Positions 1 through 32,000 of a DNA stretch of 32,000 bases are shown piece after piece; the first letter of the stretch is position 1, and every line of letters starts with the position of its first letter. The position numbers and the translations under genes were made by a program. This stretch comes from an uncultured bacterium (GTDB lineage Bacteria; Patescibacteriota; Gracilibacteria; UBA1369; PNNO01). The notes below the pieces were generated by a model. That model did no database searches. It was given only the letters and a program-made list of their open reading frames with translations, and was not told where the DNA came from. The stretch covers positions 750,001 through 782,000 of the forward strand of contig OY969931.1 in NCBI GenBank assembly GCA_963704705.1, given 5' to 3'.

Positions 1-21
1 TTAACAAAACCAGCACTCGAA

Positions 22-459
22 TTGTTTGCAAAAGAAGAACGGGGGATCCGTCCCGGGACGGAAATGAAAATTTTGAGTTTTCATGTAGATGAAAAGGTTG
101 AACTTGAATTACGAAAACTCAAAGGCAAAGGAGAAACATTCAATGATGTCATGAAAAAACTTCTTGCGAATATGCCGAAAGAAAAAGAGATAAGGCCGCG
201 AAAAACAAAGCCATCAAAATCCAGACCAACCCCTGCACAAAAACGTCGCGAAGCTTTGGCCAAAACAAATGGCAAATGCTCTGTTCCCGGCTGCAATAAG
301 CCGGCCGAAGAAATCCATCATCCAAAACCATGGGCGATCTTCCACAAACACGATGAGCTCGAACCGCTTTGCAAAGCCCATCATGAGCTTGAGCATCAGG
401 TAGACAATGTGATCGATAAAAAATTTCGGGCTTACAAAATGCAAACTGCGCTGTTTTGA
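22..459 (+). CDS. HNH endonuclease-domain protein. Start uncertain: TTG at 22, ATG at 64, or upstream of the window.
   Basis: The frame is open from nt 1, so the gene may begin outside the window. The C-terminal half has an HNH-like pattern, CSVPGCNKPAEEIHH...LCKAHHELEH. G+C is visibly elevated (29/60 in nt 241-300). Confidence 0.7.
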   Translation: MFAKEERGIRPGTEMKILSFHVDEKVELELRKLKGKGETFNDVMKKLLANMPKEKEIRPRKTKPSKSRPTPAQKRREALAKTNGKCSVPGCNKPAEEIHHPKPWAIFHKHDELEPLCKAHHELEHQVDNVIDKKFRAYKMQTALF

Positions 460-516
460 ATATTTACTTAACCAGCTTATTTCATATATACTGCCACTGC
501 TTTAACTTTTTTAAAC

Positions 517-1824
517 ATGAATAACACAAAACTTTCGCAGGCGCAGGTTTCGGCTGTACTGGGTACTCAATGGGGTGATGAAGGAAAAGGAAAGCTTGTT
601 GATATTTTGGCGGAAAAAGCTGATTTAATAATTAGGGCAGCAGGAGGAGCAAATGCAGGACATACAATCTATGTTCCTAAAAAAAACAATCCCGAAGAAA
701 CAACCAAATTTATTTTTCATTTAATTCCAAGTGGGTGTTTTCATGAAAATAAAGAAATAGTTTTAGGAAATGGCTTGGTGATTCATTTGGGAACTTTAAT
801 GGAAGAACTCGATACATTAAAAGATCATGGTATAGATTTGAACGGTAAATTATTTATTTCTGACCGTGCTCATATTGTTTTTGAATATCATAAAAAAATC
901 GACGGACTTGAGGAAGAAAGAAAAGGAGATAAAAAAGTTGGTACAACATTACGAGGTATAGGGCCGGCTTATCAGGATAAAATTGCAAGACGCGGCGTAA
1001 GAATAGGAGAACTCCTTGAATTCGACAAATTTAGCGAGCATGTAAGATCAACATTTATCCAACTTCAAAGAATGTACCCTGATTTAAAACACGATGTTGA
1101 AAAAGAACTTGAAGATATACGAAAAATGCTCGGATTTTTAAGGCCGTTTATTGCTGATACGGCACTTTTTGTAAATACCGCAATTGATTCAGGTAAAAAA
1201 GTTTTGGTTGAAGGAGCGAACGGTACTCATCTTGATATTGATCACGGAACTTATCCGTTTGTTACTTCTTCTAACCCAACCGGAGGCGGCTTACATACCG
1301 GTACTGGAATCGGACTAAATAAAATCACGGATGTTATAGGAATTATGAAGGCTTATTTAACAAGGGTTGGTGAAGGTGTGTTCCCTACTGAACTTGACAA
1401 TGAACTAGGTGAAACAATCAGAGAAAAAGGCGGCGAATATGGTGCAACAACAGGCAGACCGCGAAGATGCGGATGGTTTGATGCGGTTGTAGGAAGATAC
1501 TCTGTAATGATAAACGGATTAACAGCTGTTAATTTAACTAAGCTAGATGTTCTTGATGAACTCCCGCATATAAAATTATGTACGGGCTACAAATATAAAG
1601 GAAAACAAATGAAGTCTATGCCTTCAACTATTGATGCGTACGCTGATTTGGAGCTTGAATATATTGAAATGGACGGATGGAATCAAGATACGAGCAAAGC
1701 ACAAACCTTTGAAGAACTCCCGGAAAACGCACAAAAATACGTATTAAAAATTGAAGAGCTTATTGGCTGCCCTATTAAATACATTGGAATTGGAATGAGA
1801 AGAGATCAAATGATCTACAGATAA
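517..1824 (+). CDS. purA: Adenylosuccinate synthetase
   Basis: 435 aa. It has the N-terminal GTQWGDEGKGK P-loop, GHTI, and a TTGRPRRCGW block typical of PurA. Confidence 0.95.
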   Translation: MNNTKLSQAQVSAVLGTQWGDEGKGKLVDILAEKADLIIRAAGGANAGHTIYVPKKNNPEETTKFIFHLIPSGCFHENKEIVLGNGLVIHLGTLMEELDTLKDHGIDLNGKLFISDRAHIVFEYHKKIDGLEEERKGDKKVGTTLRGIGPAYQDKIARRGVRIGELLEFDKFSEHVRSTFIQLQRMYPDLKHDVEKELEDIRKMLGFLRPFIADTALFVNTAIDSGKKVLVEGANGTHLDIDHGTYPFVTSSNPTGGGLHTGTGIGLNKITDVIGIMKAYLTRVGEGVFPTELDNELGETIREKGGEYGATTGRPRRCGWFDAVVGRYSVMINGLTAVNLTKLDVLDELPHIKLCTGYKYKGKQMKSMPSTIDAYADLELEYIEMDGWNQDTSKAQTFEELPENAQKYVLKIEELIGCPIKYIGIGMRRDQMIYR

Positions 1825-1825
1825 A

Positions 1826-4138
1826 CTACGCCCCAAGCTGATCAAGATTCTGCTGAAATCTGTCACCAAATTTTTGAGTTGTTCTCATTACTGACTTGAA
1901 GTCGCTATAACCTCTGCGTTTTTGCCAGTCAGTAGGATGTAAGTGATTATCAAAATAATCTCTCATTTCAGATTCTGTTTCAGGTAATGGGATTCCATCT
2001 CTTAAATTTCGGATAAATGCTGCTGCTCCACCCGGTCCGTTTCTCCAGTATAAATATACCGCTCTCATCCATGATCTGCGCATTCTGCCGTCTGTTGTTC
2101 TTAATTTATCAAAAATATTATCAACAGATTCAAGTTTGCTTAAAATTCTTGAATATCTAAACATGAAAAGATTATGAGCTGCGCATCTTTCAAAAGGTGT
2201 TGCGAATTCAGGCCTTGGTGCGCTGAAATCTAATTTCATTAACATTTCAGGGTCGATTCCGTATTTTTTCAACTGACTTCTTAAAATTTTACCTCTTTTG
2301 GAATTTTCAGAATACTTTTTAAAATCCCGCCAAACCGAATTAAGTATTTGATATTCTCCTGCTGCTGTAGAAAGTGCCACTTCCCTTGTTCCGCCTTTTT
2401 TTCTGCTATTAAAATCATAAGGATTGTAATTGGATTCAACTCTTAAAACTGCGTCGTTAAGCGCAATAAAATAATTCCAGTCTTTTTTCTTAAGGCCAAC
2501 CATTTGTGCAGAATATTTAAGTGCGTCCATTAATTTATATTTTTGCTGCATTATATCCATTCTTTGCTTTATATCCATTTTTCCAATTGCATATGCTTCC
2601 CTTCTGGCTGAGGTATACCAATCATTTTCTTCTTTTGTTAATCTGTAACCCATTCTAATTGCAAAAGGCGTACTGCCCCGAGCTACCATGTCTCTTTTTG
2701 AAGCATCCGGTAAATTAGCAGCGGACTCCGGAGGTTTTGATTTTGGTTTTGGTTTTGGTTCAGTATCAGGTAAAGAATCGTCAACTTGAGTTGGCTTGTG
2801 AATCGCTGTAACAGGCATATTTTTAAAATTGTATACTCTTATTTTTTGTCCTCCTCCGGTGTTACTGAACCAGCTTGCAATTCGTGCTTTTCGTGCAGGT
2901 TTATCTACCCAGCCTAAAAATATTCCGCTGTGGTTACCAGCATAATCATATTTATTTCTGTTGTTAATCCATACCCAATCCCCTACTTCTAAATTATCAA
3001 GCATTTTATCTGATGCATGTTTGCCTTCAATTCTGCAATCATATCTACTAGGGTCAGTTTCTGGCTTCCAGCCTTTTGATTTATCACCATTAACAAATGC
3101 ATAATCTAAATTCTGATATATGGTCTGTTTTCTTTTAACCCCGGCAATTGCATATACTCTGTCCACCCAGTCACCACAATGTCTCGCACCAATATTGTTT
3201 TCTGGTTTTGTAAGATATTCAACAACTTTTTTAATTCTTTCCTGCGCGGAAAGTCCTTCTAAACTTCCGATTTTTTCTCTAATTGCAATGATTTGTTCAC
3301 GTGAAACAGATGGTCTTTTTGTTACGAATGACCAATTCTTGTTTTGCTTATCAAGATAATTGCTGTCTTCCTTTGAATATTTTGATTTATCATATTTTTC
3401 ATATGATTTTTCATTTATTTCTTTATATTTATTGCCTTCTTTTTCCCTGAACTGCTCTTTAAATTCGGGATTTGAATTTTCAAATTCAAAAACATCGCCA
3501 GTATGAATGGCCATGTAACCCTGATTATCATAAAATCCGCGTTTTGCTTTATTTTGACCTTTCAGTCCTATTCGTCTGGCACTCATTCTCTTGAGATTTT
3601 CTCTGCCACCCTCATACTTTGTTACTTTTCGCATAGTAATAGAAAGCATATCAGCAAGCCCCCATTTATCTTCAGCTTCACTATTACCTAAAAAATTCAT
3701 TTTGTATTTTGTTTTTTCTTTAAATTTTGAATAAATTGCATCGCTTGACCAATTTTTAATATCCAATTTATCCGCATCATTCATATTCGTTGTAAAAGCA
3801 GCTAAAGTTAAGCCCGGATATTTATCCTCAAGCTTTTCAATCAAACTAATTGGTGCTGATTTAATTCTTTCTCTTAATTTTTTTACTGAATCGATTCCTT
3901 CGGAAAACATTTCCACATTCATATTCTGACGTAAAGCACCAACCAAATCTTTAGCTTTGTCTTTAAGTTTATCTTTTGCATCCTGATATTTTTTATCAAG
4001 TTTGGCTTTTTTATCTTCTTTTGTTTCAGGTGCAACTTGAGGTGCATTCGCGCCGGATTCAGGTGTTCGTGTAACATCGGGTTTTTTGGAACCCTTCACA
4101 TCATAAACTAACTTGTTTTCAGCAAAATATATTTTCAT
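1826..4138 (-). CDS. Large two-domain putative peptidoglycan hydrolase (NlpC/P60-like cysteine peptidase plus SLT-like lytic transglycosylase). No signal peptide.
   Basis: 770 aa. The central region has HCGDWV ... GDWVWI ... GNHSGIFLGW, matching the Cys/His spacing of NlpC/P60 or CHAP folds. A PKPKPKSKPP linker follows. The C-terminal region has ESNYNP ... AGEYQIL ... YWRNGPGG, matching SLT motifs ES / GLMQ / AYNxGxG. The N-terminal ~320 aa are K/E-rich with no recognisable domain, no TM segment and no signal peptide. Confidence 0.6.
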   Translation of the reverse strand: MKIYFAENKLVYDVKGSKKPDVTRTPESGANAPQVAPETKEDKKAKLDKKYQDAKDKLKDKAKDLVGALRQNMNVEMFSEGIDSVKKLRERIKSAPISLIEKLEDKYPGLTLAAFTTNMNDADKLDIKNWSSDAIYSKFKEKTKYKMNFLGNSEAEDKWGLADMLSITMRKVTKYEGGRENLKRMSARRIGLKGQNKAKRGFYDNQGYMAIHTGDVFEFENSNPEFKEQFREKEGNKYKEINEKSYEKYDKSKYSKEDSNYLDKQNKNWSFVTKRPSVSREQIIAIREKIGSLEGLSAQERIKKVVEYLTKPENNIGARHCGDWVDRVYAIAGVKRKQTIYQNLDYAFVNGDKSKGWKPETDPSRYDCRIEGKHASDKMLDNLEVGDWVWINNRNKYDYAGNHSGIFLGWVDKPARKARIASWFSNTGGGQKIRVYNFKNMPVTAIHKPTQVDDSLPDTEPKPKPKSKPPESAANLPDASKRDMVARGSTPFAIRMGYRLTKEENDWYTSARREAYAIGKMDIKQRMDIMQQKYKLMDALKYSAQMVGLKKKDWNYFIALNDAVLRVESNYNPYDFNSRKKGGTREVALSTAAGEYQILNSVWRDFKKYSENSKRGKILRSQLKKYGIDPEMLMKLDFSAPRPEFATPFERCAAHNLFMFRYSRILSKLESVDNIFDKLRTTDGRMRRSWMRAVYLYWRNGPGGAAAFIRNLRDGIPLPETESEMRDYFDNHLHPTDWQKRRGYSDFKSVMRTTQKFGDRFQQNLDQLGA

Positions 4139-4195
4139 TTTTGTTTTTTTATCCTAATATTATAGCATTTTTCAGCCAAAAAATCTAATTTCAAC

Positions 4196-4223
4196 TTGTA
4201 TTTCCAGCCATATTTAATAGAAT
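4196..4223 (+). promoter_or_regulatory. Candidate sigma70-type promoter for tRNA-Leu
   Basis: TTGTAT (4196-4201), 16-nt spacer, TAGAAT (4218-4223), about 20 nt upstream of the tRNA. Confidence 0.35.
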
Positions 4224-4242
4224 AGTGTTTGTAACTTTATAT

Positions 4243-4333
4243 GGGCAAGTGGCGGAATTGGTAGACGCGCTAGGTTGAGGGCCTAGTCTCCGTTTATTTG
4301 GAGGTGGAAGTTCAAGTCTTCTCTTGCCCACCA
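4243..4333 (+). tRNA. tRNA-Leu(GAG), class II with long variable arm and encoded CCA
   Basis: Acceptor GGGCAAG/CTTGCCC. Anticodon arm CTAGG-TTGAGGG-CCTAG. Variable arm CTCC...GGAG. T-loop GTTCAAGTC. 91 nt. Confidence 0.9.
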
Positions 4334-4395
4334 CAGAGCTGAGCTCTATGGAGCGCCGTTAAGCGTAAAGCGAAAATAAAAATGTAATTAAACTG

Positions 4396-4426
4396 TTGAC
4401 AAATCATTTTTAAAATGCTTTAATAT
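4396..4426 (+). promoter_or_regulatory. Candidate promoter of the secreted Cys/Tyr/Asn-rich protein gene
   Basis: TTGACA (4396-4401), 17-nt spacer, TGcTTTAAT (4416-4424). The alternative TAATAT hexamer at 4421-4426 would give a 19-nt spacer. Confidence 0.5.
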
Positions 4427-4449
4427 AGCCTAATTAAAAATTTAACCCT

Positions 4450-5073
4450 ATGGAAATGATTAAGAAACTATTGTATTTTGCTCTTCCAATCGCAGTATTG
4501 GCTGTAATAGGAGTGCAAACAGCAAGCGCAGATTACTATGATTGTGAAGGTAATGTACGTCCTGGAACACCAGGTCCGTCACAATGTCATTATTTGACTC
4601 AGCCGCCTTCGGCTTTACCGGATCAGCCTGAACAAACAACTCCATCAATTATACCAAATTGTTCAAATGGAAATTGCGGTACATTTCAATATACTCCTCA
4701 ATTACAACCATTTACGATCGTTGTTCCCCAAGATGAACCAGAAGAAATAGTACCTGATGAAGAAGATGCTACTGAAATCAGAAACAGCAGAAAATATTGT
4801 GTTAGAGATTACTGTTATATCATCTATGAAATTTGCTACAGCAATGGTTACTGTGAAAAAAAGGCAGAAAGAATTGGTCGTGATCAAATGGATAATAATG
4901 ATCAAGGAAACAATTATTACTGGGGAAACCAATTAAATAATTACGTATACAATTACTTCTACAACAACTACTACTCAGGAAGATATGATGATTATTGTAA
5001 CACTGGAAGCAGAAATTGTGTTTACAGAGGCTCTCACTACGGAAGATATACCAACCGATACTGGGACTTCTAA
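4450..5073 (+). CDS. Secreted hypothetical protein with short disulfide-loop motifs and an Asn/Tyr-rich C-terminus
   Basis: Signal peptide MEMIKKLLYFALPIAVLAVIGVQTASA|DYY. The mature part has 10 Cys, mostly as close pairs (CSNGNC, CVRDYC, CYSNGYC, CNTGSRNC). The C-terminus is NNYYWGNQLNNYVYNYFYNNYYSGRY. Confidence 0.75.
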   Translation: MEMIKKLLYFALPIAVLAVIGVQTASADYYDCEGNVRPGTPGPSQCHYLTQPPSALPDQPEQTTPSIIPNCSNGNCGTFQYTPQLQPFTIVVPQDEPEEIVPDEEDATEIRNSRKYCVRDYCYIIYEICYSNGYCEKKAERIGRDQMDNNDQGNNYYWGNQLNNYVYNYFYNNYYSGRYDDYCNTGSRNCVYRGSHYGRYTNRYWDF

Positions 5074-5093
5074 TAAAATTCAAATATAGTTGT

Positions 5094-5127
5094 AAAGAGG
5101 CTGATTAAAAATTGGCCTCTTTTTTTA
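5094..5127 (+). terminator. Rho-independent terminator
   Basis: Stem AAAGAGGC (5094-5101) pairs with GCCTCTTT (5115-5122). The loop is 13 nt and a T-run extends to 5127. Confidence 0.7.
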
Positions 5128-5156
5128 TTGCATGTTGTCAAAAAAAATGATAAAAA
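5128..5156 (+). promoter_or_regulatory. Candidate promoter for tRNA-Val
   Basis: TTGCAT (5128-5133), 17-nt spacer ending in TGa, TAAAAA (5151-5156), about 25 nt upstream of the tRNA. Confidence 0.3.
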
Positions 5157-5180
5157 GATTCTTGCAACTTTCAAAATTAC

Positions 5181-5257
5181 GGGCGATTAGCTCAGTTGGC
5201 TAGAGCATCTGGTTTACACCCAGAGGGTCGTAGGTTCGAATCCTACATCGCCCACCA
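5181..5257 (+). tRNA. tRNA-Val(UAC), encoded CCA
   Basis: Acceptor GGGCGAT/ATCGCCC. Anticodon arm TCTGG-TTTACAC-CCAGA. T-loop GTTCGAATC. 77 nt. Confidence 0.9.
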
Positions 5258-5335
5258 AAAAAAAGTTCACAAAGTTGAAAAAGTTCGTTTTGCTTTTTTT
5301 GATTTATGATAAAATGGGGCAAATAATAAAACCAT

Positions 5336-6253
5336 ATGACATATTTCCTCACACTCTTAGTTAAAATAATCCCTCTCTACGTACTTATCGCCCTTGGTTT
5401 TATTGCCAGTAAAAACAAATCTATCCGTAAGGAAACAATTTCATCTCTATTAATATATATTTTTGCGCCGGTAGTTGTTTTTGACAGTGTCGTGAAAATG
5501 GAATTAAAGCCCGAGCTTCTTACGCTCCCCTTTCTGATGTTTGGATTGTGTCTTATTGCCTCTGTATCATTTTATTTTTTAGGAAAGCTTTTCTGGAAAG
5601 ATGCACATAAAAATATTCTTGCTTTTGCCGCGAGTCAGGGAAATGCCGGATACTTTGGAATACCTGTTGCCTTAATATTATTCGGACAGGATATTTTAGG
5701 TATTTATATATTAATTTGGCTCGGAGCATATATTTTTGGATACACAGCTGGATATATTGTAGTAGCCCATGGCAAACACGGCCTTAAGGAAAGTCTAAAA
5801 AAATTCGCGAAAGTGCCTGTAATTTATACTTTTATTTTGGCATTAATATTGAATTTTTCCGGAATAAAATTAGATGAAAGTATTCTTGGAATAACCGAAA
5901 AATTCAGCAGCGCATATGCCATTCTAGGTATGATGATCCTTGGATTAAGCCTTTCAAATCTAAAGAAAACGTCACTTGATTGGACGTTTACTATACTGGC
6001 ATTTATTGCCCGTTTTGTTTTCTGGCCACTTTTAGCTTTTATTATTATCTATATTGATAATAATTTCTGGCATATTTACGACAACACTATTCATCAGCTT
6101 ATATTCCTTATCTCTATCGTACCAATTGCTGCTGATACAGTGACTTTTGCAACAGAATTTGATATTCACCCGCAAAAAATCGCACTAACGGTATTTTTAA
6201 GTACAGTTTTTGCGCTTATTTATATTCCTGCAATTTTATCCTTTGTGTTTTAA
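5336..6253 (+). CDS. AEC (auxin efflux carrier) family permease
   Basis: 305 aa and about 10 TM segments. The N-terminus KIIPLYVLIALGFIASK and the overall two-halves topology are typical of AEC-family transporters. An extended -10 (TGaTAAAAT, 5307-5315) lies upstream. Confidence 0.7.
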   Translation: MTYFLTLLVKIIPLYVLIALGFIASKNKSIRKETISSLLIYIFAPVVVFDSVVKMELKPELLTLPFLMFGLCLIASVSFYFLGKLFWKDAHKNILAFAASQGNAGYFGIPVALILFGQDILGIYILIWLGAYIFGYTAGYIVVAHGKHGLKESLKKFAKVPVIYTFILALILNFSGIKLDESILGITEKFSSAYAILGMMILGLSLSNLKKTSLDWTFTILAFIARFVFWPLLAFIIIYIDNNFWHIYDNTIHQLIFLISIVPIAADTVTFATEFDIHPQKIALTVFLSTVFALIYIPAILSFVF

Positions 6254-6298
6254 CAAAAGCACAACTAAAAAATAAGTTAAAACAGGCTTGTTACCATA

Positions 6299-6323
6299 GA
6301 ACCGCCAAAGACGGCTCTTTTTT
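6299..6323 (+). terminator. Probable rho-independent terminator
   Basis: GAACCG (6299-6304) pairs with CGGCTC (6312-6317) with one mismatch, followed by T6. Confidence 0.4.
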
Positions 6324-6336
6324 AATTTATAAATTT

Positions 6337-6360
6337 TGCTATAATGATCGGTGATATAAT
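6337..6360 (+). promoter_or_regulatory. Two tandem extended -10 elements upstream of the parvulin lipoprotein gene
   Basis: TGcTATAAT at 6337-6345 and TGaTATAAT at 6352-6360. The second would give a leader of only about 10 nt. Confidence 0.5.
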
Positions 6361-6375
6361 TAATAATTTAATGAA

Positions 6376-7773
6376 ATGAAAAGACTAATTTCAGGTTTGG
6401 CAGTGGCAATCATTTTAATCACAGCTTCAGGCTGTAATGCTGACATTACAAAATCCACAAAATACGAAACACATGAACTTAAATACATTGTGAATTTAAC
6501 AAATTATGAAGGAGACACACAAAATGTTATTGAAGATTTAAAAAATGTATTAAAAGAAAGACTAAATGAATTCCAGGTTGCTGATATTGAAATATCAGAT
6601 TCAACAGAAAACGATTTACATTATTTGAATATAAAATTCGGAACAATTGATAATATCGATGATATTAAAAAATTAATTTCACGGAATTCAACTTTTTCAA
6701 TTAAAAAGAAAATCAAAGATGAATCAGACTATGAAAATGACCTACGCGCAAAAGCGAAAGCTACTTTAGAAAAAATTAAAAATGGTGCAAACTTTGAACT
6801 ATCTGCGCAAAATGATGTATTAAGTGATCCCGAAAGAATTTTTTATTCTCATGCGGATTGGATGTATCAGGATGAAATTAAAGCAGCATTTAAAGATATA
6901 GTGTTTGATTTGGAACCTGGCGAAGTTTATCCGGAAATTATTGAGTATAATGAAAGCCCATTCGCACTTGCAGCTCCAATTAAAATAGCAAGTATCGCAA
7001 AATTGTTTGATAAAAAAGAAGGTGAGAAAGTAATCGAACATCCAAAATTGGTTAATGTAAGCCATATCTTAATTTCGTACAAGGGTGCAATGAGCACTCC
7101 ACAAGAAATCACAAGAACCAAAGAAGAAGCTGAAGCGCTTATCAATGAAGTAAAAGAAAAATTAAATAATGGTGAAGATTTTGCATCTCTTGCTTTGGAT
7201 TATTCTGATGATACTTCAACAAATGCAAGTGGGGGATATTTGGAAAATCCTGCTGGAATGGGCGGATATGTAGAAGCATTTGAAAATGCAGCATTGAAAT
7301 TAACCGAACCTGATGAAATAAGTGATGTTGTTGAATCACCATTTGGATATCACATTATAAAAGCCAGAGAAATTACTGACGCATATGAAGAAACTTTGAA
7401 TAAAATGCAGGCAACATTCGGTGTTATTTTTTATGCATTAAGACCTGCGGATTGGGAGCCAACTGATTTAATCGGTAATCATATTGTTTCAATTAAAACA
7501 TTATATGACGAAACTTATGATCCACAATTGATTGTTCAGTTAGATGAAGAAGGCACAAAATTACTTGAACAGCTCACTCAAAACAATGATGACATACTTG
7601 GTATATATTCAGGTGATGAATTAATTACCAGCTTTACAGTTAAAGAAGTTATTAGTGATGGCATATTAAAAATTATGGCACCAATAAATACTGAAGAAGC
7701 AGATTCAATTACTGCTAAACTTACATTGAAAGAATTACCTGTTCCAATAGTATTTATTGAAGAGTTGTCTTAA
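6376..7773 (+). CDS. Lipoprotein with PpiC/parvulin-type peptidyl-prolyl isomerase domain (PrsA/SurA-like)
   Basis: The signal peptide ends in ITASGC, a lipobox-like sequence. The parvulin core is VSHILISYKG ... GEDFASLALDYSDD ... GGYL ... FGYHIIKA. Confidence 0.8.
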   Translation: MKRLISGLAVAIILITASGCNADITKSTKYETHELKYIVNLTNYEGDTQNVIEDLKNVLKERLNEFQVADIEISDSTENDLHYLNIKFGTIDNIDDIKKLISRNSTFSIKKKIKDESDYENDLRAKAKATLEKIKNGANFELSAQNDVLSDPERIFYSHADWMYQDEIKAAFKDIVFDLEPGEVYPEIIEYNESPFALAAPIKIASIAKLFDKKEGEKVIEHPKLVNVSHILISYKGAMSTPQEITRTKEEAEALINEVKEKLNNGEDFASLALDYSDDTSTNASGGYLENPAGMGGYVEAFENAALKLTEPDEISDVVESPFGYHIIKAREITDAYEETLNKMQATFGVIFYALRPADWEPTDLIGNHIVSIKTLYDETYDPQLIVQLDEEGTKLLEQLTQNNDDILGIYSGDELITSFTVKEVISDGILKIMAPINTEEADSITAKLTLKELPVPIVFIEELS

Positions 7774-8596
7774 ATTTATCCAAAGCGGAACTAAATGCCG
7801 ATACAGGGATCACATAACTTGTCCCCTGTTCTTCGGTATCAAAATCCAATGTCATACCAACCAGTTTTCCGCCAAGATTAATAAGCGGACCGCAACTTAA
7901 GCCACTATCAATTTCAAAATCAACCTGAATAAAACCTCCTGGAAAATCTCTAAGTGAATCGTCAGGAATTGATGAAATAATTCCTGATTTAGCTTTATCA
8001 AATGCTCCAAGAGATAACGCTTTTTGGCCAGCTTTAATTGGCTGATCATTAAATTCAAGAGTATTAAAATATTCAAATTCAGCATTGTCAGAAATTTTTA
8101 AAAGCGCTATATCGTCAGTATCATCGCGATAAACAACCTGAGCATTATAAACCTGATCATTATCAAAAATAATAAACCATGAATTTCTGTTTTTAACCAA
8201 CGACGAACAAGTGGCAATTAAACCATCTGAAGTTAAAACAAAACCCGAACCAGCAAGTGTTTGGGATGGATCATTTGTTGTTTGCGGTGAATAACCCTTA
8301 TAAAATAGATCACTGTTAATCGGCTTATTCACGGAGGTTGGTGTTTGCGTGTCTGAAATCAAAACCAAAGCTTTTGAAGCATCATCAATTGCTTCAAGTG
8401 TTGATGATTCTTCCACGTAAACCTTTTCTTCAATTACTTTTTTAACAATAGGAAACTCCTCCTCCTGTTTTTCAGTTAATTGCCCAAAAAGATAAGCAAT
8501 TAAATATTCGTTGGTTAATGCACCTCCAATAAGGCCTGTAATTAAAGCGATTGTGAAGGTTAAAGCAATGATTTTCGGAATTGAAATCTTTTTCAT
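7754..8596 (-). CDS. Membrane-anchored trypsin-fold HtrA/DegP-like protein lacking the catalytic His and lacking a PDZ domain
   Basis: GSGFVLTSDGLIATCSSLV aligns to GSG..TNxHVV, with Ser in place of His. DIALLKI retains the Asp. GLSCGPLINLGGKLVGM retains the Ser. There is no His anywhere after the N-terminal anchor. The preferred start is ATG at 8596 (MKKISIPKII), not the track start at 8635. Confidence 0.7.
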   Translation of the reverse strand: MKKISIPKIIALTFTIALITGLIGGALTNEYLIAYLFGQLTEKQEEEFPIVKKVIEEKVYVEESSTLEAIDDASKALVLISDTQTPTSVNKPINSDLFYKGYSPQTTNDPSQTLAGSGFVLTSDGLIATCSSLVKNRNSWFIIFDNDQVYNAQVVYRDDTDDIALLKISDNAEFEYFNTLEFNDQPIKAGQKALSLGAFDKAKSGIISSIPDDSLRDFPGGFIQVDFEIDSGLSCGPLINLGGKLVGMTLDFDTEEQGTSYVIPVSAFSSALDKFKTTLQ

Positions 8597-8606
8597 AATT
8601 ATTTGG

Positions 8607-8635
8607 ATTTTAGCTTTAACAATTTTTGAATGCAA
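8607..8635 (-). promoter_or_regulatory. Candidate promoter for the HtrA-like gene, giving a near-leaderless mRNA
   Basis: On the minus strand: TTGCAT (8635-8630), 17-nt spacer, TAAAAT (8612-8607). The predicted TSS is about 4 nt from the ATG at 8596. Confidence 0.45.
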
Positions 8636-8643
8636 GTTATACT
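8616..8643 (+). promoter_or_regulatory. Candidate promoter for the MTHFS-glyA pair
   Basis: TTAACA (8616-8621), 16-nt spacer, TATACT (8638-8643). Confidence 0.4.
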
Positions 8644-8667
8644 AAAATCTGGCCTATCCAATTTGTT

Positions 8668-9225
8668 ATGCAAACTAAAGCTGAAATTAGAAAGGATATA
8701 AAAGAAAAACGCGATGCTTTAGATAAAAAACAAAAAGAAATTCTGGATGAAAAAATCCAAAGCAGAGTTAATATAAGTTCTGTTTTTAAAAATGCAAAAA
8801 ATGTTTTGTTTTATGTTTCATTTGGAAATGAAGCGGATACAATTAAATTAATTACAGAAAATTTTAGTAAAAAAAATATTTTTGTTCCAAAAGTAAATGG
8901 CAGAAATCTTGAAATTTATCAAATTGAATCTATTGATGATCTTAAAACCGGTGCATTTGGGATTTTAGAACCTGTAAGCGACTCAAAAACAGAAAATTTT
9001 GATAAAATCGATATAGCTTTCATTCCAGGAATAGCCTTTGACAGAATCGGTCACAGAATTGGTTTTGGAAAAGGTTTTTATGATATCTTAAATAAAAAAT
9101 TAAATTGTTTAAAAGTTGGACTTGCATATAATTTTCAAATTGTTGAAAATATCCCTGCTGATAAGCATGACGAGCCTGTTGATTTAATAATCACTGATTC
9201 TGAAATTATAGAACCTAACATCTAA
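8668..9225 (+). CDS. 5-formyltetrahydrofolate cyclo-ligase (MTHFS)
   Basis: [15 protein letters not shown]... at the N-terminus and the [19 protein letters not shown] motif diagnostic of the family. The preferred start is ATG at 8668; the track start at 8626 is a TTG. Confidence 0.85.
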
Positions 9226-9235
9226 CCTTACATAT

Positions 9236-10480
9236 ATGAGCGCTCTATCTAAAAATGATCCAAAAGTAAACGAAATTCTCGAAAAAGAAAAACAAAGACA
9301 GGCAGAAGGAATAGAACTAATTCCATCAGAAAACTATGCTTCTGAAGCAGTAATGGAGGCTACCGGCTCAATTTTTACAAATAAATATTCAGAAGGCTAC
9401 CCAGGTAAAAGATATTATGGCGGACAGGAAAACGTAGACCTTGTTGAACAGCTTGCAATTGATAGAGCAAAAGAATTATTTGGAGTTGAACACGTTAATG
9501 TACAGCCATATTCAGGCAGCCCTGCAAATGCAGCCGTATATTTTGGACTTTTGGAATACGGAGACACAATTATGGGACTTAAACTGGATCACGGAGGCCA
9601 TATAACTCATGGATTACCAATAAGTTTAAGCGGAAAATACTTTAATATCGCGCCTTATGGTGTTGAAAAAGAAACCGGAATGCTGAACATGGATGAAGTT
9701 CGTGAAATCGCAATTAAAAATAAGCCAAAACTTATAATTGCGGGCTACACAGCTTATCCACGAAAAATTGACTGGAAAGCATTTAAAGAAATTGCTGACG
9801 AAACAGGGGCCATTTTAATGGCTGATATTGCACACATAGCCGGTTTAATTGCAGGTGGCGCTCATGAAAGCCCGGTTCCATATTTTGATGTAATTACAAC
9901 AACAACTCATAAAACTTTGCGCGGACCAAGAGGTGCAATGATTATGTGTAAAGAAAAATACGCAAAAGATATTGATCGTGCTGTGTTCCCTGGTTTGCAA
10001 GGCGGCCCTCACGATAATACTACTGCAGCAAAAGCTGTTGCTTTTGGAGAAGCATTGCAGCCTGAATTTAAAGATTATGCAATGCAGGTTGTTAATAATG
10101 CACGTGCACTGGCTGCAAAATTAATCGAATATGGATTTAATCTTGTAACCGGTGGCACTGACAATCATTTAATTTTGATAGATCTTACAAATAAAGGTAT
10201 TCCCGGGAAAGTTGCACAGGAAGTTCTTGATAATGCAGGTATAACACTTAATAAAAATACAGTTCCTTATGATCCCCGCTCCCCTTTTGATCCAAGCGGG
10301 ATTCGGCTTGGAACACCAGCGCTTACAACAAGGGGCATGAAAGAGCCTGAAATGCATAAAGTAGCAACATTAATGGCAAGCGCTTTGGAAGAATATGAAA
10401 ATGATGAACATTTGGCAAAAATTAAAGATGAAGTTAAAGATCTTTGTAAAAGCTTCCCGGTTCCTGGAATTAAAATTTAA
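9236..10480 (+). CDS. glyA: Serine hydroxymethyltransferase
   Basis: 414 aa. It has [15 protein letters not shown] and the PLP-lysine block [13 protein letters not shown]. Confidence 0.95.
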
Positions 10481-12060
10481 GAATTATGTTTAAGAACGAT
10501 TAGGGTAATATCATCCATTTGTTTATAGTCACCCATAAATTCTTTAACATTCTTTAAAATTGAATTTCTTATTTCAGTTGCTGTAGGTAAACTCGCAAAC
10601 TGCTGAAGTGTTGATTTAAATCTATCCACACCATAGTTTTCCTTTTCATTTTTCCATGCTTCGGGGATACCATCAGTATATAATAAAATCACATCTCCAG
10701 GTCCAAACTGCGCAACCTGCTCTTCAACCATTTTACTTACGTCCGGAAACATTCCAAGTGCGATACCTCCCCCTTTAAGCAGGGTAACATCACCTGTTTG
10801 TGCATTAAAATGAAGCATTTGTTCGTGTCCGGCATTAACATAAGTTAAAGCTTTGTTAGTATTATCCCAGTTTAATAAACATAAAGTTATAAACATATTG
10901 GCAAGTGATTTTGCCTTTAATACTCTGTTAACTTCAATGATCACATCTTTTAATATAGGATTTTTAACATTACTGTAGAACATTGCATTTGCAATTGATC
11001 CCAAAATCCCGGAAGGCACTCCATGGCCCGTAACATCACCGACATAAAACATCACATTATTTTCATCACGCTGTAAAAAGTCATATACATCACCTCCGAT
11101 TTCTTCAGCAGGTACAAGGCCCGCAGAAACATCAACTCCTTTTAATTCAGGCAATTTTTTTGGAATTAAATCAGCCTGAATTTTCTGTGCCAATTCGAGT
11201 TCTTTTGCCACGCGTTCTTTATAAACAAGCGCTTTTGTACTATTATCAAGATCAACCGCCATTTTATTAAACGCATCTCCAAGTATTTCAAGCTCGTCAT
11301 GTGTTTTAATATTTATTCTATATTGAAAATCTCCCTGACCTATTACTCCTGCTCCTGTTGTAAGTGTTTGAATTGGTTTTGTAATTCTGTTAGCAACGAA
11401 AACAATCATAATAAGACCTATTACGATTCCTAATAATGCCAATATAAGGATTCTAATTGCACCATTTCTTATTAATGTATCTAAATATGCATAATTAACA
11501 TGATAAACAACAGCAAACTCATCCTGAACCGGATAAACAAAATACTGAACCCTTTCCAATTCTCCAATTGGGTCAACCGCGACTTCGTTTTCATCAACAT
11601 ACGAAATATCATAACCTTCTTCAAATTCCACTTTTTTCAAAAATATAACTCTTCCATCATTTGTTTTTACTGAAGGATTTTGTGATTTTAATTGCTTTAT
11701 TAAATTAGCATCCTGCACTATTCTTGTAGGTCCGCTGTATTGTTGATCTTTTTCTTCCTGAGAATCGTACAACATCTCACCGCTGTAATTGAATATCTGT
11801 ATCAAATCGATATTTTTAGTTTTGCTGAAAGTTTCTGTTATTCCACGGTTGAAATAAATAAATCCGTTTTGAGCGAGATATAAATTATAATTATTTACAA
11901 TATCATTAGCTGTTAATTCACCAAATGAACGTACTCTGAAAAATACATCTGACGTTAAACTCTTTTCCTGTTCCCTGATCAATAAAAACGCAGCAGCTCC
12001 AAACAATCCTATAATTAGGAGTGTTATAACAGCTATTAATTTTGTTTTAATTGAGTACAT
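10477..12060 (-). CDS. Membrane sensor phosphatase: TM, extracytoplasmic domain, TM, HAMP, then PP2C/SpoIIE (RsbU-like)
   Basis: Two TM segments flank a domain of about 170 aa. A HAMP-like segment ([17 protein letters not shown]...) follows. SpoIIE motifs are [18 protein letters not shown] and [10 protein letters not shown]. Confidence 0.8.
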
Positions 12061-12062
12061 AT

Positions 12063-13604
12063 TTAAATTTTAGAAACTTCAGAAGCCAAAATATATCCAT
12101 CGAGCCTCGGATGGAAATGAATACCCACCCTAATACCATAAATTGTTTCCGTTTCAAATAACGGAACACCTATAATTTCTTCATCTGTAATTATCTTCAT
12201 TATTTCTTGTAATTGTTCCAACCTTTTTTCCTGATCAAGATTTTTTAGACTTAAATCGATTAATTGATCTACTTTTTTACTGGTAAACTCTCCTCCGTTA
12301 AAATCACCTTCTGAATAAACAACATTCTCCAAAAAACCGCTTGCATCACCTAATTCGCTTCTCCAAGCCAGCAAATATATTTCGGATTCTTTTTTGAATA
12401 TTTTTTCACGTAATAATTCAAATGGTAAATAATTGATATTCGAACTTATACCAATATCATTTAACTGAGTTTTGATAAATTCTCCTATGCCTTCAGCACC
12501 TTTTACCATATCAATGGATATTGAAGGTCTTTTAAACGGATCAAAATCTCTTACTAATTCTTTTGCCTTCTCAATATCCTGTGTTTTTTTTGTAATATCA
12601 GGGTTATATCCAAAAATTCCATTACTAACAAATTGATTTGATGGTATAGCGTAACCATTTGAAAATTCAACGAAGGCCTCTTTATCAAATGCCATTGATA
12701 AAGCTTCTCTTATTCTCTTATCTTTAAAAAATTCCGAATTAAAATTAAATATTAAAAAATTCACTTCAAGACTTGGCAGAGAAATAATATTTACGGAATT
12801 CTGATCTTCCAATTCATCGGCAAAGGTTGGAGGAACATTGGCAAGTATTTGAATTTCATCGTTTTTAATTGCATCAATTCTTGAAAATTTGTTTTCAATG
12901 GTTTGCAGAAAAACATATTTATAAAACGGAAGTTTGCCCCAATAATCATCAAAACGTTCCAAAGCTATTTCATTATCTTCTTGTGCGCTTAATTTATAAG
13001 GAGCAGTGCCCACAGGTTTTTCAAAATCAGTTGTTTCCGAAGAAAATATTAAAACCGAAGCAATTCTATTAACTAAAATAGGATCAGGTTTAGTCGTATA
13101 AAATCTGACCGTTAAATCATCAACTTTTTCAATTCTATCAATTGTATTTAATAAACCTTTTAATTCAGATCCATCATATTTAAGTGCCCTGTTAAAACTC
13201 GCGATTACATCATCAGCATCGAATTTACTCATATCATGAAATAAAACATTCGGTCTTAAATTAAATTCCCATGTTGTTTCATTAATTCTTCCCCATGAAA
13301 CAGCTAATCCAGGTTGGATTTGAAGATTTCTATCGGTTTTAACCAAGGCTTCATATAAATTTAATGTACGCGCCCTGGAATTCGGATTTGAAATAACCGG
13401 ATCAAGACTTTCATAATTTACAGCATAAGCTATTCTTAATGATAAATCTGAAATATTCTGCTGAGCCTCTTTAATCGGGAAAATATCACTTAAATAATTT
13501 TTTCTGAAGTCATTAAATTCTTGCTGAAAAAATAAATATATAAGCAGGAAGCCCATTAAGGCAAAAAGTGCTAAATAAAATACTATTTTTAATATAAATT
13601 TCAT
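12063..13604 (-). CDS. ABC-type solute-binding protein, family 5 (peptide/nickel, OppA/DppA-like), N-terminally anchored. No cognate permease or ATPase is adjacent.
   Basis: 513 aa with an N-terminal hydrophobic anchor. LRPNVLFHDMSKFDADDVIASFNRA matches the family-5 SBP signature region. Confidence 0.75.
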   Translation of the reverse strand: MKFILKIVFYLALFALMGFLLIYLFFQQEFNDFRKNYLSDIFPIKEAQQNISDLSLRIAYAVNYESLDPVISNPNSRARTLNLYEALVKTDRNLQIQPGLAVSWGRINETTWEFNLRPNVLFHDMSKFDADDVIASFNRALKYDGSELKGLLNTIDRIEKVDDLTVRFYTTKPDPILVNRIASVLIFSSETTDFEKPVGTAPYKLSAQEDNEIALERFDDYWGKLPFYKYVFLQTIENKFSRIDAIKNDEIQILANVPPTFADELEDQNSVNIISLPSLEVNFLIFNFNSEFFKDKRIREALSMAFDKEAFVEFSNGYAIPSNQFVSNGIFGYNPDITKKTQDIEKAKELVRDFDPFKRPSISIDMVKGAEGIGEFIKTQLNDIGISSNINYLPFELLREKIFKKESEIYLLAWRSELGDASGFLENVVYSEGDFNGGEFTSKKVDQLIDLSLKNLDQEKRLEQLQEIMKIITDEEIIGVPLFETETIYGIRVGIHFHPRLDGYILASEVSKI

Positions 13605-13653
13605 GTTTTTTTGGCTTTTTATTTTTGTTTTTCAGATACAAAACTATCGATAT

Positions 13654-13682
13654 ATTATACTACGATTTTACGTTAAGGGCAA
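13654..13682 (-). promoter_or_regulatory. Candidate promoter of the SBP-phosphatase operon
   Basis: On the minus strand: TTGCCC (13682-13677), 17-nt spacer, TATAAT (13659-13654). Confidence 0.5.
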
Positions 13683-13689
13683 CCTTGGT

Positions 13690-15504
13690 CTAATCATCAC
13701 GTTTTAAAATAGACATGAAAGCTTCCTGTGGAATATCCACATTACCTACTTTTTTCATGCGTTTTTTTCCTTCTTTCTGCTTTTTTAACAATTTATCTTT
13801 TCTTGTACGGTCACCTCCATATAATTTTGCGGTTACGTCTTTTCTTAATGCTTTAATTGTTTCTCTTGCAATGATTTTTGCTCCAATTGCAGCCTGAATC
13901 GGCACCTCAAACTGAGTTCGTGGTATTAATTTTTTTAATTTTTTAACAATTGATACTCCTGTATGATAAGCTTCATCTCTATGAACTATTACCGATAAGG
14001 CTTCGACAACTTTTCCTCCGACCAAAATATCCAGTTTAACAAGATTTTCAGCCCTATATTCAAAGAAATCATAATTCATTGATGCATAACCTGAAGTTCC
14101 GCTTTTTAAGGCATCATAAAAATCAACTACAATTGAAGCCAAAGGTATTTCAAAAGTAATTATTACGCGATCCTGATCAATATATTGCATATTCTTATTT
14201 AATCCCCTTCTTTCCTGAACTAATTTCATAACAACGCCAACATATTCTTTTGGAGTAACAACTTCCAGTTTCATCCACGGCTCTTTAATTGCTGTTAATT
14301 TAGCTGGATCAGGAAGCTGGGCAGGACTTGAAATAAACTGCTCTGTTCCGTCAACAACAACAACAATATAAGATACAGAAGGTGAAGTAATAATTAAATT
14401 CAGATCATATTCACGTTCAAGTCTTTCCTGAACAATTTCCATATGCAGCATACCTAAAAATCCGCATCTAAAACCAAATCCAAGAGCACCTGACTGTTCA
14501 GGCTCAAAAGATAACGCGGAATCATTAATCTGAAGTTTTTCAAGTGCATCGCGAAGTAATGGATAATCGTCCCCATCAACACAAAAAATGCCAGCAAACA
14601 CATAAGGTTTTACAATATTATAACCTGCTAAAGGTTTTGCACTATTTAAATCAACTTTTTGCCTGCCCGGATGCCAGATTGTATCACCAACACGAGCCTC
14701 GGCAACTGTTTTAAGCCCAGTTACAATATAACCAACCTCACCTGGATTCAATTCTGTTGAAGGCTGATATTGAGGCCTAAAATATCCACATTCCATTACT
14801 TCAATCTCTTTTTTGGTATGAAGTAGATGTACTCTATCACCTCTTTTAATTCCCCCGCTCATTACACGTACATAAGCCACAACTCCTTTGTAGGTATCGT
14901 AAACTGAATCAAAAATTAAAGCTTTGAATTCATCATCTTTTGTTGATTCTGCAGGAGGCGGAACTTTTTGAATAACTGCCTCTAGAACTTTTTCAATATT
15001 TGTACCTTCTTTTGCAGAAACAGCAATTATTTCTTCTTTTGGAATTCCCAATGCACTTTCTATTTCTGATGAAACTTTCTCAACATCTGATGAAGGTAAA
15101 TCAATTTTATTTAAAACAGGTATGATTTCAAGATTATGATCAATTGCCATATAACAATTTGCAAGGGTTTGAGCTTGAATTCCCTGAGTTGCATCAACAA
15201 TTAAAATAGCGCCTTCACAAGCTGCTAAACTGCGTGAAACTTCATAGCTAAAATCAACATGCCCCGGAGTATCAATCAAATTTAAAATATATTCATCTCC
15301 TTCATAATTCCAATTCATTTTTACTGGCTGAAGCTTAATGGTTATGCCTCTTTCCTGTTCAATATCCATTGTATCCAAATGCTGTCCATGTTTCATATCA
15401 CGTTTATTAACAGTATTCGTTACTTCAAGAAAACGATCAGCTAATGTTGATTTTCCGTGATCAATATGCGCAATAATACAGAAATTTCGAATATTTTGTA
15501 TAAT
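13690..15504 (-). CDS. lepA: Elongation factor 4 (LepA), with 5' end extended beyond the track ORF and a probable non-canonical start
   Basis: The track ORF starts at an internal Met (15396). The same frame continues upstream as [35 protein letters not shown], which is the G1 P-loop. An in-frame stop lies at 15552-15550. There is no ATG, GTG or TTG between that stop and the P-loop. ATT at 15504 and ATA at 15501 align with the E. coli LepA N-terminus MKNIRNF. Confidence 0.85.
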
Positions 15505-15581
15505 TTTTTTATTCAGCTGTTTCTTTATTAAAATATATCTTGGGAGATTCTATCAAAACAATGATACTTTGTAAATCATTC

Positions 15582-15610
15582 TTGAATTATAAGCCAAATT
15601 TTGATATAAT
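15582..15610 (+). promoter_or_regulatory. Strong sigma70-type promoter of the PrgI-like operon
   Basis: TTGAAT (15582-15587), 17-nt spacer, TGaTATAAT (15602-15610), about 32 nt upstream of the ATG at 15642. Confidence 0.6.
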
Positions 15611-15641
15611 AGTATGAATATAAAATAAAACAAAAAAGCTA

Positions 15642-16106
15642 ATGCAAGCGATGGTACCTCAAAATGTACAAGTTGCAGATAAAATAGTTGGTCCGCTCAC
15701 ACTTCGTCACATGATAATAATAGGAGCTGGTGGCGGGCTTGCGTATCTTGTTTATGTAATACTTGCAAGAAGTTATTATTGGGAAGTTTGGCTGCCACCT
15801 GTTGCTATTATTTCGACAATAACATTGCTAGTAGCTTTTTTAAAAATTTATAATCTGCCTTTTGGAAAATTTTTTATATTATTAATGGAATTTATTTTTG
15901 TTCCTAGAAAAAGAGCATGGGTAAAAAACAGCGGAGAAATTTTCGGTAAAAAACACATTATTGCAAAAGACACACATGAAAAAGAAAAAAAGATAATAAA
16001 AGGTGAAAAAGCTCAACAGACTTTAAAGAAAATTGACGATATCAGCCAAATCCTTGATACATACGGCAAGGAAGCACACAAATCAGCACTTAATAAACAA
16101 AAATAA
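15642..16106 (+). CDS. PrgI-family-like small membrane protein (type IV secretion associated in Gram-positive conjugation systems)
   Basis: The N-terminus VPQNVQVADKIVGPLTLRHMIIIGAGGGLAYLVYVIL matches the characteristic PrgI-family opening (vPq...eDKI.GpLTlRq followed by two TM helices). The C-terminal tail is K/E-rich. Confidence 0.6.
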   Translation: MQAMVPQNVQVADKIVGPLTLRHMIIIGAGGGLAYLVYVILARSYYWEVWLPPVAIISTITLLVAFLKIYNLPFGKFFILLMEFIFVPRKRAWVKNSGEIFGKKHIIAKDTHEKEKKIIKGEKAQQTLKKIDDISQILDTYGKEAHKSALNKQK

Positions 16107-16912
16107 TGGCACAGGACACAAAAATCAAAGCAAATGATAAAGCAATAAAAAAGGCAAACAAAGCAGCTGCAATATCAAGTTCGCAGCTATATATGAAAAT
16201 CGCTGAAATACGTGATGATACAGTTGTGTTAAAAAGCGGCGGTATAAGAGGAATTTTGAAGGTTTCAAGTATAAACTTTAATTTGAAATCTGATGATGAA
16301 CAAAATGCAATTATTTATTCATATCAGGGATTCATCAACTCTCTTGAATTCCCTATTCAAATTGTAATCAGATCAAAAAAACTTGATATAGATAATTATA
16401 TCGATCAATTAAACGACATTGGTGAAAAACAAACAAATGACCTGCTTCAAAGACAAACTTATGAATATATCGATTATATCCAACGTCTCATTGAGTTTGC
16501 GGATATTATGGAAAAGGAGTTTTTGGTAATAGTGCCTTTTGATCCATTTAGATCGGTTAAACCAAATGTACTGCAAAGATTTTTTCAAAATCTTTCACCA
16601 AAAGACACACTTGCAGAATTCTCTAAAAGAAATAAAGAATTTGCAAATTTAAAAAAGAATCTAAATCAAAGAATGAATGTTGTTAAATCTGGATTGCAAA
16701 ATACTGGTCTGCAGGTTGAACAACTCAAAACCAAAGATTTAATCGGTTTATTCTACGAAATATATAATCCCATAACATCAAGAACTCAAAAATTTGAAGA
16801 TATCACAGAAACAAATCTACGAATTGACTCCGATGTTTTGGATGAAGCTACCCGCAATGAAATCGGCAGTGATGAAGACGAAGAAGCAACATCAGGTGAA
16901 AATGTAGGATAA
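16106..16912 (+). CDS. Stand-alone protein resembling the N-terminal domain of Gram-positive VirB4/PrgJ-type T4SS ATPases. No ATPase domain.
   Basis: IAEIRDDTVVLKSGGIRGILKVSSINFNLKSDDEQNAIIYSYQGFINSLEFPIQIVIRSKKLDID ... LIGLFYEIYNP follows the pattern remembered for VirB4 N-domains (IK.I.dG.i.t.dg.y..ilev..iNF.LkS..Eq..ii..f...l......qi). There is no Walker A or B motif. It ends in an acidic tail. Its ATG overlaps the upstream stop (TAATG at 16104-16108). Confidence 0.5.
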   Translation: MAQDTKIKANDKAIKKANKAAAISSSQLYMKIAEIRDDTVVLKSGGIRGILKVSSINFNLKSDDEQNAIIYSYQGFINSLEFPIQIVIRSKKLDIDNYIDQLNDIGEKQTNDLLQRQTYEYIDYIQRLIEFADIMEKEFLVIVPFDPFRSVKPNVLQRFFQNLSPKDTLAEFSKRNKEFANLKKNLNQRMNVVKSGLQNTGLQVEQLKTKDLIGLFYEIYNPITSRTQKFEDITETNLRIDSDVLDEATRNEIGSDEDEEATSGENVG

Positions 16913-16920
16913 CTAATAAT

Positions 16921-17265
16921 ATGAATCCGTTAGATAATTTTAAATATGAACATGTTGATGAAGAAAACTTAATACCTCAAGGTTGGTATAAGGTTTTTGT
17001 TTCATTTACGGACAGATCAGGTAAAAACGTAGAGTTACAATTAGATAATATTAAAATTGATGAAGGAGAAACAATAGATAAACTTCAAAAACAAGCAAAA
17101 TCTGAAGCAAGTTCAGCTGGTTTACATAATTTTGGTATGGATGTTTATTATAAAAGATTTCCAAATGGTCATCCTGTAAAATTTCGATTAGAACATGAAA
17201 AAACAGAGCAAACATTTAAATTTACTGAGTTTTATGATGCAAATGGTTATCCTGTAAATAAATAA
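16921..17265 (+). CDS. Hypothetical soluble protein, third gene of the PrgI-like operon
   Basis: 114-aa ORF, 8 nt after the preceding gene, with no recognisable motif. The stop lies 5 nt from the 3' end of the convergent 5S rRNA. Confidence 0.5.
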   Translation: MNPLDNFKYEHVDEENLIPQGWYKVFVSFTDRSGKNVELQLDNIKIDEGETIDKLQKQAKSEASSAGLHNFGMDVYYKRFPNGHPVKFRLEHEKTEQTFKFTEFYDANGYPVNK

Positions 17266-17270
17266 AAACC

Positions 17271-17394
<124 letters not shown>

Positions 17395-17444
17395 AGCTTT
17401 TAATTATAAAGGAGCAAATGTAATATTTGTCCGATTGTTATTCG

Positions 17445-17547
17445 TACAAATTGCTAGTCATTACGACCTAAACAAGTATCGATACCTAGTCTCTTACAAG
17501 CATGCGACTAAGTATCAACACCTGAATTAGGTCGAAAGTAAGTTCAA
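17445..17547 (-). other. 23S 3' trailer: 3' arm of the precursor processing helix, with an inserted branch hairpin
   Basis: 17445-17461 is the perfect reverse complement of 20577-20593 (17 bp). 17536-17547 is the perfect reverse complement of 20565-20576 (12 bp). Between them, 17464-17470 (CGACCTA) pairs with 17528-17534 (TAGGTCG). Confidence 0.7.
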
Positions 17548-20562
<3,015 letters not shown>

Positions 20563-20564
20563 GG

Positions 20565-20610
20565 TTGAACTTACTTATGACTAGCAATTTGTATTAATAA
20601 CAAATTGCTA
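20565..20610 (-). other. 23S 5' leader: 5' arm of the processing helix, overlapping a local 11-bp hairpin
   Basis: 20565-20593 pairs with the 3' trailer (see 17445-17547). 20582-20592 (TAGCAATTTGT) and 20600-20610 (ACAAATTGCTA) form a perfect 11-bp stem with a 7-nt loop. Confidence 0.7.
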
Positions 20611-20673
20611 ATTCTTTTAAAATTAAAAGTTAAATTGCATTTTTACATTTACTCCTATTTATCAAGGATCAAA

Positions 20674-20707
20674 TAAAAAAAAGTGTGTATCTATATGTGT
20701 ACACACT
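20674..20707 (-). terminator. Rho-independent terminator between the Cys-rich gene and the 23S
   Basis: On the minus strand: AGTGTGTA, 10-nt loop, TACACACT (20707-20682), followed by T7-A-TTT (20681-20671). Confidence 0.6.
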
Positions 20708-20865
20708 CCTTCGTCTTAAAACTTGCGTAACGTTTTTTACGTTTTAAAATAAAAGGGTATGTACGGGGTTTTTGGCATAAAATAGGTAAAAACTCACTTT
20801 AAGCTCTAGGATTATATAGAATCATAATATTCAAGTCAAGCTTTTTTTGCTTTTATTTATACGAA

Positions 20866-21126
20866 TTAATTGCCACATCCCGAGCATCCGCTCAAGTTCG
20901 CATTTCCGTCATTATCAACTCCACAACTTGCGACTTCACAACCAGCGCAATTACACGCAGCCTTATCACATCCAAGCATAATTCCGGAAGCAAGGAGAAC
21001 TGCCGCTATCAGACCTTTTTTCTTTGCTAAAAAAGAAAGAATTTTAGAACCCCCTTCTTTTTGTTCGGGATTACCAGCGGGTTCAACAGAAGAAATTGAC
21101 TCTAATTGATTTAGTTTATCTGACAT
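20866..21126 (-). CDS. Small cysteine-rich putative lipoprotein or lipopeptide (8 Cys in the last 33 residues)
   Basis: 86 aa. A hydrophobic segment LIAAVLLASGIMLGC ends in a lipobox-like LGC. The tail is CDKAACNCAGCEVASCGVDNDGNANLSGCSGCGN. It has its own promoter (21158-21185) and terminator (20674-20707). Confidence 0.6.
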   Translation of the reverse strand: MSDKLNQLESISSVEPAGNPEQKEGGSKILSFLAKKKGLIAAVLLASGIMLGCDKAACNCAGCEVASCGVDNDGNANLSGCSGCGN

Positions 21127-21157
21127 GTTTAAAAAGTTTAATAATTATTAAGACGTA

Positions 21158-21185
21158 ATTTTAGCATGTTTTATAAACTTGTCAA
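21158..21185 (-). promoter_or_regulatory. Strong promoter of the Cys-rich gene
   Basis: On the minus strand: TTGACA (21185-21180), 16-nt spacer, TGcTAAAAT (21166-21158). Confidence 0.6.
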
Positions 21186-21188
21186 TCT

Positions 21189-21440
21189 TTATTCAGGTGG
21201 CATGAAAAATATAGGACCAAATACAGTTCTCATAAATGTCTGCAAAGTATCGGTTATATATAATAAGGTAATAATAAAGGTCGCAACACCTAATAATAAT
21301 ATTAAAGTATGAGTTCCGCCCATGCCGAGATATTTCTCTGCAAAACCAATACTTCCGGTAAAGTCTTTTATTTTGGCTCTGTAAATAATAATTAAAAAAG
21401 ATAAAGGGAATCCGAATAATCCAAACAAAAATTTATCCAT
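21189..21440 (-). CDS. Small 2-TM membrane protein, hypothetical
   Basis: 83 aa with two hydrophobic helices (FLFGLFGFPLSFLIIIY and THTLILLLGVATFIITLLYI). An extended -10, TGgTAAAAT, lies on the minus strand at 21476-21468. Confidence 0.55.
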   Translation of the reverse strand: MDKFLFGLFGFPLSFLIIIYRAKIKDFTGSIGFAEKYLGMGGTHTLILLLGVATFIITLLYITDTLQTFMRTVFGPIFFMPPE

Positions 21441-21498
21441 TGTGGCATAGTTATTTATTCTTAAACTATTTTACCACAATGGATAAGATTTAGAAGTA

Positions 21499-21969
21499 TT
21501 ATTGAAGAGATTGTGCTTTATCTGCAAGTCTTGTACCGTTTGAACCTTTTTCGCGAACATCAGAAATCGCTTTTCTGCATGAATTTGCTTTATCTGCATT
21601 GTCTTTTCTTTCAGCAGTATCTAATGCAGATCTAAGTCTTGCTTCTACTTCGAAAGATTTATTATTTAGAATTTTGCAAGCATCATATGCGTCTCTAAAT
21701 AAAACATCTTCGCTGTCTCCGTCGTCTCTTCTTTCCATACGTTTAACTCTTTGTTTACAGGTCTTTTCCAGTTTTATGAGCATTTCTTTGTCAGCTTTTC
21801 CTTGCTGACCAGCGCATTTTTTATAATCACTTGAACAAGCAATTACACCAGGTATTACCGAAGCTATTAAAGCAATTGTTGCCATTTTTAATCTGGCCAT
21901 GCCGGAACTATGATTTTTATTAGCTTCAACCCCAATTCGAGGTCTGCCTTGTTTTTCTAAATTTTCCAT
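21499..21969 (-). CDS. Putative helical lipoprotein. The start may be the internal ATG at 21900.
   Basis: MARLKMATIALIASVIPGVIAC is a signal peptide with a VIAC lipobox. The mature part is charged, predicted helical, and has 4 additional Cys. The 23 residues before MARLK may not be translated. Confidence 0.6.
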   Translation of the reverse strand: MENLEKQGRPRIGVEANKNHSSGMARLKMATIALIASVIPGVIACSSDYKKCAGQQGKADKEMLIKLEKTCKQRVKRMERRDDGDSEDVLFRDAYDACKILNNKSFEVEARLRSALDTAERKDNADKANSCRKAISDVREKGSNGTRLADKAQSLQ

Positions 21970-22061
21970 AATTATTTGGTTAATTTTAAATTAGGTTATA
22001 TTTTGCTATATTTTTATATATTTGTCAAGGTTAAAGTAATACATTTAAATAAATATTTTTC

Positions 22062-22090
22062 TTGCACGTTTTTTAAAAAATAAGTATGTT
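22062..22090 (+). promoter_or_regulatory. Candidate proximal promoter of the ABC exporter operon
   Basis: TTGCAC (22062-22067), 17-nt spacer, TATGTT (22085-22090). A distal candidate is TTGTCA (22022-22027), 17-nt spacer, TTAAAT (22045-22050). Confidence 0.4.
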
Positions 22091-22114
22091 AAATAGGGTT
22101 TGATTAAAAAGGTT

Positions 22115-23998
22115 ATGGAAACAATCAAAAAAGGCTTTTTTAAGCGCAAATGGATAAAATGGTTATTGATTGCTATTGCAGCAATTATTATTGTCTACTT
22201 TGCTTTTTTCAATAAAAAAGCTGATCAATATGTATTAACTGAAGCGGTTATGGGCGATATTGTCCAAACAGTTTCAGTCACTGGTTCAATTAAAGCTGAA
22301 CCTTCTCTTGATATACATTTCAAAAAAACCGGAACAGTTAATGATATATATGTGAATGAAGGACAACATGTACTTAAGGGTGATCTTTTAGCATCTCTAG
22401 AAAACGATTCGCTTGCTCTTGAAGTTGAAAGAATGAGAGCAAATTACAATTACGCTGTTGCTCAATATAATCAGGTTAAAGCAGGCGCTAAATCAGAAGA
22501 AATTTTAATAGCAGAAGCTGATTTACAAAGTGCTGAAGCTCAGTTAAAGGCTGCAATAACTGAACAGGAAAACACAAAATCAATTGGAGATTCTAATATC
22601 GATATTGCAGAAATTGAATATGAAAAAGCTCAAAAAGATTATGACAATACCGTAAGTCTGGCTGAAAAAGAATTAGCAAAATTAGATTTAACAGGAGACA
22701 ACGCCCAATCTATAGCCCTTAAAAGCGCTTATACAAATGCTTTTTCTCAGTTGGACTCTTTATTTCCAAAAATGCAGGATGCAATACTTTCTGCAGAAAA
22801 TATACTTGGAGTTAGAGGTTCGGGTTATTATTACCTTTCTCAAACAACCAAAAATCAATTAATATTTTTATATCACGATCCTGCAGAAACTGCTCTTGAA
22901 GACTCGTTAAGTTTATATAACGCACTTGGACCGGATCCTGCAAATGAAGAATTATCAGCAGTTTTGGATAAAAGTCTGGAAGCAGCCGACTCAATTTTAT
23001 TACTTCTTTCGCAAACCAGTTCAACACTTGATGCATTAGCAATATCCAGATCTGATCGCGATGATCTAATTTTAGAACTTTCAAATCAGTCAACTACCTT
23101 ATCTCAAGCTTCACTGCAGCTTGAAGATACCAATTCAACAATTAAAACATTAACAACAGGAGCTCCTCAAGATATTGAAACCTTAAAATTATCTTATCAA
23201 TTACAAATAGATCAGGCTAAAAATTCTTTAAATCAGGCTAAAAATTCTTTGAATCAGGCTAAATTAAATGCAGAAATTGCAGATTCAAATTCTCAGGCAG
23301 CAGTTGCTCTTAAAAGTGCAACCGTTGATACTGCAAAAGCAACTTTAAGTTTAAAACAATCTCCGGTTAGACAGGTTGACCTCGCTCCCCTTTCAGCCCA
23401 GATATCACAAGCTGATATAGCCCTTAAGTTAGCACAGAATGCGTTGGATGAAAGCCAGCTTTATGCGCCAATCGATGGAATTATTACATTTATATATGGC
23501 AAAGTGGGAGAGAATATTGCTTTGACTGAAACTTCGCTTAAACCATTTTTAGCAATGCAGGCTGATAAGTTAATTGTTGAAGCAAATGTCCCTGAAACCG
23601 ATGTTGTAAAGATAGAACCTGGCGATAAAGTTGAAATGACTGTAGATGCGTTTGACTTCACGGAAAAACTTTATGGTGAAGTTATTTATATTGATCCTGC
23701 TGAAACCGTTATTCAAGGTGTTGTTTATTATCAAATTAAAACAGCATTCGACATTGAAGACCCAAGACTTAAATCAGGAATGACTACAAATTTAGATATT
23801 GTCACAGATAAAAAAGAAAATGTACTTACAATTCCAACAAGAGCAATTAAATATGAAGATACAACTAGATACGTTGAAATTCTTGTTAATGGTAAACCTA
23901 TAAAAGTCACAATACAAACCGGATTAGAAAGTGACCAAAATGTTGAAGTTACAGACGGCCTTAAAGCAGGAGACAAAATTATTACATTCGTAAAATAA
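22115..23998 (+). CDS. HlyD/MacA/YknX-family periplasmic adaptor (membrane fusion protein) with an unusually long coiled-coil
   Basis: N-terminal TM anchor. There are about 340 aa of Ala/Gln/Leu/Ser-rich heptad sequence. YAPIDGIITF is the HlyD-family lipoyl/beta-barrel motif. A beta-rich C-terminus follows. The preferred start is ATG at 22115; the track start at 22100 is a TTG. Confidence 0.8.
   Translation: METIKKGFFKRKWIKWLLIAIAAIIIVYFAFFNKKADQYVLTEAVMGDIVQTVSVTGSIKAEPSLDIHFKKTGTVNDIYVNEGQHVLKGDLLASLENDSLALEVERMRANYNYAVAQYNQVKAGAKSEEILIAEADLQSAEAQLKAAITEQENTKSIGDSNIDIAEIEYEKAQKDYDNTVSLAEKELAKLDLTGDNAQSIALKSAYTNAFSQLDSLFPKMQDAILSAENILGVRGSGYYYLSQTTKNQLIFLYHDPAETALEDSLSLYNALGPDPANEELSAVLDKSLEAADSILLLLSQTSSTLDALAISRSDRDDLILELSNQSTTLSQASLQLEDTNSTIKTLTTGAPQDIETLKLSYQLQIDQAKNSLNQAKNSLNQAKLNAEIADSNSQAAVALKSATVDTAKATLSLKQSPVRQVDLAPLSAQISQADIALKLAQNALDESQLYAPIDGIITFIYGKVGENIALTETSLKPFLAMQADKLIVEANVPETDVVKIEPGDKVEMTVDAFDFTEKLYGEVIYIDPAETVIQGVVYYQIKTAFDIEDPRLKSGMTTNLDIVTDKKENVLTIPTRAIKYEDTTRYVEILVNGKPIKVTIQTGLESDQNVEVTDGLKAGDKIITFVK
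23211..23263 (+). repeat. In-frame 21-bp tandem repeat (2.5 copies) inside the adaptor coiled-coil
   Basis: ATCAGGCTAAAAATTCTTTAA, then ATCAGGCTAAAAATTCTTTGA, then ATCAGGCTAAA. This encodes (NQAKNSL)x2 followed by NQAK. Confidence 0.9.
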
Positions 23999-24038
23999 CC
24001 GGACACGTAGCAAAGCGAAGTGTCTAAAATAATGAAAA

Positions 24039-24713
24039 ATGAAGAAGGAACCTTTATTATATACAAAAGGAATTAAAAAATCCTATGGTGACGGTGTGAA
24101 AACCGAAGTACTAAAAGGAATTGATATAGAAATTTTCGAAAACGAATTCCTTACTATAATGGGGCATTCCGGAAGCGGCAAATCTACACTCATGCATATA
24201 TTGGGATTTTTAGATGTGCCTGATGAAGGCAAATATATTTTTGAAGGAAAAGATACAACCAAATTCGATGACGATGAACTTGCTGAAATCAGAAATAAAA
24301 AAATAGGATTTGTTTTTCAGGCATTTAATCTTCTTCCCAGAACTTCCGCATTAGATAATGTAAGATTACCTATGTTATATGCCGGGGTTCCGGAAAAAGA
24401 ACAAATGGTTCGCGCAAAAAAAGCTTTGGAGTCAGTTGGGCTCGCACACAGGCTTGAGAACTTATCTAATGAGCTCTCAGGTGGTGAACAGCAAAGAGTT
24501 GCAGTTGCACGCGCACTAATAAATGAACCGCGTTTAATTCTTGCTGATGAACCAACCGGAAACTTAGATAGTAATTCAACCAAAGAAATGATGAAAGTGT
24601 TTGAAGATCTTCATGACAAAGGTCATACAATTGTTATTGTTACGCATGAAGATGACGTAGCTGCTCATGCCGAAAGAATAATTAGAATTCGAGATGGTGT
24701 TTGTGAAACCTGA
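24039..24713 (+). CDS. ABC transporter ATP-binding protein, MacB/LolD/FtsE-like (YknY-like)
   Basis: Walker A GHSGSGKST, signature LSGGEQQRVAVARAL, Walker B LILADEPTGNLD, H-loop VTHE. Confidence 0.9.
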   Translation: MKKEPLLYTKGIKKSYGDGVKTEVLKGIDIEIFENEFLTIMGHSGSGKSTLMHILGFLDVPDEGKYIFEGKDTTKFDDDELAEIRNKKIGFVFQAFNLLPRTSALDNVRLPMLYAGVPEKEQMVRAKKALESVGLAHRLENLSNELSGGEQQRVAVARALINEPRLILADEPTGNLDSNSTKEMMKVFEDLHDKGHTIVIVTHEDDVAAHAERIIRIRDGVCET

Positions 24714-24718
24714 TTACA

Positions 24719-25951
24719 ATGAATATAATACTAACAATTAAACTTGCCATTCGCGGACTTCTTGTGAATAAGATGCGTGCTTTTTTGACCTTACTCGGAA
24801 TCATTATTGGTGTAACAGGAATTATAGTTATTATCGCAGTAGGAAACGGTGCAGAATCATTAATCGTTAATCAGGTTAAATCAGTAGGTACAAATTTAAT
24901 TGGTATTTTGCCGGGTGGCAGCAGCAAAGATGAGCCGCCAGCTGCTTTGTTTGGAATCGTGATAACAACTTTAAAAGCTGAAGATATATTGGCCCTGCGC
25001 GATATTCCACATGTGGAAGCAGTTTCAGGATACAATCAGGATGTTGAAACTATTCTTTATGAAAACAAAAAAACTGAAAGTACTGTAAACGGAGTGTTTC
25101 CGGATTATCCAATTGTTGAGGATGGGGTAATTGAACAAGGTCGGTTTTTTAATGATTCTGAAGAAGCCTCTCTTACTAAAGTCGTTGTTTTAGGAAATGA
25201 AATTAAACAAACTCTTTTTGGAGATTCAAATCCAATCGGTGAAAGTATTAAAATTAGAAATAATTCATTTAAAGTAATAGGATATTTTCAAGAACGGGGA
25301 GTTTCGGGATTTAGCAATGTAGATAATGAGATTTATATTCCAAATAAAACAATGCAAAAATTAATACTTGGAGTTAATCATATAGCACTTGGCCGTGTAA
25401 AAGTTGATGATGCTGAAAATGTTCCTATTGTATCAGATGCAGTAGCTTATACTATTAGAGCAAGACACAAAATTGGCCCTGGTGAAGATGATGATTTCAC
25501 CATAGCCAGCCAGGCTCAGGGCCTTGAAACAATCAGCAATATTACCGGCAGTCTTAAATTATTTTTAACTGCAATTGCTGCTATTGCATTAATTGTTGGA
25601 GGAATTGGAATAATGAACGTTATGTATATTTCTGTTACAGAACGTACACATGAAATTGGTCTTCGAAAAGCGCTTGGCGCACAAAGAAAAGATATTTTAA
25701 ATCAGTTCTTAATTGAATCAGTAGCAATTACAAGTTTAGGCGGGGCAATAGGAATAGTGATAGGGATAATTATTTCGATTCTGGTTGCCCTTGTTATAAG
25801 GGCTCTTGGTTACTCATGGGATTTTATAGTTGATTTGGAATCAATTGTTTATGCAGTCGGCACAATTGCAGCAATTGGCATTACTTTCGGATATGCTCCT
25901 GCAAAAAGAGCTTCACAAATGCGTGCAATTGAAGCATTACGTTATGAATAA
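24719..25951 (+). CDS. ABC transporter permease, MacB-type (FtsX domain with large extracytoplasmic domain), paralogue 1
   Basis: 410 aa: TM1, an extracytoplasmic domain of about 230 aa, then 3 TM. It has the conserved GIGIMNVMYISVTERTHEIGLRKALGA block. Confidence 0.85.
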   Translation: MNIILTIKLAIRGLLVNKMRAFLTLLGIIIGVTGIIVIIAVGNGAESLIVNQVKSVGTNLIGILPGGSSKDEPPAALFGIVITTLKAEDILALRDIPHVEAVSGYNQDVETILYENKKTESTVNGVFPDYPIVEDGVIEQGRFFNDSEEASLTKVVVLGNEIKQTLFGDSNPIGESIKIRNNSFKVIGYFQERGVSGFSNVDNEIYIPNKTMQKLILGVNHIALGRVKVDDAENVPIVSDAVAYTIRARHKIGPGEDDDFTIASQAQGLETISNITGSLKLFLTAIAAIALIVGGIGIMNVMYISVTERTHEIGLRKALGAQRKDILNQFLIESVAITSLGGAIGIVIGIIISILVALVIRALGYSWDFIVDLESIVYAVGTIAAIGITFGYAPAKRASQMRAIEALRYE

Positions 25952-25953
25952 TT

Positions 25954-27216
25954 ATGACAAATAAATATGAATTAAAATTAGTCTTTGATCTTGCAAAACA
26001 AGGCCTTTCTACAAATATGGGCCGCACAATTTTAACGACTATAGGTATTATTATCGGAATTGCAACAATTGTTATAGTGCTTTCTGCTGGGCACGGACTT
26101 GAACGGTTTGTTATGGATCAAATAGAAAGTTTTGGAGCTGATACAGTTGAAATCGAAATAAAAATACCAAATGTATCTGACACAGAAATGGCAAGTGCTT
26201 TTGTTGGTGGCGCAGAAGTTACAACATTGAAATTAAGTGATTTTGAAGCTTTAAAAGATCTTCCAAATGTTGATAATTTTTATGCTGGTATTTTAGGGCA
26301 GTTTAAAAGTGTTTATAAAAATCAAACTAAAACTTCAATGATATTTGGAGTAAATTATGCGTTTCCTGAAATCGACAGAGACACCAAAATAGCTGAAGGA
26401 AGATTTTTTACTGACAGAGAAGATAAAAGCCAGGCAAGATTGGTTGTGCTAGGATATGCAATTAAAAATGAACTTTTTGGCAGTGAAAGCGCAGTTGGAA
26501 AAACCATAAAAATTAATCATGTAAGTTTTAAGGTAATAGGAGTTGCTCAGGAACGAGGCAGTGTATTTACCTTTAATTATGATAAAATGATTTATATGCC
26601 TCTTGAAACTGCTCAAAAGCAACTTTTGGGCATTGATCATGTTTTGTATGGATTTGTAAAGTTAGTAGATACAGATAGGTCTGAAGAAACAGTTGCTGAT
26701 ATTACGTCAATATTACGGCAACGTCACGGAATACCACCAAATGATCCGAACAAAGATGACTTTAGGGTAACCAGTATGAATGAAATGCAGCAAATAATAG
26801 GTGTAGTGACATTTGGCATGACTTTGCTAGTATTGGCTGTCGCAGGTATTTCGTTATTAGTTGGAGGTGTTGGAATTATGAATATTATGTATTTAACCGT
26901 AACCGAAAGAACGCGTGAAATTGGTTTAAGAAAAGCTATTGGAGCTAAAAATTCAATTATTAAAAATCAGTTTCTGGCTGAATCAATAATTATAACCGGA
27001 GTTGGTGGCCTGATCGGTATAATTATTGGGACTCTTATTACAATTGTTTTAGATATAGTTGCTAAACTTCAGGGTTATGATTTTGGCTTAACAGTAACAT
27101 TTGACGCTGTATTGGTTGGATTTGTGGCAGCAATTGTTTTTGGAATTTTATTTGGACTTTATCCGGCAAGAAAAGCAGCAGGCTTAAAACCAGTTGATGC
27201 GTTAAGATGGGAATAA
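25954..27216 (+). CDS. ABC transporter permease, MacB-type, paralogue 2
   Basis: 420 aa with the same architecture. GVGIMNIMYLTVTERTREIGLRKAIGA is clearly paralogous to the preceding gene. Confidence 0.85.
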   Translation: MTNKYELKLVFDLAKQGLSTNMGRTILTTIGIIIGIATIVIVLSAGHGLERFVMDQIESFGADTVEIEIKIPNVSDTEMASAFVGGAEVTTLKLSDFEALKDLPNVDNFYAGILGQFKSVYKNQTKTSMIFGVNYAFPEIDRDTKIAEGRFFTDREDKSQARLVVLGYAIKNELFGSESAVGKTIKINHVSFKVIGVAQERGSVFTFNYDKMIYMPLETAQKQLLGIDHVLYGFVKLVDTDRSEETVADITSILRQRHGIPPNDPNKDDFRVTSMNEMQQIIGVVTFGMTLLVLAVAGISLLVGGVGIMNIMYLTVTERTREIGLRKAIGAKNSIIKNQFLAESIIITGVGGLIGIIIGTLITIVLDIVAKLQGYDFGLTVTFDAVLVGFVAAIVFGILFGLYPARKAAGLKPVDALRWE

Positions 27217-27223
27217 AAAGGCC

Positions 27224-27241
27224 GCCCGTGCGATGACGGGC
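27224..27241. terminator. GC-rich hairpin between convergent genes
   Basis: GCCCGT (27224-27229), 6-nt loop, ACGGGC (27236-27241). There is no clear T-run on either side. Confidence 0.35.
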
Positions 27242-27266
27242 AGCCTGATTCGATACAGGTCACTCT

Positions 27267-27683
27267 CTACCAGGAAACAACGATCTTCCAGAACTCGTAC
27301 ATGGAACCTGCAGCCCCTTCCTGCCTGGGGTCACTGACGATCCTGGGACGAAGACCCATCTGGAGAAGATGCAGGTAGACCTTGTGTGCAACATGGCTTT
27401 TCACTGCTTCGAGCGGAACCTCGTCTTCGTACAAATCTCTGTTCCAGCCGGAACTGATCTGTTCGTTTGTGAGATTCATGACATCAAAGTATCGAATCCC
27501 CTGCTGTGCACGGATCTTCATCTTCTCGAAGATGTTCATGAGAATCTTTTTGATCTCAGTTTCCTCCTCCTGGACTTCCCATGAACGAGCCATCTTGCGT
27601 CTGGCCGCGGTTTGCTCCTTTCTGCTTAGTGAAGCATACTGCGCGGCAAGATCCTTCAGTTCTCTGAGTTTTTGGGTTGGCAT
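27267..27683 (-). CDS. Hypothetical protein on a short high-GC, probably horizontally acquired segment
   Basis: 138 aa with no recognisable motif. G+C is 37/60 (27301-27360) and 31/60 (27361-27420), against 20/60 in a typical neighbouring line (26101-26160). A canonical AGGAGG (27697-27692) lies 8 nt before the ATG. I saw no comparable site, a GGAGG core at 5-10 nt spacing, ahead of any other gene start in the window. Confidence 0.6.
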   Translation of the reverse strand: MPTQKLRELKDLAAQYASLSRKEQTAARRKMARSWEVQEEETEIKKILMNIFEKMKIRAQQGIRYFDVMNLTNEQISSGWNRDLYEDEVPLEAVKSHVAHKVYLHLLQMGLRPRIVSDPRQEGAAGSMYEFWKIVVSW

Positions 27684-27823
27684 TTTGCTTTCCTCCTGTG
27701 TTTCAAGAATCTGTGTCGCCTATATCTTTTCAAACATCAGCTCAGAATTGAGCAATGCAAGATATCAAAAATAGGAATAAATATATAACAAAAAAATCCG
27801 CCTTTTGAAAGCGAATTATTGAA

Positions 27824-27900
27824 TGGTGGGCTTGCGTGGATTTGAACCACGGACCTCGTCGTTATCAGCGACGCGCTCTAACCAACTGAGCTACAAGCCC
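27824..27900 (-). tRNA. tRNA-Ile(GAU), encoded CCA
   Basis: The reverse complement is GGGCTTGTAGCTCAGTTGGTTAGAGCGCGTCGCTGATAACGACGAGGTCCGTGGTTCAAATCCACGCAAGCCCACCA. The anticodon loop is CTGATAA. Confidence 0.9.
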
Positions 27901-28005
27901 TCGTCGAACTACTAATTGCTGATTGCTAATTGATTTGTCAGCCTCGTTATTTTGCCAAAATAATATGTTATTTGCAAGTGTAATTTGATTATGTATTATG
28001 TATTC

Positions 28006-29952
28006 ATGAAACTTATTTCAAAATTGATCAAAGAAAAGCAAATCGTATTTATTAGCCTTATTATAGGGCTATGGGCGATTGTTATCTTTACTAAATACGG
28101 AGGTCAGAGCTTATTAATTCATTATTTATGGCCGCTAATTGTTGCAGGTAGTTTGATATTTCTTTTTAGAAAAAAATGGCTTAAAAACAAAGTAAGCTGG
28201 CTCCATGTTTTTGCGTTAATGGGATTGGCAGCTTATCTGTTTACTTTTTTATTTGATCTCACACCTTCTGATGGTTCGCTTGAATTAATCAATATAAGTT
28301 TCGGGATTTTGCTGGCAATTGTATTAAGTAATGTGGAATGGGAAGATAAAACTTTTAAATGGTTATTTGCCGGAATTATAATTGTTATTTGTTTGATGGA
28401 TGTTTGGGGAATTATCAGTTATGCGGCAGGCCATCCTTTTAACAGGCTTGTAGGACCTTTAATTAAACCTAACGAAGCGTTTTCAGGCTTTCCGAACCTT
28501 GCTGCCAATTTAAATCTGCTGGCCCTTTTACCTGCATTTTACTTTTTTATTAATGCTCACTATAAATCACGAATTATTTCTTTGGGTGTAATAATTGCCA
28601 ATATTGTAATTCTAACCGGCTTATTCTTAACTTATTCAAGAGCAGCATGGTTTGCAGCTGCTTTTATATTTATTGCTGTTTTAATTGGCTTATTTGTAAA
28701 ATTCTGGAAAAACAGACGAGTAATATTAAAATTTGTTATTAATGCGTCTTTTGTATTGTTGCTAAGTATTATTCTGTTTATTGGAATCAATAATATTCGC
28801 TCTTACGGTGAAAATATAATTAATGCAGGTGATAAAATTGCTTTTCAATCAGATGACGAAGGCAGCTCAGTTAGTGAAAGAGTGGCATCAATTGAAAGAA
28901 GTATCAAGATGACGCTCGATCATCCTTTAACAGGTGTTGGCGCTGGAAGTTTTAATTATGTTTCACAAAGTTATGAACAAGATTTTTATACACTTTCAAG
29001 CTACCCATATAGCCTTCCGTTCAAGTTACTGGCTGAACATGGTATCGTTGCATTTTCTTTAATAATATTATGGATAGTCGCTTTGCTTGTATTGGCTTTA
29101 AAAAAGGAAAAAGAATACAAATTGGTTGCAGTATTAACTGTTATTGCATTGCTTATCCATCATTGCATGGATAATAATTTTGATTTTTTTGCAGCAAGTT
29201 TGCCTACATTTTTAATACTTGGAATGGTATGGCCGGATATCAAAGCAAAATCATTATTCAAAAATTCAATAGTAATAATAATCGTTGGAATATTAACTAT
29301 CACAGGTATTTTATTTGTAGGTTACGAAGGCTTTAACGGCATGTATTATATTAGCGGAAGAAACGCAGCAGGAGCAGGAAATCATGCACTTGCCGTTGAA
29401 AATTACACAAAATCTTTTAAGATGATATTCAAGCGAGATGCAAGACTTGCAGCAGCAAATAGTTACTTTGAGCTGTATAAATCTTTAGATCAAGAAAGAT
29501 ATCTAGAGGAAGCCGAAAAGTTACTTGCTGACTATTTAACATATGACAATCCTTTAGATAAGCGTGCGGCTTTGTTAATTGCTAAAATCAGCGCAGAACA
29601 AAATAATTATTCTCAATGCTTAAGTTCTGTTAAATTAGCGCGAAAAATTGGAGGTCAAAATGACTTCGAATCAGACTATTACAACCTACTTTGTACAAAT
29701 GATTTATACAAAAGGTTGGATGTTTTTGATTCAATCCTTCCGAAGCTTGAAAAATATTATGAATTATTAAAACTTAATGCGCATATGACTGTTCTTACTG
29801 ACAATCCAAAATATGCGATTAAAATCCTTGATTTAATTAGTAATGATTACCCTGAGTATCTCCCCTTTTATTATGAAATGCTTGATTTAGCTGTATTGGA
29901 AACAAAAAAATTCCATAATAAGTATGGAATTGATGCGAAAATAAAGTTTTAA
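28006..29952 (+). CDS. O-antigen ligase/polymerase-family (Wzy_C-like) polytopic membrane protein with a C-terminal TPR-like helical domain
   Basis: At least 10 TM segments. TYSRAAWFAAAF and HPLTGVGAGSFNYV ... LLAEHGIV match motifs of the O-antigen ligase family. The C-terminal ~190 aa are soluble helical repeats. The track start is TTG at 27985. ATG at 28006 fits a TTGCAA-N16-TATTAT promoter (27972-27999) that would give a leaderless mRNA. Confidence 0.7.
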   Translation: MKLISKLIKEKQIVFISLIIGLWAIVIFTKYGGQSLLIHYLWPLIVAGSLIFLFRKKWLKNKVSWLHVFALMGLAAYLFTFLFDLTPSDGSLELINISFGILLAIVLSNVEWEDKTFKWLFAGIIIVICLMDVWGIISYAAGHPFNRLVGPLIKPNEAFSGFPNLAANLNLLALLPAFYFFINAHYKSRIISLGVIIANIVILTGLFLTYSRAAWFAAAFIFIAVLIGLFVKFWKNRRVILKFVINASFVLLLSIILFIGINNIRSYGENIINAGDKIAFQSDDEGSSVSERVASIERSIKMTLDHPLTGVGAGSFNYVSQSYEQDFYTLSSYPYSLPFKLLAEHGIVAFSLIILWIVALLVLALKKEKEYKLVAVLTVIALLIHHCMDNNFDFFAASLPTFLILGMVWPDIKAKSLFKNSIVIIIVGILTITGILFVGYEGFNGMYYISGRNAAGAGNHALAVENYTKSFKMIFKRDARLAAANSYFELYKSLDQERYLEEAEKLLADYLTYDNPLDKRAALLIAKISAEQNNYSQCLSSVKLARKIGGQNDFESDYYNLLCTNDLYKRLDVFDSILPKLEKYYELLKLNAHMTVLTDNPKYAIKILDLISNDYPEYLPFYYEMLDLAVLETKKFHNKYGIDAKIKF

Positions 29953-30029
29953 TGGTGGAGCTGAAGGGAGTCGAACCCTTGACCTCCTCGGTGCAAGCGA
30001 GGCGCTCTAGCCAACTGAGCTACAGCCCC
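29953..30029 (-). tRNA. tRNA-Ala(UGC), encoded CCA, with the G3:U70 identity pair
   Basis: The reverse complement is GGGGCTGTAGCTCAGTTGGCTAGAGCGCCTCGCTTGCACCGAGGAGGTCAAGGGTTCGACTCCCTTCAGCTCCACCA. The anticodon loop is CTTGCAC. Confidence 0.9.
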
Positions 30030-30048
30030 ATAATAATTTATTGGGGAT

Positions 30049-30438
30049 TTATTCTTCTTTTTTTGATTCGGTTCCTACTTCGGAACCTTCAATAGAGCTC
30101 GCCTTCGGCTCGCTCGGTTCAGTCATAATAGCATTCTCTTTCATCATTGGTTCTTTTTCTTCTTTTTCTACTTTCTTTTCTTTTTCTTTTCTTTTCATGT
30201 TCATAAATCCGTCATATAGAACATCTTTTAAAGAAAACAAACTCCATATAACAAATAATATAATTAATGGCATGCTATTAATCTGCCATGCGTATACTGA
30301 TAACAATGCAGCACCAATCAAATTAATAAAATCATATTCAAAATCTTGAGTTTTCCATCTGCCTATTTGATTTAGGAGGAATGCCACAAGAAGTACAAGT
30401 GCTCCTATATATCCAATTATAGTGTTAGCTTCTAACAT
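30049..30438 (-). CDS. Small 3-TM membrane protein with a K/E-rich C-terminal tail, hypothetical
   Basis: 129 aa with three hydrophobic helices in the first ~75 aa, then KRKEKEKKVEKEEKE. It is co-oriented with the 16S and tRNA-Ala and lies between them. Confidence 0.6.
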   Translation of the reverse strand: MLEANTIIGYIGALVLLVAFLLNQIGRWKTQDFEYDFINLIGAALLSVYAWQINSMPLIILFVIWSLFSLKDVLYDGFMNMKRKEKEKKVEKEEKEPMMKENAIMTEPSEPKASSIEGSEVGTESKKEE

Positions 30439-30695
30439 GATGATTGTTTAAATTGATACGCAAAAGCAAGTTTATATAAATTGATGATTAAGGTCAAGAA
30501 ATAATTCATCATGCTTTGCTAATTCTCATACCTAAGCAAAAAAAGCCGCTTTAATTTTTTGCGACTCTTTAATGTTTTTAACATTCAGAGCGTAATAGAG
30601 AAACCTCTGCCGTTTCAAATAAATGAAACGTGCTCGACCATATAGCACTGCATGCTAACAAATAAATGTTAACACCGTTCTACATGACTCCTTAG

Positions 30696-32000
<1,305 letters not shown>

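Follow-up and report, generated by a model that had tools for sequence, protein, structure and literature searches.

The stretch of DNA analysed here (the window, 32,000 nucleotides), from an ultra-small bacterium of Peribacteria type, carries on its minus strand one uninterrupted open reading frame of 770 aa, P0001, just as the earlier note had read positions 1826-4138. The frame starts with ATG, remains open upstream for 5 codons only and has full-length homologues sharing 33-78% identity. The gene lies within a housekeeping block, flanked by purA and a tRNA gene, and it looks monocistronic, with the tRNA upstream on the opposite strand and purA convergent downstream. Because a consensus promoter scan upstream of the gene gave weak sites only, the extended -10-like element listed below, read by eye, is a putative assignment. 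The features of the locus, in positions of the window and residues of P0001, are as follows.

1826..4138 (-): whole P0001 gene, 770 aa plus stop codon (ORF call and homologues)
4159..4167 (-): putative extended -10-like element, TGCTATAAT, 21 nt 5' of the P0001 ATG
4103..4138 (-): N-terminal tag, residues 1-12, MKIYFAENKLVY (conservation, recurrence in the genome)
4022..4102 (-): disordered K/P/E-rich spacer, residues 13-39 (pLDDT; weak conservation in alignment A1)
3923..4021 (-): residues 40-72, one long helix rich in K/E (DSSP assignment from the AlphaFold model)
3335..3916 (-): N-domain, residues ~75-268, alpha/beta, a fold without known match (pLDDT, conservation)
2774..3316 (-): M-domain, residues 275-455, predicted divergent NlpC/P60/CHAP-like papain-fold (profile, model, conservation)
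3176-3178 (-): codon of Cys321
2930-2932 (-): codon of His403
2702..2773 (-): flexible Pro/Lys linker, residues 456-479 (pLDDT < 50 at model residues 187-207; variable among orthologues)
1829..2701 (-): C-domain, residues 480-770, predicted expanded all-alpha SLT-like lytic-transglycosylase domain (profile, model, conservation)
2435-2437 (-): codon of Glu568
4450..5073 (+): Cys-rich, Sec-exported protein of 207 aa, divergent neighbour of P0001 (conserved adjacency)

All seven motifs that had been quoted for this protein are present, namely HCGDWV at residue 320, GDWVWI at 386, GNHSGIFLGW at 401, PKPKPKSKPP at 461 (window 2729-2758), ESNYNP at 568, AGEYQIL at 593 and YWRNGPGG at 697, and alignments of homologues show that their conservation is above chance. 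The PKPKPKSKPP linker had been attributed to a GGTTTT repeat, and GGTTTT/GATTTT hexamers are indeed found at ~2735-2760. Direct searches of P0001 against Pfam, NCBIfam and PDB sequences gave 0 matches, even at E = 10, and profile searches against PDB with the family alignments A1, A3 and A6 found nothing. The two enzyme modules were recognized through relatives and structural models; the pLDDT of the two-module model is 90.4.

P0001 itself stays below the threshold of the NLPC_P60 and CHAP family HMMs (no Pfam match at E <= 10). Its relatives P0140 and P0143, which it matches at whole-library E ~3-6e-6, pass the NLPC_P60 gathering score of 23 bits with 24.7 and 29.8 bits, respectively. Aligned with NLPC_P60-positive relatives, the M-domain profile reaches 99.7% in hhalign (E 9e-27), with both Cys and His covered. 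C321 is conserved in 91/93 homologous M-domains and H403 in all 93. In the model, Cys321 stands at the start of helix 49-60, and His403 adjoins the start of strand 130-140. The same layout, a Cys that starts a helix and a His that starts a strand ~80 residues on, is seen in NlpC/P60 (PF00877) and CHAP domains (LysK CHAPK, phi812 hub CHAP), which also share the pattern 'GD-hydrophobic ... H-x-G-I-F/Y' with P0001. On the other hand, the M-domain differs from them in an insertion of 25-30 residues after the Cys helix and before the His strand, and it has the motif HCGDW instead of DCSG. Foldseek matches to the CHAP domains 9eum, 4csh and 4olk are weak (probability 0.63-0.82, E 0.13-0.35, TM 0.32-0.37); CHAP domains nevertheless rank near the top of the PDB fold matches, at probability 0.72-0.82. 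Judging by profile, conservation and model, the M-domain is a divergent homologue of NlpC/P60-CHAP peptidases with Cys321 and His403 conserved, in line with the NlpC/P60-like domain claimed earlier. In the alignment, no invariant H, D, E, N or Q was found at the canonical position +10 to +17 after the His; S422 and N426 are candidates for the third residue of the triad.

The C-domain presents a similar picture. Pfam SLT matches neither P0001 nor any of nine relatives with a C-domain. The profile of the domain aligns with SLT/SLT_4-positive relatives (hhalign 94.8%, E 5e-8) along 52 columns that span motifs I and II. The SLT motifs follow one another in the expected order: I (E568-S569), II (G594..Q597) and III (Y695..N700-G701). 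E568, S569, G594, Q597, Y695, R699 and N700 are each conserved in 22/23 sequences and G701 in 23/23, which bears out the resemblance to SLT motifs I-III pointed out in the earlier note. The top PDB match in Foldseek is MltE (probability 0.97, E 0.07-0.2, target-normalised TM 0.45-0.50), and Glu568 is modelled at the end of helix 279-297, with a small beta-hairpin after it. Family-1 lytic transglycosylases (PF01464), MltE included, have in common with P0001 the Glu-Ser at a helix end, G-x-x-Q and Y-x-x-N-G. However, the C-domain is larger (~290 aa versus ~120-190 aa), with an insertion of ~95 residues separating motif II from motif III and additional helices at both ends; moreover, P0001 is not a lipoprotein. 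By profile and motifs the C-domain is an SLT-like homologue, for which sequence does not separate a lytic transglycosylase from a hydrolytic muramidase. Fold and HMM searches had been proposed earlier as a check: MltE/MltF and phage CHAP proteins are the best Foldseek matches of the two enzyme modules, their E-values (0.07-0.35, none <= 1e-3) are weak, and no HMM matched directly.

The N-terminal part had been described as a K/E-rich region of ~320 aa. A K/E-rich helix and a K/P/E-rich spacer are indeed there, but the region is not of uniform low complexity; it consists of the tag, the spacer, the helix and a folded domain. In the AlphaFold model residues 1-36 are disordered (pLDDT < 50), whereas the N-domain (~80-270) is modelled with pLDDT > 90. 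Its residues E104, G109, F149 and G160 are invariant in 59/59 homologues. With the N-domain as query, Foldseek found nothing similar in PDB (best E 1.3) or BFVD (best E 1.6), and neither did a Pfam search or a profile search against PDB. The domain was detected in only 4/401 sampled Patescibacteria, all of one order. Its fusion partners include SLT, GDSL, M23, glucosaminidase and muramidase modules as well as VanY and a beta-lactamase/S11-like domain; in all, nine or more kinds of wall-active module are joined to it, and none of these proteins has a leader. The possibility that the N-domain is a docking domain common to giant membrane proteins was discarded, as the giant ORFs around a gene for an N-domain plus M-domain protein carry none.

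The absence of a signal peptide and TM segment, asserted in the earlier note, holds. The highest Kyte-Doolittle 19-residue average in P0001, a hydropathy measure and not a dedicated signal-peptide predictor, is 0.39, and therefore neither a TM segment nor a classical signal peptide is present. For comparison, the N-terminal scores of two secreted proteins of the same genome are 2.33 (an RlpA-SLH protein) and 2.07 (the Cys-rich neighbour). The same holds for the whole family: with a cut-off of >= 1.6 for a hydrophobic 19-mer, a leader is present in 0/59 N-domain proteins and 0/26 C-domain proteins. Export of P0001 by a non-Sec route is plausible but unproven.

A different kind of N-terminal signal may be provided by the tag. 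Its core 9-mer reads hydrophobic-F-[SFA]-E-x-[KR]-[LF]-[VIL]-[FYC], and it is kept in 13 homologues, even in those with a different domain following it. It also recurs on 4 unrelated leaderless ORFs of the same genome; an N-terminal tag common to four unrelated leaderless proteins of one genome is a new observation. By the AlphaFold model (pLDDT ~34), the tag would be unstructured alone. One of the tag-bearing families, m691, is encoded directly 5' of a T4SS-pilin gene in 9/11 loci from five genera. The tag is absent from the genome's other N-domain protein and from more distant proteins that combine N- and M-domains; therefore, the tag and the N-domain are not both required for one route. Taken together, a tag and a carrier domain on a leaderless protein hint at a route of export or targeting that has yet to be described. 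One might go further and speculate, tentatively, that Peribacteria-type bacteria use a so far undescribed sorting signal, made up of M-x(1-5)-hydrophobic-F-x-E-x-[KR]-[LF]-[VI]-[FY] and a Pro/Glu/Lys/Gly-rich spacer. In each genome it would direct several unrelated leaderless proteins out of the cytoplasm, among them P0001 and the conserved T4SS-pilin partner, possibly via a relaxase-less T4SS-like machine with P0001 as one of its cargoes, and the orphan N-domain would act as a further module, specific to the order, that targets the wall.

Known routes were considered for the tag and rejected. In some proteins a GG stands after the tag, which suggested a double-glycine leader with a C39 ABC exporter; however, the spacing is wrong for such a leader and the genome has no C39 domain. 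There is one SecA only, which leaves no SecA2 route, and for a T7SS route a single 791-aa FtsK was found and no EssC. Shell genes, expected for a microcompartment or encapsulin targeting peptide, were not found in the genome, nor were the sheath and gp25 of a contractile injection system.

The position of the gene next to purA is kept in relatives down to 36% identity. The Cys-rich neighbour is likewise kept beside the hydrolase gene regardless of the domain composition of the hydrolase; it is a candidate, if unproven, partner or inhibitor of P0001. A search with tblastn against 50,697 phage records and 72,556 plasmid records gave no match, and therefore a mobile-element origin was set aside. 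P0001 is a vertically inherited chromosomal gene that lies outside any T4SS, phage or plasmid module.

Based on these data, P0001 is probably a soluble, leaderless, modular two-enzyme peptidoglycan hydrolase that reaches the wall by non-Sec export. The papain-fold module with Cys321 and His403 would cleave the stem peptide or its amide linkage. In the enlarged SLT-like module, Glu568 would serve to cut the MurNAc-GlcNAc glycan, most likely in a lytic transglycosylase reaction, and the flexible linker would join the two catalytic modules. The tag and the N-domain, we infer, would carry the protein from the cytoplasm to the wall independently of any Sec signal peptide. As for the target, we slightly favour the cell's own wall over that of a neighbour or host.

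Could P0001 instead be a wall-opening (VirB1-like) enzyme or a substrate of a Patescibacteria-type T4SS, docked by its tag and acting at the contact site, possibly on the host wall? The genome carries a VirB4-like ATPase, a PrgI/TrsD operon and pilin arrays, and the combination of a glycosidase with a peptidase is that of PrgK, TraG and CwlT. In Patescibacteria, where T4SS are widespread, VirB1 homologues are mostly encoded away from virB4 and other glycosidases may substitute for them; in Southlakia the peptidase and lysozyme homologues beside virB4 are essential (PMC12102498). Also in favour are the absence of the other non-Sec routes tested (C39 PCAT, SecA2, EssC, contractile sheath, gp25) and the tag that P0001 has in common with the m691 proteins encoded 5' of T4SS pilin genes, although this is the sole link to a T4SS found, it is indirect, and some m691 orthologues lack the tag. 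The earlier note had proposed a functional tie to the PrgI/VirB4-like operon about 11.5 kb away, and this proposal is unsupported. About ten unrelated housekeeping genes separate P0001 from that operon, and the genome's only VirB4-like ATPase is ~100 kb off (a second AAA_10 match, at 1,039 kb, turned out to be FtsK). Among 20 loci encoding N-domain hydrolases, none has VirB4, PrgI or TrsD within 10 kb and one has a pilin gene nearby; the synteny with purA points the same way. Furthermore, P0001 has no membrane anchor, and the restriction of the N-domain to one order does not agree with the wide occurrence of T4SS (PMC12102498). We therefore consider a role in a T4SS unlikely.

Alternatively, P0001 might never leave the cytoplasm and might process imported or recycled muropeptides or act on a non-wall substrate. 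No export signal of a known type was found in it, peptidases that serve recycling in the cytoplasm, like LdcA-type carboxypeptidases, are generally known, and N-domain genes repeatedly sit amid purine and pyrimidine synthesis genes, in which Peribacteria are unusually rich (PMC4736985). Yet the N-domain is fused to SLT-type, M23, muramidase and glucosaminidase modules, all of which work on the polymeric wall outside the membrane, two enzymes joined by a flexible linker suit an attack on intact sacculi, and a tag conserved on unrelated proteins suggests sorting. All this makes a cytoplasmic function very unlikely. Leaderless modular lysins that combine CHAP with a glycosidase are typical of phages, and the top CHAP fold matches of P0001 are phage proteins. 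Even so, a domesticated endolysin or virion-associated lysin of a phage or mobile element is hardly credible, given the empty tblastn searches, the lack of an N-domain match in BFVD and the stable purA synteny with no phage genes nearby. Export to the wall thus remains our preferred reading of P0001.

The dedicated hydrolases of Gram-positive conjugative T4SS, CwlT of ICEBs1, TraG of pIP501 and PrgK of pCF10, pair a glycosidase with a peptidase. Like P0001, they hold a glycan-cleaving domain (SLT or muramidase) and a papain-fold peptidase (CHAP or NlpC/P60) in one polypeptide, and their hosts are, like that of P0001, wall-bearing cells of monoderm type with a FATA-type T4SS. However, their N-terminus bears a membrane anchor or a signal, their genes belong to the transfer operon and do not lie next to purA, and their glycosidase stands in front, whereas in P0001 the peptidase precedes the glycosidase; nor do they start with a tag and an orphan N-domain. 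P0001 also seems to resemble the Xanthomonas X-Tfe (XVIPCD), the T6SS Tae/Tge effectors and the T7SS LXG toxins, in which a shared non-catalytic module is combined with swappable wall enzymes without a Sec leader. As in X-Tfe, Tae and LXG systems, the small Sec-exported protein encoded next to P0001 could be an immunity factor. Nonetheless, the immunity genes of effector systems lie in the same operon, whereas this neighbour is divergent, and P0001 is a stable core gene, unlike X-Tfe, Tae and LXG effectors. No T6SS or T7SS markers were found in the genome of P0001, and Pfam and PDB Foldseek searches revealed no similarity of the N-domain to XVIPCD or LXG.

P0001 bears on two questions about ultra-small Patescibacteria, namely the way in which they reshape their own wall or breach that of a partner, and the cargo of their conjugation-less T4SS. 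It supplies two enzyme domains missed by the domain libraries, with their putative catalytic residues named, and a confidently modelled carrier domain that is fused to wall-active modules in proteins without leaders. If the tag is an export signal, the cargo set of the route would be readable directly from the genome sequence. If it is not, P0001 still represents a new, clearly delimited subfamily of bifunctional wall hydrolases, and its locus is in either case a clear example of domain swapping at a fixed chromosomal site: Pfam Glucosaminidase stands in for the C-domain in P0011, P0012 and P0167, and P0167 occupies the same slot beside purA as P0001.

P0001, a leaderless 770-aa protein, is encoded by a single ORF on the minus strand (window:1826-4138). 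Several converging lines of evidence, each modest by itself, give good support to what the note and this analysis take its enzymes to be. The seven motifs that the earlier note had quoted are all present where it had placed them, and the Pro/Lys linker is indeed encoded by GGTTTT-type hexamers. Searches of P0001 against Pfam and NCBIfam returned zero matches even at E = 10, and both sequence and profile searches against PDB were empty. A word-index search found 18 homologues and an exhaustive representative search 152; the family is real. Some part of P0001 is matched in 53 of 201 genomes within the window's order. Local domain mapping delineated three independent modules, namely an orphan alpha/beta N-domain (~60-268), an NlpC/P60/CHAP-like M-domain (275-455) and an SLT-like C-domain (470-770).

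Domain architectures of P0001 and related proteins
N-M-C: seen only in the window's genus
N-M: 400-500 aa, the commonest architecture
N-C: P0005
Other N-terminal region followed by C: relatives
N-M-glucosaminidase: P0011, P0012
M-glucosaminidase: P0167
N followed by SLT, GDSL, M23, muramidase or DSP-phosphatase modules: relatives
N-VanY: paralogue in the window's genome
N with a beta-lactamase/S11-like module: relatives

Of 82 stand-alone M-domain proteins, 3 match Pfam NLPC_P60 and 2 match Amidase_6. P0140 and P0143, both exceeding the NLPC_P60 gathering score, are direct phmmer matches of P0001 (whole-library E ~3-6e-6), and a profile of 35 close M-domains matched their NLPC_P60-positive regions with 99.7% probability (E 9e-27), the alignment pairing HCGDWV with ACWDYV and also the His regions. 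Residues 273-770 were modelled with AlphaFold (pLDDT 90.4), and there a helix begins at Cys321 and a strand at His403, which are conserved in 91 and 93 of 93 homologues, respectively. For the third member of the triad, the canonical positions +10 to +17 past the His show no invariant H, D, E, N or Q, and S422 and N426 are candidates. Phage CHAP domains were among the best, albeit weak, matches in a Foldseek search of PDB (E 0.13-0.35).

None of the C-domain relatives matched Pfam, and in the Foldseek search of PDB nothing reached an E of 1e-3; the top fold match was MltE (probability 0.97, target-normalised TM 0.45-0.50), followed by MltF. A profile of 22 C-domains matched SLT/SLT_4-positive regions of N-domain relatives (94.8%, E 5e-8) over both the E-S and the S-x-A-x-G-x-x-Q motifs. 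In the model, a helix ends at Glu568 and is followed by a small beta-hairpin, with Y-x-x-x-R-N-G ~125 residues further on; 22-23 of 23 homologues share these motif residues. A glycan-cleaving role is further supported by P0167, since there a Pfam-recognised glucosaminidase replaces the C-domain while the slot between purA and the gene for a Cys-rich protein is unchanged.

The N-terminal third was modelled as residues 1-272 (pLDDT 80.9 overall, >90 for ~80-270): a disordered stretch (1-36) precedes a single long helix (40-72), and the remainder is an alpha/beta domain. Searches of PDB (best E 1.3) and BFVD (best E 1.6) yielded no match to this domain, nor did a PDB profile search. E104, G109, F149 and G160 are invariant in 59 of 59 homologues. 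Among 401 genomes sampled from the phylum, the domain was found in 4, each a member of the window's order. As the earlier note held, P0001 appears to have neither a TM segment nor a classical leader, because its top 19-residue Kyte-Doolittle mean is only 0.39; the N-termini of two secreted proteins encoded in this genome reach 2.07 and 2.33. A hydrophobic 19-mer scoring >=1.6 was found in 0 of 59 N-domain and 0 of 26 C-domain proteins, and in 12 of 89 M-only proteins, several at residue 1. Judged by hydropathy, leader absence is thus a family trait of N-domain and C-domain proteins.

Residues 1-12 of P0001 are conserved in 13 homologues, some with a different next domain, and the same 9-mer starts four further ORFs of the window's genome.

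ORFs starting with the tag
L080:5715-7787, plus strand, 691-aa tag ORF
L081:3631-5904, plus strand, 758-aa tag ORF
L082:5934-6350, plus strand, 139-aa tag ORF
L082:6364-7134, plus strand, 257-aa tag ORF

These four are otherwise unrelated, have neither a Pfam domain nor a leader, and continue from the tag into a hydrophilic spacer; likeness among the five tag proteins is limited to the first 45-100 residues, and no TM segment was found in any of them. A PSSM trained on P0001 orthologues only and scanned over the whole proteome (~423,000 positions) placed its five top sites at residues 4-10 of P0001 and the four tag ORFs. Their scores were 28.9, 27.9, 24.2, 21.6 and 14.6 bits; in shuffled proteomes the maximum averaged 15.7 and peaked at 21.8. 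The two weakest do not exceed that peak and are therefore supported chiefly by their position and by conservation among orthologues. The 758-aa protein has matches in 13 of 13 family genomes, with the tag at the very start in all but one of the 12 relatives' loci containing the N-terminus. When the tag was searched for as a DNA pattern of fixed spacing, 27 of the 201 genomes from the order gave 35 matches in all (reversed control, 7 matches); ~27 of the 35 coincide with genuine ORF starts, and the proteins encoded there, from several families, are non-hydrophobic and have a Pro/Glu/Lys/Gly-rich spacer next. At 9 of 11 loci, across five genera (L083-L093 and the window's genome), the gene of the 691-aa family is immediately followed by a triple T4SS_pilin gene. 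At L080:5715-14355 (535.7-544.4 kb of the window's genome), the 691-aa tag gene overlaps the start of the 371-aa triple T4SS_pilin gene, beyond which come another pilin gene and the gene for a pilin-PKD protein of 1483 aa.

That P0001 is exported is our inference, based on the kinds of enzyme it carries and on the absence of leaders across its family. A T4SS-like machine is the only candidate route with any support, and this is circumstantial; a C39 exporter, SecA2, EssC, a BMC shell, encapsulin, sheath and gp25 were sought in the same genome and not found. The earlier note had suggested that P0001 may be tied to a PrgI/VirB4-like operon, for which gene neighbourhood gives no support: the PrgI/TrsD pair starts at window 15642, the sole VirB4-like ATPase lies at ~855 kb, 100 kb from the P0001 gene, and VirB4, PrgI or TrsD occurs within 10 kb at 0 of 20 N-domain hydrolase loci (20 genomes), a pilin at 1 of 20. 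A second AAA_10 match was rejected as VirB4, being FtsK. The missing linkage is not decisive, since in Patescibacteria VirB1 homologues are mostly away from virB4, and other glycosidases may take their role (PMC12102498). As to the target, stable chromosomal synteny and DD-carboxypeptidase-type N-domain partners lean toward the wall of the cell itself, and the rapid exchange of domains and the toxin-like partner modules toward that of another cell. Pairing of glycosidase and peptidase in one protein is of an already known kind, and the literature searched held no description of the reversed domain order, anchor absence, orphan N-domain or shared tag.

The P0001 gene is flanked by housekeeping genes (purA, PPIase, SHMT, LepA and others); purA is convergent with it, a tRNA stands between it and the next upstream gene, and an extended -10-like TGCTATAAT can be read 21 nt 5' of its ATG. 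Convergent purA also accompanies the hydrolase genes of P0003, P0009, P0014 (36% identity) and P0167, and the triplet Cys-rich gene/hydrolase/purA is found at 17 of 18 loci checked (some redundant), regardless of hydrolase architecture. The Cys-rich protein, ~200 aa and Sec-exported, is a conserved divergent neighbour (window:4450-5073(+); loci L001-L008, L011, L031-L036) that could be a partner or inhibitor of the hydrolase or could merely reflect synteny. N-domain hydrolase genes adjoin nucleotide synthesis genes in four separate synteny groups, the neighbours being purA, purQ and purL with recA, pyrD, and pyrE and pyrF; the window's lineage is rich in such genes.

Nucleotide synthesis genes beside N-domain hydrolase genes
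window:517-1824, purA
L064:11037-15357, neighbourhood
L071:7993-9108, neighbourhood
L068:8667-11649, neighbourhood

The window's contig is single (1,374,545 bp, 35.5% G+C, 99.4% completeness), its 16S and 23S rRNA genes are unlinked, and relatives bear the label Peregrinibacteria, Peribacteria or Patescibacteria. Between these rRNA genes lie genes for an HlyD-like protein, an ABC ATPase and two permeases of the MacB/FtsX type (window:22100-27216(+)). The sole N-domain paralogue in this genome, joined to a VanY/M15 D-Ala-D-Ala carboxypeptidase (L012:10677-12194(+); 1,060,677-1,062,194), is leaderless too but without the tag. Several genomes (L062, L068, L069, L070, L072) have two adjacent N-domain genes whose enzyme modules differ, such as N+M beside N+SLT or beside N + beta-lactamase-like. 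P0057, P0063, P0095 and P0105 are among N-domain proteins of 845-1250 aa combining SLT-like and GDSL/SGNH modules, a pairing that, by comparison with Ape-type esterases, would fit an O-acetyl-peptidoglycan esterase working with a lytic transglycosylase. In another genome (L010:306-19747), an N+M gene has an M23 gene on one side and an SLT gene on the other, and flanking it are ORFs of 1392, 1355, 825 and 1191 aa without Pfam domains. The N-domain is absent from the giant ORFs at this locus; three of the large-ORF proteins there start with MSPE or MSPQPE.

Follow-up and report, generated by a model that had tools for sequence, protein, structure and literature searches.

In the window (the whole stretch of 32,000 nucleotides analysed), two overlapping genes, prgI and trsD, and a third, short open reading frame behind them are flanked by lepA on one side and by the 5S end of a ribosomal RNA operon on the other. 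The features of the locus, by position in the window, are as follows.

13,690 to 15,510, reverse strand: lepA, divergent neighbour and one boundary of the locus, identified from its translation and from the Pfam domains that the identical gene has in L001
15,547 to 15,575, reverse strand: promoter-like site on the lepA side (TTTACA, 17-nt spacer, TG-TAGAAT), also conserved in the alignment and given for context only
15,582 to 15,610, forward strand: predicted prgI-trsD promoter of the sigma-70 type (TTGAAT, 17-nt spacer, TG-extended TATAAT)
15,642 to 16,106, forward strand: prgI (gene 1), 154 aa, VirB3-like membrane protein with two transmembrane helices (Pfam PF12666)
16,106 to 16,912, forward strand: trsD (gene 2), 268 aa, soluble stand-alone VirB4 N-terminal domain protein (Pfam PF26593, 'TraC-like') with no ATPase domain
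16,921 to 17,265, forward strand: open reading frame of 114 aa (gene 3), inserted after trsD and before the 5S gene in this strain only, with no family match
17,275 to 17,389, reverse strand: 5S rRNA (Rfam RF00001, 89.3 bits), convergent with the operon and the other boundary of the locus, the same in relatives

All three open reading frames end in TAA. prgI and trsD share one A in a TAATG junction, 8 nt separate trsD from gene 3, and the distance between the end of trsD and the 5S rRNA gene is 362 nt. The reading frames, the overlap, the 8-nt gap and the promoter lie where the preliminary description had placed them; the distance from the end of the operon to the 5S rRNA, which it gave as 5 nt, is 9 nt when counted from the gene 3 stop codon to the Rfam boundary. 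The lepA reading frame stays open upstream of its first ATG. An alternative genetic code (UGA as glycine), prompted by the lepA start, was rejected, the housekeeping reading frames being full length under code 11.

The best promoter-like site in our scan is the TTGAAT-N17-TGaTATAAT upstream of prgI, made up of a -35 element TTGAAT (15,582 to 15,587), a 17-nt spacer, a TG (15,602 to 15,603) and a TATAAT (15,605 to 15,610). Promoter-like sites are no commoner in this AT-rich window than expected by chance (11 observed vs 10.7 expected), and we accept the prgI-trsD promoter because it is conserved in three relatives, not because of the scan. In an alignment of the window with L004, L005 and L006, TTGAA, the spacing and TGnTATAAT are invariant and the flanks vary, which sustains the near-consensus promoter noticed earlier. 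prgI and trsD are thus predicted to be transcribed from a conserved extended -10 promoter, divergent from lepA.

Gene 3 stands apart from the other two. Its product matches no family profile, as its earlier labelling as unrecognisable implied, and has no homologue in L002 to L007. In L092, whose TrsD is 95% identical, the gene is missing and about 20 nt separate the trsD stop codon from the 5S gene; L004 and L005 likewise lack it. The sole relative found (47% identity) is located among housekeeping genes in L091, and the 90% cluster of gene 3 has a single member. The slot just downstream of trsD is variable, with different genes in different strains. We conclude that gene 3 does not belong to the conserved module and is a small, unrelated gene inserted in the window strain. 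Of the three-gene operon first proposed, the prgI-trsD pair stands, being conserved in relatives; gene 3, absent from every relative's locus examined, falls away, and the three-gene layout is true of the window strain only.

The product of gene 1, initially read as a PrgI-family protein with two transmembrane helices, matches Pfam PF12666 above threshold (E 1.7e-8, 35.3 bits, gathering threshold 27), its residues 5 to 92 covering positions 2 to 90 of the 91-position model. Two hydrophobic segments are found at about residues 23 to 45 and 49 to 87 (hydropathy windows >1.6), and the C-terminus is a Lys/Glu-rich tail of ~60 residues. A prgI orthologue lies immediately 5' of trsD in all seven relatives' loci (7/7).

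Gene 2 encodes a counterpart of the N-terminal domain of VirB4. It matches the NCBIfam VirB4_plasma model over positions 92 to 218 of 894 (E 2e-11) and nearly the whole NCBIfam TrsD model (NF041427; positions 21 to 200 of 201, E 1.8e-7), the latter at 31.2 bits against a curated cut-off of 200; VirB4 models are matched only in their N-terminal parts. PF26593 is a precomputed annotation of this exact protein, and also of all the best 120 of its 707 homologues; our local Pfam scan did not return it. Pfam and NCBIfam profiles reveal no P-loop or Walker A/B ATPase domain (AAA_10 / P-loop_TraG) in gene 2, and none of four VirB4 proteins used as tblastn queries uncovers remains of an ATPase gene in any part of the window. 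Lacking the ATPase domain, the gene 2 product is therefore part of a VirB4, not a VirB4. Both the N-domain assignment and the missing Walker A/B domain had been recognised from the letters alone, and structure prediction of the 268-aa protein points to VirB4 as well: the top 14 PDB matches that Foldseek returned for the AF2 model (mean pLDDT 68) are all TrwK/VirB4 of R388 (E from 3e-4, probability 0.99-1.00), with no indication in the output of which TrwK part aligned. Searched against PDB sequences, gene 2 and the TrsD profile gave chance matches only. The accompanying premise that VirB4 is always a single polypeptide does not hold, since a passage of PMC12102498 (citing PMC4027160) presents TrsD of pGO1 as a known stand-alone protein related to the VirB4 N-terminus.

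The best 120 of the 707 TrsD homologues are all stand-alone and measure 235 to 281 aa, and the family comprises 2188 clusters at 50% identity, with 149 of the 150 listed clusters below 450 aa. The protein is identical in an independent Logan assembly. Purifying selection on both genes of the pair is strong, with dN/dS values of 0.046 for prgI and 0.045 for trsD, comparable to the 0.07-0.08 of lepA.

No VirB4 ATPase is encoded in the 32-kb window: prgI is adjacent to trsD, not to virB4, and trsD is preceded by the virB3-like gene but not followed by virB4. Nor was the VirB4 of the window's own 1,374,545-bp contig among the 20 candidate clusters checked. Of 80 patescibacterial virB4 loci, 75 have a trsD homologue immediately 5' of virB4, and 64 have a prgI homologue upstream of that trsD. 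In the Peregrinibacteria/Gracilibacteria lineage prgI-trsD is located between lepA and the 5S end of the rRNA operon, a synteny repeated in 7/7 relatives' loci, with trsD ending at the same place in all seven; the flanks are housekeeping genes in conserved order (SHMT, lepA, rRNA operon), in relatives with TrsD identities of 59-95%. In relatives, virB4 resides between gyrA and gyrB. On one contig, NODE_107 (122,750 bp), prgI-trsD (about 45,974 to 47,169) and a 977-aa VirB4 (81,336 to 84,269) are 34 kb apart, and in three more genomes TrsD and VirB4 share a contig (1,493,843, 254,700 and 125,028 bp, matched by size). TrsD conservation is continuous across linked and unlinked lineages, at 33-48% identity.

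Other candidate components were considered and set aside. A 770-aa reading frame of the window (1,826 to 4,138, reverse strand), considered as a divergent VirB4 or VirB1, has no Walker A and no profile or PDB match; a 726-aa gene after trsD in L002, considered in the same roles, was also rejected and is unrelated to it. The small reading frames adjoining virB4 in L090, considered as VirB2-like pilins, proved hydrophilic on inspection.

The relation between TrsD and the short VirB4 is provided by the model coordinates. TrsD proteins span positions 92 to 303 of the 894-position VirB4_plasma model. The core of the patescibacterial VirB4 measures ~600 aa and has no TrsD-equivalent N-terminal segment: a 598-aa VirB4 (P0384) spans positions 292 to 892 of the same model and 180 to 734 of the 752-position CD1110 model, and in a Peregrinibacteria-type VirB4 (P0425) core residues 385 to 952 span VirB4_plasma 292 to 889. 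A natural TrsD-VirB4 fusion (P0235) covers positions 92 to 893 in one stretch. Since TrsD corresponds to the N-terminal segment, the short VirB4 to the remainder and the fusions to both, a split VirB4 with its ATPase half encoded elsewhere, one of the possibilities raised at the outset, is the right reading, and the far core on relatives' contigs agrees with it. TrsD, judged by these alignments, is the N-terminal part that the short patescibacterial VirB4 lacks. The idea that TrsD is a paralogue of an N-terminal part kept in the short VirB4 was discarded: hhalign comparison of narrow and broad TrsD profiles with VirB4 profiles gave no similarity (probability <1%), and the NCBIfam coordinates show complementarity. 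The AF2 model of fusion P0235 is uninformative on docking (pTM 0.44, pLDDT <50 for the VirB4 N-part).

An unlinked TrsD/PrgI arrangement is already known, having been reported in 2025 for class Gracilibacteria (PMC12102498). According to that study, no T4SS component is more abundant in Patescibacteria than TrsD, a remote homologue of the VirB4 N-terminus encoded near virB4 except in class Gracilibacteria, where only 4.7% of VirB3/PrgI homologues are near virB4 and VirB6 is either absent or escapes detection. The same study describes patescibacterial relaxases as rare and counts both TrsD and PrgI among the essential proteins of Southlakia epibionticum (PMC12102498). The text part of its supplementary tables contains none of the names Peregrini-, Peribacter- or Absconditabacteria, or Abawacabacteria. 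The details that the window adds are the constant place of the pair between lepA and the rRNA operon, the conservation of its promoter and a third gene specific to this strain; the rest is expected for the lineage.

In this context, we put forward that the locus is probably the prgI-trsD operon of a chromosomal Patescibacteria-type T4SS, descended from the monoderm MPF-FATA class, with the VirB4 core encoded elsewhere and docking in trans. VirB4 of R388 touches VirB3 and VirB8 with its N-terminal domains, through which its protomers also pair; for PrgI, 1:1 binding to PrgJ is predicted (PMC12857230). By analogy, PrgI and TrsD would assemble like VirB3 with the VirB4 N-terminal domain, forming a membrane-anchored platform. 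The separately encoded VirB4 core, which is without exactly the TrsD-equivalent segment, would dock on this platform in trans and so rebuild the canonical VirB3-VirB4 energising complex, and the long disordered N-terminal extension of this lineage's VirB4 core may serve as a tether. The whole T4SS is thought to serve the epibiotic lifestyle, not conjugation.

A bolder scenario, to which we give only a small chance, makes the Peregrinibacteria/Gracilibacteria VirB4 a trans-assembled two-locus enzyme with assembly as the control point: PrgI-TrsD, expressed next to the rRNA operon under a promoter of its own, would be the membrane receptor that the core finds via short aPxP[DE]WLkKA motifs in its extension or, more radically, would have a role independent of VirB4. 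If the latter were the case, the variable slot 3' of trsD could host co-expressed accessory or cargo genes.

Taken as an explanation of its own, PrgI-TrsD as an ATPase-independent membrane module of this lineage, apart from the VirB4 motor and giving, for instance, other partners a platform, strikes us as rather less probable again. It would account for the pair having its own conserved promoter and its own chromosomal site; the separation from virB4 in all seven relatives' loci of lepA-rRNA context and in the literature, the variable gene slot immediately 3' of trsD and the failure to detect VirB6 in Gracilibacteria (PMC12102498) also fit. However, the same relatives keep a VirB4 core in their genomes, still devoid of exactly the TrsD-equivalent segment, the fusions elsewhere show both parts acting as one protein, and TrsD conservation runs without a break between linked and unlinked lineages.

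TrsD could also be a regulator or assembly chaperone, a mimic of the VirB4 N-domain that limits VirB4 protomers on PrgI/VirB3 without being a stoichiometric part. A predicted VirB4-like fold with no ATPase domain, the pairing of R388 protomers through their N-terminal domains (PMC12857230) and transcription of trsD apart from virB4 in this lineage are compatible with such a role, which we nevertheless hold to be improbable: the short VirB4 is without the TrsD segment altogether, and TrsD therefore complements VirB4 and does not compete with it; hhalign detects nothing in common between TrsD and the retained VirB4 part; and stable fusions imply a 1:1 stoichiometry.

The first descriptions of PrgI and TrsD came from conjugative plasmids (pCF10, pGO1), and prgI-trsD might accordingly be seen as the remnant of an integrated conjugative element or a plasmid. 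The conserved housekeeping flanks, in relatives as far apart as 59% TrsD identity, the lack of any relaxase, coupling protein or integrase in the window and the rarity of relaxases in Patescibacteria (PMC12102498) make this very improbable. The reading of gene 2 as a VirB4 that was truncated or frameshifted, whether as a pseudogene, an assembly artefact or a decapitation by rearrangement at the rRNA locus (the last raised at the outset), has the end of the gene 362 nt from the 5S gene and the missing ATPase domain in its favour but is refuted by the sizes of the best 120 of 707 homologues and of the listed clusters, the common trsD end and synteny in seven loci, the dN/dS of 0.045, the window free of ATPase remnants and the identical Logan protein.

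For the preferred reading, a prgI-trsD operon with its VirB4 core in trans, the consequences concern both function and annotation. The T4SS is among the few systems that genetics has shown a patescibacterium to need for growth as an epibiont, and TrsD would gain a specific role open to experiment, that of an adaptor linking the motor to VirB3. The TrsD piece may be fused to the VirB4 core, encoded next to it, or separated from it by tens of kilobases or more, and a PrgI/TrsD pair with no neighbouring ATPase should not be annotated as a degraded system.

Several known systems resemble parts of the locus. With PrgI of pCF10 and VirB3 (TrwM of R388), the window PrgI shares its small size, two transmembrane helices, the Pfam PrgI threshold being reached here, and a gene directly upstream of and overlapping that for the VirB4 N-terminus; it differs in its extra Lys/Glu-rich C-terminal tail and in a partner gene that encodes the VirB4 N-terminal domain alone. 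TrsD/TraD of staphylococcal pGO1/pSK41 (NCBIfam NF041427; MPF-FATA pGO1 subclass) is likewise a stand-alone protein of about 200-270 aa with remote homology to the VirB4 N-terminus, encoded after a VirB3-like gene and matched over nearly the whole model. In contrast, the similarity is weak (31 bits vs a cut-off of 200), and the window trsD is chromosomal, not plasmid-borne, with no virB4 following. Full-length VirB4 proteins (TrwK of R388, which the gene 2 fold model matched, the CD1110 family and the mycoplasma ICE VirB4) and the Berkelbacteria TrsD-VirB4 fusions are collinear with TrsD plus the short core, whereas here two genes at distinct loci encode the N-terminal domain and the ATPase core. 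The Patescibacteria-type T4SS (Quinonero-Coronel et al. 2025, PMC12102498), exemplified by the essential locus of Southlakia epibionticum ML1, has the same PrgI/VirB3, TrsD and short VirB4 families, and is likewise chromosomal and relaxase-free, with TrsD/PrgI and virB4 unlinked in class Gracilibacteria; most classes have prgI-trsD-virB4, whereas here the pair lies alone between lepA and the 5S gene.

The operon and the rRNA genes that it faces are arranged as follows (window coordinates):

15582-15610, + strand, promoter TTGAAT-N17-TGaTATAAT, the top-scoring site of a promoter scan
15642-16106, + strand, gene 1 (prgI), 154 aa, stop TAA
16106-16912, + strand, gene 2 (trsD), 268 aa, stop TAA
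16921-17265, + strand, gene 3, 114 aa, stop TAA
17275-17389, - strand, 5S rRNA (Rfam)
17548-20561, - strand, 23S rRNA (Rfam)

All three ORFs of the preliminary description were confirmed, including the TAATG overlap that establishes the tight juxtaposition of genes 1 and 2 and the 8-nt gap between genes 2 and 3. Since the 5S and then the 23S gene lie on the - strand, the prgI-trsD operon runs towards the 3' end of the rRNA operon and stops 9 nt short of the 5S gene, not 5 nt as first given. Promoter-like sites are not enriched in the window (11 versus 10.7 in shuffled sequence), and it is conservation rather than frequency that supports the proposed promoter. In an alignment of the window with three relatives TTGAA, the spacing and TGnTATAAT do not change although the sequence around them does, and the promoter can be regarded as conserved. 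A divergent promoter-like site of lepA is likewise conserved in this alignment.

Gene 1 passes the threshold of the Pfam PrgI family (E 1.7e-8, 35.3 bits, threshold 27) and its product has two hydrophobic segments, so the proposed PrgI assignment stands; judged by this profile, it is a VirB3-like protein. In gene 2 we found neither a transmembrane segment nor an ATPase domain. It covers positions 92-218 of the 894 in the mycoplasma ICE VirB4 model (E 2e-11) and 21-200 of 201 in the TrsD/TraD model (E 1.8e-7, under the curated cut-off), and it weakly matches further NCBIfam VirB4 models at their very N-terminal ends. The precomputed Pfam domain for the exact protein in a public collection is PF26593 "TraC-like". 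An AlphaFold model (31 homologues in the alignment; mean pLDDT 68, core 70-88) has as its 14 best PDB matches only TrwK/VirB4 chains of plasmid R388 (best E 3e-4, probabilities 0.99-1.00, approximately 200 aligned columns). Profiles and predicted fold thus bear out the suggested VirB4 N-domain without ATPase, and we consider both protein identities established. Residues 42-105 (16229-16420) also match positions 3-66 of the 555 in phrog_2666 ("terminase large subunit"; E 9e-9); this PHROG is probably a VirB4/TraC-like family, and the match is then no sign of terminase kinship.

The decisive evidence for a split VirB4 is collinearity. On the NCBIfam VirB4_plasma model, TrsD proteins cover positions 92-303 of 894, an unfused 598-aa VirB4 (P0384) 292-892 and a Peregrinibacteria-type VirB4 (P0425) 292-889; P0384 also covers 180-734 of 752 in CD1110 and 238-726 of 792 in VirB4_CagE. 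A natural fusion (P0235, 898 aa), composed of a TrsD domain, a Pro/Ala-rich linker and VirB4, covers 92-893 in one uninterrupted stretch. These complementary coordinates, a relationship we regard as demonstrated, indicate that TrsD and the short VirB4 make up one canonical VirB4. Direct hhalign comparisons of the two were negative, which agrees with their being complementary pieces and not paralogues. The fusions (P0235, P0271-P0340) constitute a conserved family of proteins of approximately 850-910 aa that contain a Pro/Ala-rich linker; those with a named source are assigned to Berkelbacteria or Saccharimonadales. In the portion available to us, a survey of Patescibacteria T4SS reports VirB3-VirB4 fusions to be absent and does not mention TrsD-VirB4 fusions (Quinonero-Coronel et al. 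2025; PMC12102498).

The alternative that gene 2 is the remnant of a truncated VirB4, or a frameshift or assembly artefact, is excluded. The best 120 of its 707 homologues are all stand-alone proteins of 235-281 aa (58-93% identity; named sources Peregrinibacteria, Gracilibacteria and Patescibacteria), and in an exhaustive search (2188 clusters at 50% identity) 149 of the 150 clusters listed are shorter than 450 aa, P0235 being the sole protein of at least that length. In comparison with the closest relative, prgI and trsD have dN/dS values of 0.046 and 0.045 (lepA, 0.07-0.08), denoting strong purifying selection; tblastn with four VirB4 queries detected no ATPase remnant in the window, and an independent Logan assembly holds the identical protein.

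Where, then, is the ATPase core encoded? A VirB4-profile scan with one genome per species yielded 80 patescibacterial loci. A TrsD homologue (33-48% identity to gene 2) lies immediately 5' of virB4 in 75, and a PrgI homologue upstream of trsD in 64; therefore, the canonical order is prgI-trsD-virB4. The exceptions with sufficient flanks, L022 (labelled Peribacteria), L023 and L025, pointed to the VirB4 family of the window's lineage. On ENA contig NODE_107 (122,750 bp), prgI-trsD (approximately 45,974-47,169) and a 977-aa VirB4 (81,336-84,269) are 34 kb apart; TrsD and VirB4 were also matched through longest contigs of equal length (1,493,843, 254,700 and 125,028 bp), VirB4 being confirmed on the first. 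Co-occurrence with a distant core is thereby established in relatives, in keeping with the split already proposed. In both loci inspected virB4 sits between gyrA and an S41 peptidase gene, with gyrB close by. This is a fixed site peculiar to virB4 in this lineage (L090 7198-19246; L094 7256-19269): virB4 and gyrA are divergent, and 3' of virB4 come the genes for the S41 peptidase (SLH and PDZ domains) and a 749-821-aa protein, then gyrB. For the window's own contig (1,374,545 bp), VirB4 was not among the 20 candidate clusters checked; if also 34 kb away, it would lie beyond the 32-kb window.

Unlinked VirB4 proteins (P0390-P0509; L090 10001-12934; L094 10001-12820) carry a long low-complexity N-terminal extension. 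A median of 274 residues precedes the conserved DLIAPS motif, versus 50 in other unfused patescibacterial VirB4, and the motif aP[LMIV]P[DE]W[LI]kKA occurs in 42/120 clusters versus 0/49 of other VirB4. We speculate that the extension is a tether.

Seven relatives' loci (TrsD 59-95% identity) share the window's gene order and strand pattern in two opposed blocks: SHMT, HAMP-SpoIIE, SBP_bac_5 and lepA on one strand; prgI and trsD on the other. Next to trsD comes the rRNA operon with its 5S-23S end. Thus, prgI-trsD occupies a fixed chromosomal location and is no mobile element. Between trsD and 5S there is no gene in L092 (trsD stop approximately 20 nt from 5S), L004, L005 and L006, whereas L007 has a deaminase-like gene there. 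In a sister group of higher GC (L002 10894-13678; L088 10947-13521) two proteins encoded 3' of trsD fill the slot of gene 3: a conserved one of 649-726 aa (32% identity between the two loci, no family match) and one of 171-186 aa. Among the loci compared gene 3 occupies this slot in the window only, with no homologue in L002-L007 and no match in Pfam, NCBIfam or PHROGs. Its single detectable relative (47% identity) lies in another genome amid trigger factor, AP endonuclease, MgtC and RNase P genes. Gene 3 is probably a real small gene, and is a strain-specific insertion outside the conserved module. From the earlier interpretation the split VirB4 therefore survives, and neither the remnant nor the three-gene module does.

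Other features of the region deserve mention. The lepA frame is open for approximately 37 codons 5' of the first ATG (15397-15510, -), GTPase P-loop included, with no ATG, GTG or TTG to start from ahead of it; public gene calls give 568 aa in the window's strain versus 604-622 aa in relatives, and translation may start at a non-canonical in-frame CTG, ATT or ATA codon. The rRNA operon (17275-32000) is interrupted, 16S (30696-32000, -) and tRNA-Ala lying approximately 10 kb from 23S-5S (17275-20561, -), with tRNA-Ile between. The insert encodes, on the + strand, a Wzy_C O-antigen-ligase-like protein, two MacB/FtsX permeases, an ABC ATPase and an HlyD/MacA-like adaptor; L004 and L005 have the identical type of adaptor/ABC/MacB block 3' of the 23S gene. 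Public protein calls inside 23S (L006 11804-12286 and 13442-13981; window 18208-18687 and 19867-20229) are spurious, matching at 71-85% between genomes only because rRNA is conserved. A 770-aa ORF (1826-4138, -) has, by eye, a lytic-transglycosylase-like C-terminus (ESNYNP...AAGEYQI) and a middle (HCGDWV...HSGIFLGW) resembling NlpC/P60-type peptidases, which would be a putative VirB1-like combination; it lacks a Walker A motif and matched nothing in Pfam, NCBIfam, PHROGs or PDB sequences.

In R388 the VirB4 N-terminal domains are membrane-located and touch VirB3 and VirB8, and 1:1 binding of pCF10 PrgI to PrgJ is predicted (PMC12857230). By analogy, PrgI and TrsD should form a receptor anchored in the membrane, where the VirB4 core would dock on it. 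That TrsD and VirB4 are fused in one lineage and separate in another supports, by the Rosetta-stone argument, a 1:1 physical partnership.

According to the 2025 survey, TrsD is the commonest T4SS component in Patescibacteria, TrsD and PrgI are on the essential list of Southlakia epibionticum, and trsD is as a rule found close to virB4, class Gracilibacteria being the "notable exception"; there only 4.7% of VirB3/PrgI homologues lie close to virB4 (PMC12102498). The window's arrangement thus exemplifies a pattern already in print, and its novelty had been overstated. What we add is the explicit collinearity argument, same-contig evidence for a distant ATPase, the fixed lepA/rRNA site with its conserved promoter, and the adventitious nature of the third gene.

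Follow-up and report, generated by a model that had tools for sequence, protein, structure and literature searches.

A terminator/antiterminator leader before the only 23S rRNA gene and an abutting gene for a Cys-rich peptide with a putative lipobox in an uncultured bacterium

The interval 20674-21969 of the window (the whole 32,000-nucleotide stretch of contig OY969931.1 that was analysed) comprises two separate, abutting units, a gene for a small Cys-rich protein and the leader of the 23S rRNA gene. On the sequence comparisons, the Cys-rich gene is real and lineage-restricted. The leader combines two mutually exclusive folds with a short open reading frame, and on the folding model this switch may let translating ribosomes throttle rRNA synthesis. 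The explanation taken as a whole, a gene for a lipidated Cys-rich peptide next to a ribosome-read attenuator in the 23S leader, is considered probable. A bolder version is put forward only tentatively and is somewhat doubtful: that 16S and 23S are separately transcribed throughout this order of ultra-small bacteria, that through the mini-ORF attenuator translating ribosomes themselves terminate 23S-5S transcription, and that the peptide represents a new class of N-extended, Cys-knotted surface lipopeptides.

Both units touch on wider subjects. How rRNA output is matched to translational capacity is an old question, with the balancing of unlinked 16S and 23S as a related one, and a conserved terminator/antiterminator switch with a mini-ORF before the only 23S gene makes the question of rRNA balance directly testable. 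Feedback by ribosomes has long been proposed for rRNA control, and the leader, if read correctly here, would be a hard-wired form of it. The Cys-rich gene encodes a lineage-specific, strongly selected and very small envelope product in uncultured episymbiont-like bacteria, whose surface molecules are thought to mediate attachment, and it indicates an unusual class of lipoprotein precursor, one that carries a long hydrophilic head.

Two abutting units

As stated in the original prediction, the ORF list contains three co-oriented small ORFs of 156, 83 and 86 aa on the minus strand, and these sit between the ABC exporter, which is divergent and MacA/MacB-like, and the 23S gene. The features of the locus outside the leader are as follows:

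22000..22028 (-), promoter-like candidate (TTGACA-N17-CAAAAT) before the 156-aa gene, facing the exporter operon; scan score 10/12
21499..21969 (-), 156-aa lipoprotein-like gene, N-extension followed by GVIA-C; ORF call
21189..21440 (-), gene for an 83-aa two-helix membrane protein with two hydrophobic segments
21158..21185 (-), promoter of the Cys-rich gene (TTGACA-N16-TGcTAAAAT, extended -10); scan score 11/12 + TG
20866..21126 (-), gene for the 86-aa Cys-rich precursor; ORF call
17548..20561 (-), 23S rRNA, Rfam match; sole copy in the genome
17275-17389, 5S rRNA, after the 23S; Rfam match

The Cys-rich gene had been predicted to possess a promoter of its own, and this is borne out by the 11/12 + TG score and by conservation in six genus members, where GTTGAC and TGnTAnnAT are kept at equal distance from the ATG of the Cys-rich gene. 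The promoter starts 3 nt past the stop codon of the 83-aa gene. In this AT-rich stretch promoter-like words are no commoner than expected (9 seen against 9.8), and support for this promoter, as for that of the 23S gene, thus comes from conservation and not from word count.

The further claim that the Cys-rich gene forms a discrete unit running from promoter to terminator does not stand, because a second promoter, which also scores 11/12 and had been overlooked, lies between its stop codon and the hairpin. It begins 26 nt past that stop codon, and from it the sole 23S-5S operon would be transcribed. The parts of the leader are:

20811..20839 (-), promoter of the 23S-5S operon (TTGACT-N17-TATAAT), 11/12, with an A-tract before it at 20840-20861
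20737..20778 (-), 13-codon mini-ORF (ATG...TAA), overlapping the 5' strand of the antiterminator helix
20699..20764 (-), long antiterminator helix with a small apical hairpin inside; RNAalifold
20674..20707 (-), terminator hairpin of 8-9 bp followed by U8, with the form of an intrinsic terminator
20658..20671 (-), boxA-like word (TGATCCTTGATAAA), directly after the U-run

The hairpin with T8 had been correctly recognised at 20707-20674 and folds at -6.2 kcal/mol; it was left unlisted by the minus-strand consensus scan because its loop there is longer than 8 nt. Its assignment to the Cys-rich gene, on the other hand, is contradicted by the relatives, in which the same leader persists where another gene lies upstream. 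In all lineages of the order with a recovered leader, the gene immediately preceding the 23S promoter is a homologue of the 83-aa gene, the sole exception being those genomes of this genus in which the Cys-rich gene intervenes. In other genera, where that homologue takes the place of the Cys-rich gene, the leader is unchanged, with promoter, helix, hairpin, U-run and boxA all kept, and each leader match in the order is closely preceded by a TTGAC-N17-TATAAT promoter. The scan called no minus-strand promoter between 20674 and 20561 and the 23S gene is single, so that every 23S transcript must cross the hairpin. The Cys-rich gene would have no terminator of its own, its transcripts either ending at the conditional terminator or continuing into the 23S.

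Alternatively, the hairpin and U8 could be a constitutive terminator of the Cys-rich mRNA, with the promoter at 20839 producing a free RNA of about 130 nt and the 23S being transcribed from a promoter further downstream. The intrinsic-terminator shape of the hairpin and U-run would suit this arrangement, and a weak TTGATA-N15-TGtAAAAAT word is discernible at 20666-20640. However, the scan calls no promoter in that region and the candidate word is the boxA motif, which is a canonical boxA in relatives; moreover, the element occurs once per genome directly before the 23S, resembles no Rfam family, and has a competing helix that is far more stable and covaries. This arrangement is therefore judged very unlikely. 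As a practical matter, a hairpin with a U-run beside rRNA genes should not be taken as the terminator of the upstream gene.

A leader with two exclusive folds

In the preferred reading, that of a conditional terminator belonging to the 23S leader, the elements follow one another in the order promoter, 13-codon mini-ORF, 26-bp helix or terminator hairpin, boxA and 23S. A covariance model finds this leader once per genome in 25 of the 151 genomes of the order, and wherever the 5' motif of the 23S was found (26 of 28 distinct leaders) the match lies 100-220 nt before it. A search of Rfam over 20540-21200 at gathering and permissive thresholds returned no known RNA family and only chance snoRNA and miRNA matches, and no paper describing such a 23S leader was found in the literature.

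In every sequence, the terminator's 5' arm shares nucleotides with the 3' strand of the helix, making the two folds mutually exclusive. In the alignment, which was fitted to the model and on which these pair counts rest, 93% of the helix cells are paired and 19 of the 26 pairs have changed on both sides in a compensatory manner, while slide controls of the helix partners gave 28-56% paired. The free energy of the helix ranges from -20 to -39 kcal/mol in 28 sequences, and all 28 distinct leaders also carry a terminator hairpin (-6 to -14 kcal/mol) with T6-T10 directly behind it. The boxA-like word is placed downstream of a promoter and ahead of an rRNA, as in antitermination leaders; in this position relatives have TGTTCTTTAACAAT or TGCTCATTGAAAAT, and TGTTCTTTAACA is found in the genome's own 16S leader.

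The folding model predicts that the free leader RNA prefers the helix, that is, read-through, and in constrained folds the terminator becomes the minimum-energy structure as soon as a ribosome footprint is placed anywhere on the mini-ORF. A ribosome there would thus occupy the 5' strand of the helix, the terminator would form and 23S-5S transcription would abort, and by this route translating ribosomes would feed back on the synthesis of large-subunit rRNA. A finer form of the model, in which the mini-ORF senses 30S versus 70S, was dropped, since the footprint of an initiating ribosome alone already flips the predicted fold.

In the organism's own family the mini-ORF itself does not vary in length, none of the 12 distinct leader sequences showing an indel in it. 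Across the order, 6 of 10 lineages have an ATG ORF of 11-14 codons, where shuffled sequences lead one to expect about 0.13, and 9 of 10 have an ORF with any start codon against a null of about 0.29, a test that overstates the significance of the enrichment because the lineages are related. The organism uses almost no Shine-Dalgarno sequences, and a mini-ORF lacking one is therefore normal here. Within the family only M-x-K-x-x-Y-I...K-T is kept in the encoded peptide, a pattern that is partly constrained by the helix, and one metagenome contig (L016) has a mini-ORF with a stop at codon 6. The mini-ORF contains no codon runs that would mark sensing codons or an arrest peptide, and no third-position bias.

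It is also conceivable, though rather unlikely, that the switch is real and is set by something other than the ribosome, such as a free ribosomal protein or Nus factor or the speed of the polymerase (NTP or ppGpp), or else that the helix serves chiefly as a processing site for RNase III. The ATG of the mini-ORF is missing in 4 of the 10 lineages and its peptide is poorly conserved, RelA/SpoT homologues are encoded in the genome, and the helix is long enough for RNase III, all of which would fit such a mechanism. Against this, a short ORF over the 5' strand persists both in the family to which the organism belongs and in three further families of the order, despite changes of stop codon and even of frame, and no conserved candidate element for ligand binding was seen in the leader apart from a 29-nt 5' region.

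Known ribosome-mediated attenuators include trpL, hisL and pheL as well as the antibiotic-sensing leaders of bmrCD, vmlR and msrD (PMC4191407; 10.1101/2021.11.29.470318). The 23S leader resembles these leader-peptide systems in its short leader ORF, its mutually exclusive folds and the predicted decision by ribosome position. It differs from them in that the controlled genes are rRNAs instead of mRNAs, in having two competing structures only, with no segment 1, in its lack of runs of sensing codons and in the boxA that follows the terminator; the predicted logic is also its own, translation meaning stop and its absence meaning go. With boxB-boxA-boxC rRNA leaders (PMC10250234) the leader likewise has in common an A-tract next to a consensus promoter, then a hairpin and, ahead of the rRNA, a boxA, but unlike them it has U8 behind its hairpin, a long covarying helix as the hairpin's competitor and a mini-ORF further upstream. 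None of these additional elements is present in the genome's 16S leader, which shows only the plain boxB-like hairpin and boxA.

The Cys-rich gene and its product

The 86-aa ORF is a real gene under selection, as indicated by its conserved promoter together with purifying dN/dS values. Its product can be divided into three parts:

21022-21126 (-), codons 1-35 of the 86-aa gene, hydrophilic N-extension
20968-21021 (-), codons 36-53, KKK, hydrophobic helix and MLG-C
20869-20967 (-), codons 54-86, 33-aa tail with six further Cys

Over codons 36-86, which cover the helix and the tail, dN/dS is 0.09-0.13 at a dS of 0.5-1.1, and over the N-extension it is 0.2-0.57. The first ATG is the sole canonical in-frame start of the ORF and stands at a fixed distance from the promoter, and the long hydrophilic N-extensions that had been pointed out in both lipoprotein-like ORFs are indeed present and are also retained in relatives. 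The count of eight Cys originally given for the tail has to be lowered to seven including that of the lipobox, with six in the 33 residues that follow it.

The family is tiny, with 8 clusters among 1.84 billion representatives, and occurs in 4 of the 151 genomes of the order; conservation across CPR genomes, one of the checks proposed with the original prediction, is thus not found, the members all coming from a few genera of a single family. Homologues are 65-76% identical, with values of 36-46% within the genus. A conserved spacing of the Cys residues, another of those checks, is not found either, since only C53 and C58 are invariant among the 12 family members, and the number of Cys past the lipobox ranges from 3 to 6, so that no fixed disulfide pattern is conserved. 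That the protein belongs to no described family agrees with the searches, as Pfam, NCBIfam and PDB gave nothing significant for it, and in Pfam and NCBIfam there was no match at E values up to 1 for the whole protein, its tail or any of the family members. Weak CxxC alignments to cytochrome c3 were rejected, as their E values are at least 0.65 and the peptide has no His. AlphaFold2 modelled the protein with low confidence (pLDDT 51), and the model is unusable.

The general character of the product as an exported, lipobox-bearing, Cys-dense peptide is upheld as a prediction by its KKK, helix and MLG-C layout. The positive n-region followed by the uncharged hydrophobic segment GLIAAVLLASGIML is of the kind found in lipoprotein signals, whose h-regions span 7-22 residues, and is conserved in 12 members, the KKK placing the charge as expected from the positive-inside rule and an invariant Cys coming directly after the helix in all of them. 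M-L-G-C fits a relaxed PROSITE lipobox; however, measured against [LVI][ASTVI][GAS]-C it has Met at -3, and 3 of 8 clusters show Asn at -1. According to the rule-based scan with which the lipoprotein signals of the genome were assessed, position -1 is G, A or S in the other lipoboxes and their Cys falls at about position 18-23, whereas here it is at position 53, outside the usual range of 15-35. Besides the 156-aa neighbour, at least three other proteins of the genome share this extended layout with good lipoboxes. The maturation pathway that the prediction called for is encoded, with three matches to PF01790 (LGT) and one to PF01252 (signal peptidase II) above cut-off, and the genome also encodes VKOR and four DsbA-like thioredoxins.

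From these features we infer that the precursor is inserted N-in/C-out, and that most likely Cys53 is lipid-modified and the precursor cleaved by the Lgt/LspA pathway. The product would be a surface lipopeptide of 34 residues, with the VKOR/DsbA-like machinery forming disulfides from its six other Cys. It would share with Lgt/LspA lipoproteins (PROSITE PS51257-type) the charged n-region, a 14-aa h-region, an M-L-G-C that fits the lipobox in its relaxed form, and the presence of lgt and lspA in the genome, and would depart from them in the roughly 35 extra hydrophilic residues ahead of the signal, which bring the Cys to 53, in the Asn at -1 of some family members, and in a predicted mature part of only 34 residues, one fifth of them Cys. 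Multiple lgt copies and exported proteins rich in Cys have already been remarked on in Peribacteria (PMC4736985). Fast-evolving envelope products with many Cys are typical of that group, and the peptide may be another of them, possibly serving the divergent MacAB-like exporter as accessory or as cargo.

Three other readings of the product have to be weighed against a lipidated peptide. The protein could remain uncleaved and unlipidated, as a bitopic protein with a cytoplasmic head of about 35 aa and a Cys-rich outer tail, and act on a membrane complex, which could be the neighbouring MacAB-like exporter, as a small regulator or accessory in the manner of MgrB, AcrZ or YknW. Such a head would account for an N-extension of conserved length under some constraint, with an ILSxL motif kept; the Cys beyond the usual lipoprotein range, the Asn at -1 in three clusters and the adjacency to the exporter operon in the organism's own family point the same way. 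We nevertheless consider this improbable, because the Cys right after the helix is invariant, with mostly Gly or Ser at -1, because the extended layout recurs with good lipoboxes elsewhere in the genome, and because several genomes (L022, L023, L027 and L028) lack the gene and yet retain those for the exporter, the lipoprotein and the 83-aa protein. The likeness to MgrB-type small membrane regulators lies in the tiny size, the single helix and the short extracytoplasmic tail bearing Cys. In those regulators the conserved Cys of the tail are what matter. The 86-aa protein, by comparison, has no sequence relation to MgrB, contains many more Cys and a better lipobox, and has no known partner kinase.

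The idea, offered with the original prediction, of a metallothionein-like Cu/Zn chelator or a surface redox buffer with reduced thiols draws on the CxC and CxxC spacings, on a mature part with 7 Cys among 34 residues and on the C-x-C just past the anchor, which is the best-conserved feature of the tail. It appears quite unlikely, given that neither a metallothionein nor any metal-binding family was matched in Pfam, NCBIfam or PDB, where the top matches are non-significant CxxCH heme motifs while the peptide has no His, that the distal Cys positions are not conserved, and that metal-homeostasis genes are absent from the neighbourhood; disulfides are favoured over reduced thiols by the extracytoplasmic location and by the VKOR and DsbA-like oxidases. 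The toxin-like role that was also suggested with the original prediction is, like chelation and redox buffering, a conjecture. Most improbable is a precursor of a peptide natural product or bacteriocin, composed of a leader and a Cys-rich core and exported by the adjacent ABC system. The C-terminal core is Cys-rich and an ABC exporter with an adaptor lies next door, but that exporter is MacB-type, and the hydrophobic helix with its lipobox is a membrane-targeting signal and not a recognition leader. Moreover, radical-SAM, YcaO, lanthionine and C39-peptidase genes were not found nearby, the neighbourhood being made up of the exporter, two small genes for envelope proteins and rRNA, and NCBIfam gave no match to SCIFF (ranthipeptide) or any other precursor family.

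Among the neighbours, a LolCDE-like role for the exporter was considered and rejected, as its permeases match MacB far better than LolC/E. The 83-aa membrane protein matched no Pfam family and is 83-95% identical within the genus. For the 156-aa protein, a Foldseek search against the PDB returned only generic or designed helical bundles; the AlphaFold2 model, with a pLDDT >90 for residues 48-155, shows the mature part as a bundle of three helices, and four of its Cys are invariant.

Organization of the rRNA interval

The source genome is a single contig of 1.37 Mb, 99% complete; related contigs bear the label Candidatus Peribacteria or Patescibacteria. Three small minus-strand genes diverge here from a MacA/MacB-like exporter operon and precede the only 23S gene copy of the genome. 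The features are the following:

30696-32000, minus strand, 16S rRNA
between 16S and the exporter operon, minus strand, tRNA-Ala and tRNA-Ile
between the tRNAs and 23S, plus strand, operon of a 632-aa MacA-like adaptor, an ABC ATPase and two MacB-type permeases
21499-21969, minus strand, 156-aa lipoprotein-like protein
21189-21440, minus strand, 83-aa two-helix membrane protein
21185-21158, minus strand, promoter of the Cys-rich gene (scan score 11/12 plus TG)
20866-21126, minus strand, 86-aa Cys-rich protein (stop codon 20866-20868)
20839-20811, minus strand, second promoter, TTGACT-N17-TATAAT (11/12), between this stop codon and the hairpin
20778-20737, minus strand, mini-ORF of 13 codons, starting 13 nt ahead of the long helix and ending in its apical region
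20707-20674, minus strand, hairpin plus T8
17548-20561, minus strand, 23S rRNA
17275-17389, minus strand, 5S rRNA

The three reading frames with their lipobox words, the upstream promoter and the hairpin with its T-run all lie where the original prediction had placed them. With 9 promoter-like words against 9.8 expected from shuffled sequence there is no excess, so the case for both promoters rests on their conservation. All six members of the genus keep the upstream one, and its spacing to the first ATG, the sole canonical in-frame start 5' of the hydrophobic helix, does not vary. Of the discrete transcription unit once proposed for the Cys-rich gene, its own promoter thus stands, but not its own terminator, as the hairpin belongs to the 23S leader: the gene is promoted independently and is not terminated independently. 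The high expression read from its promoter is plausible. The stop codon of the 83-aa gene lies 3 nt ahead of the -35 element, and read-through from that gene would be expected to reach the Cys-rich gene as well. Transcripts of the latter would cross the rRNA promoter into the leader, either stopping at a conditional terminator or going on into 23S.

Directly 5' of the 23S promoter, every lineage of the order with a recovered leader has a homologue of the gene for the two-helix protein, about 80 aa long (loci L024-L048); the exceptions are the genomes of this genus in which the Cys-rich gene stands between. What lies further upstream varies by lineage. The family is without a Pfam domain, and its members are named only "hypothetical".

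The 23S leader and its putative switch

A DNA alignment of six relatives shows more conservation in the spacer 3' of the Cys-rich gene than in the gene. Invariant in this spacer are the TTGACT...TATAAT promoter, some 100 nt of sequence, the hairpin and the T-run. In RNAalifold, the 5' arm of the hairpin pairs with an upstream segment instead, forming the long helix (20699-20764). Three more distant genomes carry the same promoter, helix, hairpin, T-run and boxA directly 3' of the 83-aa gene and 5' of 23S, and the Cys-rich gene is absent between the two. Comparison of these sequences assigns the "terminator" hairpin to the 23S leader.

A covariance model trained on nine sequences hits 25 of the 151 genomes of the order, exactly once in each and across six families, with a TTGAC-N17-TATAAT promoter just upstream of every match. 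The conserved 5' motif of 23S lies 100-220 nt downstream in the 26 of 28 distinct leaders where it was found. Across these 28 sequences 93% of the long helix is paired, and both partners change in 19 of its 26 pairs, counts that come from an alignment fitted to the model and hence favour the structure; a shift of the partners by one to three columns lowers pairing to 28-56%. In all 28, the helix shares part of its 3' strand with the 5' arm of the hairpin; free energies are -20 to -39 kcal/mol for the helix and -6 to -14 kcal/mol for the hairpin, which is followed by T6-T10. Directly 3' of the T-run lies the boxA word TGATCCTTGATAAA here, and a canonical boxA in relatives.

A scan for promoters between the hairpin and 23S found none and, given the single 23S gene, all 23S transcription must pass the hairpin, which rules it out as a simple constitutive terminator. 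In contrast, the 16S leader of this genome (contig coordinates 782300-782395, just past the window end) has TTGACT-N17-TAGAAT, a boxB-like hairpin and the canonical boxA TGTTCTTTAACA, with neither a U-run terminator nor a mini-ORF, so only the 23S-5S unit would carry the switch.

In its minimum-energy fold the free leader adopts the helix without the terminator, while a ribosome-sized footprint at the start codon, codon 5, codon 8 or the stop codon yields the terminator hairpin every time. These folds suggest that translation of the mini-ORF would release the terminator and abort 23S-5S transcription, and that an untranslated mini-ORF would leave the helix in place and let transcription proceed. 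Within the organism's own family, the 12 distinct leaders all keep the length of the mini-ORF and have no indels in it, and three other families of the order have ATG ORFs of 11-14 codons at the same position, with differing stop codons and even a differing frame. An ATG ORF is present in 6 of 10 lineages (about 0.13 expected from shuffles) and one with any start codon in 9 of 10 (about 0.29 expected), an enrichment that is only suggestive because the lineages are related. Weaknesses of this reading are that four lineages have no ATG, that the peptide is poorly conserved and has no sensing codons, and that one contig carries a stop at codon 6. Control by some other factor is less likely but a serious rival. 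The missing Shine-Dalgarno sequence is uninformative, because this organism hardly uses one: such words are almost absent before long ORFs genome-wide (GGAG before 1.8%).

Control by mini-ORF translation would resemble the leader-peptide attenuators that sense amino acids or antibiotics, and also the boxA leaders of rRNA operons; the literature search turned up no description of an attenuator with a leader ORF upstream of rRNA genes. The codon-6 stop (TAC to TAA; L016, a metagenome contig of a close relative, 1753-1903), where one helix pair is also broken, may reflect either natural variation or a misassembly. Over roughly its first 30 nt (20778-20807) the leader can fold into a weak AU-rich hairpin, which takes in the start codon of the mini-ORF and may tune initiation, and comparable 5' hairpins appear in folds of relatives' leaders. 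Start regions genome-wide are A/U-rich and G-depleted, and the 16S 3' end retains CCUCC despite the near-absence of Shine-Dalgarno words.

The Cys-rich gene and its product

The Cys-rich gene is genuine and narrowly distributed. Its homologues comprise three metagenome proteins (65-76% identity) and proteins of two same-genus genomes (36-46%), and the order adaptor, 156-aa gene, 83-aa gene, Cys-rich gene, 23S is shared by the contigs long enough for comparison (L006, L007, L015-L017). Over codons 36-86 dN/dS is 0.09-0.13 at dS 0.5-1.1, so helix and tail are strongly constrained as protein; over codons 1-35 it is 0.2-0.57, and the head appears to be translated and to evolve more freely. A profile of seven members matched eight clusters, and no more, among 1.84 billion representative proteins, and found the gene in 4 of the 151 genomes of the order, all within the organism's own family. 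In one genome of the same genus (L032) the 83-aa gene lies directly 5' of the 23S promoter and the Cys-rich gene is missing between the two, and in two other genera (L029, L030) the latter gene sits elsewhere within the cluster. The tail, originally credited with eight Cys, has seven including that of the lipobox. Homologues exist, and only part of the Cys pattern is conserved: across 12 members only Met1, Ala42, C53 (right after the helix) and C58 (the next Cys) are invariant, and later Cys number 3 to 6. Searches of Pfam, NCBIfam and PDB gave no family match, in line with the original prediction.

The product consists of a hydrophilic head, K/R, a 14-residue hydrophobic helix, small residues, the invariant Cys and a short polar Cys-dense tail, a layout like that of a lipoprotein signal, from which an N-in/C-out orientation is predicted. 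Genes for lipoprotein maturation, on which the predicted lipopeptide depended, are encoded (three lgt, one lspA), and VKOR with four DsbA-like thioredoxins makes oxidation of exported Cys likely. Multi-copy lgt together with Cys-rich exported proteins is an already described trait of Peribacteria (PMC4736985). These features make a lipid-anchored, disulfide-bonded surface peptide the somewhat favoured reading. Two departures from standard lipoproteins leave an uncleaved bitopic small membrane protein as an unlikely alternative: the Cys is at position 53, versus 18-23 in the genome's ordinary lipoproteins, and Asn occupies -1 in three clusters of the family. A metal chelator, a reading that overlaps both, is less probable still. 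The AlphaFold2 model of the tail (pLDDT 51) is not usable. At contig coordinates 339351-340601, one of the lgt paralogues lies 37 nt 3' of a co-oriented DsbA-like (Thioredoxin_4) gene, an adjacency that hints at coupled lipidation and disulfide formation.

Extended-head lipobox proteins

A rule-based scan found a handful of other proteins in the genome with a hydrophilic head of about 30 aa before a good lipobox. It skipped the 156-aa neighbour, which has Pro in its hydrophobic region; alignment reveals the same extended layout. Because these proteins share it, the extended head looks like the mark of a local precursor class rather than a mis-called start. The set lies around contig positions 608188, 886145 and 38843 and at window 21499-21969; the heads often begin MS/ME-x-K-L and carry an ILSxL-like word ahead of the helix, and the proteins may form a distinct targeting class. 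A fold search with the 156-aa neighbour gave no informative match; AlphaFold2 models it with confidence as a bundle of three helices, and four of its Cys are invariant.
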